Both the position numbers and the translations under genes were made by a program. This document shows, in pieces, positions 1 to 64,000 of a stretch of 64,000 nucleotides of DNA. Each line of letters starts with the position of its first letter. The stretch's first letter is position 1. A model generated the notes under the pieces. The model did no database searches. It saw nothing but the letters and a program-made list of their open reading frames with translations, and had not been told where the DNA came from. Source of the stretch: a virus. The DNA lies in the IMG/VR virus record IMGVR_UViG_647000328_000003, positions 8,078-72,077 of that record; one strand, written 5' to 3'.

Positions 1-672
1 CACCCGGAGCCGTACAAGAAGGTCTTCGACTTCGGTACCGCCGCCCACAAGCTGGTCCTCGGCGACGGCCCCGAACTGGTCCTCGTCGACGCGGCCCGGT
101 GGGACACCAACGAGATCAAGGCCCGCATCGTCAAGATCCGCGAGGCCGGGAACATCCCGCTCAAGAAGCCCGACCTGCAACGCGTCCACGACATGGCCAC
201 CGCCCTCACCGAGGACCCCGAGGCCGCGGACCTGCTGCACCCCGACAGCGGCATCGCCGAACAGTCCCTGTTCTGGCAGACCGGCAACGTGTGGTGCCGC
301 AGCCGCATCGACTGGCTCCGCGAGGACGGAATCGTCGACTACAAGACGGCCCGCTCCGCCCACCCCGACGCCATCGAGAAGGCGGTCGCGGAGCACGGCT
401 ACCACGTCCAGGACGACTGGTACCGGCGTGGTGCCGCCGCCCTCGGAGTCCTCCCGCGGGACACCCCGTTCCACTTCATCTTCCAGGAGAAGGAACCGCC
501 GTACCTCGTCACGGTGGCCCGCCTCGACCTGTGGCGGCACATCGGCCACCAGGTCAGCGAGCAGGCCCTTTTCCTCTACGACCACTGCCGCACGACCGGC
601 CAATGGCCCGGCTACACCACCGACGTCGCGTACATCTCGCCGCCCGCCTGGCTCGACCGCCAGTACGCCTAG
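1..672 (+). CDS. PD-(D/E)XK exonuclease VIII/RecE-like protein, 5'-truncated by the window
   Basis: Frame open from base 1 (HPEPYKKVFDFGTAAHKLVL); motifs CRSRIDWL, IVDYKT and GYHVQDDWY typical of RecE-like nucleases; adjacent to Sak4-like ATPase. Confidence 0.85.
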   Translation, partial: HPEPYKKVFDFGTAAHKLVLGDGPELVLVDAARWDTNEIKARIVKIREAGNIPLKKPDLQRVHDMATALTEDPEAADLLHPDSGIAEQSLFWQTGNVWCRSRIDWLREDGIVDYKTARSAHPDAIEKAVAEHGYHVQDDWYRRGAAALGVLPRDTPFHFIFQEKEPPYLVTVARLDLWRHIGHQVSEQALFLYDHCRTTGQWPGYTTDVAYISPPAWLDRQYA

Positions 673-681
673 GAGCACACC

Positions 682-1638
682 ATGACCCTTCCCGCACCCA
701 CCCGCATCGGCCGCCAGCAGGCCACCTCCGACGAATACGACGACGGCCCGTTCACCTTCCGGCCCGCCACGAAGGACGGCTTCAACGCCACCGTCGCCAT
801 CCAGGGCCCGTCTGGCTCCGGCAAGACGTGGACCGGGTTGTCCATCGCCAGCGGCCTCGCCGAAGGGGAGCGCTTCGCGGTCATCGACACCGAGCGCGGG
901 GCCGCAGCCCTCTACGTCAACGACCTGGGTGTCGCCTTCGACACCCTGCCCATGCACCGGTACGACCCGCGGGACCTCCAGAAGGCCCTCGCCGCAGCAG
1001 CCCAAGCCGGCTACCGAGTCGTGATGGTCGACTCCCTGTCCCACTTCTGGAAGGGCACCGACGGAACCCTCGACCAGGTCGAGAAGGCCAAGTCGAAGTA
1101 CGGCGGAAACAAGTTCGCCGGCTGGAAGGACGGCACCCCGCTCCAGAACGAAATGATCGAAGCGCTCATGTCGTACCCGGGGCACGTCGTCGTCACCATG
1201 CGGTCCTACGTGCACTGGGTCCTCGAAAACGGGTCGCCCGTCAACAAGGGCATGCGCGCCGAGCAGCGCAAGGGCATCGAGTTCGAGTTCGGCGTCGCCG
1301 CCGAGATGGACGAGAACAACCGGCTGCGGTTCATCAAGTCCCGCTGCCCCTCCTTCCGTGGCCTCGTCCTCAACCAGCCGCACGGTGCGAAGGACATCGC
1401 CAAGCCCTACCTCGACTGGCTGCGCGACGGCGGCAAGGAGACCGACCCGAGCGCCTGGATCGACGCCGCGAACGCACCTGACGCCACACCGGACGGGCTG
1501 CTCGCCCTGTACCGGGAGGTCGAAGCGGCCAGGGCCCTCGCCACACCGCTGCTGCACCCGGACACGGGGGCGCCGATCAGCCTCGGCGAACTCATCAAGG
1601 AGCGCGGTACCGCGCTCAAGGCGGCATCCGCCGCCTAA
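682..1638 (+). CDS. AAA-family ATPase, Sak4-like recombination/annealing protein
   Basis: Walker A GPSGSGKT, Walker B VVMVDSLSH; GGAG RBS; follows exonuclease. Confidence 0.85.
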   Translation: MTLPAPTRIGRQQATSDEYDDGPFTFRPATKDGFNATVAIQGPSGSGKTWTGLSIASGLAEGERFAVIDTERGAAALYVNDLGVAFDTLPMHRYDPRDLQKALAAAAQAGYRVVMVDSLSHFWKGTDGTLDQVEKAKSKYGGNKFAGWKDGTPLQNEMIEALMSYPGHVVVTMRSYVHWVLENGSPVNKGMRAEQRKGIEFEFGVAAEMDENNRLRFIKSRCPSFRGLVLNQPHGAKDIAKPYLDWLRDGGKETDPSAWIDAANAPDATPDGLLALYREVEAARALATPLLHPDTGAPISLGELIKERGTALKAASAA

Positions 1639-1650
1639 CTCACAGCCTCG

Positions 1651-1689
1651 GGGGCCGTCCCGCCCGCCGCAAACAGGCGGGGCGGCCCC
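1651..1689 (+). terminator. GC-rich stem-loop
   Basis: ggggccgtcccgcc...ggcggggcggcccc imperfect inverted repeat right after the stop codon. Confidence 0.5.
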
Positions 1690-1722
1690 ACCTTCCAGCA
1701 CACCACACGCCAGGAGGAACCC

Positions 1723-2643
1723 GTGAAGACTCTCATCGACGCCCCCGACCCCGAGCCGACCGGATCACCCTTCGACTCCATACGGCGCCTCCGGGAGGAC
1801 GGCGTGGAGTACTGGAGTGCGCGAGAGCTGATGCCCCTGCTCGGCTACAAGAAGTGGGAGCGCTTCGCTGACGCAGTCGAACAGGCTCGAAGTGTCATCG
1901 AGGCCGAGAATGGATCTCTTGCAGCAGAGCAGGAAGCTTCCCTGCAGCGGGAAGCTTTCGGCCGCACACGTCAAATCGGCGACAACTACTGGCTGTCTCG
2001 TAGAGCGTCCTACCTGACCGCGATGCGCGGCGACTCTCGCAAGCCGGAGATCAGGGCTGCACTCATCTACTTCGCGAACCGCACTCGCGAAGCTGAACTG
2101 GGCCACGCTTCGCAGTTCTCGATCCCGACGACCTTCGCTGGCGCTCTCGCTCTCGCGGCACAGCAGGCGGCGGAACTGGAGGAGACCCGCACCGAGGTCG
2201 CTGAGCTGGTCGCGACGAACGCCAAGCTTTCGCCGCGGGCAAGGGTGGCAGACAAGTACGAGGCTAACCCCGGGGTCAACCCGACGGTCTTCCACAAGAC
2301 GCACTTCACCGCCGTGCCGGAGCGGGACTTCTTCGAGCACCTGTACCGCAAGGACTACCTGATCGACCAGCGGAACTCCCGCTGGGACGAACGCAATGGT
2401 GAGTGGAAGGACGGGCCGGAACACCGCCACCCCACGGCCAAGGGCAAGCGGTACTTCTACCTCGCCCCGAAGATCGACCGGCGCGGTGTGCGACGCCAAC
2501 AGACCCTCGTCGTCCCCGGCGACGCTGAGCACGACCTGGTGGCCGCGCTGGAACGTGACGGCCTGCCTTCCCGGAACCGCCCTGCACTCCCCGGCTCCCA
2601 GGTGACTCAGCTCCCGCGCCGGCCGCTCGGTGGTGCGGCATGA
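1723..2643 (+). CDS. Phage antirepressor (Bro-N/DinD-like N-terminus, ANT/KilAC-like C-terminus)
   Basis: SPFDSIRR..EYWSARELMPLLGYKKWERF N-terminus; IPTTFAGALALAAQQ coiled-coil linker; GGAGG RBS before GTG. Confidence 0.8.
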   Translation: MKTLIDAPDPEPTGSPFDSIRRLREDGVEYWSARELMPLLGYKKWERFADAVEQARSVIEAENGSLAAEQEASLQREAFGRTRQIGDNYWLSRRASYLTAMRGDSRKPEIRAALIYFANRTREAELGHASQFSIPTTFAGALALAAQQAAELEETRTEVAELVATNAKLSPRARVADKYEANPGVNPTVFHKTHFTAVPERDFFEHLYRKDYLIDQRNSRWDERNGEWKDGPEHRHPTAKGKRYFYLAPKIDRRGVRRQQTLVVPGDAEHDLVAALERDGLPSRNRPALPGSQVTQLPRRPLGGAA

Positions 2644-2978
2644 GCGCCACCGTGCAGCCCCTCCTCGACGGCACGTTCCCCGACCCGGTACAGCAGCAGT
2701 CCGCCGACTACGAGACGTGGCTGGCCGCCGTGTGGCCCGCCTTCATAGCCGCCGCAGCGACCGGACGGACCTTCACCTGCTACTCGGTGGCCGACGCCAA
2801 CAAGCTGCCCAACCCGCCGAACCCCCGGGCCCACTGGGGGCGCGTCATGCACCAGCTGCGCGAAGACGGCTACATCCGCCCCGCCGGATGGGCCTGCTCC
2901 GACCGGCCCACCACACGTCACAGCGGCGTCCGCACCTGGAAGGGCACCGCCGCGGCACGGCGGGAGGCAGCCGCGTGA
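2640..2978 (+). CDS. Hypothetical phage protein
   Basis: ATGA overlap with upstream gene; good codon bias. Confidence 0.75.
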   Translation: MSATVQPLLDGTFPDPVQQQSADYETWLAAVWPAFIAAAATGRTFTCYSVADANKLPNPPNPRAHWGRVMHQLREDGYIRPAGWACSDRPTTRHSGVRTWKGTAAARREAAA

Positions 2979-3172
2979 AGCCCCGACGCGAACACCGCCA
3001 GCGCGGCGAGCTCGGCACCCCACGCGAAACCGCAGCCGACCAATGGCTCGCCGCCATCCGCAACATCCCCGCAGCCCCCGACAACTGGGCCGGCACCGAC
3101 CTGGGCACCGCCAGACGCTGCGAAGACATCTGGAACGCACCCGCCAACAACGCCCGCGAGGAGGGCCGATGA
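2975..3172 (+). CDS. Small hypothetical protein
   Basis: GTGA overlap upstream and ATGA overlap downstream. Confidence 0.6.
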   Translation: MKPRREHRQRGELGTPRETAADQWLAAIRNIPAAPDNWAGTDLGTARRCEDIWNAPANNAREEGR

Positions 3173-4032
3173 CCACCGCGATCCGCAGGGAAGCCCCCAA
3201 CCACAACACCCTCACCTGCTACACCCGGTACAAGTGCCGGCTCCCCGAGTGCGTCGAACGCTACCGGGCCAACGAACGCGACAGGCGACGCCAGCACAGG
3301 CGGGGCGAATACCGGCGCCTCATCGACGCCGACCCCGTCCGGGAGCACGTGCAGCAGCTCCTCGCCACAGGCGCCAGCCCCCGAGCCATCGCGGCACGTG
3401 CCGACGTAGCAGACCGAGTCGTCCGCGATCTCCTCCCCGCCCGTCAGGCCGGAGCACGCACACCGCACAAGTACCGGGTCCTCGCCGACAACGCCGCCAA
3501 GCTCCTCGCCGTCACTCCGGACGACGTCGTCCCCCACTACGTTCCCGCCCTCGGCTCCGTCCGCCGCCTGCAAGCACTCGTCGCCGACGGCATGCCGATG
3601 ATCCACATCGCACCGCACGTCGACCTCTACCCCAGCTACATCAGCGGCCTGCTCTGGCGGGCAGACGAACTCGACAACCATCAAGTCTTCGGAACAACCG
3701 CCCTCGCCATCACCCGCGGCTACAACCACCTCAGCGGCAAGAACCCCCTGCGCCACGGCGCCACCCGCAAAAGCAAGGCACTCGCCCGTCGCATCGGCGC
3801 AAGCCGTAACTGGCCCACCAGCAAGTACTGGGCGCGCTTCCCCGACGCCATCGACGACCCCCACTTCACCCCCGAGTACAAGGTCACCCAGGCCGAGATC
3901 CTCGCGGAGGAGACCCGGTGGCTCATCGAAACCGCGGGCCTGACCCGAACGGAAGCCGCGGAGCGCCTCGGGAAGCACAGGTCGTACATCGACCGGGTCC
4001 TCGGCCAGGCCGACCTCAAGGCGGCGGCGTGA
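3169..4032 (+). CDS. Hypothetical protein with N-terminal Cys/His motif and C-terminal HTH
   Basis: HNTLTCYTRYKCRLPEC motif; C-terminal LTRTEAAERLGKHRSYIDRVL HTH; ATGA overlap. Confidence 0.75.
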   Translation: MTTAIRREAPNHNTLTCYTRYKCRLPECVERYRANERDRRRQHRRGEYRRLIDADPVREHVQQLLATGASPRAIAARADVADRVVRDLLPARQAGARTPHKYRVLADNAAKLLAVTPDDVVPHYVPALGSVRRLQALVADGMPMIHIAPHVDLYPSYISGLLWRADELDNHQVFGTTALAITRGYNHLSGKNPLRHGATRKSKALARRIGASRNWPTSKYWARFPDAIDDPHFTPEYKVTQAEILAEETRWLIETAGLTRTEAAERLGKHRSYIDRVLGQADLKAAA

Positions 4033-4583
4033 TTGCTACGCGGCCCGGTGCCGCCGCCCCCACCCGCTACTACCCGTCCACCACAGACACGTTCAACGGC
4101 GACCTTGACTACATCGCCATCGAACATGCCATGAACGGGGAGACGGTCACCCTCACCATGGCCGAGCGCATCGAAACGGCCCGGCAGCTGGTCGACCGCG
4201 GGTTCACCCTCACCGACGCCGCCCGCCGTGTCCGCGCCGACCGCAACACCATCGCCGCCTGGCAGAACAACAGCTGGGCAACACCCTCAACCGAGCCGGA
4301 CCCCGAGCCCATCAACATCGGCAACGCCCAGCACGGCCGCTCCGGCTACAGCAGAGGCTGCCGTTGCCGCACCTGCAAGGACGGGGCTTCCGCAGCCAAG
4401 CGCGCAGCAAAGCAGCGGGGGGGCAGCCGCATGAACACCTGCCTGACCGGCAAGCGCCGGTACCGCAACCGACTCGACGCCCGTATCGCGCTCGCCAACA
4501 CCCGGCGCCGCGACCGCGGAGAGAAGCGCGCCTACCAGTGCCCCGGCTGTCACGGATGGCACCTCACCAGCAAGCCCGCATGA
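4029..4583 (+). CDS. HTH/Zn-finger protein; apparently two genes read in frame across a G7 tract at 4417-4423
   Basis: GTGA overlap; HTH TLTDAARRVRADRNTIAAW; CRCRTC; internal ATG at 4431 begins a CLTGKRRY...CPGCHGWHLT domain. Confidence 0.65.
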   Translation: MIATRPGAAAPTRYYPSTTDTFNGDLDYIAIEHAMNGETVTLTMAERIETARQLVDRGFTLTDAARRVRADRNTIAAWQNNSWATPSTEPDPEPINIGNAQHGRSGYSRGCRCRTCKDGASAAKRAAKQRGGSRMNTCLTGKRRYRNRLDARIALANTRRRDRGEKRAYQCPGCHGWHLTSKPA

Positions 4584-4666
4584 CCGCGGGCGGGCCACCA
4601 CACGTGGCCCGCCTACACGCACGACAAAACCCCGCCGGGGCGGGGGAGGGAGGAGGAGACGTGACG

Positions 4667-4873
4667 TCAGTCCGAGTCGGGTCCGAGCAGCCGGCGCGTG
4701 AGGTCGGCTGCCTCGGCAGCCTTCTTCCGCTTCCATGCGGCTACTCGCTTCTTGGCGTGACGGCGCAGGTCATCGCCGCGCGAGGTGCCTTCCTCGTCGC
4801 ACAGCTGCCCGTACTCGGCCCAGGTCTCGTCATCGATCCGGACCATGCGGCCGGGCGTCCCCTTCGTCGTCAT
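4667..4873 (-). CDS. Ribbon-helix-helix (CopG-like) DNA-binding protein
   Basis: MTTKGTPGRMVRIDDETW beta-strand plus helices; divergent from methyltransferase. Confidence 0.65.
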   Translation of the reverse strand: MTTKGTPGRMVRIDDETWAEYGQLCDEEGTSRGDDLRRHAKKRVAAWKRKKAAEAADLTRRLLGPDSD

Positions 4874-4932
4874 GTCGACAGGGTAGCTGACCCTCTTCTG
4901 TCTACACACCCCGCGGCTCGGATTTCTCTGGC

Positions 4933-4959
4933 AGGTGTACTGACGGTGTCTGTACACCT
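4933..4959. promoter_or_regulatory. Inverted repeat AGGTGTAC-N11-GTACACCT, candidate RHH operator
   Basis: Perfect 8-bp arms in the divergent intergenic region. Confidence 0.55.
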
Positions 4960-5064
4960 TGCTACAGTCGAAGCACGCCGAGAGGCCGCGGAAACCAGCG
5001 GTCCCAAGGGCTTGGTTCCGTGCGCCGCAATCTGCGCGACACACCACACGAAGGGCGTCACTCG

Positions 5065-6477
5065 ATGACTCTCACGAACATCCGCACTCTCGCCGGGGAC
5101 ACCACCGACGGCTTCGCCGGAGCAGGCGGCTCCTCGGAGGGAGCACGACAGGCCGGTGTCACCGTGCGCACGGCGCTGAACCACTGGCGGCTCGCCGTTG
5201 ACGTCCACCAGGCCAACCACCCCGACACCGCCCACGACTGCGCCGACATCTCCCAGGTCGACCCGCGGCGCTACGCCACCACCACGTTCGCCTGGTTCTC
5301 CCCGTCCTGCACCAACCACTCCATCGCCCAGGGCAAGAAGCGCCACCAGGACGCCACCCCCGACCTGTTCGGCGAGATCCTCCCCGACGAAGCCGCGGAA
5401 CGGTCCCGGGCCACCATGTGGGACGTCATCCGTTTCGCCGAATTCCACGAGTACCGGGCGATCATCGTCGAGAACGTCGTCGACGCCCGCGAATGGATCC
5501 TCTGGCCCGCCTGGATCGCCGCGTTCCAGGCCCTCCGCTACCGGTTCAAGCTCGTCTGCCTCAACTCCATGCACGCCACCGCCCTCGGCGACGGCGCCCC
5601 CCAGTCCCGCGACCGCATGTACGTCGTCCTGTGGCGCGACGGCGAGAAGGAGCCGGACTTCGACAAGTGGCTGCGACCCACCGCCCACTGCACCAACTGC
5701 GACCGGGTCGTGCGGGCCGTTCAGGCGTGGAAGAACCCGCGGCGCCAGTACGGCAAGTACAAGACCCAGTACGCGTGGCGGTGCCCCACCGTCCGCTGCC
5801 ACGCCGAAGTGTTCCCCGCGGTCCGGCCGGCCTCCGACGCCATCGACTGGGCTCTGCCCGCACAGAGAATCGGCGACCGTGCCCGGCCGCTCGCCGAGAA
5901 GACCATGAAGCGCATCCGTGACGGCTTCACCGCCTACTCGAAGCCGCTCCTCGTCCCCGTCGAAGGGCGCGAGGGCAAGGTCGCCCGGCCCGCCGACCTC
6001 CCGATGCGGACGTGCACGGCACGCAACGAAACCGGCGTGACCGTCCCGCCGTACATGGTCGAACTCCGCGGCGGATCGTCGTCGCACCGGGCCGTATCCG
6101 AGCCGCTCGCCACCGTCTGCGCCTCCGGCAACCACCACGGCCTCGCCGTCCCCGACATGGTCGTCCCCTACTACGGCAACGCCAACGCCCGACCCACCAC
6201 CGAGCCGATCCCGACCGTCACCACCGTCGACCGCCACGGGCTCCTCGCAGGCGGCGTCGTCACCGCAGTCGAAGACCTCGGGTTCCGGATGCTGGAACCG
6301 GCCGAGTACGCCCGGGCCATGGAGTTCCCCACCTCCTACCTGTGGCTCGGCAACAAGCGCGAACGCGTCCGCATGGCCGGGAACGCCGTCACCCCGCCCG
6401 CCGCCCGCGACCTCTTCGCCATGGTCTCCGAAGCCATCCTCGGCACCTCCTACGAGCCGATCGGCGCCGCCGCGTGA
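5065..6477 (+). CDS. Orphan C5 cytosine DNA methyltransferase 1
   Basis: Motif I DGFAGAGG, catalytic SPSC, ENV, PQSRDR, motif X RMAGNAVTP. Confidence 0.92.
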   Translation: MTLTNIRTLAGDTTDGFAGAGGSSEGARQAGVTVRTALNHWRLAVDVHQANHPDTAHDCADISQVDPRRYATTTFAWFSPSCTNHSIAQGKKRHQDATPDLFGEILPDEAAERSRATMWDVIRFAEFHEYRAIIVENVVDAREWILWPAWIAAFQALRYRFKLVCLNSMHATALGDGAPQSRDRMYVVLWRDGEKEPDFDKWLRPTAHCTNCDRVVRAVQAWKNPRRQYGKYKTQYAWRCPTVRCHAEVFPAVRPASDAIDWALPAQRIGDRARPLAEKTMKRIRDGFTAYSKPLLVPVEGREGKVARPADLPMRTCTARNETGVTVPPYMVELRGGSSSHRAVSEPLATVCASGNHHGLAVPDMVVPYYGNANARPTTEPIPTVTTVDRHGLLAGGVVTAVEDLGFRMLEPAEYARAMEFPTSYLWLGNKRERVRMAGNAVTPPAARDLFAMVSEAILGTSYEPIGAAA

Positions 6478-6569
6478 CCATCCGCCCGGACCCCGCCCCC
6501 ACCTGACCCGACCGCGGGCCCCACACCGCAGCCGCCCGACCTATCCGTACCGCCAGGAAGAAGCTCATC

Positions 6570-7442
6570 GTGACCCTCGATGCCATGGACTGGGTTTGGA
6601 AGCACTCCCAGTCGAAGGGGAACACCCGCGTCGCGCTGCTGTACGTGGCGGACCAGGTGCGCACCTCTGCGGCAGAGGCACGTCTCGGCAGGCCGGAGCT
6701 CATGGCTGCCATGAACGCCACGAAAAACACCGTCCGAGACGCAATCGCGGACGCGTTGGAGCTTGGCGAACTGGAGATCGTGCAGCCGTCAGCTGGCCGT
6801 CGCGCGGCCCTGTATCGGCTTCCCGGGGCGGTTGGCTACTCCCGTAAGGGGTCAGATGTTGACCCTCTGGAGAACGGTAGAGGGTCAAAGGTTGACCCTC
6901 TACGGGGCGAGGACCCCTCCGGTAGAGGGTCAGATGTTGACCCTCTGGAATCCGTAGAGGGTCAAGTTTCGACCCCTAGAGGGTCAAAGGTTGACCCCCT
7001 TCCCCATCCCAGTAAAACGCTGGCTAGCAGCGAGCCGGAGAAGCTCGACGGGTTCCAGATCTGCCAGCCCCTCGTGCAGGCCATGACGGAAGCCGGCATC
7101 ACCGTCAGCTGGAGCATGAAGGCCGCTGACTGGTTGGACATCGCCACCGTCGTGCAGCGCGCTGGAGTTCCGGCCATGGTCGCGTTCGCTCGCGACGCCA
7201 AAGCAGCAGCGAAGCAGAAGCCTCGCTACGCCACCTTCTTCCTTCGCGGCGGATGGCGAGGACTGCCACCAGCAGCCAGCGTTCCCCCGCCCCGAGCCAC
7301 CCCTGCCGGAAAGCGCCCGCACTGCGGCCACCCGGACTGTGACCCGATCACCCGAACCCGCGAGATCGAAAACGACCGCAGACTCCGCAACCTCCACCCC
7401 TGCCCCGACTGCCACCCCACTGCGAAAGGCCAAGCCGCATGA
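6570..7442 (+). CDS. Phage replication initiator (N-terminal wHTH, internal iterons)
   Basis: N-terminal helical HTH region; central repeated GSxVDPL peptide encoded by DNA iterons; ATGA-coupled to dnaB (lambda O/P-like layout). Confidence 0.8.
   Translation: MTLDAMDWVWKHSQSKGNTRVALLYVADQVRTSAAEARLGRPELMAAMNATKNTVRDAIADALELGELEIVQPSAGRRAALYRLPGAVGYSRKGSDVDPLENGRGSKVDPLRGEDPSGRGSDVDPLESVEGQVSTPRGSKVDPLPHPSKTLASSEPEKLDGFQICQPLVQAMTEAGITVSWSMKAADWLDIATVVQRAGVPAMVAFARDAKAAAKQKPRYATFFLRGGWRGLPPAASVPPPRATPAGKRPHCGHPDCDPITRTREIENDRRLRNLHPCPDCHPTAKGQAA
6846..7000. repeat. Five ~23-bp palindromic iterons AGAGGGTCA-N4-TTGACCCTCT, probable lytic origin
   Basis: Copies at 6846-6868, 6879-6901, 6924-6946, 6956-6977 and 6978-7000. 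Confidence 0.85.
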
Positions 7443-8806
7443 CCGAGCCCTACTGGGAGCCCAACGTCGACAACCTCGACACCAGCGCCCCGCCGCACGA
7501 CCGCGACGCCGAAGCCGCCGCACTCGGCTCCATGCTCCTCAGCCTCAACGTCATCGACCCCATCGCCGCGGTCCTGTCCTCCGCCGAAGACTTCTACGTC
7601 CCCCAGCACCAGATCATCTACCGGGCCATCACCGACCTCTACAGCCGCACCCGCGACCCGAAGATCGACCCCATCACCGTCGGTGCGGAACTCCTCGCCA
7701 CCGGCGAACTCGGGAAGATCGGCGGCGCCCCCTACCTCCACACCCTCGTCGCGTCCGTCCCCACAGCCGCGAACGCCACCTACTACGCCGAGATCATCCG
7801 CGAACGCGCACAACTCCGAACCGTCCTCGAAGCAACCCGCCGCGCCACCCAGCGCGCCCTCACGGCCGCGCTGACCGCCCGAGAAATCCTCGACGCCGCG
7901 ATGGCCGACCTCCAGGCCGCCGCCACCGGCACCGCCACCACCAACGTGCGGCTCGCCGTCGCCGACCGATGGATGGGCTTCGTCGACGAACTCGAAGCCG
8001 GCACCGACCCGCGTGCCCTCGACACCCCCTGGACCGACCTCAACGACGTCATCGAGCTCAAGCCCGGCCAACTCATCACCGTCGGCGCCGCCACCGGAGG
8101 CGGCAAGTCACTCCTCGGCATGAACCTCGCCGCACACGTCGCCCTCACCCGCAGCAAGCCCGCCCTCGTCGCCTCCATGGAAATGGGCGGCAGTGAACTC
8201 ATGGCCCGCCTCACAGCCGCCGAAGCCGGGGTCGTCCTCGACCGGCTCGTCCGCCGCCAGCTCGAACCCGGCGACTGGGACCGCGTATTCAAAGCCGCAC
8301 CCCGGCTCCAGAACGCCCACAACTTCATCCTCGACGACTCCCCGAACCTCACCGTCGGGAAGATCCGGGCCCGCATGCGGTGGATGGCCGCCACCGGAAA
8401 CCCGCCCGCGATCGTCGTCGCCGACTACCTCCAGCTAATGACGCCCGAAAACAGCAAGCCCAACGCCAACCGGGCCAACGAAGTCGCCGAACTCTCCCGC
8501 GGCTTGAAGCTCCTCGCCATGGAGTTCGAGATCCCCGTCGTCGCTCTCGCCCAGTTCAACCGCGGCGCCGTCGGCCGCACCCCCCAGGTGTCCGACTTCA
8601 AAGACTCCTCCGCGATCGAGCAGGACTCCAACGTCATCGTCCTCATGCACCGCCCCCTCAACGACGACGGCACCCCCGACGACGACCGGGCCGGCGAAAT
8701 CGACCTCATCGTCGCGAAGAACCGCAACGGTGCCTCCGGGCGCATCGTCCCCCTCGTCTTCCAAGGCCACTACGCCCGACTCCGGTCCATGGGTCGCGGC
8801 ATCTAA
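7439..8806 (+). CDS. dnaB: Replicative DNA helicase
   Basis: N-terminal PPHDRDAEAAALGSML..EDFYVPQHQIIY; Walker A GAATGGGKS; VADYLQL; SSAIEQDSNVI; IVAKNRNG. Confidence 0.95.
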   Translation: MTEPYWEPNVDNLDTSAPPHDRDAEAAALGSMLLSLNVIDPIAAVLSSAEDFYVPQHQIIYRAITDLYSRTRDPKIDPITVGAELLATGELGKIGGAPYLHTLVASVPTAANATYYAEIIRERAQLRTVLEATRRATQRALTAALTAREILDAAMADLQAAATGTATTNVRLAVADRWMGFVDELEAGTDPRALDTPWTDLNDVIELKPGQLITVGAATGGGKSLLGMNLAAHVALTRSKPALVASMEMGGSELMARLTAAEAGVVLDRLVRRQLEPGDWDRVFKAAPRLQNAHNFILDDSPNLTVGKIRARMRWMAATGNPPAIVVADYLQLMTPENSKPNANRANEVAELSRGLKLLAMEFEIPVVALAQFNRGAVGRTPQVSDFKDSSAIEQDSNVIVLMHRPLNDDGTPDDDRAGEIDLIVAKNRNGASGRIVPLVFQGHYARLRSMGRGI

Positions 8807-8815
8807 GGAGCTGAC

Positions 8816-9562
8816 ATGCAGATTCAGGACGACTGGCGCAGCCACCCCATCGGCGAAGAGATCGTCACCGCCACCCACCAGCAGATCACCCGGGCCGGCC
8901 ACATCCCCGGCCAGCCCGGCGCGCTCGACGGCGACATGACCATCGAGGCACTCCCCACCTGGTACGGCGGCACCACGTTCAGGTCCGCCCTCGAAGCGTC
9001 CTGGGCCGCGACCCTCGACACTCTTCGCATCGCCTGGGAGTACGAGCCCGAGACCATCACCCTCCCGTCCGGCGCCACCTACATCCCCGACTTCAAGCTC
9101 CCCGAGATCGGGGCCTGGCTGGAGGTCAAGGGCACCGGCGTACCCCGAGTCGAAAAGCCCGTCGAGTTCGGCAAGTCGCTCTCCTGCGACTGCGGCATCT
9201 ACGACTGCGCCTGCCAGTGGCCCGGCGGCGAACTCGTCATCATCGGCCACCCGCCCCGGCCCTACGACCCCTGGGCCGACCCGCAGTTCGCCGACCTGGA
9301 AAACCTCAACTACCGGGCCATGGCCAACACCCGGCGGCGCCACGGCGGCCACCCCAACTGGACATCCACCCGCGGCCGGACCGCCTGGCTCACCCGGTGC
9401 GCTGACTGCAACCGCGGCACCTGGTTCGACTCCGCGCAGTGCCGTGCCTGCCGAGGCTCCCTCGCCGACTGCCACGGCTACCAGGCCGGCGACCCCGGCA
9501 TCGAGTTCCGGCGGATCACCGGGCCGAAACCCGCAGGTGACGACGATCCGGAGGCGGCGTGA
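8816..9562 (+). CDS. PD-(D/E)XK nuclease-like protein with C-terminal Cys motifs
   Basis: FRSALEASWA..WEYEP..YIPDF..WLEVKG catalytic pattern; GGAG RBS. Confidence 0.75.
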   Translation: MQIQDDWRSHPIGEEIVTATHQQITRAGHIPGQPGALDGDMTIEALPTWYGGTTFRSALEASWAATLDTLRIAWEYEPETITLPSGATYIPDFKLPEIGAWLEVKGTGVPRVEKPVEFGKSLSCDCGIYDCACQWPGGELVIIGHPPRPYDPWADPQFADLENLNYRAMANTRRRHGGHPNWTSTRGRTAWLTRCADCNRGTWFDSAQCRACRGSLADCHGYQAGDPGIEFRRITGPKPAGDDDPEAA

Positions 9563-9812
9563 TGCGCACGTTGAACCCCGACTCGCGGGGGACCGGTCTT
9601 GGAGCGGGGTGCGGGCGCGAGACCGCAGTACCCCCGTCGCGGCCCAGAACCGGGCCTCTCGCGGCCGAACAGGCGTCCAGCGCCCCGGAGCCCCGGCGGG
9701 GCGGAGAACGCCAGCGAGAGGCCCCGTCGCCCGCCTCGATTCCAGACGAACAGATTCCCGGGCAAACCGCCTTGGAACTCCGGCACATGCAACCGACCCT
9801 CTGGAGCCTCTG

Positions 9813-10787
9813 ATGACCTCACTCACCACCCCGACCGCGATCAGCCTGTGTTCGGGTGTCGGCGCCCTCGACAAGGCCGTCGAAAACCTGACGGGCGCGG
9901 CGACCGCCGTGTACGCGGAGAAGGACCCGTGGGCCGCCCAGGTGATGGCCGGCCTGCTGCCCGGGGTGGAGAACCTCGGCAGCATCGACGAGATCAACTA
10001 CGCGGACGTCGCCGCCACCTACCCGGACCTGGACACCCTGATCGCCGGGTGGCCGTGCCAGGGCATCAGCAACAACGGGCACCGCCTCGGCCTCGACGAC
10101 CCCCGGTCCGGGCTGTGGCGGAACGTCGCCCAGGCCATCGACGTGATCCGCCCGGCCGAGGTGTTCCTAGAGAACGTGGCCGCGTTGAAGCGCCGCGGCC
10201 TGGACGTGGTCGCCGACCACCTGAACCGGCTGGGCTACGACCTGTACTGGACGATCACCTACGCGTCCTCCGTGGGTGCCCCGACGGGCCGGCCCCGGTG
10301 GCTCGGCTACGCCGTGCCCGGCGCCGGAGTCACGGTCGAAGTCCCGGCCCCCGCGCCCACCGCCGAACCGGTCGCCCGCCTCCTCCCCACCCCGAAGGCG
10401 TCCGACGGCCCGAACGGCGGCCCGAACCAGCGCGACGGCCAGGGCAACTACTACCTCCCCGGTGTCGCCGTCCGCCTCGACGAACACTGGCGGGCACCCG
10501 AGCTGGGCCACGACTACGGCCCGGCGATCCACCGCTGGGAGGCCATTCTCGGCCGGCCCGCACCGGCGCCGACATCCCTGGACGCCCGGGGCAACCCGCG
10601 GGTCTGCCCGCGCTTCTACGAGTGGGTGATGGGCATCGGCGCCGGCGTCATCACCGATCACATGGACATGCCGCGCCCGCAGCAGATCAAGCGGGCCGGG
10701 AACAGCGTCGTGACGTTGCAGGCCGAGGTCGGATGCGCCGCCCTCCGGGCCGCGGCCCGCTCGCAGCTTCGTCTTATCGCCGCATGA
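9813..10787 (+). CDS. Orphan C5 cytosine DNA methyltransferase 2
   Basis: SLCSGVGALD, GWPCQGIS, FLENV, GAPTGRPR, motif X KRAGNSVV; GGAG RBS before ATG 9813. Confidence 0.92.
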   Translation: MTSLTTPTAISLCSGVGALDKAVENLTGAATAVYAEKDPWAAQVMAGLLPGVENLGSIDEINYADVAATYPDLDTLIAGWPCQGISNNGHRLGLDDPRSGLWRNVAQAIDVIRPAEVFLENVAALKRRGLDVVADHLNRLGYDLYWTITYASSVGAPTGRPRWLGYAVPGAGVTVEVPAPAPTAEPVARLLPTPKASDGPNGGPNQRDGQGNYYLPGVAVRLDEHWRAPELGHDYGPAIHRWEAILGRPAPAPTSLDARGNPRVCPRFYEWVMGIGAGVITDHMDMPRPQQIKRAGNSVVTLQAEVGCAALRAAARSQLRLIAA

Positions 10788-10867
10788 CCCACGCAGTACC
10801 GGCTGCCCCCGTTCGACCCGGGGGCAGCCGGCCCGCCCACCGTACCTGCACTCACCTGGAGCCCTTG

Positions 10868-11155
10868 ATGCCCGACACCTTCGAGACCCTGGCCGCCACC
10901 TACACGCCCCGCCTGATCGCCGCGTTCGGCCTCTTCGCCGACAGCTACGAGGACATGACGCCCGCCGAGACCCTTGAGCGGGCCCTGGAGGACGCGGCCG
11001 AGACCCTCGACGAGGACGACCGCGACAGCGAGAACCTCGTGCACGAGGCGGGCAACGTCACCAAGGCCACCCGGAGTGACCTGACGGGCGAGCGGTACCG
11101 CATGTGGATGCGGCAGACCCTCGACCCGATCTTGGCCGCCCGCGAGAGCGCATAG
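10868..11155 (+). CDS. Hypothetical protein (MPDT start)
   Basis: GGAG RBS, good codon bias. Confidence 0.7.
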   Translation: MPDTFETLAATYTPRLIAAFGLFADSYEDMTPAETLERALEDAAETLDEDDRDSENLVHEAGNVTKATRSDLTGERYRMWMRQTLDPILAARESA

Positions 11156-11232
11156 CCACCGTGACCACGCAAGACGCACGCCCCGGTGGATACCCGGGGC
11201 GGGCGCCCACCGCACACCACCTGGAGCCCCCG

Positions 11233-11400
11233 ATGCCCGACACCTCACCCACCGCCCCTGACCGCCCCGCCTCGGTCGCCCCGTCCGAACTCGACATGTC
11301 GCGAACCGTCATCGAGCACGCCCTGACCGACTACGGCTACAGCGCCGACACCGCCCGCCTCCTCGTCGACCGGCTGATCGCCGAAGCGAGGGCCGAGTGA
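11233..11400 (+). CDS. Small hypothetical protein (MPDT start)
   Basis: GGAG RBS; stop overlaps next ATG. Confidence 0.65.
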   Translation: MPDTSPTAPDRPASVAPSELDMSRTVIEHALTDYGYSADTARLLVDRLIAEARAE

Positions 11401-11852
11401 TGCCGATCTACCTCCCGGCTCCGGCGCACCGCAACGGCGGCTCCGACGGGCAGGGGTGGAACCGGTTGTCCGTTGCGTCCATGGGTGGCCTGGCGGGTGA
11501 CGAGTGCGCGCTGCGGCCCCGGGACTACAGCCACCTGCGGGAGTCGCAGGACACCCAGCGTGCCCGCTACGGCGGCTACGGGCCGTGCGTCACCGGCGGG
11601 AACTGCGAGGCGTGCCCGATCTTCCGGGCGGCCCCTCGCACCCTGTCCTCCCTCGACGACCGCGTTCTCGTCCGTGTGCATCCCGTAGACCGCCGCCCGT
11701 ACCTGATGAACCGCCCGGACGACGGGTGGGCGTCGCTGGCGCTCCGGTGGACGTGGCAGGACTTGGCCCGCCTGGACGGGTGGGAGATCGGCCGCCGCCA
11801 TGTCGACGAGCACGGCGACGGGTTCTGGCTCAATCGCTGCACCGCCGCATGA
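11397..11852 (+). CDS. Hypothetical protein
   Basis: Overlapping start, high GC3. Confidence 0.7.
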   Translation: MMPIYLPAPAHRNGGSDGQGWNRLSVASMGGLAGDECALRPRDYSHLRESQDTQRARYGGYGPCVTGGNCEACPIFRAAPRTLSSLDDRVLVRVHPVDRRPYLMNRPDDGWASLALRWTWQDLARLDGWEIGRRHVDEHGDGFWLNRCTAA

Positions 11853-11929
11853 CCAGCAAGACGCCCGCCCCGGGAGATAGCCGGGGCGGGCGCCCACCGC
11901 ACACCGTACCGACCACCAAGGAGCACCCG

Positions 11930-13075
11930 ATGCCCGACACCACCCCTGACCGCCCCGCCGACCAGCTGCGCGCCGCCGCCGAGCGCGCCCGGGCGACCGG
12001 CGACCCGCTGCACACTGTCGTGGCCGACCTGCTGGACCGGCATGCGAAGGAGTACGACGCCTCCGTGGCCGCCGCTGCCAACGTCTGGCCGGACAGCGCC
12101 GAGGAGGCTGCCCGGTGGCTGGCCGCACAGGTACCCCCGGAGGCCCTGGCGGTGGCACGGCAGCTCCTCGGCACCAGCACGGGCGAGCCCGAGTCCGGGT
12201 GCGCGCACTGCGGCAGCCACGACCACTCGTGGGACGACTGCGCGGCCTACACGGCGCTGGTCCGCGACGACGCCGCCGCCCCGCCCGCGCCTGCCGGCCG
12301 GGCCGCGACCCGGGACCGGATCCGCCGGGCGATCTGCGAAGCGTCCGGGTTCGACTGGCTCCCCGACGAGCTGATGGAGCCCGACGAGTACGGGGAGCAC
12401 GCCGACGCGGTCCTCGCCGTGCTGGGCGCGCCTGCCGACCGGGCCGCCGAGGCAAAGGCCGCGACGACCATCACACGCCTGCGGGCCGAACGCGCCGAGC
12501 TGAACCGTCGACTCGACTGCCTCCGAGGCGACATGCGGGACATGGAGCACTGCCTGAGGGAGCAGAACGCCGAGTTCGATCGGACCCGCCGCGCCGCCGC
12601 CGAGCCGCAGCCCGCCCGACGCCGTCTCACCCCGTCGGAGCACGACCGGGCCTGGCACGCCATCGAAGGCGGCGTCGGGGAGGACGGCGCCGACCCGGGC
12701 ACGGTCCTCAACGCCGTGCTGCACGCCCTGCGTATCGACGCCCCGACGGCCGCCGAGGAGCAGGCCGCCAGCCCGCGCCGCCGTCTGGCCGGTGAGGCTG
12801 CCGCCGGGGCACACCAGACCACCGAGGGCGAGGCGCGCCCGGCCGAGCACTCCTGGGCCGCCGAGCTCCACGACCCGCTCGCCAACGAGTGGGTGCCCGG
12901 CACCCGGTACGCGGTCCGGGACCGGGCGGTGAACGCCCTGGCTCACGGCCGGAAGGTCGCGCCGCTGTGGAAGGACGGCACCCCGACCGAGCGGCGTCTC
13001 GTCCGCGCGACGACCACGTACACCGTCGAGCCGACCCCCGCTGTCCCTGCCGCGGCCGAGGAGACCACACGATGA
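11930..13075 (+). CDS. Hypothetical mosaic protein (MPDT start, coiled coil, CxxC)
   Basis: AAGGAG RBS, high GC3, ATGA coupling downstream. Confidence 0.75.
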   Translation: MPDTTPDRPADQLRAAAERARATGDPLHTVVADLLDRHAKEYDASVAAAANVWPDSAEEAARWLAAQVPPEALAVARQLLGTSTGEPESGCAHCGSHDHSWDDCAAYTALVRDDAAAPPAPAGRAATRDRIRRAICEASGFDWLPDELMEPDEYGEHADAVLAVLGAPADRAAEAKAATTITRLRAERAELNRRLDCLRGDMRDMEHCLREQNAEFDRTRRAAAEPQPARRRLTPSEHDRAWHAIEGGVGEDGADPGTVLNAVLHALRIDAPTAAEEQAASPRRRLAGEAAAGAHQTTEGEARPAEHSWAAELHDPLANEWVPGTRYAVRDRAVNALAHGRKVAPLWKDGTPTERRLVRATTTYTVEPTPAVPAAAEETTR

Positions 13076-13293
13076 CCCGTCGAACTCCGGCCGTCGACCA
13101 AGGGGACGGACGTCGCTGCGCCTGGTGCGGCGACCACATCGACCCCATCGACTGGTGCTCCCCGTGCCGCGCCGCTCAGGCCCCGTGCGGCTCGCACCGG
13201 CGCCTACGGAAGCGCGCAGACGCCGCCTTCTGCGACAGCGGATGCCGAGCCGCGTACCGCGCCGACACCACCCCCGCCCCTGCTGCCGGGTGA
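13072..13293 (+). CDS. Small Zn-finger protein
   Basis: CAWC...CSPC...FCDSGCR motifs; GGAG RBS. Confidence 0.65.
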   Translation: MTRRTPAVDQGDGRRCAWCGDHIDPIDWCSPCRAAQAPCGSHRRLRKRADAAFCDSGCRAAYRADTTPAPAAG

Positions 13294-13318
13294 TCCCGGC
13301 CCAACCACGGAGACGACC

Positions 13319-13774
13319 ATGACCACGGCCCTGCCCCACGACCCGTACATCAACGCCGTCATCGACGCCCTTACCGCCGCCGGCCTGGAGCCCGACAACT
13401 GGTGGACGTCCGACGCTGAGACCGACCCCTACGACACCGGCGACAACGCGGGCTGCACCACGATGCTGAACGCCGTCATCGCCTGGGACGACACCCGGAT
13501 CGACGAGGACGACGAGACCGGCCAAGACGGGCTGCTCCTCTTCTGGGACCACCCGGCAGAGCAGTGGCAGTACGCCCGGCCGCGGTCCGAGGGCGGCAAC
13601 ACCATGCCCGAGTTCCTGCCCAAGCTCGGCCTCTACTCCGACCCGGGCGCCGTCGCGAGTACCGTCCGCGCGCTCCTCGCCGACGAGGTACTGCCCGAGG
13701 GGCACGCCCCGTACTGGCACCCCGCCGATGCCGTCCGCGTGGCCGTGAAGGAGTGGGCCGCCCCCGCCGCCTGA
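13319..13774 (+). CDS. Hypothetical protein
   Basis: GGAG RBS, high GC3. Confidence 0.75.
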   Translation: MTTALPHDPYINAVIDALTAAGLEPDNWWTSDAETDPYDTGDNAGCTTMLNAVIAWDDTRIDEDDETGQDGLLLFWDHPAEQWQYARPRSEGGNTMPEFLPKLGLYSDPGAVASTVRALLADEVLPEGHAPYWHPADAVRVAVKEWAAPAA

Positions 13775-13835
13775 CCGCCCCTGCTGTGTGGCCGCCCCAC
13801 CACAGGCGGCCACACCCAACCCCGGAAGGACCACC

Positions 13836-14156
13836 GTGCTCAGCGACGAAGACCTCTGCACCGCCGAGTTCCCCGGCGACGAACACCACGTCGGCCAGCT
13901 CTGCGACCAACCCGCAGGCCACGAAGGCGAACACAAAGCCCTCGCTCAGGTCGGCCCCGGGTGGCGACGCCACATCACCTGGCCCAACACTGCCTGCCGG
14001 TGGCCCGCCTGCCTCACCGAGGAACAGCAGCGCGCACTGGCCGACGAGGTGCTGTTGCAGATGGAGGGCAAGCCGCCAGCACCGCCGCCGCCCGACCAGT
14101 TCGAGAGCTGCGGCTGCCCGACGCCGCGAGCCACCGCCACCGAGGGGGCCCGGTGA
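13836..14156 (+). CDS. Hypothetical Cys/His-containing protein
   Basis: GAAGGA RBS before GTG; CTAEF..LCDQPAGHEGEH motif. Confidence 0.65.
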   Translation: MLSDEDLCTAEFPGDEHHVGQLCDQPAGHEGEHKALAQVGPGWRRHITWPNTACRWPACLTEEQQRALADEVLLQMEGKPPAPPPPDQFESCGCPTPRATATEGAR

Positions 14157-14287
14157 CCACCCAGCCCGCACTTGTGTGCCAGTGGTGCCAGCAGCCCGCC
14201 CTGCCGCCCGTCGCCCTGTGGGACGGGCGCCCCCAGTGCGGTGACCCGCACGCCTGCGCCAAGCGCATCCCGGAGGAGGGGCAGTGA
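14153..14287 (+). CDS. Very small CxxC protein
   Basis: GTGA overlaps at both ends. Confidence 0.55.
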   Translation: MTTQPALVCQWCQQPALPPVALWDGRPQCGDPHACAKRIPEEGQ

Positions 14288-14969
14288 CCACCCAGCCCGA
14301 GCGTGTCCAACTCGACGACCTCACCAGGGACGACCTCGCCGCCCTGTACGACCGCCTCGACCTCCTCGAAGCCGGCCGCGCTGAACGGGTCGCGCTGCTG
14401 GAGGAAGCCCGGGATGCCCTGGAGGCCGCCGGAGCGGCCCGGGCCCACGGCGACGACTGGCCCCGGCTCGTCCCCGCCATCGATGAACTCGCCGCCGAGG
14501 TGAAGATCCTCCGCGCCCGCGTTAATGCCCAGAACGAAGCCGCCGATGTCGCCGTGAGCGCCATCCGGCTCATGAACGAGGCCGGAGCCCAACGCGACCG
14601 CGCCGAGGCCCGTGTCCGCGGGCTGGAGGGCATCCTCGCCCGTGTCAACCGGGCCGTCGACACCGGGCCGGTCGGTGCCTGCTGTACCCACATCATCCGC
14701 GCCGCCCTCACCCCGCCCGCCGGCCTGTGCGGGTGCGGGCGCCCCGACCCCGGGCCCTGCACCCCCTGCCCCCACCGGAGCACCAGCCTCCACTGCGCCT
14801 GCGTCTGCACACCCCAGGCGGCCCCGCGACCGGGCCACCACCCTGCGCCTACGGGCACCCCTGCCCCTACGACGACGAGGCAGGGGCCTGCCCCTGCGAC
14901 GACCCGCCACCGCCCCCGCCGGTCGTCGAGCGGGAGACCGTGACCATCCCCGTCGGCGACTACCTCTGA
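14284..14969 (+). pseudogene. Coiled-coil/Cys-rich protein with probable -1 frameshift near 14813-14817
   Basis: In-frame codon bias collapses after a C4 run; the -1 frame continues with GC3-rich codons (GGPATGPPPCAYGH...) to the stop at 14969. Confidence 0.5.
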
Positions 14970-14983
14970 CCCAAGGAGGCCTC

Positions 14984-15151
14984 ATGGCCCAGCCATCGAC
15001 CACACCCCGAGGCGAGCACGCCGGCCGCCCCGGGGCCCGGTGGGAAACCGAACTCCGCAGCACTGGTGAACAGCACGTCCCCGACGACCAACCCCAGCCG
15101 CGGGCCAACCGGGCCACGCGACGAGCCGCGAGGAAGAAGCGCGCCGGCTGA
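14984..15151 (+). CDS. Small basic hypothetical protein
   Basis: AAGGAGG RBS; RANRATRRAARKK tail. Confidence 0.65.
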   Translation: MAQPSTTPRGEHAGRPGARWETELRSTGEQHVPDDQPQPRANRATRRAARKKRAG

Positions 15152-15163
15152 CCCCCCGACGCG

Positions 15164-15197
15164 CCGCGGCCCCCACCCAAACGGGTAGGGGCCGCGG
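15164..15197. terminator. Stem-loop between convergent operons
   Basis: ccgcggccccaccc / gggtaggggccgcgg inverted repeat. Confidence 0.7.
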
Positions 15198-15207
15198 TCG
15201 TGCTGCT

Positions 15208-15564
15208 CTATCGGTCGGTCTGCCGCGGGTGGCCAGTGCGGGCCTCGGTCACCCAGCACGTGCTCTGGTTTTCGTCATACAGGTACCAGATGCGCCCGCC
15301 CCCAGAGACCTCGATTTGCCACTGCGGGTAGCTTTTCCCGTTCCGTACACCCTCGGCCAGTTCGTACTTGAGCCGGTGATGCCGGTCAGTTTCCACAGCG
15401 GGCGACGGCGTCTTCCTCATCAGCTGCCAGGCAGTGTTCGTGTTCGCCGGTATCTGCTGCATCAACTGCTTCCAGCCGACAGCAGCCGGCCGGTTGGCGA
15501 ACTTGATGTGGTACTCACCCTTGGCTGGCGGGGGAGGGACGTCGTCGTTCTTACCTAAGCTCAC
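15208..15564 (-). CDS. Putative RelE/ParE-fold toxin
   Basis: 118 aa; HRLKYEL...QWQIEVSGGGRIWYLYD...GHP pattern resembles actinobacterial RelE-like toxins; abuts antitoxin-like gene. Confidence 0.6.
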   Translation of the reverse strand: MSLGKNDDVPPPPAKGEYHIKFANRPAAVGWKQLMQQIPANTNTAWQLMRKTPSPAVETDRHHRLKYELAEGVRNGKSYPQWQIEVSGGGRIWYLYDENQSTCWVTEARTGHPRQTDR

Positions 15565-16053
15565 TCATCCTCCGAGGGGGGGCATGGGTACGTCTCCGAA
15601 GTCGCCCTCCCCGTGATCCTGGGTGAGGGTGGCATGCAGCTCAGGGTCGGCGTAGACCTCCGCCGTGTGCTTCCAAGCCGCGATCACCGTGGTGATCGGG
15701 GCCAGGCTACCGAGAGAGGTGCTGGCCCGAGCGGTTTCCACGAACTCCAGCAGGAACTCCTGCACGGCCTTCTGCGGCAGGAAGCGGACCCAGGGGAACG
15801 CCTCGGGGAAAACGCGGGTCAGGAGCTCTACGGCGGCGGGGCTCTCCTTCAGCAGGGCGACGAACATGCGGGTGGTGGAGTCGACGACCTGGACGGCCTG
15901 GTCGGCTCGTGCGGCGGTGGTGAGGTACAGGTCCTCTTCGTCGCGGCGGTGGAGTAGGAGGCCGCGGCGGGCGTTGACCTGCATGCGCGCGACGGTGTCC
16001 TTGGGCTTTTGGATGAGCTCCGAGAAGTTCGCTTCGGCAGGCATGGTGGTCAT
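15565..16053 (-). CDS. Putative Phd/YefM-like antitoxin
   Basis: N-terminal ANFSELIQKPKDTV..LLLHRRDEEDLYL Phd-like pattern; C-terminal AWKHTAEVYADPEL; stop directly abuts toxin start. Confidence 0.65.
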   Translation of the reverse strand: MTTMPAEANFSELIQKPKDTVARMQVNARRGLLLHRRDEEDLYLTTAARADQAVQVVDSTTRMFVALLKESPAAVELLTRVFPEAFPWVRFLPQKAVQEFLLEFVETARASTSLGSLAPITTVIAAWKHTAEVYADPELHATLTQDHGEGDFGDVPMPPLGG

Positions 16054-16249
16054 GACTTGGAAGGTACTTCAAAAGTTGCCCCCTGTCCACAGATGTTCTG
16101 TAATCCGGTACAGATCGACAGGCTTGCGCGGGCCCTCTGACCTGCATAAACGATCACGTGTGCCCCTGGCGGAAGAGTGACGGCGTGGACACCGTGTCCA
16201 CGCCGTGACCCCTCAAAACCGCATCGCCGGATGACACCGCTGGCACAAC

Positions 16250-16282
16250 GAAGCCCCCGCCGGCGAACCGGGCGGGGGCTTC
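16250..16282. terminator. Stem-loop
   Basis: gaagcccccgc(c) / gcgggggcttc inverted repeat downstream of the Rep-like gene. Confidence 0.7.
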
Positions 16283-16295
16283 TATGCGTGGGCAG

Positions 16296-17081
16296 TCAGC
16301 GCGGGAACCGGGTCAGCCAGTCCGGCAACGGCTTCCCCTCCCGGGCGTAGTGCTGCAACGCGTACTGGTAGCTCAGAAGGTCCACCGCGCGCACCGAGTG
16401 CAGATCCTCCGGGGCCTCGCTCCCAAGCTGCGAAAGGGTCTTCTGCCGCTGCTTCCGGTAGATCCGTGGCCGCTTCCGCTCGAACTGCAACAGCAACCTG
16501 CGCAGCCGCCCGTCGTCGAGCTGGTTCGCCGCCTCGTACAACGCAACAAGCCGGCCCGCCGGCTGGCCCGCGCGAGCGCCAGCGAGTGCGGAGGAATGTT
16601 CTAGGCCTGCCTCTTCCCCGTCAGTCTTCTTGTTCGTCTTCTCGTCCGTCTTATGAGTACTTAGGGACTGGCTGGCCGTCTGCTGGTCGGCCGAGTGCTG
16701 CTCGACCGAGTACTGGTCGACCGAGTGCGGAAAACCCGTACTCGGCGCGACCCGCTCCAACGCCTCCGGGACAGCCGATACGTAGGTCGTCGTATCCCAC
16801 TGGCCACGCTGCCCCCGACGCCGCACATGAACGACGTACCCCTCACGCTCCAGCTCCCGCATCGCCATCTGGATCGCCTCACGACCCTCCGCGACGTAGC
16901 CCTCCCGCTTCGCCGTAGCGCTCCAGCCAGCGAGCTTGGCGACCGTGATGTCGTTGTTCGGCGGATAGCTCAACAGCTCCAACAACAAGCCCTTCGCCCG
17001 GAAACTGATCCGCCGGCTACGCGCCGCCTGGTTGTCGACACCGGTCCAGCCGGAGTCCGGAAGAACACGAATCACCCTCAC
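16296..17081 (-). CDS. Second replication-initiator-like wHTH protein
   Basis: ISFRAKGLLLELLS...EGREAIQMAMRELEREGYV...GQWDTTTYVS pattern of phage/plasmid Rep N-domains; central CG(A/G)CCGAGT repeats at approx. 16687-16727. Confidence 0.6.
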   Translation of the reverse strand: MRVIRVLPDSGWTGVDNQAARSRRISFRAKGLLLELLSYPPNNDITVAKLAGWSATAKREGYVAEGREAIQMAMRELEREGYVVHVRRRGQRGQWDTTTYVSAVPEALERVAPSTGFPHSVDQYSVEQHSADQQTASQSLSTHKTDEKTNKKTDGEEAGLEHSSALAGARAGQPAGRLVALYEAANQLDDGRLRRLLLQFERKRPRIYRKQRQKTLSQLGSEAPEDLHSVRAVDLLSYQYALQHYAREGKPLPDWLTRFPR

Positions 17082-17216
17082 GCCGACATCGCCCCTCGGC
17101 AGCGCACGTGGTTGGTCTGCAAACCCAAGGTCACTCCTGGAATGCGCGGGGCCCGCCCGCCGATCTGGAAACGGCCGGGCAACAGACGCTGCCCGGCCGT
17201 CGAGGAACCGCAGAGA

Positions 17217-17690
17217 TCAGGCGCCAGCCGAGGACTGAACCCCAGTAAGGGCCTCCTCGATCACACCCAGGAACTCGCCCGCCGCATCCTGCCGCCACGC
17301 CGTCGCGTGCAAGAACGCCTCCGCCAGCTCAGCGAACCCGTTCTTTTCGTTGGCGGCCTGCTCCAACGCCCTCGCCACCGCATACACCCGCCGCGACACC
17401 CGATGCCGCTCCACCACCGTTCGGGCGAACGCCAACACCTCGGCCAAGCTGTGATCCGGCGACGCCTCCAACACGAACCCGCCACGCTTGTTCCGGGAGA
17501 ACTGCAACATGGACTCCGTACCCGGCGTCGAGTTCAGGCGCAGGCTGATGCCGTGCTCCGCCGCGAACGCCCACAACGTCGCGCCGGCATCGGCGCGGGA
17601 GGTCGGGGCCGGCGGCTGCGGGGGAACCGGGGCCGACAACACCGGGGCGGGGGAGGGCAGCACCGACGACTTGTTTTCGGTTACGCTCAT
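17217..17690 (-). CDS. Hypothetical protein
   Basis: GGAAGAAGG upstream; plausible codon bias. Confidence 0.65.
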   Translation of the reverse strand: MSVTENKSSVLPSPAPVLSAPVPPQPPAPTSRADAGATLWAFAAEHGISLRLNSTPGTESMLQFSRNKRGGFVLEASPDHSLAEVLAFARTVVERHRVSRRVYAVARALEQAANEKNGFAELAEAFLHATAWRQDAAGEFLGVIEEALTGVQSSAGA

Positions 17691-17750
17691 GACGAGACCT
17701 TCTTCCTAGCAGGGGATGGTTGAAGACCAGCTGGTGATGCGGCTGGTCCC

Positions 17751-17783
17751 GGCCCAGGCGCCTGATACGCGCCTGGGCCTTTT
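17751..17783 (+). terminator. Rho-independent terminator on + strand
   Basis: ggcccaggcgc-N7-gcgcctgggcc followed by TTTT. Confidence 0.65.
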
Positions 17784-18678
17784 GCGTGCCCGGGGAGATG
17801 ACCCGGGGTACTGCGAGCACCGGGTGATGAGACCGGCGTGGGATGAGACTAGATCGCGCCAAGAGGCGCTTCGGTTTTGGTGATCCGGAACCGGCTACGT
17901 CTCTCTTTGCAACCTTGACGGTTCCAACATGTTGGAAACCGCAGGTCAGGGGTTAAGTCCACTCTTTGGGGAAGTCGCTGACCTCCTAGTTTTTCACTTT
18001 GTCGGTGCCTGGATGGTTGTGTAATTGGATTTCGCTATGTAGCTTCATCGGCCCCCAAATCTGGCCGGAAGCAGATGGGCACCGCCGACCGGGAGCCACC
18101 TCAACGGCGCACTCCGAAGATCGGTACGCAGAAGAGGCTAGACCCGGCCACCCCGCCTCCCGCCTGAACTAAAGGTGAAGTAGACACCCCAACCTGCACC
18201 CAACCTGCTCATCCGAGCGCGAGCCGAAGGACACTTCGCAGGTCAGAGCGTGATCCCTCCGGACCGGCGCGCCCCTGACCTCGCACAACCCCTCAACACG
18301 AGGCTCATTTGTCGCCAGAAACGTTGCTTGCGCCTCCGTGAAACACCACAACCCAGGCACGACCGAGTTGGCCGGAAACCCCCACCACAACCCCCATCCG
18401 TTCGGCACGAGCCGACCATCACACACAACCGCAACCCCGTGCGGAGGAGGTGTGTATGAGGCGGCCGACCGCTGAGAGGAACCTAGACGGGGCGGTCGAG
18501 GGCGGCGTCGGAAACCGGCACCTCGCTTTTCTGGCGAAACGGACCCAAGGCCAGGTGGCAGGTAGGCTCGCAGCGAACTTGGGGTGCATCTAACGGGGCT
18601 TAGTGGTGCATAGAGCCCATGGATTCCCATTGCTGTACTATTCGGCCACTTGTCTGAAATTGGTTGGTGCCCTGTGGG

Positions 18679-19296
18679 TCAGGGCTGCACCTTGCGCATC
18701 AGTTCCTGGGCGAGTTCACGCAAGGCGCTGGGTGACATGTGGCGCGCCAAGAGGTCGGCAGCCTGCTGCGGTTGGTCCGCTGGGACTGCCACCTTTCGGT
18801 TGGCGTCCAGGTCACGAACGAAGATCCCTGCCCCCTGGCGGGATCGAATCAACTCCTCCGACTTGAGGGTCGCGAACGCCTGGCGCACGGTGCTCTCAGC
18901 CGACGCGTACTCCCGCATCAGCTGGTTCAGCCCAGGCAGTCGGGATCCAGGGGCGTACTCGCCGGAGAGGATCGCACGCCGAAGGTCGTCGGCGATGTCC
19001 TTGTAGCCGACTCGCTTCCCCGGGGGTGTCAGCTTGGCCACCTTCATCGCGTTGGCGCTCACGTTGTGACGTGGCTTCTCTCTTGCGATGGCTTCCTTCT
19101 CGGCTTCCTCAGCCAAAGCCGGCGAGTCGAGCCATGCGATCTCGTTGCGGTCAACCTCGGGCCACCATGACTTCGTTCGGCGGTGGGAGGCGAAGCGGTG
19201 CTGCGTGTCCTTCGTGATGCCGACGTACAGCAGGTTTCCGTCGGCGTCGTAGAAGCGGTAGAGCGCGGTGCGCTCGGAGGTGGGGTCGTTCGTCAC
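18679..19296 (-). CDS. GIY-YIG nuclease-GntR wHTH fusion
   Basis: ALYRFYDADGNLLYVGIT..R..H..AEEAEKEAIAREKPRHN, then YKDIADDLRRAILSGEYAPGSRLP..TVRQAF..IRSRQGAGIFV; GGAGG RBS before GTG 19296. Confidence 0.85.
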   Translation of the reverse strand: MTNDPTSERTALYRFYDADGNLLYVGITKDTQHRFASHRRTKSWWPEVDRNEIAWLDSPALAEEAEKEAIAREKPRHNVSANAMKVAKLTPPGKRVGYKDIADDLRRAILSGEYAPGSRLPGLNQLMREYASAESTVRQAFATLKSEELIRSRQGAGIFVRDLDANRKVAVPADQPQQAADLLARHMSPSALRELAQELMRKVQP

Positions 19297-19404
19297 CGAT
19301 TCCTCCAACTTGGATATGCAAGTGGCGTTGGTGGAGACGCTAGCTTGCTCGCCTTGGGTATGCAAGTAGTGCGACTGGGGCGATGCGGGCGTAGTTTGCG
19401 CCTC

Positions 19405-19824
19405 ATGAAGATGACGGAGAGGCAGTGCCAGGAGGCCTTCGGGCGCGGCCGGGTACTCAGGCTTGGCACCGTTGATTCCGAGGGGCAACCCCACCTGGTG
19501 CCGGCCACCTACGCCCTTGCTGACGACGCTGTCGTGATCGCCGTGGACCACAAACCGAAGTCCACCTTCAATCTGAAGCGCCTTCGGAACATCGCCGAGA
19601 ACCCGACGGTCACTCTCCTTGTCGACCACTACGACGACGACTGGGATCAACTCTGGTGGGTCCGGGCCGACGGTGAAGCCGAGGTGCTTGAGAACGAACA
19701 TGCACAGGAACTTGTGGAGTCATTGGTAGACAAGTACGCGCAGTATCGAGCCCAACGGCCAGCAGGGCCCGTGATCAAGATTCGAGTAAATCGCTGGTCA
19801 GGATGGGTGGCGCGTCAGGATTAG
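19405..19824 (+). CDS. PPOX-class putative F420-dependent oxidoreductase (Rv0121-like split beta-barrel)
   Basis: RVLRLGTVD..GQPHLVP..VIAVDHKPKST..LKRLRNIAENPTVTLLVDHYDDDWDQLWWVRADG; exact start uncertain (19396/19405/19411). Confidence 0.88.
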   Translation: MKMTERQCQEAFGRGRVLRLGTVDSEGQPHLVPATYALADDAVVIAVDHKPKSTFNLKRLRNIAENPTVTLLVDHYDDDWDQLWWVRADGEAEVLENEHAQELVESLVDKYAQYRAQRPAGPVIKIRVNRWSGWVARQD

Positions 19825-19878
19825 GCGCGTTTGCGACCGGTGGCCTTACGCTGACTTGAGTACCCACTCGACAGGAGC

Positions 19879-20655
19879 GTGATGTCACCAAACCCCGCAC
19901 ACGAGCACCCCTTCAAGAGGGTGGCCAACGAACTGCGCACCGAGATCCTCCGAGGCGACCTCGCGCCCGGCGACCAGCTCTCGTCCGAGAACGAGCTGAA
20001 GGATCGCTTCGGCGTGACCCGGACCACGGTCCGTAAGGGCATCGCTCTGCTGCGGGCCGAAGGGCTCATCACCTCGAAGCAGGGCAAGGGGGCGTTCGTT
20101 CGTGAGCGCCCGCACGTCAATCTGAGGCAGACGGGCAGCATCTACCGCGCCCGTCGAGGTACGGGGAAGTCGAACTTCAACGCGGAAGCTGAAGCCCAGG
20201 GGCAGAAGCCGAAGCAGGTCATCCGGGAAGTGGTCGAGACGGCTGCCCCCGAGCGCGTCGCTCAACTGCTTGGGATCGAAACCGGGGCCCCGGTCGTGGC
20301 GCGGCGGTTCCTGTTCGTCACGGACGACACCCCGATGCAGCTGGTCGACTGCTACTACGACGCAAAGGTCGCTGGCGGCACGCGACTTGCGGAAGCCCGA
20401 CTGATCAAGGGTGGTGCCAACGCCTACATCGAAGACCCGGATGGGCCGATCGGTCGCCGCATCGTTCAGTTCATCGAGGACCTCGACGTTCGGATGCCGT
20501 ACCCGCACGAGGTGGATCAACTCGACATCCCCGACGGTGTACCGGTGGCCAGGGTGCTGCGCACGGCCTACGACTCGGCGGGCGACGCCATCGAGGTGCT
20601 CGATTCCATCGTCCCCTGCGATCGGCACGCCTTCCGCTACGTGATCGATGTGTAG
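19879..20655 (+). CDS. GntR/HutC-family repressor with UTRA domain (KorSA-like)
   Basis: LRTEILRGDLAPGDQLSSENELKDRFGVTRTTVRKGI..QGKGAFVR; C-terminal PVARVLRTAYD UTRA; precedes the tra operon. Confidence 0.9.
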   Translation: MMSPNPAHEHPFKRVANELRTEILRGDLAPGDQLSSENELKDRFGVTRTTVRKGIALLRAEGLITSKQGKGAFVRERPHVNLRQTGSIYRARRGTGKSNFNAEAEAQGQKPKQVIREVVETAAPERVAQLLGIETGAPVVARRFLFVTDDTPMQLVDCYYDAKVAGGTRLAEARLIKGGANAYIEDPDGPIGRRIVQFIEDLDVRMPYPHEVDQLDIPDGVPVARVLRTAYDSAGDAIEVLDSIVPCDRHAFRYVIDV

Positions 20656-20676
20656 CCCCGCATCGTCCGTACCGCC

Positions 20677-20709
20677 AACGCCCCCACCTTCCCGGTGGGG
20701 GCGTTTTTT
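20677..20709 (+). terminator. Rho-independent terminator
   Basis: aacgcccccacc / ggtgggggcgtt plus T6. Confidence 0.85.
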
Positions 20710-20852
20710 GCTCCCGGCGACTCGCTCGAAGGCAAAACAGTCGCGGCACTTGCATAGCCAAGTTGGTTCGGCCTATCGTCAGGGGTGTCGCCACTTGCAT
20801 AGCCAAGTGGAACTGACTCCCCCTGCCCCTGCCCGAATCCGGAGGACCGCAC

Positions 20853-21104
20853 ATGTCTCCCCGCGACGCACTCGATGCAGTGCTCGACGACCTTCAGGAC
20901 TCCCTCACCGTCCCTGAGGTGGCCGCTCTCATCGGCGTCCACCCGGCGACGGTCTACCGAGCGGTCAAGACCGGCCGCATTCGCTCGACCAGCCGGGGGA
21001 GCGGGCAGATTCGCCGCACCCTCACCACCATCCCCCGCACGGCTGTCGTCGAGTTCCTCGCGACGCCCAACGGCCCCGCCTCCCCGTCGGAGGTGGCGGC
21101 ATGA
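20853..21104 (+). CDS. Excisionase-like (HTH_17/AlpA) DNA-binding protein
   Basis: LTVPEVAALIGVHPATVYRAVKTGRI; GGAGG RBS. Confidence 0.85.
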   Translation: MSPRDALDAVLDDLQDSLTVPEVAALIGVHPATVYRAVKTGRIRSTSRGSGQIRRTLTTIPRTAVVEFLATPNGPASPSEVAA

Positions 21105-21268
21105 CCCCGCCGATCACCCCGCCGTCGGCCCCGATGTCTGCTGCGGACCGCGAGGCCCACGAGATGGCGTCGTACCGTCGCCGTCCGGCTGTCGTCTCCC
21201 AGGGGTCGGTCACCCTCCCCGCCGAGTCTCCGGCTCGCCGCCGGCTGATCGCTCTGCGGCGTCTCTGA
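21101..21268 (+). CDS. Small hypothetical protein
   Basis: ATGA overlap; GGAGG RBS; TGATG coupling downstream. Confidence 0.55.
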   Translation: MTPPITPPSAPMSAADREAHEMASYRRRPAVVSQGSVTLPAESPARRRLIALRRL

Positions 21269-21402
21269 TGGCCGCGGCCGAGCAGCCCCGCGAGAACACG
21301 ATCGTCGCGGAGCCTGCGACTCCGGATGCGTGCCGCCGTGACTACCAGGCGGCTGCTGATGTTCGGGCCCAGATGGCCCGGCAGGAAGCCCGCCGCAAGT
21401 AG
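21268..21402 (+). CDS. Small hypothetical protein
   Basis: TGATG coupling. Confidence 0.5.
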   Translation: MAAAEQPRENTIVAEPATPDACRRDYQAAADVRAQMARQEARRK

Positions 21403-21510
21403 CACCCCACTGACTGCCGCGCCCCGTCGGCGACATCCCCCGGCCGGCCGGGCGCGGCTCTCCACCCCCACCTCTTCTTCACTCCACTCCACCACTCGAA
21501 GGGCACCCCC

Positions 21511-21810
21511 ATGTCTCCGTACCTCATGTCCACGACTGACCTGGCTGTTCTGTCCGACGCGGACACAGCGACCGTTTCCTCTCTCGCGGCCCGCCGACGT
21601 GCGTCGATCAGCGTCGCTCAGGCCGAGCAGCTGGCCGCCGACCGGCTGGCGGTCAGTCTCCTGTCGGAGTTCCGTGCCGCGTGGTCGGTGGGTGACCGCG
21701 ACCAGATGTCGGCGGTGATGCTCGCCGCGATCGACCTCGACCAGACCAGCCCGGGTTCGCCGCGGCTGATGGACGAGATCCGAGGCCTGAACGCTCAGGC
21801 CGCCGCCTGA
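21511..21810 (+). CDS. Hypothetical protein
   Basis: GAAGGG RBS; helical. Confidence 0.7.
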   Translation: MSPYLMSTTDLAVLSDADTATVSSLAARRRASISVAQAEQLAADRLAVSLLSEFRAAWSVGDRDQMSAVMLAAIDLDQTSPGSPRLMDEIRGLNAQAAA

Positions 21811-21910
21811 GCCCTGCCCCATCCGCTCTGGAGTACGGCGAGAGGCTGCCCGATCGGCTCGGGCCCAGAGCACTCCCCGCACCACCTCGACCACCCCAAG
21901 GAGCACTGCC

Positions 21911-22138
21911 ATGCCCGGATCCACCCCTGCTGAGCGTCAGGCCGCCGCCAACGTGATGCTCACCGTGATCGACAGCGGCACCCTCACCGCCCCGGGTCGC
22001 ATGACGGACGACGACATCGCCCGCCAGCTCGACGCTGGCCGTCAGCTCCGCGAGGCGGCCGACGGGGACGAGTCCCGGATCGCCAACGCGCTCGCCGACG
22101 TTCGAGAGGCCGCCCTCGCCGCCGAGACCGCCCGGTAG
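21911..22138 (+). CDS. Hypothetical protein
   Basis: AAGGGAG RBS. Confidence 0.7.
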   Translation: MPGSTPAERQAAANVMLTVIDSGTLTAPGRMTDDDIARQLDAGRQLREAADGDESRIANALADVREAALAAETAR

Positions 22139-22168
22139 TCACCAACCCCCACCCGAACGGAGAACGTC

Positions 22169-22417
22169 ATGGGCTTGTTCAGCAGGATCAGCGACACCAG
22201 GGCCGAGGTCACCGGTCACGCCGCACTCACCAAGGACATCCGCGAGGCCGTCAAGGGCGGTGACGAGGAGGCCGCAGCCACGTTCCGGACCGGCACCCTC
22301 TCGGCGGCGCTGACCACCAAGGGCTGCAACGCCCGCGGCCAGGAGGTCGCCGCCTACGTCGAGCGGGTCGTTGCCGCGGACGGGGACAGTCGCCGCGCCG
22401 GCTGGCTGAACCGCTGA
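22169..22417 (+). CDS. Hypothetical protein
   Basis: GGAG RBS. Confidence 0.7.
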   Translation: MGLFSRISDTRAEVTGHAALTKDIREAVKGGDEEAAATFRTGTLSAALTTKGCNARGQEVAAYVERVVAADGDSRRAGWLNR

Positions 22418-22518
22418 CCCACCGCCCCGGATCACGGCGTGAGGCTGCCGGATCGACTCCGGCCCGGGGCGCCACCGACCGACCTCCACTCACCACCGAG
22501 CCCAGGAAGGGCCGAACC

Positions 22519-22713
22519 GTGAAAAACCTGCTCTGGATCCTGCTCACCCTCGCACTGCTGGTCCTGTTCCCGGGACTGGCCCAGACGGTCGCCACCACCG
22601 TCGCCGCGACCGTGCAGTTCATCGCCGCCCAGCCGATCCTGCTGGGCTTCGGGCTCGGCGTCGCGACCCTCACCCACCTCCGCGGCAAGAACCCCGCCAC
22701 CGCCCGCATCTGA
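22519..22713 (+). CDS. Small 2-TM membrane protein (Spd-like)
   Basis: Two hydrophobic segments; located in the tra operon. Confidence 0.7.
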   Translation: MKNLLWILLTLALLVLFPGLAQTVATTVAATVQFIAAQPILLGFGLGVATLTHLRGKNPATARI

Positions 22714-22730
22714 CCCGAAAGGGCACCGCC

Positions 22731-23105
22731 ATGACCACGCAGACCGCCTGGCCCGAGAACGTCATCGCCCGCTACCTCACCCTCGTCGGTGCCACCGTCG
22801 ACCTCACCCACCGGAACGAAGCCGAGGACGGCAAGAAGAAGGCGACCCGCGCTGTCTGCACCGGGTGCAGGGCCGTCACCGTCCAGACCTGGGCCGACAG
22901 CTATCCGAACTACCGCCGACCCGGCGTGACCGAGTTCCAGAACCAGGACAAGGGCGACCGTGCCGCTCGCGCCTGGGCGCAGAAGCACGCTGAGACCTGC
23001 CGGGCCCTTGCCGCGCCCACCGTCCCCGCGACCGCGCCCGAGCCGCAGGACGAGCCCGAGCCGAAGCGCCGCCTCTGGCTCCCCGCCCGGCGCAAGAACG
23101 CCTAG
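22731..23105 (+). CDS. Hypothetical protein (CxxC...HAETC)
   Basis: GAAAGG RBS; high GC3. Confidence 0.7.
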   Translation: MTTQTAWPENVIARYLTLVGATVDLTHRNEAEDGKKKATRAVCTGCRAVTVQTWADSYPNYRRPGVTEFQNQDKGDRAARAWAQKHAETCRALAAPTVPATAPEPQDEPEPKRRLWLPARRKNA

Positions 23106-23161
23106 TCGCACCACAGAGCCGAACCCACTCGCCCCCACCCGTCCCGGAAGGACACACCGTC

Positions 23162-24517
23162 ATGAGTGCCGACTACCGTTCCTGGGAGGAGCGTGAGGCC
23201 ACCGCCAAGAAGACCCGCGCCGAGGCGGCACGCATCGCCGCCGAAGCAGAAGCCGCCCGCACCGCTGGCGCCCAGGCCGCCGAAGCCGGGGCTGCGAAGA
23301 CCGCCACCGACCTCCTCGCCGAACAGGTCAAGCAGGCCGGGCTGAAGAAGAAGCTCGAAGCCGTCACCGAAGCCGCCAAGGACGAGAAGGCCGAACTCAA
23401 GGCCAGGCGCCGCGAGGCCAGCGCCGACAACGGCACCGCGTTCAAGCTCATCGTCAACGTCGCCGTCGTCCTCGGGCTCCTCGCCGCACTCCCCGCCCAG
23501 CTGTCGTACTTCCTCACCCTCCACAAGGAAGGCGAGAAGAATCCCAGCACCGCGTGGCTTCTCGGCCCGATCCCGTTCTTCCTGGAACTCCTCGCCTGGG
23601 TCGGTGTCCTCGGCACCCGGTGGGCGCACCGCAAGGGCCTGCCCCGGTGGCCGTTCTGGATCCTGACCGCCGCACTCGCCTCCGTCGCCGGGTACATCAA
23701 CCTGGCGCACGGCACCGACGAGTACGGCATCGTCGCCGGTGTCGCCCTGGCCGCCACCTCGGTCATCGGCCCGGTCCTTGCGGAGGTCCGGGACTTCCTC
23801 GAAGGCAGGGCCGCCGCCGACACCCGGAGCCTGGAGCAGCGGGCCGCCGCGAAGGCCGCAGCGAAGAAGCGGGCACGGGATCAGCGGGCGCTCGCGAAGG
23901 TCCACGCAACCGAGGACGAGCGGCGCAGGACGCTGTTCCCTCAGGAGTTCGCCGAGTACGAGCGGATCATCGTCGCGCACCCCACCGGAGCCATCACCCG
24001 GGAGGCCGCGTGGCAGCAGGCGTGGGACAACATCCACCTCCTGCCGCTCGCTACAACAGCGGACACGCTCGCCGGCCGCGAGGAAGCCCGCGCTGCGATC
24101 AACTCGGTTCTGTCGAACGTCGACCGCACCCCCGAGAGCGAAGCGGTCGACCGGCTCCTCGCCGAGATCTTTCGGCCCGACGGCGGTGACAGCGGACCCT
24201 CCCAGAAGCCCACAGAGGGCGGACCGAAGGATGGTGCAGGGGGAGGGTCGCAGGCCCGCCGCCCGGCCGACTCGAAGGGGCCTGGAGCCCTTGGGCGTAA
24301 AGGGAAGCAGGCATCCGGGCGCACCTCCGGAAAGACCCCGCTGAAGCCGCTCCAGCCGGATCACCTTGACGCGGTCCGCAAGCTCGCCGACGCCCTCGGC
24401 GGCCTCGAACGGCTGTCTGCCCGCAAGGTCCGCGAAGTCATCGGCGGCGGATCCAACGAGTACGCCGTCCGCCTTCGCGACGCAGTCCGCGCCGAAACAC
24501 AGGGAGACACCCAGTGA
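23162..24517 (+). CDS. SpdB2-like multi-pass membrane spread protein
   Basis: N-terminal coiled coil, four hydrophobic helices, C-terminal HTH-like LSARKVREVIGGGSNEYAVRLRD; stop overlaps traB start. Confidence 0.7.
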   Translation: MSADYRSWEEREATAKKTRAEAARIAAEAEAARTAGAQAAEAGAAKTATDLLAEQVKQAGLKKKLEAVTEAAKDEKAELKARRREASADNGTAFKLIVNVAVVLGLLAALPAQLSYFLTLHKEGEKNPSTAWLLGPIPFFLELLAWVGVLGTRWAHRKGLPRWPFWILTAALASVAGYINLAHGTDEYGIVAGVALAATSVIGPVLAEVRDFLEGRAAADTRSLEQRAAAKAAAKKRARDQRALAKVHATEDERRRTLFPQEFAEYERIIVAHPTGAITREAAWQQAWDNIHLLPLATTADTLAGREEARAAINSVLSNVDRTPESEAVDRLLAEIFRPDGGDSGPSQKPTEGGPKDGAGGGSQARRPADSKGPGALGRKGKQASGRTSGKTPLKPLQPDHLDAVRKLADALGGLERLSARKVREVIGGGSNEYAVRLRDAVRAETQGDTQ

Positions 24518-26727
24518 GCGTCGAGACCACCCCCGCCAGCACACCCGACCCGGAGTGGGAGCGGCTCATCGCCAGCCTTGCCGACAAGGCCGACAGCCCC
24601 CTCCTCCAGAAGACCGCGGATGTTCCCCACAACCGGCCGGACCTCCTCGGCGACATGCCCCTCACTCCGGAGTGGGCGCGCACCTCCGCCGGATGGCGAA
24701 CCCGCGCCGAGGTCGGGAAGCTCAACTCCACCCGGGCGTTCCGCCGGTGGGTGCGCCGGCAGTCCACCGAGCACGGGCACGGCGCCCAGGTCTTCCGCGG
24801 GATGTGCCGCACGTTCCTGTGGGTGCAGGGCACCGAAGGCGTCCAGGTCGCCACCGCACGGCATGAAGTGCGGCAGGCTCAGGACCGCTACAAAAGCGCG
24901 AAGTGGGGTCACGGCCTGCGGCTCATCCCCGGCAACGAGAAGGACAAGCTGCGCGCTGAGATGGATAAGGCGTTCGCCGGGTCCGTCACCGCGATGAGCA
25001 AGTACAGGTCTGCCCAGCGGGACGCCCGGACGCGGCGCGGGGCGCGAGGCGCCCTTGTCGCCGCTGCGATCGCCGTGCCGGAAGGGGCCGGGATCTATCT
25101 GATCGGCGGCGCTGGCGGTGTCATCGCGACCGGCTCCGCGCTCCTCGCGTTCGCCCTGATCGGTCGACGCACCAACGGCGGCGAGGTGTACACCGACCGG
25201 GACGCGAAGATCGGCAACGGCGACCGGATGACCGACGACATGATCGACCGGGCGTTCCGCGACGCCGGCATCATCCGCGGCGATCAGGCCGTCGTGTTCC
25301 GGTCCCCGGTCATCCAGGACGGGCGGGCGTGGCTCGCACACATCGAGGTCACCGGCGGCGTCGAAGTCGCAGACGTCCAGAAGAAATCCGGGCCCCTCGC
25401 CTCCGCGCTCGGCGTCCCCCGCCACCAGATGGACATCCGCCACGAAGGCCGCGAAGACCACCTCAGCCTGTGGGTCAGCATGACCGACCCGTTCGGCCGG
25501 ACCGTCCCCAACCCGCTGATCGGCACCACCGACAAGGTCAACGCCTGGCGTGACGGGCTCCCATTGGGCTTCGACAAGCGCGGCAGCATCGTCCTCGCCA
25601 CCATCTCCGACTACTCGCTGCTCGTCGGCGGTACCACCCGGTCCGGGAAGGGCATGGCCGTCGCGAACATTCTCGTCGGCGCCATGCTCGACCCTCGCAT
25701 CCGAGTCAGGCTGTTCGACGGGAAGGGCACCGGCGAGTACGTCGGCCTTGCGCCCGCCCTCGACACGTTCGTCCGCCGCAACCCCGAACGGCTCCTCCAG
25801 TTCCTCAAGGTGCTGGTCGGCGAACTGGAACGCCGCACCGAGATCCTCGTCGACCTGGGGGTGTCCAAGGCCACCGAGGAACTCCTGGAGCAGCTCGGCG
25901 GCATCGAGCTCGTCATCGTCGACGAGCTCGCCACCTACACCGTCAAGGGCGGCCTCAACGGCCAGCACGCCGAAGAGATCGTCGAACTCCTCGCCCAGAT
26001 CGCCGCCGTCGGTGCCGCCGTCGGGATTGTCCTCGTCCTCGCCACCCAGTACCCGAAGGTCGACGTCGTCCCCTCCCGGCTCCGCGGCAACTGTGCGGCC
26101 CGGTGGGCGATGCGAGTGGACTCCACGACCGCGTCGAACGTCATCCTCGGCGACGGTGCAGCCGACGACGGCTACAACGCCCGCAAGATCGAAAACAGCA
26201 AGTCGACCCGCGGGCGCGGCATGCTCACCACCCCCGACACCGGATTCATCGACTCCCGCAGCCTCTTCGTCGACGTCGAGAACGGCGACCTCGGGAAGGC
26301 CGCCAAAGCAGGCATGGCGCTGCGCCAGGCCATAAGCCGGCTGCCCCTGCACTGCCCGGACCCGATCGAAGACCAGCTCAAGGCAGACACCGGAATCAGC
26401 ATGGTCGCCGGCGGACCCACCGGAAAGGGCACCGCAGTCCAGGCCGAGGCGGAGCCCACGATCCTCGACCACATCGTCAAGGCCGTCACCGCCACCGGCC
26501 GCGGCGAAGCGACCCGCGGCGAGGTCTTCGCCCACCTGGCCACCGTCGACGAGCGATACGAGCGGGGCGACACGGAAAGCGACGCCCAGTACGGGTCGCG
26601 GGCCGGGAAGCTCCTGTCCGCCGACCTGGACGCCGAAGAGGTCGAGCTGAAGGCCGTGAAGGTGTCGACCGCGGACGGCGGGGAGGGTCGCGGGTTCAAG
26701 CTCGCCGCCCTCCACGCCGCCCTATAG
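24514..26727 (+). CDS. traB: FtsK/SpoIIIE-family conjugative DNA translocase (Streptomyces TraB)
   Basis: Two TM helices, Walker A GGTTRSGKG, Walker B LVIVDELA, LVLATQYP, C-terminal helical domain. Confidence 0.9.
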   Translation: MSVETTPASTPDPEWERLIASLADKADSPLLQKTADVPHNRPDLLGDMPLTPEWARTSAGWRTRAEVGKLNSTRAFRRWVRRQSTEHGHGAQVFRGMCRTFLWVQGTEGVQVATARHEVRQAQDRYKSAKWGHGLRLIPGNEKDKLRAEMDKAFAGSVTAMSKYRSAQRDARTRRGARGALVAAAIAVPEGAGIYLIGGAGGVIATGSALLAFALIGRRTNGGEVYTDRDAKIGNGDRMTDDMIDRAFRDAGIIRGDQAVVFRSPVIQDGRAWLAHIEVTGGVEVADVQKKSGPLASALGVPRHQMDIRHEGREDHLSLWVSMTDPFGRTVPNPLIGTTDKVNAWRDGLPLGFDKRGSIVLATISDYSLLVGGTTRSGKGMAVANILVGAMLDPRIRVRLFDGKGTGEYVGLAPALDTFVRRNPERLLQFLKVLVGELERRTEILVDLGVSKATEELLEQLGGIELVIVDELATYTVKGGLNGQHAEEIVELLAQIAAVGAAVGIVLVLATQYPKVDVVPSRLRGNCAARWAMRVDSTTASNVILGDGAADDGYNARKIENSKSTRGRGMLTTPDTGFIDSRSLFVDVENGDLGKAAKAGMALRQAISRLPLHCPDPIEDQLKADTGISMVAGGPTGKGTAVQAEAEPTILDHIVKAVTATGRGEATRGEVFAHLATVDERYERGDTESDAQYGSRAGKLLSADLDAEEVELKAVKVSTADGGEGRGFKLAALHAAL

Positions 26728-26738
26728 ATCACATTTGC

Positions 26739-26922
26739 ACCCTGCCCCGACCCTGCCCGGCCGTTCATCACCGCAGGTCAGCCCATCGGCCACCCTGCCC
26801 CGACCCTGCCCCGCGCGGGCAGGGTCGCCCCGGCCCGGAACCGCACCCAGCTCGTTCAGGCAGGGTGTGGGCAGGGTCGCCACCTGCGGAAACGCCACCG
26901 CTGGACACGGTTCAGGCAGGGT
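26739..26922. repeat. clt-like locus: eight ACCCTGCC 8-mers (4 forward, 4 reverse)
   Basis: Forward at 26739, 26750, 26792, 26803; reverse at 26818, 26859, 26870, 26915; three pairs spaced 11 bp; directly downstream of traB. Confidence 0.85.
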
Positions 26923-26957
26923 CCAACGCCCCCGTACTCACTTCGAAGGAGCCCCTC

Positions 26958-27440
26958 ATGCAGCTGCCCGAGCAGCCCGTCGCCGGGCAGCCCGACACCA
27001 CCATCCGCCGCAACGCCGACCAGCTCGTGGTCGCCGTCGACGAAGCCCTCTTCGCCGGCCAGGTCACCTCGTACCGCGACAACACCCCGCTCCCCGCGGT
27101 CGGCCCCAACCCGCCCGTCCAGCAGCCCGGCCCGCCCCCGATGTCGCAGTGGGCGATCGACGCGAGCGGGGTCCTGAAGGCCGTGTCCGTGGCGTCCCTG
27201 CCGATCGGCGGCGCCCTGTGGATCGTCGGCCAGATCGAACCGTGGGCCCTCGGCATCATCCTCGGCTCGCCAGCCGTCGCAGCCCTCGCCGTCGCCCGGC
27301 TGGTCGCGAAGGTCAAGGACGCCAACCAGGCCGCCCCGCAGCCGGTTGTGCAGCACTTCCACGGCACCGTCCACCACGACGAGCGCACCGTCACCAGCAC
27401 CACCCGCGGCGTCATCGCGAAGACCCAGAACCGGAACTAA
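26958..27440 (+). CDS. Spd-like membrane protein
   Basis: GAAGGAG RBS; two TM helices; C-terminal VVQHFHGTVHHDERTV..TRG. Confidence 0.7.
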   Translation: MQLPEQPVAGQPDTTIRRNADQLVVAVDEALFAGQVTSYRDNTPLPAVGPNPPVQQPGPPPMSQWAIDASGVLKAVSVASLPIGGALWIVGQIEPWALGIILGSPAVAALAVARLVAKVKDANQAAPQPVVQHFHGTVHHDERTVTSTTRGVIAKTQNRN

Positions 27441-27518
27441 CCCAATTTGATCACTTCGCCCACCAGGCGACCCACCCGCCGATAACCTCCGATCGCACAC
27501 ACCATCCCTGGGGGGACC

Positions 27519-28031
27519 ATGAGTACCGAAACACCGCCGCCAGTCGAGCCACCCGTCGCCCACGAAGCCCCGCCCATGCCCGCCGAACCCCCGGTCGTAG
27601 CACCGAAGAAGCGGCCCTCACCGCTTCTTGCCGGGATCCTCGGCCTGGCCGTAGGTGCCGGCGCCGTCGGTGCAGCCTGGGCGATCACCGCAAACCAGGA
27701 GCCGCCCGCACCAGCCACGTTCACCCTCACCGGCGCCTTCGCCCTCACCGATGGCGCAACCCCAGACGGCGACGGCTGCATCGGCACCGAGGGCTACGAC
27801 GACATCGCTGAAGGAACGTCCGTCACCGTCTACGACGGGGCCGGGAAAGTGGCCGCCACCGGGAATCTCGGCAAGTCCAAGTACACGGGCGGTGCCTGCG
27901 CTTTCGAGGTCAGCGTCCCGGACGTGCCCAAGGGGGAGAAGTTCTACCAGGTCGAGGTGTCCCACCGCGGGAAGGTCCAGCTGACCGGAAAGGAAGCTGA
28001 AGCCGGAAAGTTGTCCGTGACCCTCGGCTGA
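27519..28031 (+). CDS. Membrane-anchored extracytoplasmic protein
   Basis: Pro-rich N-terminus, one TM helix, Cys pair in beta-rich domain. Confidence 0.75.
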   Translation: MSTETPPPVEPPVAHEAPPMPAEPPVVAPKKRPSPLLAGILGLAVGAGAVGAAWAITANQEPPAPATFTLTGAFALTDGATPDGDGCIGTEGYDDIAEGTSVTVYDGAGKVAATGNLGKSKYTGGACAFEVSVPDVPKGEKFYQVEVSHRGKVQLTGKEAEAGKLSVTLG

Positions 28032-28040
28032 CCTCTCGAC

Positions 28041-28082
28041 GCGCAACAGGCCCCGGAGCGAGCAGACCGGGGCCTGTTGCGC
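28041..28082 (+). terminator. Long stem-loop ending the tra region
   Basis: gcgcaacaggccccgg / ccggggcctgttgcgc, perfect 16-bp arms. Confidence 0.8.
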
Positions 28083-28773
28083 TGCCCGGAGTCACACCGT
28101 CAGCTTTCTGGCATATGACATAGGCACAGTCACGGTGTGTGTGGCCGTGACTAGACCCACAACGCCACATCCTCCAAACGGGTGACGCCGCCACAGATTC
28201 AAGAACCGGAATTCGCTATGGACGTTGACTTAGCGTGTACAAGTGAAACGCCCCAGCCCGCCAGCAATCAACTGGCGAACCGGGGCGCAGCAACGGGAGG
28301 AGGTCAGGAACGGATGAACCGAAGCACCTTGTCCCGCAACAACCCGACACCAGCCGGGGCATACACCGCGAACTTCAAGCACGCAACCAGCGTCACAGCC
28401 GGGCCGATCGCCAACCAGGGGTCCACCCCCTCCACGGCGACCAGCTCGGTGAACGACACGCCGCCCACCAACACCAACACCGAGTCGGTGGCCGGATGAG
28501 AACTGCGACCAGGCGCCGCCTGGTCGCGGCCGGAGGCGTTAAGCCCCTGGCCCGCAGGGGATTGATCCATAGCTGATTCCTCTGTGAGGCGTCACCCCTC
28601 GCCTGCTCTGCTTTGCCGGCTACGAGGGTGAGGGGTGACGCGGTCCGTAGGCGCAATAGCGCTTCAGATGACACAACGACACCCGTAAGCGTTTGAGGAC
28701 CCATATCGAAGCCGACCACCCCATGGTGTGAACGCCCGAAACCTCGCGCCCCCTGCGGGCGTTTACCTACGGC

Positions 28774-28956
28774 TCACCGAACGGCTAGGCCCCGGACCTC
28801 TTGGTCTGGGGCCTTTCGCGTGGCGCGGGCGATCCATGCCCCGCCGAGCCGGTCCGTGGGCGGCAGGGTCACCTCGACGTGCAGCAGCCGGCGCAGGTCG
28901 TCCAGGGCGTCCTGGCATTCGCGCTGCGTCGCACCGTGGACCGTGAACCTCGCCAT
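28774..28956 (-). CDS. Small hypothetical protein
   Basis: 60 aa, plausible codon bias. Confidence 0.55.
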   Translation of the reverse strand: MARFTVHGATQRECQDALDDLRRLLHVEVTLPPTDRLGGAWIARATRKAPDQEVRGLAVR

Positions 28957-29004
28957 GAGGGCATTCTGCCGGGGGAGTAGGGGCGGCGGGGGTGATCTGC
29001 GGAA

Positions 29005-29304
29005 CTAGCCCTGGTCGTGCGGGTAGTCCCTGTGCTCGACATAGGGGGCGGCGAGGAGCCGCAGCTGGTACTCAGCAGTCTGGCCGGCCTCCCCGCCCGC
29101 ACCCAGGTACGGGATCACGGTGTCCTCCAGAAGCGTGAGATGCACCTCCGCCGCGGCAACGGAGAACCGAGCGTGCTTCTCGGCTTCCTTGGGGTTGACG
29201 CCGAGACGGCCAGACTCCTTGACCACCACGCCACTCGCGAAGCGGGCCTGCTCCAGCGCCTCGGCGAACCGGGCGCGGAGGAAGGCCGCCAGTCGGTCAG
29301 TCAT
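29005..29304 (-). CDS. Hypothetical protein (DUF6221-like)
   Basis: AFLRARF...LRLLAAPYVEHRDY pattern; ATGA coupling. Confidence 0.65.
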   Translation of the reverse strand: MTDRLAAFLRARFAEALEQARFASGVVVKESGRLGVNPKEAEKHARFSVAAAEVHLTLLEDTVIPYLGAGGEAGQTAEYQLRLLAAPYVEHRDYPHDQG

Positions 29305-29720
29305 GCGGTGCTCCCGGGGTCGGCCTTCGTCTTGATGTCGGCACGCTTGCCGGTGGTTCGGCCTTCGGCGATCTGCTGGGCGCCGAGGTGAAGCAGGCTG
29401 CGCCTCTGATGTTCAGGCGTGTAGGTCACGTTGTAGCGAGGTTGCCGACTCTCAATGAGAGCCCGCTCCGCACGCTGACAGGCCGCTCTATCGGGATGCC
29501 AGTCAGCTTCGTAGTAAGCAATTTCGTGCCCCCAAGGCTTCTCGCGACGCTGGACTCGAACTCGGGCGTCGGGCTCGTAGCTCATGCCGACGTAGATCAG
29601 GTCGTGCTGATCGTTGTAGACGCGATAGACCGCGCTGGCATCCGCTTGATCGTGGTAGCGAACTGCACCCTGTGCGTTGACCCTGCGGATTCGCAGCGAG
29701 GGGCCGTGCTCGTGGGTCAT
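29301..29720 (-). CDS. Stand-alone GIY-YIG nuclease-like protein
   Basis: AVYRVYNDQHDLIYVGMS..R..AERALIESRQPRYN. Confidence 0.8.
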   Translation of the reverse strand: MTHEHGPSLRIRRVNAQGAVRYHDQADASAVYRVYNDQHDLIYVGMSYEPDARVRVQRREKPWGHEIAYYEADWHPDRAACQRAERALIESRQPRYNVTYTPEHQRRSLLHLGAQQIAEGRTTGKRADIKTKADPGSTA

Positions 29721-29941
29721 GACTCCTGCCTCAGCGTGCGAGCCTCGCGGGCGGCTGTGACGACGTCGCGGCCCGGCCGCTCGGGGAGCTTGGCTCCGGG
29801 CTCCCGGATGTACCAGTCGATGAGCTCGCGGATTACGGCTGCGCGCTCGGTGCCCATGGCTTTGGCGGCGGCGTCGAAGTCGTACCAGGTATCGCCGATG
29901 CGGATCTGGCGGGGCGGGGTCTTGGGCATATTCGGCGACAT
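29717..29941 (-). CDS. Ribbon-helix-helix regulator, paralogue of 4667-4873
   Basis: KTPPRQIRIGDTW..GTERAAVIRELIDWY; ATGA coupling. Confidence 0.7.
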   Translation of the reverse strand: MSPNMPKTPPRQIRIGDTWYDFDAAAKAMGTERAAVIRELIDWYIREPGAKLPERPGRDVVTAAREARTLRQES

Positions 29942-29957
29942 GCCCTGACCGTATCCA

Positions 29958-30063
29958 GGTGTAGCTACCTGCGTCATCTTCTGTCCTCTCGGGTGTAGCT
30001 ACAGATTCTTGGGCTGAACGACTTGCGGTGTAGCTACACCCGAGTCTAAGGTGTAGCTACACC
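29958..30063. promoter_or_regulatory. Four GGTGTAGCTAC(ACC) palindromic operators
   Basis: 29958-29969, 29992-30003, 30027-30040, 30050-30063; the last two are perfect 14-bp palindromes. Confidence 0.85.
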
Positions 30064-30105
30064 CCGAGCAAGGGGTCGCCAAGGGGAACCAGCAGGGGAG
30101 ACGCC

Positions 30106-30426
30106 ATGAAGGCCACGACAGGAATCGACTGGACCGCCGTCGTCAACTTCGACGACCACGGGATCTTCCGGGGCAGCGAGTCCATCGGGCAGGCCGAGGC
30201 CAACCTCGACGAGCTGCGCGAGAACGGGGCCACCGTCAACGAGTGGCACGTGCAGGACCTCAAGGGTCTGATCATCCGCATCGTCCAGGTCGTCGACCCC
30301 ACGTTCGGGGAGACGGTCCGCGTCTTCCCCGCCGAGTGCGACGACTGCGGCTCGCCCTTGACGCAGATGACGTGGGTCTCCGACGAGCACCACGCACGGT
30401 GCCCCCGCCGTGACCCGCACTTCTAG
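30106..30426 (+). CDS. Hypothetical protein
   Basis: GGGGAG RBS; CDDC motif. Confidence 0.7.
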   Translation: MKATTGIDWTAVVNFDDHGIFRGSESIGQAEANLDELRENGATVNEWHVQDLKGLIIRIVQVVDPTFGETVRVFPAECDDCGSPLTQMTWVSDEHHARCPRRDPHF

Positions 30427-30491
30427 CCCTTCCCGCCGGGACCTACGGGGCCGGGCCCCAGCACGCGCACATCGTCACCCAGGGGGTATCC

Positions 30492-30989
30492 ATGATCGAC
30501 AACCTCGGCTTCCACACCGACGACGACCTCCACGCCGAACTCGCCGACCTCGACCGGCGCATCCACAACCTCGCCACCCACATCGACCACGGCCGCTTCC
30601 ACAGCCTCGAAGCCGAGCGGAACGCTCACGCCTACCACGCGTCCCTCTTGGGCGCACGCCCCAAGCTCGCCGCCCAGGTCGCCCAGGCCGACGCCGACAC
30701 CGACCGCCTCCTCAACGCGATCCGCCTCGTCGGCGACATCGAGCTCGGGTTCATCGCCTACGTCGTCTACGGGCCGACCGTGCTCCCCGTGCCGCCGCTG
30801 CACGAAGTGCGCCTCATCGAGCGCGACGGCGGCTACACCGTCCCCGGAACCGTCCGTCGCAGCGTGTCGGCCGACCAGATCGCCGCGGTGGAGCGGGAGC
30901 TGCTGACCGGGGTGATCGCGCCGGGTGGTCACGCCTGGATCTGGGGTCGGACGATCCGCGCTTACCGCACCCAGGTCACCGCCTACTGA
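30492..30989 (+). CDS. Hypothetical protein
   Basis: High GC3; RBS-like AGGGGG. Confidence 0.75.
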   Translation: MIDNLGFHTDDDLHAELADLDRRIHNLATHIDHGRFHSLEAERNAHAYHASLLGARPKLAAQVAQADADTDRLLNAIRLVGDIELGFIAYVVYGPTVLPVPPLHEVRLIERDGGYTVPGTVRRSVSADQIAAVERELLTGVIAPGGHAWIWGRTIRAYRTQVTAY

Positions 30990-31053
30990 TACCGCCCGAC
31001 CCCACGGGGTCGGGCCCCACCGCCATCCGCACAGCACCACCCGAGGGGGACCC

Positions 31054-31392
31054 GTGATCGCCAGCAACCGCACCCGCCGCGCCACACTCCGCGCACGCCA
31101 GACCGCCAGCCGGGCCGCCGCACGCATCCGCCGCACCGGTGCCGGCACCCTCGCCACCCACTGCTTGGCCGCCGGCCTCACGCCCCGCGAAGCCCAGTCG
31201 GTCGCTGGCTCCCTCCGGAAGAACGTCGAGAAGGCCGGTGTCGTCGGCGCCGTCGGCCGCACCTTCCGCAAGGGCGCCGCACGGATCTGCACCCGCTACA
31301 CCCGGGCCGCCGTCGCCCTCATCGCCGCGATCTACCGGCCGCGCAAGCCTGCTTACCGCCTCGCCGCGACCAAGCTCGCGCTCGCCGCCTAG
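31054..31392 (+). CDS. Basic hypothetical protein
   Basis: GAGGGGG RBS before GTG. Confidence 0.7.
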   Translation: MIASNRTRRATLRARQTASRAAARIRRTGAGTLATHCLAAGLTPREAQSVAGSLRKNVEKAGVVGAVGRTFRKGAARICTRYTRAAVALIAAIYRPRKPAYRLAATKLALAA

Positions 31393-31401
31393 GAGACCGT
31401 C

Positions 31402-31959
31402 ATGGCTACTCGCCGCCAGGTGGACGTGCTGTTCGACCTCTCCGACTATCCGAAGGGGTCGCCCGCTCTGAGCGTGGCCGCCCCCGCGCAGGAGGCACCT
31501 TCGGGGGATGTCGACCGGGCCAAGCGGCGAGCCGTGCACACGGCGGCAAGCCGAATCAGGCGGATCGCCATGTCGCCGCGCGAGCAGCGTGAAGCCGGAT
31601 GGAGCCCCGAACAGATCGTGGACTACCGGACATCGATGGCCGACTTCCGCATCGCCCTATGCCTTGTGCAGGGGAATGCGCTCGACGACATCGACCCGGC
31701 CTCCGGCTACAGCATGTCCCGGGCCTCCTACGACACCACCCGGCACTCGTGGATCTCCATCATGAAGTTCCACGGCTTCAACCCCGACTACGACCAGGTG
31801 CCGCTGGACGAGGCGGTCGCCTTCTGGGCTGAGCGCCGTCCCCAGTTCCTGGTCGGGGATGACTGGCTGGCCGCCGGACTGGCCGGGCACCGCGCCTATT
31901 GGCAGGCCCTGGATCACCCCTGCACCTGTCCCACCTGTGACGAAAGCGACGAGTCGTGA
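31402..31959 (+). CDS. Hypothetical protein
   Basis: AGGAG RBS. Confidence 0.7.
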   Translation: MATRRQVDVLFDLSDYPKGSPALSVAAPAQEAPSGDVDRAKRRAVHTAASRIRRIAMSPREQREAGWSPEQIVDYRTSMADFRIALCLVQGNALDDIDPASGYSMSRASYDTTRHSWISIMKFHGFNPDYDQVPLDEAVAFWAERRPQFLVGDDWLAAGLAGHRAYWQALDHPCTCPTCDESDES

Positions 31960-32006
31960 CCGGCCGCCGCCGCCAACCATCCCGCCCAATCTCCGGAAGG
32001 ACCCCG

Positions 32007-32750
32007 ATGACCGATACCCCGATGACCCCAGAGTACGAACAGCGGATCCGGTCGCACGTTGCCGAGATGAGCAACTACTCGCTCGGGAACCTGTTCGCCC
32101 GCGACCTCCTGGCCGAGGTCGACCGACTGCGGGCCGAGATGTACCGGTGGCGCGAGCGCACCGAGGAGGCCGAGACCAGCGAGGCCCAGTTGAAGGGCCG
32201 GGTGCGCGGGCTGCGGGCGCAGGTCGATGAGCTGGAGGAGCAGGGCCGCTTCCTGGAGCGGAATACCCTGCCCGACCTGAATCGTCAGATCGAGCACCAC
32301 CAGGGCGGCAAGGCCCGGTGGCGGAAGCGTGCGGAGGCCGCCGAGGCCCGGGTTGCCGAGCTGGAGGCCGCCGGGTCCCGCCTGGCCGCTGTGGAGCGCC
32401 TGGCCGAGGAAGCCGACGACAAGTGCAACTCCACCATCGACACCGACCTGCTCCTCGACGCTCTCGGGCTGAACGCCGCTCCGATCGATGAGGCGGTCGA
32501 GATGGCCGAGGCGGAGGCCGAGCTGGAGGTCATGCGCCGCGAGCACCCCGCCCCGTGCCGAGTCCCCGACTCCCCGGACTGCACCTGCCCGGACGAGCTG
32601 TCGCTGCCCCTGTGCGGCAAGACGGTCGCGGTCGACGGCACCGTCTACGCCCCGTGCGCCCGCCACGCAGGGCACAGCGCGGCGTACTGCCGAGACTCCG
32701 CCCGCAACCACTACTTCCTGACTGCCGACCTGCACGGGTCCACCCCGTGA
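32007..32750 (+). CDS. Coiled-coil hypothetical protein with C-terminal Cys/His motif
   Basis: GAAGGA RBS; heptad region. Confidence 0.7.
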   Translation: MTDTPMTPEYEQRIRSHVAEMSNYSLGNLFARDLLAEVDRLRAEMYRWRERTEEAETSEAQLKGRVRGLRAQVDELEEQGRFLERNTLPDLNRQIEHHQGGKARWRKRAEAAEARVAELEAAGSRLAAVERLAEEADDKCNSTIDTDLLLDALGLNAAPIDEAVEMAEAEAELEVMRREHPAPCRVPDSPDCTCPDELSLPLCGKTVAVDGTVYAPCARHAGHSAAYCRDSARNHYFLTADLHGSTP

Positions 32751-32860
32751 CCCCGCCGCCGGCCCCGGCCCCGTTGCCGCCGTGGGAGGACACCGCACGC
32801 GAAACCGCCCAGGCCGACGACCGGTACTGGGACGCTCGATACGACCGAGACGAGGAGTGA
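32747..32860 (+). CDS. Very small hypothetical protein
   Basis: GTGA overlap; stop just before next RBS/ATG. Confidence 0.45.
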   Translation: MTPPPAPAPLPPWEDTARETAQADDRYWDARYDRDEE

Positions 32861-32863
32861 CCC

Positions 32864-33205
32864 ATGTCCACCAACTACTACGCGTTCGGCCCCTTCCCTG
32901 GCGGCAACCCCGACGGAGAAGGGCTCCACATCGGGCAGACCGCTGCCGGGTGGCGGTTCCTCTTCCGCGCCCACAATTCCCTGGGCATCACGACGCTCCC
33001 CGACTGGGAGCACTTCCTCCGCGCCCCCGACGTCACCATCCGGGATGAGTACGGGATCGACCTCTCCACCGACGAAATGGTCGAGACGATGAAGGCGACC
33101 ACCGGCCGGGAGGGCTACCCGCTTCGGGCCCGGCTTCGCAGCGACGACGACCACCGCTACGTCACCTCCGGCGGATACGCCTTCGACCGCCGCGAATTCT
33201 TCTGA
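32864..33205 (+). CDS. Hypothetical phage protein
   Basis: GAGGAG RBS; GLHIGQTAAGWRFLF. Confidence 0.75.
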   Translation: MSTNYYAFGPFPGGNPDGEGLHIGQTAAGWRFLFRAHNSLGITTLPDWEHFLRAPDVTIRDEYGIDLSTDEMVETMKATTGREGYPLRARLRSDDDHRYVTSGGYAFDRREFF

Positions 33206-33227
33206 CCGCCCCAACGAGGAGCGACCG

Positions 33228-33404
33228 ATGGCCACCAAGACCAGCGCACGGGGGAAGTGTCGCGTCTGCGGCAGGGAGTACAAGCTGACCCGGGCCGGTT
33301 TCCTGCCCCGGCATTGGGCGCGTGACGAGGACGGGCAGGCTGCCAGTGGCCTCCCGGACTGTCGCGGCGTCGGGATGACCCCGACCGCATCGCCCACCAC
33401 CTGA
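33228..33404 (+). CDS. Small CxxC protein
   Basis: GAGGAG RBS; GKCRVCGREYKL. Confidence 0.65.
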   Translation: MATKTSARGKCRVCGREYKLTRAGFLPRHWARDEDGQAASGLPDCRGVGMTPTASPTT

Positions 33405-33457
33405 CCGCCCCTGGGCTGCTGTGTACGGCACGGCAGCCCACAACCCGAGGAGAACAC

Positions 33458-33748
33458 ATGCTCACCCTGCACCCCATCACCGGCGGCATCCGCGACGGAC
33501 GGCACCAGCAGTACCCGACGTCCCACATCAAGCCCCGTTCGGTCGAGACCGAGCAGGCAGCCGAGGAGGCCGCAGTCCGGCTCCTCAGCGCCTACGGCTC
33601 CATCAGCTACCTGACCCTGAGCGGCGATGACGGGGAGCGGATCCGGGAGTACCGGCGCGGCCACTTCTTCCAGGCCAAGTCACCCTTGCGAGACGCCCGC
33701 CTCCGGGTCGCCGCCCACGACACCACCACCCAGGAGCCCCCGCGATGA
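33458..33748 (+). CDS. Hypothetical protein
   Basis: GAGGAG RBS. Confidence 0.7.
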   Translation: MLTLHPITGGIRDGRHQQYPTSHIKPRSVETEQAAEEAAVRLLSAYGSISYLTLSGDDGERIREYRRGHFFQAKSPLRDARLRVAAHDTTTQEPPR

Positions 33749-33972
33749 CATCCCATCCGACCGTCACGACCTGCCGAGTCTGTGGAGGCACTACCCAGGT
33801 CGACGCACGGAACGGCTGCACCCCCTACACCTGCACCACCCCATGCCCTGTTTGCGGCCACCCCGGCGACGTCCACCGCGACTGGTACCGCGACCAGTAC
33901 GGTGCCGGATTCTGCCGCCGCTGCCCCGAAGGCCACCGGCACGACTTCAGCGTTCAGGAGCCCCCGCGATGA
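33745..33972 (+). CDS. Small Zn-ribbon protein
   Basis: CRVC, CPVCGH, CRRC; ATGA coupling. Confidence 0.65.
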   Translation: MTSHPTVTTCRVCGGTTQVDARNGCTPYTCTTPCPVCGHPGDVHRDWYRDQYGAGFCRRCPEGHRHDFSVQEPPR

Positions 33973-34274
33973 TCCAACCCGGACAGACCTACCGGTCCGC
34001 GTCACCGAGCAAGTCCGACCCCCAGCAGCGCCACACCCGGATCAAGGTCGTCGACGAACTCATCGGGAAGCCAGGCGTCTACGGGCTCAACAAGGTCGAC
34101 ATCGCCACGCTCACCAGCAGCGGTCGAGAGATCCGCCGCCGCGCCATTGAAGTCACCCAGCTCCACGCCACGGCCACCACCCGCGACGGGGCACCTCGCC
34201 GCACCGGATACATCCTGGAGGAAGTGGGAGAGCTTGCGGCCAAGCCCGACCATTCACCCGCGGAGCCCCAATAG
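33969..34274 (+). CDS. Hypothetical protein
   Basis: AGGAG RBS; ATGA coupling. Confidence 0.7.
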   Translation: MIQPGQTYRSASPSKSDPQQRHTRIKVVDELIGKPGVYGLNKVDIATLTSSGREIRRRAIEVTQLHATATTRDGAPRRTGYILEEVGELAAKPDHSPAEPQ

Positions 34275-34425
34275 GGCAGATTAAGACGGCAGGAATGGCA
34301 TGATCTCAACGCCCTAAATCCTGCTAGACGAACCAAGCGCGGCCTGCGTAGCCTCACCTACTCGGGACAGCTGATCATGAACGCTGCGCCCGTCTCGTAA
34401 TTTCCAATTCGAGGAAGAGTGAACT

Positions 34426-34914
34426 ATGCGCACTTCGATCCGCCTTGCAGCCCTGGCCGTCAGCGCCACCGCCGCCATCACTCTCAACGCTGGCACTGCC
34501 GCCGCCGCCACCGTGAACTGGAAGGAAGTGGACACGAACTCCAACTGGCACTGTAGCGCTTGGGAGCAGCACTGGGCCGCCTCCGGCCCCGATGAAGGCA
34601 ACTACAACTTCAAGCCCTGCATAGTCGTCAACTCCAGCGGCGGCGCACAGGGTGTCCTGGTGATACAGAACGCATCGATCTACCAAAAGATGCTCGTCAA
34701 GGGGGCAGTCAGATTCCCGAGTAGCGACGCCGCCGGTCAGACGCTTTGCGCCGAGAGCGTGATCAATAACCCATTCACTCGCGGATGCTTCGCCCCCACG
34801 AAGAACGTCGGCTGCGGAAATACTCCCGGCATCGAGGTGCTTGTCTACGTGAAGGTTGACGGCGAATGGAAAGAAGACACGTACTCTATAGCTGGCGTGT
34901 CAATGCCCTGCTAG
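34426..34914 (+). CDS. Secreted Cys-containing protein (moron-like)
   Basis: Sec signal MRTSIRLAALAVSATAAITLNAGTAAA; six Cys; lower GC; AT-rich upstream region. Confidence 0.8.
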   Translation: MRTSIRLAALAVSATAAITLNAGTAAAATVNWKEVDTNSNWHCSAWEQHWAASGPDEGNYNFKPCIVVNSSGGAQGVLVIQNASIYQKMLVKGAVRFPSSDAAGQTLCAESVINNPFTRGCFAPTKNVGCGNTPGIEVLVYVKVDGEWKEDTYSIAGVSMPC

Positions 34915-34977
34915 GCCAGGGCGTGGCTTCTGCCTACTGTAGGAGCTGAAGCTCGCTCATCCGGAAGCATCTCGTCA

Positions 34978-35014
34978 CCTCGGGCCCGTCCTGAACCATC
35001 AGGCGGGCCCGAGG
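34978..35014 (+). terminator. Stem-loop
   Basis: cctcgggcccg / cgggcccgagg arms. Confidence 0.65.
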
Positions 35015-35067
35015 CGTTGTGCACGTGCGGTCGGCGGGAACACTCCAGGGAGAGCACGGAGGTGACC

Positions 35068-35235
35068 ATGCCAGGCCGACGACACGCCGGTTTCAAGAGC
35101 CGAGCCCAATGGCGCTACTTCTTCGCCAACCCCAGACTTCGCCGCTACGCCCGCCAGAAAGCCCATGCCACCAAGGGTGGAAAGATCACCCGATACCGGC
35201 GACTCCCCGCACGGCGCGGCGTCCGCCGCCGCTAG
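35068..35235 (+). CDS. Very basic 55-aa protein
   Basis: GGAGG RBS; 16 Arg + 4 Lys, no Asp/Glu; stop overlaps the portal stop. Confidence 0.7.
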   Translation: MPGRRHAGFKSRAQWRYFFANPRLRRYARQKAHATKGGKITRYRRLPARRGVRRR

Positions 35236-36929
35236 GCCGCCAACGCAGGCTGAGAGCCCCAGCCCGCCGGCTCCTCCTCCTCCGGGTCCTCCGACTGGCC
35301 CTCGTCGAAGCCCGGCTCGACCTCGTCGTCAGGCTCCTCCTCGTTCGGCTCCCCGCCGCGGGTGTTGAACGGATCCCCGGATGGCGTCTGCGCCTTGTCG
35401 TCGCGGATGCGCCGCACCTCCGTCAACACTTCCGCGTCATCCCAGGACGGCTCTCGCATCTTTACCTTCATGAACGTGCTGATTGCCCCAGCCGCGTCCA
35501 GCAGCGAAAGGGTGCGCGCGGTGGCCTCCGGGTCCGGTTGCACCGCCTGCGGCCAACTCGCGGTCAGCTCCGCCGCCGGATCCACACCCTTCGCCCGGCA
35601 GTGCGTCACATCCACCCACATCAGGGTCGTCAGATGCTCCAGCAGCGCCGGCCGCTGGTACAGGATCTTCAGACCGCGGGTCGTCAGCGACTCCTCCTTG
35701 CGGGCCGCCACTTCCGTCGCCGTCACCGCCACCGAGCCTTCCTCGCCATACGACTGGGCCGAATAGCCGGCCGACGCCAGGATCTGACGGCGCAGAGCCT
35801 TCGTGGTCCGCTCATGCTCCTCGACTCGGATCTTGAACTGAAGCTCGGTGATTGACTCGCTAATCGGTTTCTGGGCATCACCCAGAAACCCGCTCACCGC
35901 AACCAGCAGTTCCCTGTCGAAGTCGAATGAGGAACCGTTCCCCGGCCCATTGGTGTCGAGCATCTCCTGCGGCACCACCACCCTGGCCTTGCCCAGCCGT
36001 AGATCGCGCATCCAAGACGTCCAGCCCTCATCGAGCGCATCCATCATCGGCTCGATGCCCGCATAGTCGGAGCGGCCCAACGGGGCCGTGTCCGGCACTC
36101 CGTCCCATACTCGGTTCGGGAGGACGTTCGGCATGTGCGTGATCAGCAGCCGGTCCACGCCCGTCGCCTGCCGGCCCTGGCTGTCGGTGCGGCTCGCCAG
36201 GAACTCTGTCTCGTGATGGTCCGAGAACTCCATTAGCATGCCGAGCGTCGCATGGTCGCCCTTGTAGACCCCGTAATCGATAGCCCCCGGGGTGTGGTAC
36301 TCCAGCAGCCGCCACACCCCCCCGGCGTCGTCCAGCGGCTCCAGCTCCCGCCACACCGTCGCCGCCGCCAGCATCCCCCAACGCCACTCCGGCACCACTG
36401 CGTTCGCCTGGATCACATCCGACCATGGGCGGGGGCGCAGCGACGTGTCCCAGACGGCCCGCAGGTACACGTTCGACAACCCGGCGGCCAGCTCGGCGGC
36501 TTCCCGGAACTTCGCGTGCCCCCGGTCGTCGAGGTACCGGCCGATCTGCGCCTGCGTGGTCTCCGCCGTGGCCTTGTCTGTCGAGTCGAGGTCGACCGTC
36601 ACTTGTGGGACCTCAGCCCACAGGAGGTTCGCGGACATCTCCGCAATGTCCCCGCCGATCGGCACATGCAGTTTCGCCGCCTGCTGCCCCGGTGACGGGT
36701 CCTGCCCCCAGAACATCCTGAGCTCGTCGCCGCCCACCGCGCGCCGCTTGTCGACGTCGAAGAACGCGCGGGCCACACCATTCCGCGTGTAGGCCGCCGG
36801 CCCGCCGTACACCTGCGCCAGATGCCCGGTGTCTCCGGCGTACCAGGCCCGCCACATGTCCATGTCGGCGTGCGGAATCTCCAGACGAGGGGGCGGCCAC
36901 GGGGTGTTCCCAGACGGAGGCAGCGGCAT
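35232..36929 (-). CDS. Portal protein (SPP1 gp6-like)
   Basis: WRAWYAG..LHVPIGGDIAEMSANLLW..GRSDYAGIEPMMDALDE; acidic tail; follows terL. Confidence 0.9.
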   Translation of the reverse strand: MPLPPSGNTPWPPPRLEIPHADMDMWRAWYAGDTGHLAQVYGGPAAYTRNGVARAFFDVDKRRAVGGDELRMFWGQDPSPGQQAAKLHVPIGGDIAEMSANLLWAEVPQVTVDLDSTDKATAETTQAQIGRYLDDRGHAKFREAAELAAGLSNVYLRAVWDTSLRPRPWSDVIQANAVVPEWRWGMLAAATVWRELEPLDDAGGVWRLLEYHTPGAIDYGVYKGDHATLGMLMEFSDHHETEFLASRTDSQGRQATGVDRLLITHMPNVLPNRVWDGVPDTAPLGRSDYAGIEPMMDALDEGWTSWMRDLRLGKARVVVPQEMLDTNGPGNGSSFDFDRELLVAVSGFLGDAQKPISESITELQFKIRVEEHERTTKALRRQILASAGYSAQSYGEEGSVAVTATEVAARKEESLTTRGLKILYQRPALLEHLTTLMWVDVTHCRAKGVDPAAELTASWPQAVQPDPEATARTLSLLDAAGAISTFMKVKMREPSWDDAEVLTEVRRIRDDKAQTPSGDPFNTRGGEPNEEEPDDEVEPGFDEGQSEDPEEEEPAGWGSQPALAA

Positions 36930-36944
36930 GACGGTTCCTTTCAG

Positions 36945-38195
36945 TCAGGCGGCCAGGGCGAGCTGGCGCTGCCACAGGGCACGAGTAGTGAAGATCGCGT
37001 AGCGGAGGGCGTCGACACCATGGTCAGCAACCTTGATCGGGCGGTCCTCGCCCTTCTCGGCCGCCTTGTCATCCCAGGCGTAGCCGGGCATCTCGCCGAT
37101 CAGCGCCTTGCACGAGGAGTGGACGACGAGCTTGCCTGCCGAGAGGAGGCTGGCCATGGTGCGGATGCCGTCCAGCACGGCGTTGTTCGCCGGGGTCGGG
37201 GTGAGCCTGTCGCGCCGCAACTGGGCAGAGAACGAAGCCGCCGAAGGGTCCACCGTCACGAACTGAGGGCGGACTGGGCCGATGCCAGCGACGTTCGACA
37301 GCCAACCCCGCATGCGCTCCGAGTACTCGATGTCGGTGAGCTGGCGCCGCTGCTGGCGGCCGTCGTACCGCCACTCGGAAGCCGCGTACAGCCGACGGTC
37401 TCGGCCCAGGCCGAGGAGTGTGGCGTGGAACGGGTTCGTCTGGCCGTAGTCGACGCCAACGCTGATCCACTTGGCGATCTCGGGCAGCGTGTCGACGACG
37501 TGCTTCTCTTCGTCCCACATGTCGAAGATGGACCCTTCGGCGGCGATCCACTCGCCGAGGACGAAGCGGCGGTACCAGAGGCCCACGAACTCGTTTTTGA
37601 TCGAGTTCTTGTAGTCGTCGCCCAGAGACGGGTTGTCGTCGAGCACGTAGTGCCAGTACCGGATGCCTAGTTCGTCACGGCGGTCGATGAAGTCCCGCTT
37701 TAGCCAATGGGCCGGCGACCCGGGATTGGTGGAGGCAAAGAGCTTCGCCCCGGGCACGCTCATGCGGCCCAGCAACTGTGTCCAGAACTCTTGCGGTACG
37801 AGCGTCGCCTCGTCGACGAGGGCGCCTGCGCAGGTCATTCCGCGAAGGCGCTCCTCCGCCCTGCTGTCATTGGCCCCGATGACCCGGACCTGCCGACCCA
37901 GGATGGTCGCGGTCGGCGCACCCCGCGTGTAGTGCACGTGCTGCGCCAGCGGGCCGAAGAGGTTCGGGTCCTGGAGAGGGATGAAGACGTTCGACGCCGC
38001 GGTGTTGGTGGTCTTCGCGATGACCGCGAGCTCGCCGCCGGAAGGCGCCGTTGCCACGTACATGATCCACCGCAGCAGCGTGGAGATGGTCTTGCCAGCA
38101 CGGATTGACCCGGAAGCGATGTTGATTCGTGCGTTGCTGTTCGCAACGAAGTCCAACTGCTTCCGGGACATTCCGAGATCGGCGGCGTTCAGCAC
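36945..38195 (-). CDS. terL: Terminase large subunit
   Basis: Walker A GSIRAGKT, LRGMTCAGALVDEAT, STNPGSP, nuclease VGVDYG...DHGVDALRY; GTG start at 38195 overlapping the HNH stop. Confidence 0.93.
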   Translation of the reverse strand: MLNAADLGMSRKQLDFVANSNARINIASGSIRAGKTISTLLRWIMYVATAPSGGELAVIAKTTNTAASNVFIPLQDPNLFGPLAQHVHYTRGAPTATILGRQVRVIGANDSRAEERLRGMTCAGALVDEATLVPQEFWTQLLGRMSVPGAKLFASTNPGSPAHWLKRDFIDRRDELGIRYWHYVLDDNPSLGDDYKNSIKNEFVGLWYRRFVLGEWIAAEGSIFDMWDEEKHVVDTLPEIAKWISVGVDYGQTNPFHATLLGLGRDRRLYAASEWRYDGRQQRRQLTDIEYSERMRGWLSNVAGIGPVRPQFVTVDPSAASFSAQLRRDRLTPTPANNAVLDGIRTMASLLSAGKLVVHSSCKALIGEMPGYAWDDKAAEKGEDRPIKVADHGVDALRYAIFTTRALWQRQLALAA

Positions 38196-39064
38196 AGCAG
38201 GCCCAGAAGGAGACGGAACCGCGTACCACATCGAGCATGCTTCGTCAGATTGCAGTGACCGCACGCCATGGCCAGGTTCCACCAGTGGTCAGTGCCGCCC
38301 TTACTGAGAGGGAACTGGTGGTCAATCTGCATCGCAGCGGTACGGCCTCCGCAGTACGCGCAGGGATCAGTCGCGATCGCTGCTCGATAGGCGGTCGATA
38401 TGGCCTTGTCGAATTTGGTCATGCCTCGCGCTGCTTGGTACCTGCGTCGCGCCGTCTTCGCCTTGAACGGAATCGGGTCGTCCTGGTAGTCCTGGCGCTG
38501 CCGATGCAACCGACACAGGCTGCGGTACTGAGCGTGCTTGCTGCACCCGTCGGCAGCACATTCTCCGCCCTTCGCGGTCTTCAGGGGCTGTTCGATGGGC
38601 GTGCCCGTCAGAACTCGACGTCGGTGGAAATGGCACATCCCGACCGCCGAATACGGTCGCTCGCAGCCCTCCACCGCGCATGGCCGGATGACCTTCCGGG
38701 ACAGGACCACGTGGGGGTCTCCGTGCTGACGCCAGCGCGCGTAGTGCTTCGTGCACCAACCGCGCTTGCGGGCGGGCTCGTCGCAATCTTCGATCGCACA
38801 CGCTTGGCCAAGGTTCGCGACCTTGAGAGGGGCCGCCATGGGGAGGCCGTTGCGCTGCCGCTGCCAGTGAAGCGAGCAGAGCCCCTTGCCTGCAACGCTG
38901 CGCTCGCAATCCTCGGCGGAACAGGTGAGGCCAGCCCGTTCCTGCCGCAGCAGACCAGCGGTCAGGGGGAGGCCCTTCCTCTGCCGATAGAGGTGGGTGT
39001 CGCAGAGCCCGTGACCCTTGTGCGGTCGTTCGCATCCGGGCACGTCGCAGGTACGCTTGGTCAT
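38189..39064 (-). CDS. HNH endonuclease with five tandem Cys/His Zn-binding repeats
   Basis: Repeats CxxxxCxxxxxxxxxCxxH; C-terminal CAYCG...IDHQFPLSKGGTDHWWNLAMACGHCNLTK; GAGGAG RBS. Confidence 0.9.
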   Translation of the reverse strand: MTKRTCDVPGCERPHKGHGLCDTHLYRQRKGLPLTAGLLRQERAGLTCSAEDCERSVAGKGLCSLHWQRQRNGLPMAAPLKVANLGQACAIEDCDEPARKRGWCTKHYARWRQHGDPHVVLSRKVIRPCAVEGCERPYSAVGMCHFHRRRVLTGTPIEQPLKTAKGGECAADGCSKHAQYRSLCRLHRQRQDYQDDPIPFKAKTARRRYQAARGMTKFDKAISTAYRAAIATDPCAYCGGRTAAMQIDHQFPLSKGGTDHWWNLAMACGHCNLTKHARCGTRFRLLLGLLC

Positions 39065-39189
39065 GTCGGCACTCCTCGAAAGTGTCGGCCGTGCCCCCGG
39101 ACGGTTGCCCCCGTCGCGGGGGTCCTGTATGTAGTTTGACCTGCCAATTCTACCAATTTGGCGACGTGTTTGAGTGCTCGTCAGCCTTG

Positions 39190-39738
39190 TCACAGCTCGA
39201 CCTCGGGAGGCGTTTCGGCGCCCTCGTTGACGATGGCGCTGATGCCCTGTGCAAGCTTCCCAAGCATCGACTTGGCCTCGTCGGCGCCGCCGGTGGCCTG
39301 CTCGGGGGGTGCGAGCTTGAGGCTGCGGTCGATGGCGGCGCCGGCGGCCATGATGAGGATGCGCCGCTCGGCGTGGGGGGCTTCGAGGAAGGTCTCGGAG
39401 TTGAAGCTGTTCTCCTTGCCGCCGAAGGCGTACACGGTGGTCGGCTCGTGGATCTTCTGGAGCGACTCCTCGGCGATGTCGGTGAGTTTTTCGGCGAGGA
39501 GAGACCGGCGTTCGGCGAGGTCGGCGACGCGCGCCACTGTTGCTGCCTGGATGGCGGACCGGTCGAAGGTGAGGCCGAGGTGTTCGGCGGTGCGGGAGAC
39601 GCAGCCGGTGGCTATGCCCATCTCGCGGGCGATGACGTTGCGGCCTTTCCCTTCGGCGTGGAGTTCCCGGAGCTCATCCCACCGGTCGCGGGCCATCGTC
39701 CCGCGGGGCTTCGGCGGCTCCTGCTTGTCGTCGGCCAT
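39190..39738 (-). CDS. terS: Terminase small subunit (HTH)
   Basis: HTH GKGRNVIAREMGIATGCVSR; helical oligomerisation region; GGAGGG RBS; upstream of terL. Confidence 0.75.
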   Translation of the reverse strand: MADDKQEPPKPRGTMARDRWDELRELHAEGKGRNVIAREMGIATGCVSRTAEHLGLTFDRSAIQAATVARVADLAERRSLLAEKLTDIAEESLQKIHEPTTVYAFGGKENSFNSETFLEAPHAERRILIMAAGAAIDRSLKLAPPEQATGGADEAKSMLGKLAQGISAIVNEGAETPPEVEL

Positions 39739-40616
39739 CAGGCCCTCCGTTCGTTTCGTGCGGCCCGGCGCAGCAGGGCGGGTAGTCGTGTGCCGTCGAC
39801 GGGCCAGGTGGGGGAGTAGGGGATAGTCCAGCAGCGGCAGTGCGGGTGCAGCGGGGGCCCCAGCGGGGCGGTGGCGAACACAGTGCGCCGCGGGTCGAGG
39901 GAGAGGGCGGCGGGGAACCGGCGGCCGGCAATGACGCTGCGGCCGGCGTAGGCGGCGCAGGCGGGGCACGCCCCGGGCTCAGCGACCCACAGGAGCCGGG
40001 TGGTGGGCCCGATGGCGCGTGCGACCGCTGCGGCGGCGTATGCGGCGGCGCTGGTGACGGCGACAGCGGCGTGGCGGGCGATGCGGGTGACGGCACGCCT
40101 GGCCCTGTTGAACACCCCTGCGACACCCGCGAATCCGAGGGCGGTGACGCTCGCCGCTGTCAGGAGCGCCAGAGCGCGGTGGTGCTCGTCCTCGACGGCG
40201 GCAGGAACAGCGTCGGCGGCGGCCGTGGCCTCCGGGCCGATGACGGGCTGCACCGGCGGGACGGGCTCTCCACTCGTCGCTGCGGCGAGCGCGGAGGCCT
40301 GCTTGGCGCTGAGCTGTGCGGAGCTGAAAGCGGCGATGCGGATGGTGTCCGCGGCCAGTTTGCCCTTGCCGCGAAAGGCGTCAGCGAGCAGTCGCTTGAT
40401 GGCTGCGATGAGTCGGTCGAGGGCGCTGGGCGGCGGGAGGGCCTGCCGGCTGGTGGCGTGGAGCCACTGCCGGGTGGCCGTCTTCTGAGCGGCTGTGAGC
40501 GCGGCGGCGAGGGGCTGTGCGGCGTCGCTGGCGGCTTGCTGCTCAATGCGGCGCAGTGCGGCGGGGAGTTGCCGTGCCGTGTCGGCTATCCGGTTGCTGC
40601 TGACCACCCTCACCAC
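39738..40616 (-). CDS. Mu gpF/SPP1 gp7-like minor head protein
   Basis: WVAEPGACPAC...PPLHPHCRC motif; TGATG coupling to terS. Confidence 0.85.
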   Translation of the reverse strand: MVRVVSSNRIADTARQLPAALRRIEQQAASDAAQPLAAALTAAQKTATRQWLHATSRQALPPPSALDRLIAAIKRLLADAFRGKGKLAADTIRIAAFSSAQLSAKQASALAAATSGEPVPPVQPVIGPEATAAADAVPAAVEDEHHRALALLTAASVTALGFAGVAGVFNRARRAVTRIARHAAVAVTSAAAYAAAAVARAIGPTTRLLWVAEPGACPACAAYAGRSVIAGRRFPAALSLDPRRTVFATAPLGPPLHPHCRCWTIPYSPTWPVDGTRLPALLRRAARNERRA

Positions 40617-40624
40617 CCCCTTGA

Positions 40625-40641
40625 TCCTTAGATTCTAAGGA
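40625..40641. promoter_or_regulatory. Perfect palindrome TCCTTAGA-T-TCTAAGGA in the AT-rich divergent late intergenic region
   Basis: Seen directly. Confidence 0.6.
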
Positions 40642-40762
40642 CATCTTGCGCTATGACCTTTGATTGTGCAGCATTGTGGTGGGTTCAGGGTTAACATCTG
40701 GGCTAACACGCCAGCGGACAAGGCGCCGCAACCGCGTGCAGGCCGCCCAAGGAGGCACCGAG

Positions 40763-41554
40763 ATGACGACCCCCGCCCCCGCAGCACCCGAGGGAACCAC
40801 GGCAGACCCCGGCACCCAGCCGGCCAACCCGCCCACACCCCCGGCCGCACCAACTGCACCGGCCCAGCCAGAGCCGGCGGCACCCACCACCGAGCCCAGC
40901 GAACCGAACCAGCCCGAACCCAAGGCCAAGGCGCCCAAGTTCGAAGGCGACTTCGACCCCGCCCGGTTCGAAAAGCTCGTCGAGAACCTCCGTGGCGACG
41001 TCGCAGCCGAGAGGGCCAAGCGCGAAGCTCTGGAACAGAAGGCCAAGGACGACCAGGACGCCCTCATGAAGCGGGTGGCCACGGCGTTCGGCCTGGAGAC
41101 CGACGAGGCCAAGCCGCCCACCCCCGAAGAACTCGCCAAGCAGCTGGACGAGGCCCGCGGAGAGACCAAGGAGTCCCGCGCGCAGGCCCGTCAGACGCAG
41201 GTGGAGCTTGCCGTCTACAAGACGGCCGGGAAGCACGGCGGCGACCCTGACGCACTGCTCGACTCACGATCCTTCGCCAACGCCATCTCGAAGCTCGACC
41301 CGACTGCGGCCGACTTCGACGAGCAGGTCGGCAAGGCAGTGAAGACGGCAGTCGACTCCAACAAGAAGCTCGCGGCCAAGGCGCCGGAGCCGAAGGAGCC
41401 GGAGCCCACCCCCGCAGGTGGCGCACCGATGGACGGGGCCGGTGGGAGCAAGAAGCAGCTGGGCGAGGCGGACGTAGCTCGCATGACTCCCAAGCAGATC
41501 AACCAGGCCATGACCGAAGGGCGGCTCGACCGCTACCTGGGCAGGGCCGGATAA
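40763..41554 (+). CDS. Capsid scaffolding protein
   Basis: Pro/Ala-rich N-terminus, coiled coil, DPDALLDSRSF; AAGGAGG RBS; precedes MCP. Confidence 0.85.
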   Translation: MTTPAPAAPEGTTADPGTQPANPPTPPAAPTAPAQPEPAAPTTEPSEPNQPEPKAKAPKFEGDFDPARFEKLVENLRGDVAAERAKREALEQKAKDDQDALMKRVATAFGLETDEAKPPTPEELAKQLDEARGETKESRAQARQTQVELAVYKTAGKHGGDPDALLDSRSFANAISKLDPTAADFDEQVGKAVKTAVDSNKKLAAKAPEPKEPEPTPAGGAPMDGAGGSKKQLGEADVARMTPKQINQAMTEGRLDRYLGRAG

Positions 41555-41563
41555 GGACCCACC

Positions 41564-42424
41564 ATGTCCGTCGCGCTGTTCAAGCCCCAGATCTGGTCCG
41601 CCCAGATCCTGGCCGGTCTGGACGAGGCACTCGTCTACGCGCAGCCCCAGATCGTCAACCGCGACTACGAGGGCGAGATCACCTCGCAGGGCCAGTCGGT
41701 GCGGATCGTCACCATCGGCGACCCGTCGATCTTCCCCTACAAGTCCGGCGACACGATCAACTACGAAGACATCGACACCGCCGGGCTGGACCTGCCCATC
41801 GACCAGGGTGACGCGTTCGCGTTCAAGCTCGACGACGTCGACAAGGCGCAGGTCGCCCTCAACCCGATGGCGAAGACCACCCAGCGCGCGGCACGGAAGC
41901 TCGCCGCCCAGGCCGACCGGTACGTCGCCTCCCTGTACACCGGGGTCGCCCCGTCCAACGTCGTCGGCTCCTCCGGCTCCCCGGTCAACATCACGACGAA
42001 CCCCAAGGACGCGTGGGACAAGGTCCTCATCCCGCTCCGCACCAAGCTCAACCGGGCCAACGTCCCCGGCATGGACCGGTACGTCGTCGTGTCGCCCGAG
42101 TTCACGGGGGCGCTTCTCCAGGACGACAGGTTCGTCCGCGTCGACGCCTCTGGGTCATCCGAAGGGCTCCGCAACGGCATCGTCGGCAAGGCCGCCGGCT
42201 TCGACGTCCTGGAGTCCAACGTCACCCCGAACCCCTCGGCCGACACCCAGGTCATCCAGGCCGGATACCCCGGGGCCCTCACCTTTGTGGACCAGATCCT
42301 GGAGACCGAGGCGCTGCGCCTGGAGTCGACGATCGCCGACGCCGTCCGAGGCCTCCACGTGTACGGCGCGAAGCTGATCCGCCCCGAGGGCATCGCCGTC
42401 GCCTACGTCGACCCGTCCGCCTGA
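41564..42424 (+). CDS. Major capsid protein (P22 coat-like/HK97 fold)
   Basis: FKPQIWSAQIL...NRDYEGEI..G.SVRI...DAVRGLHVYGAKLIRPE. Confidence 0.92.
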   Translation: MSVALFKPQIWSAQILAGLDEALVYAQPQIVNRDYEGEITSQGQSVRIVTIGDPSIFPYKSGDTINYEDIDTAGLDLPIDQGDAFAFKLDDVDKAQVALNPMAKTTQRAARKLAAQADRYVASLYTGVAPSNVVGSSGSPVNITTNPKDAWDKVLIPLRTKLNRANVPGMDRYVVVSPEFTGALLQDDRFVRVDASGSSEGLRNGIVGKAAGFDVLESNVTPNPSADTQVIQAGYPGALTFVDQILETEALRLESTIADAVRGLHVYGAKLIRPEGIAVAYVDPSA

Positions 42425-42464
42425 TCCCTCCCACCACCTCGTCGGCGTTCTCTCTGGAGGAATC

Positions 42465-42839
42465 ATGCCGCGCACTGCTCTCACTCCGACCAACCTCGGC
42501 GTCACCGACGTCGCCGACCCGACCGGCACCACGGTCGACTCGACACTCGTCACGAACGGCGTCGTCATCAACACCGCCGACCCGTCCCGCACCGTGCTGC
42601 GCGTCACGAACTCGGCCGGCTCCACCAAGAAAGTCACCGTCCGCGCCGGCGGCAAGGACGGCCCGGCCTGGATGCGCACCCAGGGCGACACCGAGGTGTC
42701 CGTCGCCGCGTCCGGCACCCGGTGGATTGGCCCGTTCTCCGAGGCCCGATACCTCCAGCACGGCGGCAAGCTGAACATCGACTTCGAGTCCGGGTTCACC
42801 GGCACTGTCACCGCGTTCAAGCTCGCCCGGAGCCTGTGA
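42465..42839 (+). CDS. Virion structural protein (decoration-like)
   Basis: Beta-rich; directly after MCP; GGAGG RBS. Confidence 0.7.
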   Translation: MPRTALTPTNLGVTDVADPTGTTVDSTLVTNGVVINTADPSRTVLRVTNSAGSTKKVTVRAGGKDGPAWMRTQGDTEVSVAASGTRWIGPFSEARYLQHGGKLNIDFESGFTGTVTAFKLARSL

Positions 42840-43516
42840 TGGCAGCCCGCGAGTATGTCGGCGCGGGTGGCATGCGGGTCCTGCTCGACGAGCCCCTCGA
42901 CCCGATGATGGCCGCCCAGGTCCACCGGGGCGAGCTGCGCCTGGCGGAGGACGGTGACCCGCTGCTGGACCCGGACCAGAAGGTGCAGCCGCAGGTCATC
43001 CAGCACGGCGCGGACGCCCCCGCAGCCACCCGGGTCGGGAAGAACGTGCACGGGGCGGCGGAGAAGCCGGAACCAGGCGACCACACCGGAGCGTGGGCCA
43101 CCTACGCGGTGCGCCTCGGGCTGCTCGCCACGAAGGCGTCCACCATGTCCCACCAGCAGCTGCTGGAGTGGGTGGAGGCCGTCGAGGAGACCGACACGGG
43201 TGTTGTCGGTGACGCGGGCGAGGGAGTCCGCGGTCCGGAGCATGCGAGCGTCGACGGCCGACCCAGCGAGGTGCGCGGCGACGTGCACCCGAAGCCGGAG
43301 CCCCAGAAGTCCGACGCGCCAGCGGAAGAGGGTGACGGCGAGTCGTCGGCGGACCTGCCGAAGAAGCCCGCGGCGAACGCCAAAGTCGACACGTGGCGGG
43401 GGTATGCCGTCGCGCTGGGCATGGACCCGGACGAGGCGAAGGACGCCACCAAGCAGGAGTGCCAGGACTACGCCCAGGTCGTCGAGGACGCCCGCGACCC
43501 CGAGGGCCAGGAGTAG
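42839..43516 (+). CDS. Head-associated hypothetical protein with two short helical repeat domains
   Basis: TGATG coupling; GAWATYAVRLG / DTWRGYAVALG internal repeat. Confidence 0.7.
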   Translation: MAAREYVGAGGMRVLLDEPLDPMMAAQVHRGELRLAEDGDPLLDPDQKVQPQVIQHGADAPAATRVGKNVHGAAEKPEPGDHTGAWATYAVRLGLLATKASTMSHQQLLEWVEAVEETDTGVVGDAGEGVRGPEHASVDGRPSEVRGDVHPKPEPQKSDAPAEEGDGESSADLPKKPAANAKVDTWRGYAVALGMDPDEAKDATKQECQDYAQVVEDARDPEGQE

Positions 43517-43519
43517 CCG

Positions 43520-43891
43520 GTGCCCTACGCGACTGTCCCCGATCTCGCAGCGTGGCTGGCCCCCGAGCCGGCCCCGCCGAACGCCCTGCGCCTGCTGACG
43601 TTGGCGTCGCAACGTGTCGACCGCACCCTGCTCGGTGCCTGGTACGACCGCGACGACGCCGAAGTGGTGGAGGTGCTGCGGCAGGCGACGGTCCAGCAGG
43701 TGCACTGGATGCTAGACCGGGGCGACGAGACCGAGGCCGAGTCGGATTTGCAGGCGATGTCGACGGGGCAGCGGTCGTTCTCGAAACGGGCGCTCCGGAA
43801 CGGGGAGCAGCCGCAGAGGTTGGCCTCGTCCGTCGGTGATCTGCTGCGCACGTGCGGGCTGTTCCGGTTCGATCCGCTGGTGGTGGGCTGA
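43520..43891 (+). CDS. Head-tail connector (adaptor)
   Basis: MPYATVPDL..LLTLASQRVD; position. Confidence 0.75.
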   Translation: MPYATVPDLAAWLAPEPAPPNALRLLTLASQRVDRTLLGAWYDRDDAEVVEVLRQATVQQVHWMLDRGDETEAESDLQAMSTGQRSFSKRALRNGEQPQRLASSVGDLLRTCGLFRFDPLVVG

Positions 43892-44229
43892 TGCCGGGCC
43901 ACATCGGACGCCAAACCGTCGTGCTCGTCGATGCTCCGCTGGTCGACGGCGACTACAACACGCAGGTGCGGGACTGGGCTCACGCCACCCGAACCCCTGT
44001 GTACGGATGCTCCGTCGACTACGTGTCGTCCACGGAGTCCCGTGAGGCGCGCGACCAGACCGTCACCGCGGCCCAGTTGGACATGCCGCGCCGCGCCCCT
44101 CGGGTGTCGGAGTGGTCGCGGGTGGAGTGGGACGGGCGCACCTGGGAGGTCGACGGGGTTCCGCGCGATGTTCAGGTGGCTGGCCCGCTGTCGGGGCAGA
44201 CGGTGCGGCTGCTGGAGGTGGCCGGGTGA
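43891..44229 (+). CDS. Head-tail stopper
   Basis: RVEWDGRTWEVDGVP; TGATG coupling. Confidence 0.75.
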   Translation: MPGHIGRQTVVLVDAPLVDGDYNTQVRDWAHATRTPVYGCSVDYVSSTESREARDQTVTAAQLDMPRRAPRVSEWSRVEWDGRTWEVDGVPRDVQVAGPLSGQTVRLLEVAG

Positions 44230-44552
44230 GCATCCGTATCGACCTCGACGAGGACGCCATCGACGGGCTGGTCCACGACCCGGCGGTACAGGCCGACCTG
44301 GCGGCCCGTGCGGACGCCGTGGTCGGGCTGGCGAAGCTGACTGCCCCGGTCGACACGGGCCTGTACCGGGACACCATCCAACGGGTCGAACGCCCGAACC
44401 CGGACACGGGCGCGGTGCATGTGGACGCTCCTGTCCACTACGCGATCTACGTGGAGTACGGCACCCGGCAGACCGACCGGAACGGCCGCCGCATTCATCT
44501 GCCGAATCACACGCTCGGCAACGCTCTCGACGCCGCAGGAGGCGACCACTGA
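44226..44552 (+). CDS. HK97 gp10-like tail completion protein
   Basis: APVDTGLYRDTI...HYAIYVEYGT. Confidence 0.85.
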   Translation: MSIRIDLDEDAIDGLVHDPAVQADLAARADAVVGLAKLTAPVDTGLYRDTIQRVERPNPDTGAVHVDAPVHYAIYVEYGTRQTDRNGRRIHLPNHTLGNALDAAGGDH

Positions 44553-44758
44553 TGTCCGACACCGTGAAGATGCGCCTCACGTTCCCCCGGGGTAAGCAGC
44601 AGCCGGGCGAGACCGTAGAGGTCCCGGCCGACGAGGTCCACCGCTGGAAGGGCTTCGCCGAAGTCGTCAACGACAAGAAGGACGACGAAGCCGCCAAGAC
44701 CGTCGGGGAGAAGAACCTGACGACCGGCAGCCAGCCGCAAAAGGCCGCAGGCAAGTAG
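44552..44758 (+). CDS. Small virion-region protein
   Basis: AGGAGG RBS; TGATG coupling. Confidence 0.7.
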   Translation: MSDTVKMRLTFPRGKQQPGETVEVPADEVHRWKGFAEVVNDKKDDEAAKTVGEKNLTTGSQPQKAAGK

Positions 44759-44760
44759 CC

Positions 44761-45192
44761 ATGGCCGAGCTGCTGGTCCTCCCTGACGGCAAGAAGGTCG
44801 CCATCGACCTTCTCGACCTTGATATACCCGACGCCTATGTGGCGTCGAAGCTCCCTGAGGGCAAGGCGCTCAACGCCGCGCTCCCGGCGGTCAGGGTCCT
44901 GCGCCTCGGCGGCACCAGCACCATGCGCGGCTGGTCCGACCCCGCCACTACCGACCGGCCCCGGCTCTCGATCGACTGCTACGCCGCCGACGAGGGCGCG
45001 GCCATGCGCCTCGCCCTCCGGGTCTGCGCCCTGTGGGAGCTGTTCCCCGGCCGGTCCACGGAGGACGGCATCGTCAGCGCCATCTCGCAGGAGACCGGCC
45101 CGCAAGACCGACCCGAAGAGGCCAACACCGGCATAGCCCGTGTCGGCATGATCCTGGGGATGAGCGTCCGCCCACCCCTCCCGAACAGCTAG
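44761..45192 (+). CDS. Tail terminator protein
   Basis: VRVLRLGG..DRPRLSIDCYA; position before the major tail gene. Confidence 0.8.
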   Translation: MAELLVLPDGKKVAIDLLDLDIPDAYVASKLPEGKALNAALPAVRVLRLGGTSTMRGWSDPATTDRPRLSIDCYAADEGAAMRLALRVCALWELFPGRSTEDGIVSAISQETGPQDRPEEANTGIARVGMILGMSVRPPLPNS

Positions 45193-45202
45193 GAGGCCCG
45201 TC

Positions 45203-45793
45203 GTGGGCGACTCGGCAAACATCATCGTCGGTACTGCGGGCAAGGCCTACGCCGCCGTCATCGGCACCACCTTCCCCACCGGGCCGGAGGTTGTCTGGCC
45301 CGCCGGCTTCACCGACATGGGGTTCATCACCCCCGACGGTCTCGAAGAGGCCATGGCTGAGGAGCGCACCCAGCTCGACGCCTGGGGCGAAGACGCACCC
45401 GTCGTCGACCTCGCGAAGAAGCGCACCCAGACGTTCAAGCTGATCTTCCGCGAGACCACCGCCCAGCTGCTGTCCCTGTACTACCAGGTGCAGATGTCGA
45501 ACATGACCAGCACCGCGGCGGCGGTCGGCCCGCCAGCGACGAAGCAGTTCCTCAGCTTCGGTTCCGGCAGCACCCAGGACACGGTGGAGATCGCCCTCGG
45601 GCTGGACGTCATCTACGGCGGCAAGCGCCACCGCATCATGATCGCCCGCTGTGGTGTGTCCGACCGTGGCGCCCGCAAGCACTCGGCGGACGACAGCTCG
45701 AACTACGAGCTCACGTTCACCGCCCTGTCCGCCCCGGGTGGCGCCCAGTCCGTCCAGCACATGATCACCGACGTGGCGCTCCCTGAGGACTGA
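45203..45793 (+). CDS. Major tail (tube) protein
   Basis: DMGFITPDGL..LDAWG..TFKLIFRET..YELTFTAL. Confidence 0.88.
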   Translation: MGDSANIIVGTAGKAYAAVIGTTFPTGPEVVWPAGFTDMGFITPDGLEEAMAEERTQLDAWGEDAPVVDLAKKRTQTFKLIFRETTAQLLSLYYQVQMSNMTSTAAAVGPPATKQFLSFGSGSTQDTVEIALGLDVIYGGKRHRIMIARCGVSDRGARKHSADDSSNYELTFTALSAPGGAQSVQHMITDVALPED

Positions 45794-45895
45794 CCCCTGA
45801 CTGGTGGTCCGTCGCGCTCAATCCCTGGGCGGGGGCGGCACGACGGGCCACCTGCAAGCCCCCGCCTGCCCCTGCCCGAGTAAGGAATCCACACC

Positions 45896-46309
45896 ATGTC
45901 CAAGCCCAACCGCAAGGTCATCCGCCTCCAGCAGATGCGCGCCCAGCGCGCCTCCGCCGCCAAGCTCCAGTTCCTCGACGTCATCTTCGAGAACACCGAC
46001 GGGGTTGAAGAGACCTGCACGTTCCCCGTGCAGGACAACTGGCCGCTGGAGGTCATCGAGGAGGTCGAGGAGAAGGGCGGCAACGCCAACCTCAATGTCC
46101 TCCGCGAGATCGCCCGGCCGAAGGAGGCCTTCGACCGGCTGGTCTCCGTCGCCAAGCTCACCGTCGGCGAGCTGAAGGACATCCTCGACGAGATGGGCGA
46201 GGAGGCGGGCACCACCCAGGGGGAAGGCTCTGGCTCCTCCAGCTCCTCCGAGAGCACCCCGGAGCCGTCCGCGCCGACCTTCAGCGGTACTACCCCGGCC
46301 GCCGCCTAG
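45896..46309 (+). CDS. Tail assembly chaperone (gpG-like)
   Basis: Between tail tube and tape measure; contains GGGGGAA slippery site. Confidence 0.85.
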   Translation: MSKPNRKVIRLQQMRAQRASAAKLQFLDVIFENTDGVEETCTFPVQDNWPLEVIEEVEEKGGNANLNVLREIARPKEAFDRLVSVAKLTVGELKDILDEMGEEAGTTQGEGSGSSSSSESTPEPSAPTFSGTTPAAA

Positions 46310-46716
46310 AGGAATTCTGGGCCATGTCTTGGGGCGAGGGGTCTATGAACTGGGCCGAACTCCGCGACCTGGTCGAGCACCTCCCGGAGGACTCCGCGAC
46401 GAAGGCGGCTACCGCCGGGGACCTGGAAGGCCGCCGCTGGACGCAGAACACCTACCTGCAAGCCGCCCAGTACAACGCCCTCCTCCTCATGATCCGCGTC
46501 CTGTGGGCCGCCCACCTCAAGGGCGAACCGCCGGACATGCCACCGGTCGAATCCCCGGCCACCGAGATCGACGAGCGGCAAGCCGAACTCGAAGCCGCCG
46601 GAACGGCATACAGCGAGGCAGTCCTCAACCAGTTCTCACCCGGCACCACCCAGACCGATCAAGCGGAAATCGACCACTGGGCCAGCAAGCTCCGCGAACT
46701 CGAAACCGCACGGTAG
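45896..46716 (+). CDS. Tail assembly chaperone long form (gpGT-like) via -1 frameshift at GGGGGAA 46219-46225
   Basis: The -1 frame is open from the slip site (GRLWLLQLLREHPGAVRADLQRYY...) into ORF 46324-46716. Confidence 0.85.
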
Positions 46717-46730
46717 GAGGGGAGGGCAGC

Positions 46731-49700
46731 ATGGCAGAGCCGACACTCGCCGGATCCACCCGGGTCAGCATCATCCCGGACACGACCCAGTTCGGCGACC
46801 GGCTCCGCATCGAGCTGCCCTCCGCGATCCGCCAGCCCGCCAAGCTCGCCGGCGAAGTCGCCGGGGACCAGATCCTCGACGGGATCCGGCGGAAGCTCGC
46901 CGCAGCTACACCCGCCGTGAGGATCGGCGTTGACCTCATCACCACGGTCGCCGACGCCAAGCTCGACGAGCTCACCAAGGCGCGCACGGTCAGGCTCACA
47001 GCTGAGCTTGACGACAAGGCCGCCACGACCGCCCTGACTCGCCTTTCCCGTGACCGCACCGTGAAGGTGCGAGCCGAACTTGACGACACCGCAGCCCGCA
47101 CCGGTCTCGGCAGGCTGACGGAGCAGCGGACCGTCAAGGTCACCGCCCAGCTCGACGACACGGCGGCGAAGACGGCTCTCGGGAAGTTGACCGCCGACCG
47201 CACCGTAAAGATCACCGCGCAGGTCGACGACACCGCCGCCAAAGCGAAGCTCGCCGGGTTCGGGCAGACCACCGTCGACATCGTCGCCAAGATCAACGAT
47301 GCGGCGTACAAGCGCGTCGAGAAGGCCCTCGACAAGCTCACCGCCGACCGCTTCGTTCAGATCCGGGCCACCCTCGACACTCGGGTCGCCGCCAACGAAC
47401 TCCGCGGTCTCACTCAGCGGCAGCGGGTTCGCCTCGGTGTCGACGTCGACACCCGGGTCGCCGCGAACGACCTGGCAAACCTCACCCGCCGCCGCACAGC
47501 CCGGGTCACCGCCCGGGCCGACACGGCCGGGGCCGCCACCGCCCTCACCACGCTCACCCGCGACCGGGTCACCAACGTCCGCGTTCGCACCGTCGGGCTG
47601 TCCGCGCTCACTGGCTCTCTGGCGTCCCTGGGGTCCGCCAGCGGCAGCGGCGGTGGACTCAGTCGGCTCTCCGGTGGCATCGGGTCACTGGCCACCGCAG
47701 CAGTTCTTGCCCTGCCTCAGGTCGCCTCCCTCGGCTCAGCAGTTGCTCAGCTCGGGCCGCTCGCCGCCGTAGCCGCCCCCGGGGTCCTCACCCTGGCCAC
47801 CGCGTTTGGTGCGATCAAGCTCGGCACCTCCGGCGTCAGTGACGCCATCAAGGCCGCGTTCACCCCCGCCCCGGCCGAAGCCAAGGCCGCGGTCACCGCT
47901 ACCCGGCAGGTCGAGACCGCCCAGCGGTCCCTCGCCAACGCGCAGCGCGGTGTCGCCGACGCCGAACGCAACCTGTCCCAAGCCCAGCGCACCGCACGGC
48001 AGGCCCAGCAGGAACTGTCCGCCGCCCGCCGGCAGGCCACCCGGGACCTTGAGGACATGAATCAGCGCCTCCGCCAAGGCGCCCTGGACCAGAAGCAGGC
48101 CGCGCTCGATATCGAGCAGGCCGAACTTGACCTCGCGAAAACTCGCAGCGACCCGACCGCCACCCAGCTTCAGATTCAGCAGGCCAACCTTGCGCTGGAG
48201 CGTGCGCGGGCGGCAGCCGAGGAGCAGTCCCGGCAGCAGAAGCGCCTCCAGGTCGACACCGCCGCTGCGAACAAGGCCGGGGTGTCGGGCAGCGACGCCG
48301 TCGTACAGGCGCAGGAACGCATCCGGAACGCGAACGAGCAGGTCGCCGAACAGCAGCGTGGCCTCGCCGACGCACACCGGGTGGTTGCCGACGCCACCCG
48401 GGCCGTTGCGGACGCCCAGCAGAACGCCACCACCCAGACCACGAAGCTCGACGACGCCATCACCAAGCTGTCGCCGAACGCCCGCGGCTTCGTGAGCACC
48501 CTCCAGGCCATGGCACCCGCGTGGCGGGCCATGAAGCTCGACGTGCAGGACGCCCTGTTCGCCGGGATCGGCACCCGCCTCCAGGCTGTCGGTAGCCGCA
48601 TCCTGCCCACCGTCCGGGCCGGATTCGTCGGCGCCGCGGGCGAGCTCAGCGACATGGCGAAGAACGCCCTCGCCGCCGTCGACAACCTGGAGCGCACTGG
48701 CCAGCTCAAGGGCACGTTCGACGTCATCCGCAGCGGCCTTGGGAACCTCGTGCAGGTCCCGGGCCAAATCGTCACCGGCCTGTCCCAGCTCACCGTCGCA
48801 GCCGGTCCCGCTTGGGAGCGCATCACCAGCGGTGCGGGCGACGCCATGGACCGGGTCATGGCCAAGCTGGCCGAGGGACTGGAGAACGGCCGGCTCGAAG
48901 AGGCGATCAACACCGCCCTCGATATCGCGGTCCAGTTCGGCGGGGTGCTGGCGGACCTCGGCGGCATTATCAAGAACGTCTTCGGGGCCGCCGCTGACGG
49001 GGGCGGCGACTTCTTCGCCATCATCGGGGCTGCCTTGGCGGAGATCCGCCGGGTTACCGCCCTGCCCGAGGTGCAGGCTTCACTGAAGGCGATCTTCTCC
49101 GCTGTTCAGGCCGTTGCAGGGCTTCTCGCCGGGGCACTCGGTGACGCCATCCAGGCAGTGCTGCCAGTCCTTGCGGCCCTGGCCCCGTCGGTGACGCAGA
49201 TTGCGAAGCTCCTCGGCCCCGCCATCAGCGACTTGTTCGCGACGCTGGGGGAGGCGCTCCTCCCTGTCGCCGAGGCCCTTGGCCCGGTTCTGGTGGTGGC
49301 CGCCCAAGCGATCATCGCCCTAGTCAAGGCCGTGTCGCCACTCCTCCCAGTTCTCGGCCAGCTGATCGCGGACCTGCTGCCTCTGGTCATTCCGATCTTC
49401 GACACGCTGATCGTGGTCTTCAACCAGCTGGCCCCGGTCATCGCCCAGATCGCCGGAATGCTGGGCCCGGTCCTCAGCCCCATCATCGAGGGTCTCTCCG
49501 CCGTAATCGCACAGCTGGCGCAGCAGTACGCGGCGGCGTTCATGCGGGTGTTGCAGCAGCTGTTGCCGATCATCCCGATGCTGGTGCCGCCGCTCATGCA
49601 GCTCGGCAAGTCGATCGGGGACATCCTCCTCGCCCTGGCCCCGCTGCTGCCCCAGCTGGCACTGCTGGGCACCGAGTTCCTGATCCAACTGCTGCCCGCG

Positions 49701-52592
49701 ATCATGCCGCTGCTGCCGCCCCTGATCCAGCTCTCGATGCTGATGACGCAGCTCGCCACGGCGATCATTCTCAAGGTCGTCATCCCGGCGATGCGGATGT
49801 TCATCAAGTCGATAACGGACCTCCGCAAGGACATCCAGCCCGGTGTCGACGCGGTGAAGTGGCTCACCAACGCCATCGCCCGCGCCTTCGAGTGGCTGTA
49901 CGACTTCCTGTTGGGCCACTCCGTCATCCCCGACATCGTCAACGGGGCCATCCGCTGGTTCACCAGCCTCCGTGACGGTGCAATCCGCATTTTCAACTGG
50001 ATCCGCGACAAGGTGTCCGACGCCTGGTCCGGGCTGTGGACCGGCATCAAATCCACAGCCACGGACGCGTGGGGCAGTGTCCGCCGCGGCTTCGACAACT
50101 TCGCTGAGAAGCTGTCCGGCGCTTTCGAGACCCTGAAGAAGGGCCTCGGGAAAATCTGGGCCGGGCTCAAGGACCTGGTCAAGGCCCCGATCAAGTTCTG
50201 GATCGACGTCGTCTACAACAAGGGCATCGTCGCGGTCTGGAACAAAACCGCGGCGAAGATTCCCGGGGTTCCCGACCTCAAGCCCATGGGCATGCCGAAG
50301 GGCTTCGCCCGCGGAGGGATCCTCCCCGGCTCCAGCAGCTGGCGGCAGGGCGACGACCAGCTCGTCCCCATGCGCCGCGGCGAGGGCGTCTACGTCTCCG
50401 AGGCGATGCGCGACCCCTACGAGCGAGCACGCCTGCATGCTGTCAATCAGGCGGCGATGCGCGGCCAGTCACTGCGCGCTTTCCGTGGCTTCGCCGAGGG
50501 CGGCATCTTCGACGGCATCACCAACGCCGTCGGCAGCGTCCTCTCCAAGGGCGCCGACGTGGCCCGCGGTGGACTCGCCGACCTGGCCGAGTCCGCGTTC
50601 TCCCCGGTCAAGAAGGGCATCACGAAGGCCCTCGGGAAGAACAAGAGCACCTGGCCCGGCATGATCGGCCAGGCCCCGATTGGGCTCATCAACAAGGCCA
50701 TCGACTACATCCGCGGCAAGGACATCGTCGAGGGCACCGGGGACTGGCTGAAGCCCGTGTCCGCCCCCTACGGCACCCCGTTCGGGAAGGCCGGGCTGAT
50801 GTGGTTGTCCGGCCGGCACACCGGTCTGGACTTCCCGGCGAAGACCGGCACACCGATCCGGGCGGTCGACTCCGGCATCGTCCGGCAGGCCGTCGACTCG
50901 GGGCCCTACGGCAAGCACATCGAGATCAACCACGGCTCCGGCCTGTCATCCCTGTACGCCCACATGTCCGCGATGCTCGCGAAGGCGTCGGACACGGTGA
51001 AGCGCGGCCAGCAGATCGGCCGCGTCGGGGCCACCGGCAACACCACCGGCCCCCACCTCCACCTCGAAGCCCGCCTCAACGGCAAGACCGTCGACCCCAT
51101 GCGCTACCTCGAAGGCGGCACAGGCGGGGATGCGGGCGCCGGCGTCGAGAGGTTCCGCGGTGTCGTCACCCAGGCTCTCGGCCAGGTCGGCCAGTCCCTG
51201 TCCTTGGTGAACACGACGCTGCGCCGCATGAACCAGGAGTCCGGAGGCAACCCGCGGGCGGTCAACCGCAACGACATCAACTGGATCAACGGCACCCCGT
51301 CCGTCGGCCTGATGCAGGTCATCAAGCCGACGTTCAGCGCCTACGCAGGCAAGTACAAGAAGACCGGCCCGTTCCTCTACGGGGTCAGCGTCGACCCGAT
51401 GGCGAACATCTACGCCTCCATGCGGTACGCCCTCAGCCGGTACGGGTCGCTGTCGGCGGCGTACAACCGGATCGGCGGATACGCGACGGGCGGCATCGTC
51501 GGCGGCGGCGTACAGATCAGCACAGGCTTCCGCCGCGGCTCCGGGTACGCCACCGGCGGGATCATCCGGGTCGGCGGGAAGAACATCGACACAGGGCCCA
51601 TCCAGGCATCTGTCGGTGCGAACTTTCTCAAGGCCCTTGCCGGGACGGCGTCCGCAATCGACAAGGCCATGACGACCGTGGCCACCGCGGTGAAGAACGC
51701 GTTCAAGGGCGTGAAGACCACCCTCGACGACCGGCTCATCAAGAACCTCAACACCCAGAACAAGACCCTCCAAAAGCTCGCCGGGCAGCGCGACGCACTC
51801 ACCGCGAAGATCGCCCAGGCCAACGCGTTCGCCACCGAAACGACCACCGCAGCCAGCGGCTTCGCCGCCCTCACCAGCCTGCCCAGCAGCGGACTCCCGT
51901 TCGGCGCGGACGGCATCCTCAACGGCCTGCAAGTCCGCCTCGGCCAGCTCCAGGCGTTCTCCGCGAACCTCACCACCCTGGGGAAGCGCGGCCTGTCGAA
52001 AGACCTCATCGGGCAGATCATCGCCGCAGGACCCGACCAAGGCGCCCCCTACGCCGCAGCCCTCGTAAAGGCCACTGACGCCCAGCTGAAGTCCATCAAC
52101 GCCACCCAAGTGCAGATCGGGAAGGCCGCCACCGCCTACGGGCAGAACGCCGCCGACGTCATGTACGACGCCGGCGCCATGTCCGGGAGGGGCTACCTGG
52201 CAGGGCTGAAGGCGCAGGAAGCGTCGATCGTGAAGGCGATGGCCGACCTGGCGAAGAAGATCCAGAAGACCATCAAGGTCGAACTGAAGATCAAGTCACC
52301 GTCGCAGGTGCTGCGGGCCCTCGGCCGGTTCACCGGGCTCGGCTACGCGGGCGGCGTCCGCGACACCATCCCGCAGGCCGCCGCCGCAGCCGCCTCCATG
52401 GCCCGCACCGTCCGGTCCACTGCCGCGGCCACCATGGCCCGCACCGAAGCCAGCACCGTCAACAACACCAGCGGCGACCGGGTCCTGAACTACAACGCCC
52501 GCGTCACCGAGGTCGCCTCCCGCCGCAGCATTCTCGACGCCATGGCGCAGGAAGACATGCTCCACCGCCCCGTCATGAGCGGAGCCAACTGA
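46731..52592 (+). CDS. Tape measure protein with M23 peptidase and lytic transglycosylase domains
   Basis: About 1950 aa Ala-rich helical; HTGLDFPAKTGTPIRAVDSG...TGPHLHLE (M23); MNQESGGNP...SVGLMQVI (SLT). Confidence 0.95.
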   Translation: MAEPTLAGSTRVSIIPDTTQFGDRLRIELPSAIRQPAKLAGEVAGDQILDGIRRKLAAATPAVRIGVDLITTVADAKLDELTKARTVRLTAELDDKAATTALTRLSRDRTVKVRAELDDTAARTGLGRLTEQRTVKVTAQLDDTAAKTALGKLTADRTVKITAQVDDTAAKAKLAGFGQTTVDIVAKINDAAYKRVEKALDKLTADRFVQIRATLDTRVAANELRGLTQRQRVRLGVDVDTRVAANDLANLTRRRTARVTARADTAGAATALTTLTRDRVTNVRVRTVGLSALTGSLASLGSASGSGGGLSRLSGGIGSLATAAVLALPQVASLGSAVAQLGPLAAVAAPGVLTLATAFGAIKLGTSGVSDAIKAAFTPAPAEAKAAVTATRQVETAQRSLANAQRGVADAERNLSQAQRTARQAQQELSAARRQATRDLEDMNQRLRQGALDQKQAALDIEQAELDLAKTRSDPTATQLQIQQANLALERARAAAEEQSRQQKRLQVDTAAANKAGVSGSDAVVQAQERIRNANEQVAEQQRGLADAHRVVADATRAVADAQQNATTQTTKLDDAITKLSPNARGFVSTLQAMAPAWRAMKLDVQDALFAGIGTRLQAVGSRILPTVRAGFVGAAGELSDMAKNALAAVDNLERTGQLKGTFDVIRSGLGNLVQVPGQIVTGLSQLTVAAGPAWERITSGAGDAMDRVMAKLAEGLENGRLEEAINTALDIAVQFGGVLADLGGIIKNVFGAAADGGGDFFAIIGAALAEIRRVTALPEVQASLKAIFSAVQAVAGLLAGALGDAIQAVLPVLAALAPSVTQIAKLLGPAISDLFATLGEALLPVAEALGPVLVVAAQAIIALVKAVSPLLPVLGQLIADLLPLVIPIFDTLIVVFNQLAPVIAQIAGMLGPVLSPIIEGLSAVIAQLAQQYAAAFMRVLQQLLPIIPMLVPPLMQLGKSIGDILLALAPLLPQLALLGTEFLIQLLPAIMPLLPPLIQLSMLMTQLATAIILKVVIPAMRMFIKSITDLRKDIQPGVDAVKWLTNAIARAFEWLYDFLLGHSVIPDIVNGAIRWFTSLRDGAIRIFNWIRDKVSDAWSGLWTGIKSTATDAWGSVRRGFDNFAEKLSGAFETLKKGLGKIWAGLKDLVKAPIKFWIDVVYNKGIVAVWNKTAAKIPGVPDLKPMGMPKGFARGGILPGSSSWRQGDDQLVPMRRGEGVYVSEAMRDPYERARLHAVNQAAMRGQSLRAFRGFAEGGIFDGITNAVGSVLSKGADVARGGLADLAESAFSPVKKGITKALGKNKSTWPGMIGQAPIGLINKAIDYIRGKDIVEGTGDWLKPVSAPYGTPFGKAGLMWLSGRHTGLDFPAKTGTPIRAVDSGIVRQAVDSGPYGKHIEINHGSGLSSLYAHMSAMLAKASDTVKRGQQIGRVGATGNTTGPHLHLEARLNGKTVDPMRYLEGGTGGDAGAGVERFRGVVTQALGQVGQSLSLVNTTLRRMNQESGGNPRAVNRNDINWINGTPSVGLMQVIKPTFSAYAGKYKKTGPFLYGVSVDPMANIYASMRYALSRYGSLSAAYNRIGGYATGGIVGGGVQISTGFRRGSGYATGGIIRVGGKNIDTGPIQASVGANFLKALAGTASAIDKAMTTVATAVKNAFKGVKTTLDDRLIKNLNTQNKTLQKLAGQRDALTAKIAQANAFATETTTAASGFAALTSLPSSGLPFGADGILNGLQVRLGQLQAFSANLTTLGKRGLSKDLIGQIIAAGPDQGAPYAAALVKATDAQLKSINATQVQIGKAATAYGQNAADVMYDAGAMSGRGYLAGLKAQEASIVKAMADLAKKIQKTIKVELKIKSPSQVLRALGRFTGLGYAGGVRDTIPQAAAAAASMARTVRSTAAATMARTEASTVNNTSGDRVLNYNARVTEVASRRSILDAMAQEDMLHRPVMSGAN

Positions 52593-53527
52593 TGCCGATC
52601 CTCGTAGCCTCATCCCCGGTAGAGCCCCAGCCGCCGTGGGAGTGGCCGCAGCGCCTCATCGAAACGCCCCTGGTGTCCTTCACCGACCCCGCAGGCGCCA
52701 CGACGCTCCTCACGGACTGGGAACGCGGCTGGCTGGTGCAGCCCGGCATCAAGGGCCTGGACATGCCCGCCTACGCCATGGCCACCGACGAATCCCCAGG
52801 CATCGACGGCTACGAGGTGCGGCAGGTCCGCGCCCAGGGCAAGACCATCAGCATCCCGATCGCTTTCTGGGCCAACGACTCACGGGCCGCCTATCTGGCC
52901 CGCAGGCGCACTTTCATCCGGGCGCTCAATCCGAAGCGAGGCCAGGGAACCCTGACCCTCACCCAGCCGGACGGTGACGTCCGCAGCATCGGGGTCCGCT
53001 ACCAGGACGGCATGGAAGGCGACGAGTCCCTCGACGCGGCGGGCCGCCGCTGGTGCATCGGCGTGGTCACGTTCGCAGCCCCGTCCCCGTACTGGACTGG
53101 GGGAGAGGTCACCACCGAGTGGATGAACGGCACGGGCGGCGACTTCTTCCCGTTCCTGCCGCTGACGGTCGGCGACTCGCAGGTGCTGGGGTCGGTCACC
53201 GTGGACAACGACGGCGACGACGATGCCTTCCCCGTGTGGACCATCAAAGGCCCGGCCACGTCAGTCACTCTCACGAACGTGACCACTGGGCAGACCCTCG
53301 TCCTCACCCGCACCATCACCGGCGCCGACACGATCGTCATCGACACCCGGGAACGCCGCCAGACCGCGCTCCTGAACGGCACGACCAACCTGTGGCCGAA
53401 CCTCTCCACCGCCTCAGCCCTGTGGCCCCTTGGGACCGGCATCAACCAGCTCACCCTCACCGTGGCCGGCTCCACGTCGGCCACCTCTGTCCGCATGACG
53501 TATCAGCCCCGCTACCTGGCCGCCTGA
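52592..53527 (+). CDS. Distal tail (Dit)-like protein
   Basis: TGATG coupling; FAAPSPYW; VDNDGDDDAFPVWTIKGP. Confidence 0.85.
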   Translation: MPILVASSPVEPQPPWEWPQRLIETPLVSFTDPAGATTLLTDWERGWLVQPGIKGLDMPAYAMATDESPGIDGYEVRQVRAQGKTISIPIAFWANDSRAAYLARRRTFIRALNPKRGQGTLTLTQPDGDVRSIGVRYQDGMEGDESLDAAGRRWCIGVVTFAAPSPYWTGGEVTTEWMNGTGGDFFPFLPLTVGDSQVLGSVTVDNDGDDDAFPVWTIKGPATSVTLTNVTTGQTLVLTRTITGADTIVIDTRERRQTALLNGTTNLWPNLSTASALWPLGTGINQLTLTVAGSTSATSVRMTYQPRYLAA

Positions 53528-53540
53528 GAGGAGGACCACC

Positions 53541-54713
53541 GTGCCCAGCAACGCACTTCGCGTCTACGTCCGCAACCCAGCCCTGGAGCGCATCGGGCAG
53601 GTAGACGACTACACCAGCCTCACCGTCATCCCCCGCTTCAACGCCATCGGTTCCTTCGTCCTGGAGATCTCCGCCGACTCCGGGAAAGCGAACCTGCTGG
53701 CCGAGGGCAACGGGCTGATCATCCGCACCGCGGACGGCACCCTGGTCGATTCCGGGCCGATCCGCACCGTCGACTGGTCCCGCTCCAAGGACGACTCCGG
53801 GGCCGGGAAGCTCACCGTCGGCGGGGTGTCCGACACGGAGGTGCTGGCCCGCTACACCTGCTGGCCGGCCCCCGGCAGCGCCGTCGGGTCTCAGGCAGAC
53901 ACGGTGTACAAGATCAGCGCCGTGGTGGCTGAGGCGGCCATGCGAACCCTCGTCAACCTCAACGCGGGGCCCGGCGCGTTGGCCGCCCGCAAGAACGTGC
54001 TCCTCACGCTCGCAACTGACGGGGGCCGTGGGCCTGCGGTCACCCGGCAGCTCAATCAGTTCGATGGCCTACTCGCCGTCCTCACCGACATCGCGAACGC
54101 CGCCGGGCTCGGGTTCCGGGTTGTTCAGGTCGGGTCCGGGCTCCAGTTCCAGGTGTACGAACCCACCGACCGGTCCGGCACCGCCCGGTTCGCGTTCGAC
54201 CTCGGGAACCTCACCGACGCCAACTACACCACCACCCCGCCCACCTGCACCCGGGCTGTCGTTGTCGCCGGCGGCCAGTCCTCGCCCCGCCAGTGCAAGA
54301 CCTACGACCGAGCCGACCCACTGTTCCCCGACCTGGTCATCGAGCAGTTCGTCGACCTGACCTCGGTGGACACAGCCTCCGTCGACCTGGTGGCGCAGAT
54401 GGACCAGGCCGCCGAGGAGGCCCTCACCGCAGGCGCCGGGCAGGGCTCGCTGGCAATCAGCCCGATCGATATCCCGCTGCTCCAGTACGGGCGGGACTAC
54501 CAAGTCGGCGACACCGTGTCCGCGAAGGTCCGCGAATCGTGGATGACCGACGTGGTCCGCGAAGTCACCCTCACCTGCACCGCCGGTGAGGGCACCAGCG
54601 TCAAGGCCGCAGTCGGGTCCAGCGACGGCGACGGCACCGTGGCCCGCATCTACCAATACCTCGCCCGACTCAAGCGGGACTTGGGCAGAGTCAAGACCAG
54701 GAAGGCGGCCTGA
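53541..54713 (+). CDS. Minor tail/hub protein (ReqiPepy6 gp37-like)
   Basis: LRVYVRNPALERIGQV..PRFNAIGSF..YGRDYQVGDTV. Confidence 0.85.
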   Translation: MPSNALRVYVRNPALERIGQVDDYTSLTVIPRFNAIGSFVLEISADSGKANLLAEGNGLIIRTADGTLVDSGPIRTVDWSRSKDDSGAGKLTVGGVSDTEVLARYTCWPAPGSAVGSQADTVYKISAVVAEAAMRTLVNLNAGPGALAARKNVLLTLATDGGRGPAVTRQLNQFDGLLAVLTDIANAAGLGFRVVQVGSGLQFQVYEPTDRSGTARFAFDLGNLTDANYTTTPPTCTRAVVVAGGQSSPRQCKTYDRADPLFPDLVIEQFVDLTSVDTASVDLVAQMDQAAEEALTAGAGQGSLAISPIDIPLLQYGRDYQVGDTVSAKVRESWMTDVVREVTLTCTAGEGTSVKAAVGSSDGDGTVARIYQYLARLKRDLGRVKTRKAA

Positions 54714-54714
54714 G

Positions 54715-55719
54715 ATGGCTGAGTTCAGCGCGCCGTTCGACGGCTCCCCGATCGCGACACAGTCCCAGTGGTCCCGCATGGCACGGCGATGGGGCCTCGA
54801 CGGGGTGCACGCCTCCGACCCTGCCAGCACAGCACTGAAGATCACCGGGAACGGCACCGGGAACGTGACCCTCCAGCCCGGGGAGGCGTTCGTCAACGGG
54901 TTCTACTACCTCAACGACACCGTGAAGAACATCGCGGTCACAGCCAACGCCGGATCCACCACGCGCGTAGACACCGTGATCCTCCGCGCCTCCATGAGCG
55001 CCAAGTCGGTCATCGCCGTCTACAAAACCGGGGGCAGCACCGCACCGACCCTCACCTCGGACGAGAACGGCATCTACGAAATCCCGCTCGCCCAGTGCAC
55101 CGTAGCCGCCGGATCCTCCGTCGTCACCGCCGTCAACGTCCTCGACCGCCGCTGGTTCACCGACCGCGGTGTCATGCCCAGCATCCCAGGGGCACGCCGG
55201 CCCAGCATCCGCGGGCAGCTCCTCGTCGAGGGCACCACCCTGTACGTCGGCGACGGGGCCACCTGGCTGTGGCTCGGGTCCGCGGGCCAGGACGACACCA
55301 CCTACACCCCGGCGTGGACCGCAGGGTCCACCACCATCAGCTGGGGTGCCGGGTCGCAGAACGTCGGCCGTTTCCAGGTGCGTGGGAAGCGCGTCGACGT
55401 GACGATCCAGCTGGCAGCAACGGGAAACCCGGGGAACATCAACTCGCCGCTGATGGTGACGCTCCCGCCCGGGTACCCGGCGACGCCCGCCATGCGGTCG
55501 ATCTTCACCTGGACGTACACGTCAACGAACTCCCAAGGGTCCGGCCTCGGCTCCGGGATCGTCTTCCCGGACCAGTCGGCCACGAAGATCGGCGCCCTGC
55601 GCTACGCCCTGCCTAACGGGTCCGCGTCGTCCACCACCCACACGATCACCAACGGCATCCCGTGGGACATCCAGGACGGCTCCATCCTCACCATCGACGG
55701 CTCCTACTGGCTCGCCTGA
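54715..55719 (+). CDS. Minor tail protein
   Basis: GEAFVNGFYY..RVDTVIL..YEIPLAQ baseplate-type N-terminus. Confidence 0.85.
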   Translation: MAEFSAPFDGSPIATQSQWSRMARRWGLDGVHASDPASTALKITGNGTGNVTLQPGEAFVNGFYYLNDTVKNIAVTANAGSTTRVDTVILRASMSAKSVIAVYKTGGSTAPTLTSDENGIYEIPLAQCTVAAGSSVVTAVNVLDRRWFTDRGVMPSIPGARRPSIRGQLLVEGTTLYVGDGATWLWLGSAGQDDTTYTPAWTAGSTTISWGAGSQNVGRFQVRGKRVDVTIQLAATGNPGNINSPLMVTLPPGYPATPAMRSIFTWTYTSTNSQGSGLGSGIVFPDQSATKIGALRYALPNGSASSTTHTITNGIPWDIQDGSILTIDGSYWLA

Positions 55720-55738
55720 CCCCCGAAAGGACACCACC

Positions 55739-57514
55739 ATGCGGCACCTCTTCGGGGGCACCACCTCGGACTACGCCATGCAGCAGGTCGGCAACCAGCT
55801 CCTGCTCCGCCCCGGCGCCACCGGGCAAGTTTGGAACGCGATCGTCGGCGGTGCACAGCTCACCGACCTGACCGACACAACCGGGGTCCCGATCACCAGC
55901 GTGATCGCCGCCTCCGACGGGGCGGTGGCCTTCTACGGCCCGGAGGACGTCACCGAGTGCTTCATCGACTTCGGGTTCGGCCGCCGGTACACCCTCATCG
56001 CCTCCGACATCGCGAGCACCGTCTCCGCACGTCTCGACGGCCTGGTCGCTGCCGCGGCAGACGACGCCACCTCGAAGGCCAACGCCGCACAGGCCGCCGC
56101 TGTGTCGACAGCGGCAACCTCCGCCGCGGCGCTGTACCTTCCGAACGCCATCACCACCGTCGACAGCATCATCGGCCCGGCGACTCCGGCGGCCCCGGTG
56201 TACTTCGCCCACCGGGGCGGCGGCATGGTCCGCCCCGAGCACACCCTCATCGGCTACCGGGCGTCGGCTGCGATGCGGTACCCGCTCGAAATCTCCGTCA
56301 ACGTCGACGCGTCCGGTGAGCTGTGGTGCCTGCACGACCCGACCGTCGACCGGACAACGAACCGGACGGGGCTGCTGAGCTCGTACACCACAGAGGAGGT
56401 CGGGCAGCAGGTCCAGACGAACAACCGGTCCCTGCTGGGCGTCGGCTGGGCGGAGCAGCGGCTGGTTCCGCTGAGGCAGGTGCTGGACGAGTTCCTGGGA
56501 CGGGTGCCGATCCTCCTGGAGCCGAAGGCCAACGATGCGGTGGTGCCGTGCCAGCAGCTGTTGGACGCCTCCTACCCGCATGCCCCGCGCAGTGTGATTT
56601 GGAAGGCGCACATCGGGACGCTCAGCCTGCCCTGGGCGAAAGCCAGGGGCTACCGGACGTGGGTGTACCTGGACTCGGGGACCACGGACGCCACGATGGA
56701 CGGCAAGGACTCCATGGTCGACTACTGGGGTGTGAACACCACGTTCACCGACACCCGGATCAGCCAGGTCGTCGCCCGCGGGAAGCCGGTGTTCGCGTGG
56801 GCGGTGTACCGCCGCTCTCAGGTGGCGCGCCTCACTGGGCTGGGTGTTGTGGGGATGATGTCTTCGGACCCCCGGTACGTGTCGACGTCGGCCCCGCAGC
56901 GGACCGCGTCCCGGTGGGATCTCCAGATCAAGGAGTCCGGGTGCACGCCGACGATCGACTACGACCCCGACTACGCCCTCCAGTTCGCCCCGTCCCCGGA
57001 TGTGGGCTGGGTGTCGGTGGCTGCTCTGCCGTTCCAGTCGGTGGGGCTGGGCACGTACTGCCCGATCGCGGTGGGAGCGGGCGGGTACCGGATCAGCTTC
57101 GACATGAAGTTCAAGGTGTTGCCGGCGTCGACGCTGCACGGCGGGATCTACTTCGGGAAACAGAGCGACGATCCGTACCGGTTCAGCCAGTCGAACGCGA
57201 CAGGCGGATACCACCTGGTGATGCGGGCGAACGGGCAGATGCAGCTGAACCGGCACACGGCCGGCTCGACATCGGGGACGACGTTGGGCTCGGTGGTCGC
57301 GACGACGGCCCCGGTGGCGGACGCAGCGATGTCGTTTCAGGTGGATGTGACGCCGACGACCGTGGAGGTACGGCGGACGGACGGTGTCGGTTGGACGACG
57401 GGGGCGTTGGCGGATACGACGTACCGGGGCGGGTATTTCGGGTTGTCGAACGGGTCGATTACAGACGTGGCGACCCGCCCGTACTGGAGGAACCTTGTGG
57501 TGACCCAGCTGTGA
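55739..57514 (+). CDS. Tail spike/receptor-binding protein with glycerophosphodiester phosphodiesterase domain (copy 1)
   Basis: FAHRGG..RPEHTL..EISV..LHDPTVDRTT..LEPK GDPD motifs; beta-sandwich C-terminus. Confidence 0.88.
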   Translation: MRHLFGGTTSDYAMQQVGNQLLLRPGATGQVWNAIVGGAQLTDLTDTTGVPITSVIAASDGAVAFYGPEDVTECFIDFGFGRRYTLIASDIASTVSARLDGLVAAAADDATSKANAAQAAAVSTAATSAAALYLPNAITTVDSIIGPATPAAPVYFAHRGGGMVRPEHTLIGYRASAAMRYPLEISVNVDASGELWCLHDPTVDRTTNRTGLLSSYTTEEVGQQVQTNNRSLLGVGWAEQRLVPLRQVLDEFLGRVPILLEPKANDAVVPCQQLLDASYPHAPRSVIWKAHIGTLSLPWAKARGYRTWVYLDSGTTDATMDGKDSMVDYWGVNTTFTDTRISQVVARGKPVFAWAVYRRSQVARLTGLGVVGMMSSDPRYVSTSAPQRTASRWDLQIKESGCTPTIDYDPDYALQFAPSPDVGWVSVAALPFQSVGLGTYCPIAVGAGGYRISFDMKFKVLPASTLHGGIYFGKQSDDPYRFSQSNATGGYHLVMRANGQMQLNRHTAGSTSGTTLGSVVATTAPVADAAMSFQVDVTPTTVEVRRTDGVGWTTGALADTTYRGGYFGLSNGSITDVATRPYWRNLVVTQL

Positions 57515-57777
57515 GCCTGGTGGCGGGCGCCGTGGTTGGGATGGCGCCGGCGTTCGCGGGGCTCCGGGCGGACGTGACGGCCCCGCCGGGCTCGGACACG
57601 GCGGCGGTGCCGGGCGGGGGAGTTGTGGTGGGCTGGGTGCTGGTCGCCAATGAGGGAGCGGTGGGCGGCGCCCGGGTCGATCCGGTGTTCGTCGCGGCGG
57701 GCCGGGCGTGGACACCGGACCAGTTCCGGGCTGGCTTCGGGCAGGAGCTGGGCGTGTCCATCGGGCGGGCAGGCTAG
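57511..57777 (+). CDS. Small hypothetical protein
   Basis: GTGA overlap; G-rich codons like the upstream gene end. Confidence 0.55.
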   Translation: MSLVAGAVVGMAPAFAGLRADVTAPPGSDTAAVPGGGVVVGWVLVANEGAVGGARVDPVFVAAGRAWTPDQFRAGFGQELGVSIGRAG

Positions 57778-57888
57778 TCGCCGAGGTGGTCCCGCCAGTT
57801 CATGCCGTAGGCGAGCTAATCCCGCAGGCGGCACAGCGCACGCTCCAGCGCCGCAACGTCGGACGGCGGGGCGGGGGAGCCTTGAGCC

Positions 57889-58302
57889 TCACGCATCGGG
57901 GGCCTCCTCCGTGATCAGCCGTATGCCGAGGATGCGGGCCGTCGGGGCGAGGAACACCCGGGTCTCCCGCAGGTAGAACGACGTCCACGTCTCGCCCGGG
58001 TCGACGGTGTCGGCGGCGAACGACTGAGTGTGCCCGCCGTCCACGGATACTTCGTACACCTGGTTGCCGCCCGCTTCGGGATCGTCGGACATCATCTGCT
58101 CGGGCGTCACGCCGAAGGCCTTGGCGAAGTCGACCAGGTCATCCACGGTGATGCGCCGCTTGCCACCCTCGGTGGTCGCCACAACCTGCGAGAACTTCTG
58201 CCCCATTTCGGCGGCTAGCTGGTTCTGGGTCCAACCGCGTCGGGTGCGGAGCAGCTTCACGTTCACAGCCACCCGCTCGACGGCCGTTAGTCGGTCAGGC
58301 AT
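57889..58302 (-). CDS. XRE-family HTH regulator
   Basis: VKLLRTRRGWTQNQLAAEMG..TTEGGKRRITVDDLVDFAKAFGV. Confidence 0.88.
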   Translation of the reverse strand: MPDRLTAVERVAVNVKLLRTRRGWTQNQLAAEMGQKFSQVVATTEGGKRRITVDDLVDFAKAFGVTPEQMMSDDPEAGGNQVYEVSVDGGHTQSFAADTVDPGETWTSFYLRETRVFLAPTARILGIRLITEEAPDA

Positions 58303-58921
58303 CGGAGACCTCCTGTGCGGGAGCAGACAGGAAGGCCCCCACGATCTCTGTCGTGATGCCTTCGCGCTGCGCCTGAAAGATCCAGCTACGGACGGTCGCG
58401 GGAGCTACATCCCGCGTCTCGGCAACCGCCTCCGCGTACCGATGTACGCCAGACATCTGCGCCCGGTAGTAGTCCAAGGACACCTCGGCCAGCTTGGTCA
58501 GCCGTCGCCACCGGCGGGCCCCGGCCTTACCCGAACGCGGGTCGACGCCAGGGTGCAAGGAGCGAACTAGCCGCTCGGCGTCCGCCTTCACGTTGCGGGA
58601 GTAGGTAAGGCCCTCAAGGGGGCCAACCGTCGCAGCCAGGCGGGCTACGCGCTCCCAGCGTGCGAGCGGCAGATCACGCAGTATCGCCGCGCTGAGGCGA
58701 GGGGGCACCCCGCCGAGTACGCCTGTCCCAACGACGTGGACACCCATCGGCCCGTGTAGTTGGTGCGCGATGAACATGTAGTCGAACTGGACCTTCAGAT
58801 CGGGACGGTTCCGATCCTCCAGCGAAACCTTGATGGCCTCGGCCTCGCCGCGCGATGCCCTCTCGACGCCGACGACGCTCAGCTCTGGGAGAGGTTCTTC
58901 AGCGGGTGCTGGGTCAGTCAT
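58295..58921 (-). CDS. Hypothetical protein with C-terminal HTH
   Basis: AEAVAETRDVAPATVRSWIFQAQREG; overlaps the XRE start; lower GC3. Confidence 0.7.
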   Translation of the reverse strand: MTDPAPAEEPLPELSVVGVERASRGEAEAIKVSLEDRNRPDLKVQFDYMFIAHQLHGPMGVHVVGTGVLGGVPPRLSAAILRDLPLARWERVARLAATVGPLEGLTYSRNVKADAERLVRSLHPGVDPRSGKAGARRWRRLTKLAEVSLDYYRAQMSGVHRYAEAVAETRDVAPATVRSWIFQAQREGITTEIVGAFLSAPAQEVSDA

Positions 58922-59044
58922 GGGTGACTCCCTGGCAAGGGTGTTGGCAAGGGTGGCGGCGGGCTCGCCCCTTGCCAGAAGGAGCCCGCCGCTGGGTGGA
59001 CCGGTGAAGCGGCGACCCGAGGTCAGCATAACCCCTGAGCCTTG

Positions 59045-59081
59045 GAATCGTAGGCATATGCGAATCTAAAGCCTATGATTC
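59045..59081. promoter_or_regulatory. Inverted repeat GAATCGTAGGC-N15-GCCTATGATTC between the HTH cassette and endolysin
   Basis: 11-bp arms with one mismatch, in AT-rich DNA. Confidence 0.55.
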
Positions 59082-59133
59082 AAAGGTCAACGGTCGATGC
59101 GGGTCAGTACCCCGCCACCCCGCAGGAGACACC

Positions 59134-60048
59134 ATGGCCACACCACTCACAGCAGACCGGCTCCTCAAGGCCCTCCGCGACGAAGGCCTCACCGTCATCG
59201 AGCACCGGTCCTGGCGCACCAACAACCGCAACCACAAGGGCCCGATCGGCCCGATGCACGGCGTGATGATCCACCACACCGTCACCAGCGGCACCGCGTC
59301 CTCCGTCGAGCTCTGCTACAACGGCCACTCCGCCCTCCCCGGGCCGCTCTGCCACGGCGTCATCGACAAGGCCGGCACCGTCCACCTCGTCGGGAACGGG
59401 CGCACCAACCACGCCGGACTCGGCGACGACGACGTCCTCCGCGCCGTCGCCGCCGAGTCGAAGACGCTCCCGGCGGACAACGAGGCCAACACCGACGGCA
59501 ACCGGCACTTCTACGGCTTCGAGTGCGTCAACCTCGGCGACGGGAAGGACCCCTGGCCGGCCGCCCAACTGCTGGCGATCGAGCGGGCCGCCGCCGCCAT
59601 CTGCCGGGCGCACGGCTGGTCGCAGCGGTCGGTGATCGGGCATCTGGAGTGGCAGCCGGGCAAGATCGACCCGCGCGGGTTCACCATGGCTTCCATGCGC
59701 GACCGCATCGGGAAGCGCCTTGCCCCGGACCCGGCGCCCACCAAGCCGCCCGCCACGAAGCCCCCCACGCCGGCCAAGCCGAAGTGCGAGCCGTACCCCG
59801 GCGCCAGCTTCTTCCTCAACGGCAACCGGCCCGCCCTCGGGAAGAAGTCCCCCATCTTCACCGCCATGGGGAAGCGTCTCGTCGCTGTCGGCTGCGGCCG
59901 GTACGCGGTCGGCCCCGGCCCCCAGCTCGGCCAGGCCGACGTCAACAGCTACGAGGCCTGGCAGCGGAAGTGCGGCTACACCGGCACCGCCGCCAAGTGG
60001 CCCCCCGGCAAAACCACCTGGGACAAGCTCCAGGTTCCCAAGCCCTGA
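59134..60048 (+). CDS. Endolysin: N-acetylmuramoyl-L-alanine amidase with C-terminal cell-wall-binding domain
   Basis: GVMIHHT..LCHG..NHAG..YGFEC..VIGHLEWQPGKIDP; Pro/Lys linker. Confidence 0.93.
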   Translation: MATPLTADRLLKALRDEGLTVIEHRSWRTNNRNHKGPIGPMHGVMIHHTVTSGTASSVELCYNGHSALPGPLCHGVIDKAGTVHLVGNGRTNHAGLGDDDVLRAVAAESKTLPADNEANTDGNRHFYGFECVNLGDGKDPWPAAQLLAIERAAAAICRAHGWSQRSVIGHLEWQPGKIDPRGFTMASMRDRIGKRLAPDPAPTKPPATKPPTPAKPKCEPYPGASFFLNGNRPALGKKSPIFTAMGKRLVAVGCGRYAVGPGPQLGQADVNSYEAWQRKCGYTGTAAKWPPGKTTWDKLQVPKP

Positions 60049-60072
60049 CCCCACCCCAGAAACGAGACCACC

Positions 60073-60417
60073 ATGAAGCCGTTCGGCCGCGAGCCCGCCC
60101 TCGTCATCGCCACCGTCTCCGCCACCCTCTCCCTCCTCGTCTCCTTCCAGTTCGGACTCAACGCCGAACAGGCCGCCGCGATCGTCGCCGTCATCAGCGC
60201 CGTGTTCGCCGCAGCGACCGCCGCCATCACCCGACCCATCGCCCCGTCCGCGTTCACCGGACTCGTCGCCGCCGGAGTCGCGCTCCTCGCCGCCTACGGG
60301 CTCAGCGTCTCCGCCGAAACCGTCGGCGCCCTCAACGCCGTCGTCCTCGCCGTCCTCGGCCTCATGACCCGCGGCCAGGTCACCCCGGCCAAGCCGAGCA
60401 CCCCCGCGGCCGGCTGA
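60073..60417 (+). CDS. Holin
   Basis: FGREPAL..; four hydrophobic helices; ends RGQVTP; follows endolysin. Confidence 0.85.
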   Translation: MKPFGREPALVIATVSATLSLLVSFQFGLNAEQAAAIVAVISAVFAAATAAITRPIAPSAFTGLVAAGVALLAAYGLSVSAETVGALNAVVLAVLGLMTRGQVTPAKPSTPAAG

Positions 60418-60860
60418 TGCGACAGGCGGCCCGGCGGCTCCGACAACGGCTGGGCCGCCGCGGGCAGATCCTCCTCATCCTCGGCGTCGGCAAAGTGTGC
60501 TGGGGCATCGGGTTCATCGTGACTCCGCAGCAAGACCCGGCAGGGCTCCGGCTCCTTACGGACCGGTGCAGCCTCGCCGCCTGGGCATGGCTCTGGATCG
60601 TTGCCGGGGCCATAACCGCAGGGTCCGCATTCCTTCGCATAGGACGGGACCGATGGGGCTTCTTCGCCGCGATCATCCCCCCGTCCGTATGGGCTCTGGC
60701 CTACCTCTCCGCCGTCCTCACCGGCGAATACGCGCGCGGCGGTTTCGTCGCCGTGTGGTACCTCACCTCGCACGTCGGGGTCATCATGTGGGCTGCCACG
60801 GTGCCGGAGCACTCCGTCCCCCCACTGCCGCAGCAGGCCCGGAAAGGTACGGCCCCGTGA
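60417..60860 (+). CDS. Lysis-cassette membrane protein
   Basis: Four TM helices; TGATG coupling. Confidence 0.75.
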   Translation: MRQAARRLRQRLGRRGQILLILGVGKVCWGIGFIVTPQQDPAGLRLLTDRCSLAAWAWLWIVAGAITAGSAFLRIGRDRWGFFAAIIPPSVWALAYLSAVLTGEYARGGFVAVWYLTSHVGVIMWAATVPEHSVPPLPQQARKGTAP

Positions 60861-61225
60861 ACAGCACGGAGGTTGTGACGCTGGTAAGCGCCGCCCTAGG
60901 CATCTTCGGCGGAGGCGGAATCTTCATGGCAAGGGCGACAGTCCGCGCCCAGAGGGTCACCGCGGCGGCAGATGAAGCTATTGCCCGCCTCAACGCAGCC
61001 CCCCAGGCCAAGGCCCAGGACTTCGCGGTACTGCAAGCAACGGTCGCCAGGGTCGACGAGGAGAACGGGCAACTGCGGGGAAAGCAGGCCCGGTTCGATG
61101 CACTGCTGGGCGGATTCTCCCGGACGGTGAACCGCCTGATCTACCGCATGGAACGCGCAGGGATACCGGCCGAGCCGGACGATATCGACGAGCTGGTACG
61201 CGATTACATGCGAACAGGAGCCTGA
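60857..61225 (+). CDS. Lysis-cassette protein with N-terminal TM and coiled coil
   Basis: VVTLVSAALGIFGGGG; heptads; GTGA coupling. Confidence 0.75.
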   Translation: MNSTEVVTLVSAALGIFGGGGIFMARATVRAQRVTAAADEAIARLNAAPQAKAQDFAVLQATVARVDEENGQLRGKQARFDALLGGFSRTVNRLIYRMERAGIPAEPDDIDELVRDYMRTGA

Positions 61226-61226
61226 C

Positions 61227-63341
61227 ATGCCATTCCCCGAGGGCGTCCCGTCCGTCCCCGTCCGCTACAGCATCACGTCCGCAGCCGGAGGCGGCCCCGG
61301 CGAGGGCACCCTCCAGCTGATGCCGACCGTTCCCGCTGTTCGCATCCCTGGCGCGGACGGGGTGTTCACCGGCGGCGGCATCTACCGGTTCGTCGACGGC
61401 CAGCTCGCCGACGGCGAAGGCAACCAACTGCGCCTCCTTCCCACTAACATCGACGGCGCCAACCCGGCCGTCTGGGCGTGGCTCGGCATCGAATCCGTGA
61501 ACGGCTCCCAGCCCCGCCACTTCTACTTCGTGGTGGACGCCGACGCGACCGAGGTCGACCTCGGGGCCGTGCAACAGCTTGCCCCCGACCTCACCCAGTA
61601 CCTCGCCGTACCGGGGGAGTCGGCCTACGACGCGTGGCGGCGCGCAGGCAACGACGGCGACGAAGGTGACTTCCTCGCCTCCCTCGTTGGCCCGCCCGGC
61701 GACATCACCGCGGCCAACGACTACACCGACGAGCAGCTCGGCCAAGGCCTGGCTGCCGAAGTCGCCCGCGCCAACACCGCCTACGACCCGGCCGGCGCAG
61801 CGAGCACCGCACAGTCGGCAGCGATAGCCGCAGCGTCCTCAGACGCCGCGAGCAAGGCCGCAGCAGCACAAGCCGCCGCTATCTCCACAGCCAGCTCCGA
61901 CGCCGCGGCGAAGGCGAGCACCGCGCAGACCGCCGCCGTGACAACAGCAGCATCAGCCGCCGCAGCCCTCTACCTTCCCAAGGCGCTGCTCACCGTCGAC
62001 GCCTTCATAGGCCAAGCCGGCACGAAGGTGTTCGGGCACCGCGGCGCCGGGATGGTGTGCCCAGAGCACACCGAGGCCGCCTACGACTATGCCATCGCCC
62101 ACGGTATCCAAGCCATGGAGCTGTCCGTCAACGTCGACAGCGAGGGGCAGCTGTGGTGCCTCCACGACCTGACGCTCGACCGGACGACGTACAACACGGG
62201 GGCACTGAACACGTACCCGTCCACCGGGGTCGCCCAGCGGGTCCTTACCAACGGGCGGACGATGCTCGGCCAGGGCTGGACAGACCAGCCGATGGTGCCG
62301 CTCCGGCGGATGCTCGACAAGTACCTCGGGAAGGTCGTTCTCTTCCTGGAGCCCAAGGGCAACGACGCCGTCGTCCCCCTCCAGAACCTCCTGGCCACGT
62401 CGTACCCGCACGCACCGGCCAGCGCCATCTGGAAAGCCCACGTCGGCACCAGCTTTACCTGGCCCAAGCAGCAGGGCTACCGCACCTGGTGCTACGTCGA
62501 CGACGGGTCAAGCAACGCCGTCCTCGACGGCAAGGACAGCCTGGTGGACTACTGGGGCGTCTCCACGTCGATGTCGTCCACCCGACGCAAGGAGATCGTC
62601 GCCCGCGGCAAGCCAGTCTTCTCATGGCCGGTGTACCGCAGGTCGCAGCGTGCCGCCCTGGAGGCCGACGGCATCGTCGGGCTCATGTCGTCGGACCCGG
62701 TGTACGTGCGCGGCACCACCGCACAGGCCACCGCATCCCGGTGGGACCAGCAGGTCAAGGAATCCGGCGGCACCCCGCAGGCCGACTACAGCGTGGACGC
62801 CGCCCTCAAGTTCAGCGAGGCCGACGGCTGGGTGTCCATTAACCGGGCCCGCGGCACCTACGGGCTCGGCCGCTACTGCCCGATCGCCCCGGGCGCCGGC
62901 GGGTACCGCATCCAGATCGAGATGAAGTACGACCAGATCAACAGCGGGGACCTCGCCGTCCACGGAGGCCTGTACTTCGGGAAGGCGAGCGACGACCCCT
63001 ACGAGTTCAACACGGTCAACCCCAGCGCTGGCTACCACCTGATCCTCCGCCACAACGGAGTCCTCCGGCTCTACCGGCACGTCACCACGCAGACCGGGGG
63101 CATCCAGCTCGGTGCCGCGGACATCGCCACCGACGCACCCGTCGCCGGACAGTCCATGACCATCCAGATCGACGTCACCCCGACGACGATCGAAGCCCGC
63201 CGGCTCGGCAACGCCGCCTGGACCACCGGGCCCATCGCCGACACCACGAACCGCGGTGGCTACTTCGGGCTCAGCAACGGCAGCATCAGCGACACCGCCG
63301 CCAGGCCGTTCTGGCGGAACCTGGTCGTCACCCAGCTCTGA
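61227..63341 (+). CDS. Second GDPD-domain tail-spike-like protein (paralogue of 55739-57514)
   Basis: VFGHRGAG..CPEHTE..LHDLTLDRTT..LEPKGNDAVVP; same C-terminal GGYFGLSNGSI.D.A.RP.WRNLVVTQL. Confidence 0.88.
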   Translation: MPFPEGVPSVPVRYSITSAAGGGPGEGTLQLMPTVPAVRIPGADGVFTGGGIYRFVDGQLADGEGNQLRLLPTNIDGANPAVWAWLGIESVNGSQPRHFYFVVDADATEVDLGAVQQLAPDLTQYLAVPGESAYDAWRRAGNDGDEGDFLASLVGPPGDITAANDYTDEQLGQGLAAEVARANTAYDPAGAASTAQSAAIAAASSDAASKAAAAQAAAISTASSDAAAKASTAQTAAVTTAASAAAALYLPKALLTVDAFIGQAGTKVFGHRGAGMVCPEHTEAAYDYAIAHGIQAMELSVNVDSEGQLWCLHDLTLDRTTYNTGALNTYPSTGVAQRVLTNGRTMLGQGWTDQPMVPLRRMLDKYLGKVVLFLEPKGNDAVVPLQNLLATSYPHAPASAIWKAHVGTSFTWPKQQGYRTWCYVDDGSSNAVLDGKDSLVDYWGVSTSMSSTRRKEIVARGKPVFSWPVYRRSQRAALEADGIVGLMSSDPVYVRGTTAQATASRWDQQVKESGGTPQADYSVDAALKFSEADGWVSINRARGTYGLGRYCPIAPGAGGYRIQIEMKYDQINSGDLAVHGGLYFGKASDDPYEFNTVNPSAGYHLILRHNGVLRLYRHVTTQTGGIQLGAADIATDAPVAGQSMTIQIDVTPTTIEARRLGNAAWTTGPIADTTNRGGYFGLSNGSISDTAARPFWRNLVVTQL

Positions 63342-63360
63342 CGAGGCTCCGCCACCCGGA

Positions 63361-63981
63361 CTACTTGACCGTGCCGGTGAACTCAGGGAAGGCGAGGACA
63401 TCGTCGGCAGTCGTGCGCTGCACCGTCACCACGATGTCCTTGCCGTACCGCTTCTCCAGGGAGTGGTCGCTGGTCTTCACCGCCGACACCCCCTTCGCGA
63501 GGCGTCCTTCGAGGGGAGCGCTGCCATTCGAGAAGATGGTCAGATCTGCGCTGCCACCGTTCGTGGCGCCGTCCACCGATGCCGACAGCTGATCCAGGTC
63601 GATGTGCTGCCCGCTCTTGTTGTCCAGCTTCAGGCGCACCCGGAACTCGGTGTTCTTGGGGTCCGGCTCCTCGAATTCATCCCAGTCCGAGAACACCTTC
63701 GCTTCCAGCACCGTGACCTCCAGGCCATCCGGCCACGCGAATGCCTTCCCGAACGGCAGGTCCGTGGAGGGCCCGCCATCTCCGCCAGTGCCAGCTCCGT
63801 CGTCCTCGGGGCAGTGCTCCATCCAGTCCGCCTGGCTCAGTGATGTGTCCGAGCAGTCCACCTCATGCTCCGGCGCCGAAGCCTTGACCGTCGACTTCGG
63901 TGCGGCCGACTGACTGGTACTGCCGCAGGCGGTGATCGTGCAGGCGAGCAGAAGCGCCGCCGCGGCGAGAAGGGGGCGCAT
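63361..63981 (-). CDS. Lipoprotein with Ig-like (DUF4352-like) domain
   Basis: Lipobox LLACTITAC; beta-sandwich FRVRLKLDNKS. Confidence 0.8.
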   Translation of the reverse strand: MRPLLAAAALLLACTITACGSTSQSAAPKSTVKASAPEHEVDCSDTSLSQADWMEHCPEDDGAGTGGDGGPSTDLPFGKAFAWPDGLEVTVLEAKVFSDWDEFEEPDPKNTEFRVRLKLDNKSGQHIDLDQLSASVDGATNGGSADLTIFSNGSAPLEGRLAKGVSAVKTSDHSLEKRYGKDIVVTVQRTTADDVLAFPEFTGTVK

Positions 63982-64000
63982 CAGCAGCTCTCCTCGAACT

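Follow-up and report, generated by a model that had tools for sequence, protein, structure and literature searches.

A tailed-phage genome which carries, beside its replication and virion genes, what looks like a plasmid transfer apparatus raises the question of whether that apparatus belongs to the phage and what purpose it might serve there. The window analysed here is a 64,000-nucleotide stretch of a 78.9 kb provirus record, with the block in question located at 19.4-28.1 kb. An initial sequence-only reading described it as a Streptomyces-type conjugation module in a conjugative phage or phage-plasmid. The analysis supports the view that a complete-looking tailed phage carries an apparently full transfer and spread module of the pSVH1 type, comprising repressor, operators, SpdB2, TraB and cognate repeats (Table 1).

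Table 1. Features of the transfer block and neighbouring context genes (window coordinates).
Feature	Position	Strand	Evidence
Rep-like winged-helix gene, 261 aa	16296..17081	-	phrog_4707 E 3e-11, PHROG replication-initiator families; context
Divergent promoter region with two operator-like copies	19297..19404	.	Between GIY-YIG-GntR gene and PNPOx gene
PNPOx/split-barrel flavin-enzyme gene, 139 aa	19405..19824	+	Pfam PNPOx_N E 5.6e-16
TraR/KorSA-like GntR-UTRA repressor, 258 aa	19879..20655	+	Pfam GntR E 7.5e-19, UTRA E 5.6e-18
Intrinsic terminator after repressor gene	20677..20712	+	12-bp stem (20677-20705), 5-nt loop, T-run
Two 20-nt operator-like quasi-palindromes, core ACTTGCATAGCCAAGT	20744-20763, 20789-20808	+	Direct repeats, 95% identical
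HTH_17 (excisionase/MerR-like) protein, 83 aa, first operon gene	20853..21104	+	Pfam HTH_17 E 5.3e-10
Five small ORFs	21511-21810, 21911-22138, 22169-22417, 22519-22713, 22731-23105	+	GC3 0.83-0.94
SpdB2 homologue, 451 aa	23162..24517	+	N-terminal coiled coil, 3-4 TM helices, C-terminal domain
TraB, FtsK-like dsDNA translocase, 737 aa	24514..26727	+	Sequence and structure matches
clt-like locus, 8 x ACCCTGCC, 4 on + and 4 on -	26739..26922	.	Exact repeats
160-aa protein, 2 TM helices	26958..27440	+	GC3 0.96, TM prediction
170-aa protein, N-terminal TM anchor, 1 TM	27519..28031	+	GC3 0.80, TM prediction
Perfect 16-bp inverted repeat, hairpin ending unit	28041..28082	+	Repeat search
Portal	35232-36929	-	phrog_533 E 1e-95; context
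Large terminase	36945-38282	-	phrog_2 E 6e-48; context

Organization of the Transfer Operon

The block forms a self-contained operon under repressor control, flanked on one side by a terminator and on the other by a hairpin. The KorSA-like GntR-UTRA repressor, terminator, operators, Xis-like helix-turn-helix protein, SpdB2, FtsK/TraB and clt-like repeats named in the sequence-only reading have all been recovered in, or close to, the places assigned to them. The repressor is 32% identical to TraR of plasmid pSVH1 over its full length (E 6e-32), and a 99% identical copy is found in the related provirus G004. The PNPOx gene lies directly upstream on the same strand and is probably co-transcribed with it. 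In the divergent promoter region, a search for direct and inverted repeats has revealed operator-like copies (19309-19323 and 19353-19367) related to the motif repeated upstream of the tra operon, where the paired 20-nt copies lie 45 nt apart. The operon promoter is a putative one, since no sigma-70 consensus was found upstream, and the terminal hairpin is likewise a presumed terminator, as no T-run follows its stem.

The first operon gene, with a GGAGGA 7 nt upstream of its ATG, encodes the HTH_17 protein, a candidate directionality factor or activator. This protein is 96% identical in G004 and missing from the related proviruses G001 and G002, which indicates that a coupling to excision cannot be general. 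None of the five small ORFs that follow has a Pfam or PHROG match. Several Spd-like membrane genes had been proposed here, a description which holds for the 64-aa ORF at 22519-22713, predicted to have two TM helices, while the others look soluble. Counterparts of the 82-aa and 64-aa ORFs, with 72-90% identity, occur in G001, G002, G004, L026 and L034. For SpdB2, a profile built with 13 relatives matches the pSVH1 protein with a probability of 99.5% (hhalign, E 5.8e-23), and tblastn matches are DUF2637 proteins encoded beside traB on Streptomyces plasmids. In each of the 14 related loci examined, a gene for a protein of SpdB2 architecture stops no more than ~20 nt from the traB start; here the two genes are translationally coupled, the traB start and the spdB2 stop overlapping in GTGA. 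The 160-aa TM protein is a conserved marker immediately downstream of traB and clt, with homologues in most related proviruses, and the 170-aa protein has none among the relatives examined. A long ORF at 26735-27811 was rejected as a gene, being non-coding by GC3.

TraB and the clt-like Locus

The TraB protein consists of an N-domain with a membrane segment, a motor and a predicted C-terminal winged-helix domain. Residues 43-624 share 32% identity with pSVH1 TraB (E 2e-59), and in a Foldseek search the predicted model matches structures of FtsK motors (E 7e-16). Walker B is VDE and Walker A is GKG rather than GK[ST], a variant common to the TraBs of pZL1 (Streptomyces sp. 14R-10) and of plasmids from Kitasatospora sp. 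NBC_01246 and Streptomyces sp. JCM17656. To our knowledge, no TraB of the GKG subtype has been tested. The C-terminal model has a winged-helix topology (pLDDT 88.8), and this topology, together with weak Foldseek rows (best E 0.065), suggests the assignment. Both traB and spdB2 are under purifying selection, with dN/dS values against close relatives of 0.19-0.29 and about 0.28, respectively.

On sequence comparison, TraB is a three-part mosaic of N-domain, motor and C-terminus. Among the phage-linked copies examined, identity in the N-domain is 53-83%, with the motor, the C-terminus and the phage backbone all varying; against plasmid TraBs it is only 22-33% (22-23% for pZL1 and the Kitasatospora plasmid). 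The N-domain thus has the appearance of a phage-specific signature, an association partly built into the sampling, since the genome search that returned the phage-linked loci used N-terminal peptide patterns of TraB.

Directly after traB, eight exact copies of ACCCTGCC occur within 184 bp, arranged around a conserved CAGGTCA...ACCTGCG inverted pair. In the 64-kb window there are 12 copies, 3.9 being expected by chance, and eight of the 12 belong to this locus. The layout is found at identical offsets in G001, G002 and L026. The repeat motif varies together with the C-terminal domain of TraB and not with the motor: in locus L030 the motor is 33% and the C-terminus 60% identical, with ACCCTGCC kept, and in L004 and L005 the motors are 85-89% and the C-termini ~40% identical, with CGTGATG-type repeats. 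The mosaic structure and an 8-mer that follows the C-terminal domain lend support to what would be a working TraB-clt pair. The distribution of the repeats over both strands was considered as an unusual trait and dismissed, the region after traB in pSVH1 having an equal layout with GACCCGGA.

Genome Context of the Provirus

The record represents an integrated provirus whose probable integrase adjoins, at ~200 bp, a host short-chain dehydrogenase gene. The integrase lies at the phage lysogeny switch, ~26 kb away from the tra genes. The element spans ~60-70 kb and carries a complete set of virion and lysis genes; CheckV rates the provirus records as 88-100% complete, and the phage modules are all open and recognisable. 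As had been proposed, the transfer module lies between phage replication genes (PDDEXK nuclease, AAA_24, DnaB and two C5 methylases) and the head, tail and lysis genes (portal, TerL, HNH, major head, major tail, Dit/minor tail proteins and an Amidase_2 lysin), the latter module beginning with portal and terminase (35232..38282) 8.5 kb downstream of traB. The designation as a phage-plasmid is not supported: the provirus is integrated, the record has no terminal repeats, and no ParB_N or ParA-type (AAA_31) match was found. There is no adjoining tRNA gene, and neither att sites nor a right boundary could be defined. The Rep-like gene, situated in a leftward block that faces the tra block, is possibly a second replicon; a 56% identical copy is present in G004, and in G001 and G002 it is either weak or missing.

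Neither TraB nor SpdB2 (the latter searched by tblastn) has a counterpart in any of 50,697 GenBank phage records, mostly isolated virions with Streptomyces phages included, and the portal reaches no more than 41% identity with any of them, which indicates a lineage never seen as a particle. No RNA runs containing the region were found.

Association of the Module with Phage Relatives

Proviruses G001 and G002 share with this provirus both the tra genes (84-89% identity) and the head and tail genes (60-95%). In G003 and G004, a related traB occurs with different TerL, portal and capsid families, and at least four head/packaging types are found among the relatives carrying the module. Phage genes flank eight of the nine Streptomyces genome loci found through TraB. 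When relatives were instead found through the portal and had a full flank, 12 of 15 carried a Tra-size P-loop gene in the equivalent slot. An insertion into a defective prophage, one of the findings which the sequence-only reading had named as fatal to it, did not emerge: no integrase or recombinase is present in or adjoining the tra block, no att-like direct repeats above chance flank it, and its position is conserved. Taken together, the comparisons support a tra block that is part of the phage and not a separate insert.

Comparison with Known Systems

The closest characterised counterpart is plasmid pSVH1 of Streptomyces venezuelae (TraR, SpdB3-Spd79-SpdB2, TraB, clt), to whose parts each part of the module is homologous. 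In pSVH1, deleting traB sharply lowers transfer and prevents pocks from forming, spreading requires spdB2, and the 8-bp repeats of clt are recognised by TraB (Thoma et al., 2015, PMC4447253). The two systems share the order of repressor, small genes, spdB2, traB, repeats and small downstream genes, as well as an 8-mer array that follows the traB stop, occupies both strands and surrounds a common TGACCTGC motif. Nonetheless, pSVH1 is a 12.6 kb plasmid, whereas the module resides here in an integrated tailed phage; the repressor is co-oriented and terminator-separated instead of divergent; an HTH_17 gene opens the operon, unlike in pSVH1; the TraB N-domain belongs to a type found here in phage-linked copies only; Walker A is GKG and not GKS; and the 8-mer is ACCCTGCC in place of GACCCGGA. 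The gene order also matches the tra regions of pZL1 and a Kitasatospora plasmid, and the GKG-type plasmids share the motor subtype, an upstream DUF2637/SpdB2 gene, a GntR regulator and repeats after traB, although in a plasmid context and with different 8-mers.

Among phages, pZL12/phage ZL12 (GQ919031; Zhong et al., 2010, J Bacteriol 192:3747, as cited in PMC4487206 and PMC3583192) has been put forward as a precedent, and it is a published functional one: a tailed-phage genome in which genes for a GntR regulator, a membrane protein and an FtsK-like Tra lie next to the packaging genes. The precedent does not extend to the sequences, since neither pZL12.71c nor pZL12.73c is significantly similar to TraB and SpdB2 (E 0.15 and 4.1), a relationship being seen for the GntR proteins only (28% identity, E 4e-12); moreover, pZL12 is a 90 kb circular plasmid with ParAB, whereas the provirus is integrated and gave no Par match. 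Phages phiC31 and VWB encode SpdB2 homologues suggested to help phage DNA spread (Thoma et al., 2015, PMC4447253). Like them, the provirus is a temperate Streptomyces phage with an Spd-type membrane protein, which is here accompanied by TraB, clt and a TraR-type repressor and so forms a whole apparatus. With AICEs (PMC2440964, PMC3218068) it has in common chromosomal integration, a dsDNA transfer logic, Int, a Rep-like gene, a KorSA-type GntR repressor, a TraB-family translocase and Spd proteins. AICEs, however, measure about 9-24 kb and lack structural genes, and the provirus also differs from them in its location away from tRNA genes and in the distance of its integrase from the tra genes.

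Possible Roles of the Module

The reading we favour, and hold to be fairly probable, is that the block is native to a lineage of temperate Streptomyces siphophages, is maintained there by selection, and moves phage dsDNA without a capsid. A narrower role would be movement within the mycelium only, with phage DNA passing through septal cross-walls after infection or induction, without mating between individuals, so that a larger productive zone arises or a multinucleate colony is converted to lysogeny. The translational coupling of spdB2 to traB and the conservation of several small membrane proteins are in agreement with this role, and the phage-specific N-domain fits a specialisation for a phage-related task. 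Yet plasmids use an equivalent TraB-clt pair for intermycelial transfer (PMC4447253), nothing in the sequence tells the two uses apart, and the operon has its own repressor and is not visibly wired into the lytic cascade; a restriction to this role is rather unlikely. It is more doubtful still that the block is cargo, a moron serving Hfr-like mobilisation of the host chromosome, exclusion of plasmids, AICEs or phages, or another benefit to the lysogen. An autonomous transcription unit, running from terminator to hairpin with its own regulator, is typical of morons, GC content drops at both flanks, PHROGs places the family in the class 'moron, auxiliary metabolic gene and host takeover', and clt sits in the chromosome during prophage residence. 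However, slot and function are kept across at least four phage backbones despite swaps of the Tra allele, a pattern expected of a core phage function more than of optional cargo, and clt co-evolves with TraB inside the phage.

A plasmid state similar to that of pZL12, maintained through the Rep-like gene and served by the tra genes, is considered very improbable. That gene lies beside the tra block, is conserved in G004 and adjoins a low-GC, gene-poor region, and in pZL12 GntR, membrane-protein and FtsK-like tra genes adjoin packaging genes. Nevertheless, integration beside a host gene and the lack of Par matches and end repeats speak against it, as do the retention of tra genes in G001 and G002, where the Rep-like gene is weak or absent, and a pZL12 Tra unrelated in sequence. 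The lowest probability is given to a separate AICE or remnant accidentally inserted in a possibly defective prophage. The Int+Rep+Tra rule (Ghinet et al., 2011, PMC3218068) would flag the region as an AICE, and, outside proviruses, TraB and SpdB2 have their nearest relatives on plasmids. This is countered by the absence of a recombinase, of flanking repeats beyond chance and of a tRNA gene, by occupation of the equivalent position in many related proviruses, and by the completeness of the phage.

If the block is a native phage module, a sequence of events can be proposed from its likeness to pSVH1, from which we infer expression, repressor-operator binding, excision coupling and DNA transfer. 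In the lysogen, the TraR/KorSA-like repressor would keep the operon off through the paired operators, following a kil-kor logic. Upon derepression, the Xis-like protein may aid the phage integrase, and the prophage would be excised as a circle. Membrane-anchored TraB hexamers, coupled to SpdB2 and the small membrane proteins, would bind the ACCCTGCC array beside traB through the C-terminal winged helix and pump phage dsDNA across the hyphal envelope into neighbouring mycelium, and also through septal cross-walls inside one mycelium.

A phage with a conserved plasmid-type repressor, membrane proteins, TraB and docking repeats thus probably has a second, capsid-free spreading route. The phage would gain capsid-independent spread and establishment in a multicellular, multinucleate host, with virion production still available; it may use both routes, and may in this way enter hosts that lack its receptor.

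Integration and Gene Content of the Provirus

The DNA of the window is of actinomycete type (GC 63–75%); raw ORF lists being of no use at such high GC, gene calls were made from codon-position GC. The whole record, of which the window covers bases 8078–72077, has a length of 78,895 bp, is classed by IMG/VR as a provirus and is estimated by CheckV to be 100% complete. Among the sequencing runs listed, DNA contig sets share parts of it and no RNA run was found. Its left end is formed by a host short-chain dehydrogenase (SDR) gene (adh_short_C2, E 8e-55), and a 427-aa probable tyrosine integrase is encoded about 200 bp beyond it. This integrase is a weak call, as its SAM-like N-domain alone passes the Pfam cut-off and PF00589 misses the divergent protein. 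It is followed, in order, by a cI-like HTH gene, a cro-like HTH gene and an HTH_17 gene. Neither the right boundary of the prophage nor its att site was found when looked for. The record termini carry no end repeats or terminal inverted repeats, no tRNA genes occur in the window or the whole record, and no credible direct repeat is shared between the left end and the right part (best match 12 nt). A 48-nt near-repeat (90% identical) was considered as an att site and rejected as a shared coding motif, which encodes PCRVP(E/D)SPDCTCP in two small phage proteins that are otherwise unrelated. Right of the window, past the lysis genes, a second tyrosine recombinase (PF00589, E 1.8e-13) has been detected, and after it comes a secreted nuclease-like protein.

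In the left third of the window there are genes for a DUF3799/PDDEXK nuclease, an AAA_24 ATPase, a Bro-N protein, two C5 cytosine methylases and a DnaB helicase. From 35.2 kb, portal, large terminase and HNH endonuclease genes lie on the minus strand; on the plus strand next come genes for scaffold-like, major head, connector and major tail proteins, a 2087-aa ORF, Dit and minor tail proteins, with an Amidase_2 endolysin and a GDPD protein downstream of the tail genes. With an integrase/repressor switch and genes for replication, terminase, portal, capsid, tail and endolysin, the element has the gene set of a temperate siphovirus-type member of the Caudoviricetes. Profiles identified neither a small terminase nor a holin. 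Its portal is at most 41% identical to any portal among 50,697 GenBank phage records, and the lineage is therefore one without a cultured member.

Several other features of the phage genome may be described here. The packaging genes (259-aa ORF, HNH, TerL and portal) point away from the head-tail operon, the two diverging from a common intergenic region, and the same arrangement occurs in the related proviruses G001 and G002. Two GDPD-domain proteins, encoded in the tail module and downstream of the lysin respectively, are related in their C-terminal parts; the Streptomyces plasmid-phage pZL12 likewise has a GDPD protein close to its tail genes (pZL12.40c). A Rep-like winged-helix gene, matching PHROG replication-initiator families, adjoins about 0.9 kb of lower-GC, ORF-poor DNA. 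The related provirus G004 has a copy of 56% identity; in G001 and G002 the gene is weak or missing. Together with the low-GC region it could possibly constitute a second replicon besides the DnaB-containing early operon.

Components of the tra Module

A Streptomyces-type conjugation module had been proposed from the sequence alone, and its repressor, operators, SpdB2, TraB and repeats were all recognised in the present analysis. The closest characterised system is the tra-spd locus of the Streptomyces venezuelae plasmid pSVH1, of which the module is a homologous, rearranged copy located in a phage. Coordinates are collected in the table.

Coordinates of features in the window, in the whole record (G000), in the loci L044 and L045 and in the portal-defined relatives L059 and L074
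Feature	Position	Strand	Remark
Rep-like winged-helix gene	16296-17081	-	
Lower-GC, ORF-poor DNA	17700-18650		
GIY-YIG–GntR fusion gene	18679-19296	-	205 aa
GntR+UTRA repressor	19879-20655		32% identical full-length to pSVH1 TraR
Strong terminator	20677-20705		after repressor gene
traB	24514-26727		
ORF rejected as non-coding	26735-27811		after traB
Inverted pair, first half	~26770-26785		
Inverted pair, second half	~26880-26895		ACCTGCG
ORF rejected as antisense shadow	26912-27415	-	shadow of 26958-27440
48-nt near-repeat	G000 4445-4492 (L044); window 32544-32591		
Packaging genes	35232-39969	-	
Head-tail operon	40000-57514	+	
2087-aa ORF	46329-52592	+	tape-measure position
GDPD protein	55739-57514		tail module
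GDPD protein	61227-63341		after lysin
Second tyrosine recombinase	L045:2794-3897 (G000 74871-75974)		
Slot gene	L059:18789-20951	-	
Slot gene	L074:18566-20650	-	

Two quasi-palindromes of 20 nt, 95% identical and 45 nt apart, are found between the repressor terminator and the operon, and the divergent promoter region (19.3 kb) has two related operator-like copies. Judging from the sequence, we infer that the GntR-UTRA protein represses the spd-tra operon via these operators in a kil-kor arrangement. The gene divergent from the PNPOx-repressor-tra side encodes a protein in which a GIY-YIG nuclease motif (E 1.6e-5) is fused to a GntR winged helix (E 3.4e-17) and which lacks an effector domain; operator-like repeats are common to both sides.

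The first gene of the operon encodes an Xis-like HTH_17 protein and is followed by five small ORFs, with two TM helices predicted only for the 64-aa product. Next comes a 451-aa SpdB2 homologue. It begins with a coiled coil, continues with TM helices and ends in a C-terminal domain, as in the published SpdB2 architecture (PMC4447253). Pairwise BLAST against pSVH1 SpdB2 was marginal (E 0.031), so that a profile was needed to establish the link, and a 14-sequence SpdB2 profile matched the pSVH1 protein with an hhalign probability of 99.5%. Plasmid relatives of the window SpdB2 are annotated as DUF2637 and adjoin traB; the window protein itself has no Pfam match to DUF2637 at E 0.01. The start of traB overlaps the spdB2 stop (GTGA), and the module ends with a perfect 16-bp hairpin after two membrane-protein genes. 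Two further ORFs downstream of traB were rejected, the longer one as non-coding by codon-position GC and the other as an antisense shadow. A megablast search with 19–29 kb gave no match in the phage collection, and short patches only on Streptomyces plasmids.

Mosaic Structure of TraB and its Putative Recognition Sites

The window TraB shares 32% identity with pSVH1 TraB over residues 43–624. Its profile matches FtsK motor structures (E 1.8e-17), and a similar result was obtained for the structural model against the FtsK motor (Foldseek E 7e-16, TM 0.66). With a hydrophobic segment at residues 179–212, the protein is predicted from sequence and model to have the pSVH1-type arrangement of N-terminal region, membrane segment, motor and C-terminal DNA-recognition domain. 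Walker B (VDE) is kept, and Walker A reads G-x4-G-K-G, lacking Ser/Thr. This GKG variant is common to the window copy, the related proviruses G001, G002, G003 and G005, the Streptomyces genome loci L026–L029 and L033, and three plasmid TraBs (from pZL1, a Kitasatospora plasmid and a JCM17656 plasmid). The last 98 residues are predicted to fold as helix-strand-helix-helix-strand-strand (pLDDT 88.8). The best PDB neighbours of this model in Foldseek are winged-helix DNA-binding domains, which are weak matches with none at E <= 0.001, and the FtsK gamma domain is not among the 50 matches listed.

Comparison of the window traB with the loci L002–L007, L026–L034, L025 (pSVH1), L037 and L038 indicates that TraB is a three-part mosaic of N-domain, motor and C-terminal domain. 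The N-domain (residues 1–225) is 53–83% identical among the phage-linked copies examined and 22–33% identical to plasmid TraBs. Two motor types occur, GKG and a pSVH1-like GKS, and the C-terminal domain swaps independently of both N-domain and motor, with recombination break-points near residues 225 and 620. Against close relatives, dN/dS is 0.19–0.29 for traB and about 0.28 for spdB2.

TraB proteins recognise clt through their C-termini, and the sites recognised by the cognate TraB within clt are 8-bp repeats (Thoma et al., 2015; PMC4447253). In the window, a clt-like array of repeated 8-mers starts 12 bases past the traB stop, with eight exact copies of ACCCTGCC in 184 bp, four per strand; these are putative TraB recognition sites. 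Twelve copies occur in the whole window, against 3.9 expected. After pSVH1 traB, too, the repeats are laid out on both strands and a CAGGTCA ... TGACCTGC pair occurs, so the array layout is typical rather than new. This inverted pair is conserved in every traB-downstream array examined, that of pSVH1 included. A literature search for the pSVH1 8-mer found only unrelated papers.

Across 15 loci, the repeated 8-mer co-varies with the TraB C-terminal domain. The octamer ACCCTGCC is used by the window element, G001, G002 and the genome loci L026, L028 and L030, whose TraB C-termini are related, and L030 has this array despite a motor only 33% identical to that of the window TraB. The TraB of L026, a locus of Streptomyces parvus JCM 4069, shows 88% identity to the window copy. 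G003 and G005, conversely, have motors 85–89% identical to the window's, yet carry another C-terminus and CGTGATG-type repeats, while further C-terminal types accompany still other 8-mers. Domain swaps made by Vogelmann and colleagues in 2011 reportedly placed TraB specificity in the C-terminus. The co-variation in these sequences is a natural version of the same domain-swap logic.

Conservation of the Module in Related Phages

When IMG/VR was searched with TraB, six loci came to light; they belong to five proviruses, and one sequence is represented among them by two copies. G001 and G002 match the element in the tra genes (84–89% amino-acid identity) and in the whole head-tail module (60–95%), and their early regions are mosaic. 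In G003 and G004, a related traB is found beside different terminase, portal and capsid families. A TraB scan with one genome per species gave nine Streptomyces loci, with phage genes of three or more further kinds flanking eight of them; the ninth, L033, has an N-domain only 32% identical and lies outside this count. The phage-type N-domain is present in 4–5 of 401 sampled Streptomyces species genomes (~1%).

A search with the portal recovered thirty relatives, of which 15 have a full 10-kb flank. The syntenic slot holds a TraB-like gene in 10 of these 15, an SpdB2 homologue with a gene of some 700 aa after it in two (L059 and L074), and nothing Tra-like within reach of the flank in three. 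The slot genes of L059 and L074 were missed by the TraB profile; a canonical P-loop/Walker A (GAMGAGKT) is present in that of L059, and none was matched in that of L074. They may represent a third, unrelated type of translocase in the same position.

Relationship to Other Conjugative Elements

The sequence-only reading had placed the module within a phage genome, with a separate element inserted into a prophage as the alternative. No recombinase was found in or beside the tra block, and direct repeats flanking it do not exceed chance (seven matches of 13–16 nt, with about three expected). These results, together with the slot kept in relatives, speak against a separate insertion and uphold the placement of the module within the phage. 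The element was also compared with AICEs, integrated conjugative elements that combine Int, Rep and Tra in a compact, att-bounded unit of about 9–24 kb, usually in a tRNA gene. An Int+Rep+Tra filter for AICEs would flag the present element (PMC3218068). Its Int, Rep-like gene and Tra are, however, dispersed across a phage genome of at least about 60 kb with a full virion gene set, and AICE identity was rejected on size, content and insertion site, there being no tRNA gene and no att repeats around the block.

The label of phage-plasmid, which had also been applied, does not fit an element with its probable integrase beside a host SDR gene, no end repeats and no match of ParB_N or AAA_31/ParA type. 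That reading was right on the module and on its place in a phage, and its plasmid state is wrong or unproven; given the Rep-like gene, such a state is possible. pZL12 has been published as a Streptomyces phage that also conjugates (cited in PMC4487206 and PMC3583192). The comparison with pZL12 holds in part: a similar layout adjoins its packaging genes, whereas it is a ParAB plasmid and the present element is integrated. pZL12 was likewise rejected as a source of TraB and SpdB2 homologues, its Tra and membrane protein having no detectable relation to them. No account of a pSVH1-type TraB/clt module in an integrated prophage was found in the literature covered, which lay outside the subscription journals, and the Samy prophage paper (PMC11302927) makes no mention of FtsK or TraB.

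Proposed Function and Significance

Given the observed parts, their integrity and conservation, and the co-variation of TraB with the repeats, a course of expression, binding, excision coupling and transfer may be proposed. The TraR-like repressor would keep the kil-kor unit off. Once the unit is derepressed, its Xis-like protein may help to excise the prophage, a step that is not general, since G001 and G002 lack the gene. TraB, with SpdB2 and the small membrane proteins, would bind the array and drive the circular phage DNA across septa and into adjacent hyphae, after which the phage integrase would integrate the transferred DNA.

More broadly, and with rather more doubt than belief, it may be suggested that a plasmid dsDNA pump has become a core viral function in a lineage of temperate Streptomyces phages that is widespread and uncultured. 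Its TraB N-domain is of the type found in this analysis in phage-linked copies only, and its motor and recognition domains are freely swapped. The pump would be a bacterial analogue of plant-virus movement proteins, moving the viral genome across septa and from hypha to hypha, so that a single infection or excision could colonise a whole multinucleate mycelium; strains without the receptor could also be entered.

Virion and conjugative transfer are usually treated as alternative lifestyles, and a recent review on plasmid mobility sets them side by side as two modes (PMC12282955). Both are known in one Streptomyces plasmid-phage, pZL12 (PMC4487206; PMC3583192). Beyond that case, a different and well-understood transfer system (TraR, SpdB2, TraB and clt) is here built into integrated prophages, the arrangement recurs, with most relatives of the present phage keeping a Tra gene in the same slot, and the pump and its DNA site appear from their sequences to co-evolve inside phages. 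The natural domain swaps also provide a ready table of TraB C-terminal domains and candidate 8-mers for DNA-recognition rules. The implication of a dual route is testable and fairly surprising. If the module works, AICE-finding pipelines and prophage finders would count the same elements twice, receptor-based resistance would not fully protect Streptomyces from such phages, and lysogeny could cross a colony without lysis. Should the broader suggestion be true, host range and defence evasion would rest on two independent entry routes, and the boundary between virus and conjugative element would become indistinct in these phages.

Follow-up and report, generated by a model that had tools for sequence, protein, structure and literature searches.

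A strand-switched repeat array downstream of traB as a candidate clt with a new word in a phage-plasmid-like element

The traB gene and the array downstream of it

The window analyzed here, i.e., 64,000 nucleotides of a 78,895-bp IMG/VR virus record, contains a traB gene (24514–26727, + strand) for a membrane-anchored, FtsK/SpoIIIE-type dsDNA translocase of 737 amino acids. The gene product matches Pfam FtsK_SpoIIIE (1e-9) and shares 32% sequence identity with TraB of the Streptomyces venezuelae plasmid pSVH1 over residues 43–624 (582 residues, E 2e-59). It has a Walker A motif (GTTRSGKG), a Walker B motif (LVIVDEL) and a hydrophobic N-terminal segment at about residues 180–217. The NCBIfam models plasmid_TraB and FtsK gave partial matches to the 737-residue product, far under their cut-offs.

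We modeled the C-terminal residues 650–737 (26461–26724, + strand) with AlphaFold2 from an alignment of 11 sequences. This domain is predicted with high confidence to be a winged helix (pLDDT 89–95, topology H-b-H-H-b-b), with a putative recognition helix at residues 690–707 that includes YGSRAGKLLSADL, and a β-hairpin wing at residues 715–729. The top PDB matches of the model were all winged-helix DNA binders, with Z between 4 and 5.4. Neither structure comparisons with Foldseek and VIA-align nor a profile search against PDB sequences retrieved the FtsK γ domain for the TraB C-terminus. We hence rejected it as a structural match, as generic winged helices alone were found, and the two domains may still be homologous.

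Twelve nucleotides 3′ of the traB stop codon (26725–26727) begins a repeat array, which occupies the 230-bp gap (26728–26957, our candidate clt) up to the next gene (RBS GAAGGAG, ATG at 26958). The original prediction had placed eight exact copies of ACCCTGCC directly after traB, four on the + strand and then four on the − strand, with three pairs spaced by 11 bp, and all of them were found. The left arm (26739–26810) carries the + copies at 26739, 26750, 26792 and 26803, i.e., in two doublets, and the right arm (26818–26922) the − copies at 26818, 26859, 26870 and 26915. The start-to-start distance is 11 bp in 26739/26750, 26792/26803 and 26859/26870; from the center outward, spacings are 11/42/11 bp on the left and 41/11/45 bp on the right. 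A perfect 4+/4− segregation of strands has a chance probability of 2/70. In its longer form, the word reads (G/C)ACCCTGCC(C), and its innermost + and − copies form a central palindrome (26801–26827) with 11-bp arms and a spacer of 5 nt.

In the window, ACCCTGCC occurred 12 times compared with 3.9 ± 1.9 expected copies, and none of 100 shuffled sequences gave 12. Counting word orientation in the element and in a host chromosome, as had been proposed with the original prediction, we found 12 copies in the entire record as well, eight in the cluster and four outside. As the window already holds all 12, the four copies beyond the cluster are at chance level. The 8-Mb genome of Streptomyces parvus, which contains a related element, has 512 copies (249 on the + and 263 on the − strand), i.e., one per 15.6 kb, and the density of the cluster (8 per 184 bp) exceeds this background about 680-fold. 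We also looked for clt-like clusters in a host chromosome; there was no evidence for many of them in S. parvus JCM 4069, where close direct pairs of ACCCTGCC were present only in the clt of the element and in one other place.

Repeat words and TraB C-termini in related loci

Similarity searches with TraB yielded 15 loci (L001–L015) from one plasmid, eight genome contigs and six IMG/VR contigs, and three of these IMG/VR contigs are 78–81 kb in size. To these we added pSVH1 and, at a greater distance, four TraB plasmids (L025–L028). All 19 relatives, pSVH1 included, have a gap of 172–265 bp behind traB. Words on one strand and then on the other were found in 16 of the 19, with at least nine different words; in L015, L026 and L028 the words were too weak or ambiguous to judge the layout. 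ACCCTGCC is the word of the window, L002, L010 and L011. The other words are CCCTGGAC in L003, GCCTGGAC in L004, CCCCGGAC in L001, GGGTGCGC in L005–L007, CCGTGAT in L012 and L014, GCGTGAT in L013, GACCTGGA in pFP11 (L027), and CCCGGACG, which contains CCCGGA of pSVH1, in L008 and L009. In the literature searched, no paper connected ACCCTGCC with conjugation.

Among the four loci with ACCCTGCC, 60 of 64 word columns (94%) were invariant compared with 69 of 114 spacer columns (61%; Fisher p 5.5e-7), and all four positions of the left arm are retained in L011, L002 and L010. In pSVH1, L003, L008 and L012, the local word can likewise be seen to form a central palindrome equivalent to that of the window. 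Moreover, copies on the same strand are phased at 10.75 bp. Over 10 loci, the mean resultant was 0.92, compared with 0.45 ± 0.05 and a maximum of 0.62 for random positions. The words of each arm are thus located on one face of the duplex.

Between the left doublets lies a box, CCGCAGGTCA (26771–26780, + strand), that is unchanged in the window, L011, L002 and L010. The right arm contains its inverted partner ACCTGCGG (26882–26889, given on the + strand), which reads TGACCTGC in other lineages and in pSVH1. Box columns were invariant (20 of 20) among the four ACCCTGCC loci, and C(C/G)CAGGTCA was retained in spite of other words in L001, L005, L006, L008, L009, L012, L013 and L015; pSVH1 has the right box only. 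The box is hence kept whatever the word, and a lineage-specific reader does not explain CAGGTCA/TGACCTG. A second, conserved factor probably uses the box. We also considered the box as sps, the site of SpdA, which is the 12-bp palindrome CGTCACGTGACG (PMC4170104). This was rejected, as the sequences differ and sps had no match in the window at up to one mismatch.

C(C/G)CAGGTCA occurs eight times in the window, always on the + strand, compared with 1.85 expected copies. The copies at 17940–17948 and 18237–18245 lie in a gene-poor stretch, each with TGACCTC about 45 nt after it, and three copies of the box in non-coding DNA have the form CGCAGGTCAG.

The cleanest example of the layout is the locus at 3127–3340 of L025, a circular Kitasatospora sp. 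NBC_01246 plasmid of 79,098 bp. Here, five copies of GGTGTCCG on the + strand are followed by four on the − strand, with doublets of 11–12 bp and the box in between. In size, this replicon nearly equals the 78,895-bp record.

Clusters of the last 88 TraB residues coincided exactly with the classes of repeat words. C-terminal identity was 84–97% inside the ACCCTGCC group and at most 55% to all others; it was 65% between L003 and L004, 73–90% within L005–L007 and 74% between L013 and L012, and the C-terminal domains of L008 and L009 are 49% identical to that of pSVH1. Between groups, identity ranged from 16 to 55%. The N-terminal 610 residues are 75–88% identical among L002–L007 and L010–L014, i.e., across word classes, and we therefore conclude that the divergence of TraB is concentrated in its C-terminal domain.

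Mosaic relatives helped to separate TraB from its neighbors. The DNA of the window and that of L015 are 93–94% identical in both flanks, and this identity is broken from 25243 to 26943. The block replaced hence comprises the 3′ two-thirds of traB and the whole gap, i.e., gene and site were exchanged as one block and the array travels with traB. The downstream gene (26958–27440, + strand; 160 residues, no Pfam or NCBIfam match) is not the reader of the repeats, as its product is 92% identical in L015 and 70% identical in L008, both of which have other words. The upstream gene, which overlaps the traB start (23162–24517, + strand; 451 residues, weak MFS match), is not the reader either, and in L002 it is replaced while the word ACCCTGCC is unchanged. 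This gene sits where relatives have SpdB2/DUF2637 genes; its product had no significant similarity to pSVH1 SpdB2 (E 0.03). Two other neighboring genes, orf22169 and orf22519, are 84–90% and 70–90% identical, respectively, in L009 and L015 and do not follow the word, either. Of all genes in a range of 4 kb, TraB alone changes in step with the word across the mosaic relatives.

From these comparisons, a specificity of the word for the C-terminus of its cognate TraB appears well supported. The co-variation of word and C-terminus is partly confounded with shared descent, a concern that the mosaic cases lessen. The original prediction had proposed ACCCTGCC as a new recognition word of TraB, and the comparative evidence agrees with this, as the word is lineage-specific and changes along with the C-terminal domain.

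DNA homology to the mosaic relatives breaks or resumes at 26933–26947, and the right edge of the candidate clt resembles a border between modules or a site of recombination. An extra gene is inserted at the same place in L010 and L011.

The array as a probable clt and alternative explanations

TraB of pSVH1 is reported to recognize GACCCGGA repeats, the TraB recognition sequences (TRS), via helix α3 of its C-terminal wHTH (PMC3583192, PMC5133688, PMC4447253). We located exact GACCCGGA copies in pSVH1 on the + strand at 8158, 8180, 8212 and 8233 and on the − strand at 8249, together with further degenerate − copies. The pSVH1 clt, which has been defined by experiment, resembles the array in several respects. 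It fills a gap of 228 bp directly after traB, compared with 230 bp here, and in both, + copies are followed by a central palindrome and then by − copies. Also, the TGACCTGC box and a phasing of 11/21/22 bp are found there. Placed in the pSVH1 register, the word reads (G/C)ACCCTGC and has six of its eight letters in common with GACCCGGA. The original prediction of a clt-type array beside a real TraB homologue is thus supported by comparison, as both position and layout match.

The two sites differ in the word, which is GACCCGGA in pSVH1 and (G/C)ACCCTGCC here, and in the TraB C-terminal domain, which is of a longer type here and has no detectable similarity to that of pSVH1. In addition, a second box, CCGCAGGTCA, is present in the left arm of our array. 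In contrast to pSVH1, a 12.7-kb rolling-circle plasmid, the element here has about 79 kb and is phage-plasmid-like.

The clt sites of pWTY27 (TraA), pJV1 and pIJ101 also consist of short words repeated beside a tra gene, with inverted repeats, and TraA footprints on the repeats of pWTY27 (PMC3583192). Their words, i.e., TGACACC/CCCGCCC, CCGCACA[C/G][C/G] and GC/AAAC, and their copy numbers differ from those found here. In the literature consulted, clt words are described as direct repeats, and inverted repeats are noted for pIJ101, pJV1 and pWTY27 (PMC4447253, PMC3583192). The original prediction had set the mirror-symmetric layout of the array against clt repeats that are usually direct. The mirror layout itself was found, and the contrast with known clt sites did not hold up: pSVH1 and 15 of the other 18 relatives show the strand switch as well, so the mirror layout is the norm of the family and not a property of this locus.

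We consider it very likely that the eight words are a clt, where the neighboring TraB grips its own element. This reading is based on the match to pSVH1, on the co-variation with the TraB C-terminus and on the co-inheritance with traB. The array is real, selected and linked to TraB, and it is best read as a clt with a new, lineage-specific word that is a close variant of the pSVH1 TRS. How TraB and clt work in general has been described before; what is new here is the word.

In such a clt, the eight (G/C)ACCCTGCC(C) words would be read by the winged-helix domains at the C-terminus of TraB, whose gene lies just upstream. Copies of the same arm are located on one helix face, which would suit cooperative binding by a multimer, and the two arms face each other, an orientation also seen in pSVH1. 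Hexamers of TraB that assemble on the array could then pump the element through the membrane, and the clt would be needed in cis for this transfer.

The mirrored arms may further load TraB in both directions, as suggested with the original prediction, and thus be a loading site for two motors. Elaborated as a conserved site, one TraB hexamer per arm would load in opposite orientation, both duplex arms of the uncut circular element would be pumped simultaneously and the clt center would enter the recipient first, as the tip of a loop, with the CAGGTCA/TGACCTG box as a shared assembly or bending element. This arrangement is rather doubtful in our view. Its polarity fits the array, as the ACCCTGCC arms point outward from the dyad when they are read as FtsK reads KOPS. 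If true, two-motor loading would bear on the problem of moving a covalently closed circle with a ring-shaped motor, and back-to-back loading of two motors is now directly testable.

It is improbable that the array is bound by a protein other than TraB, e.g., a GntR-type repressor, a Spd-type protein or a partition or stability protein, and acts on the genes downstream as an operator or a centromere-like site. A promoter of these genes probably lies within the gap, and two GntR-domain proteins are encoded 6–8 kb upstream. A promoter scan of the gap gave no match. Moreover, the box inside the array is unrelated to the word and is found again outside coding sequence at 17940 and 18237, and a second factor hence probably binds the array, too. 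However, the putative GntR operators (20747 and 20792) have another palindrome, CACTTGCATAGCCAAGTG, the SpdA site sps is missing from the window, traB itself was exchanged along with the array, and of the genes within 4 kb it is TraB alone that follows the word across the mosaic relatives. For a comparison with replication-origin iterons, which lie next to a rep gene and are specific for it, we looked for rep-family genes within 4 kb of the array and saw none.

An even less probable explanation puts nucleic acid structure first. The inverted words would then form a DNA hairpin or cruciform, or a structure at the 3′ end of the traB transcript or in the leader of the downstream transcript, and would be conserved as stems. 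A single strand of the gap indeed folds to −61.2 kcal mol−1 (z −5.3 compared with shuffled sequences), the gap of pSVH1 gave z −3.5, and the central palindrome is found in several lineages, with both arms changing together when the word changes. Such a strong fold is, however, an automatic consequence of inverted copies of one word, and base-pairing does not need the same word in every stem. Furthermore, the arms are unequal (11/42/11 on the left, 41/11/45 on the right; 5 + and 3 − copies in pSVH1), single mutated copies occur in L002, L010 and L011 without a compensating change in the partner, and a helical phasing of same-strand copies characterizes sites on duplex DNA. We found no intrinsic terminator with a T-run in 26400–27100, where the central palindrome is followed by CGCCCCGG, and no Rfam match in the gap. 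The extrusion of a cruciform, suggested with the original prediction, is not supported, as nothing apart from the fold (z −5.3) speaks in its favor.

That the array imitates KOPS of the host, with the host's own FtsK as the reader, can practically be dismissed: GGGCAGGG, the complement of the word, is contained on the opposite strand of six of the eight copies, occurs 21 times in the window compared with 7.2 expected copies and is a KOPS variant recognized by FtsK of E. coli, V. cholerae and P. aeruginosa (PMC3384302), but elements of the same genus use unrelated words (GGTGCGC, CGTGAT, CCGGAC), which a conserved host reader cannot explain, GGGCAGGG outside the array has an inconsistent polarity (9 of 10 copies on the − strand to the left, 2 + and 3 − to the right), and ACCCTGCC is spread over both strands of the host genome (249 + vs. 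263 −). An element-wide polarity of ACCCTGCC or GGGCAGGG was likewise rejected, as no consistent pattern was seen along the element. The strand skew of GGGCAGGG on the left side may be explained by coding-strand bias. We know of no Streptomyces KOPS.

Apart from this, FtsK γ with KOPS (GGGNAGGG) and SpoIIIE with SRS are like the system proposed here in that an 8-bp polar word is read by the C-terminal winged helix of an FtsK-family motor, which in our case is a predicted one. FtsK readers and KOPS words also co-evolve (PMC3384302). In contrast to KOPS, which are spread over the chromosome and converge on dif, the words here are packed into one site of 184 bp and have no element-wide polarity.

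With the array read as a clt, the TraB winged helix and (G/C)ACCCTGCC are a predicted pair of reader and word among closely related pumps with differing words. These related pumps would be a natural experiment on how TraB-type winged helices choose DNA. The strand switch, the phasing on one face and the invariant box are features of clt sites family-wide, pSVH1 included. Moreover, with such a site the phage-plasmid-like element can probably pass between hyphae as naked dsDNA.

The surrounding element

Upstream of traB, the window contains genes for a GntR/UTRA repressor (19879–20655) and an HTH_17 protein (20853–21104), small ORFs and the gene for the 451-residue protein. Two copies of the palindrome-like sequence CACTTGCATAGCCAAGTG (20747–20764 and 20792–20809) lie between the GntR/UTRA and HTH_17 genes, where they are likely to be operators through which the tra operon is repressed. 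Directly ahead of the first gene in this operon, two overlapping near-words form CCCTGCCCCTGCCC (20820–20834). We considered this as a second TraB site at the tra-operon promoter and rejected it; the sequence is missing from three relatives with the same word and hence probably occurs by chance. ORFs at 16296–17690 had no Pfam match. On the − strand, 18679–19296 encodes a fusion protein with a GIY-YIG nuclease motif at the N-terminus and a GntR DNA-binding domain (Pfam).

The same record carries a full siphovirus structural and lysis module (41564–63341). It encodes capsid and head proteins, a tail tube protein, a tape measure protein of 2087 residues with M23 and SLT domains, Dit, a Gp37-like protein, two GDPD tail proteins and an amidase. 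The nearest relatives of the capsid protein (68–72% identity) are encoded on Streptomyces plasmids of 88–93 kb. Taken together with this module, the capsid relatives on plasmids make the element look like a phage-plasmid of the pZL12/pSLE1 kind. The Streptomyces plasmid-phage pZL12 and its relative pSLE1 are like the element in being phage-like replicons of similar size with plasmid functions; pSLE1 is described as a phage-like replicon of 86 kb with plasmid functions (PMC4487206). At the other end of the window, two genes for C5 cytosine methyltransferases (5020–6477 and 9444–10787) flank a gene for a DnaB-type helicase (7439–8806).
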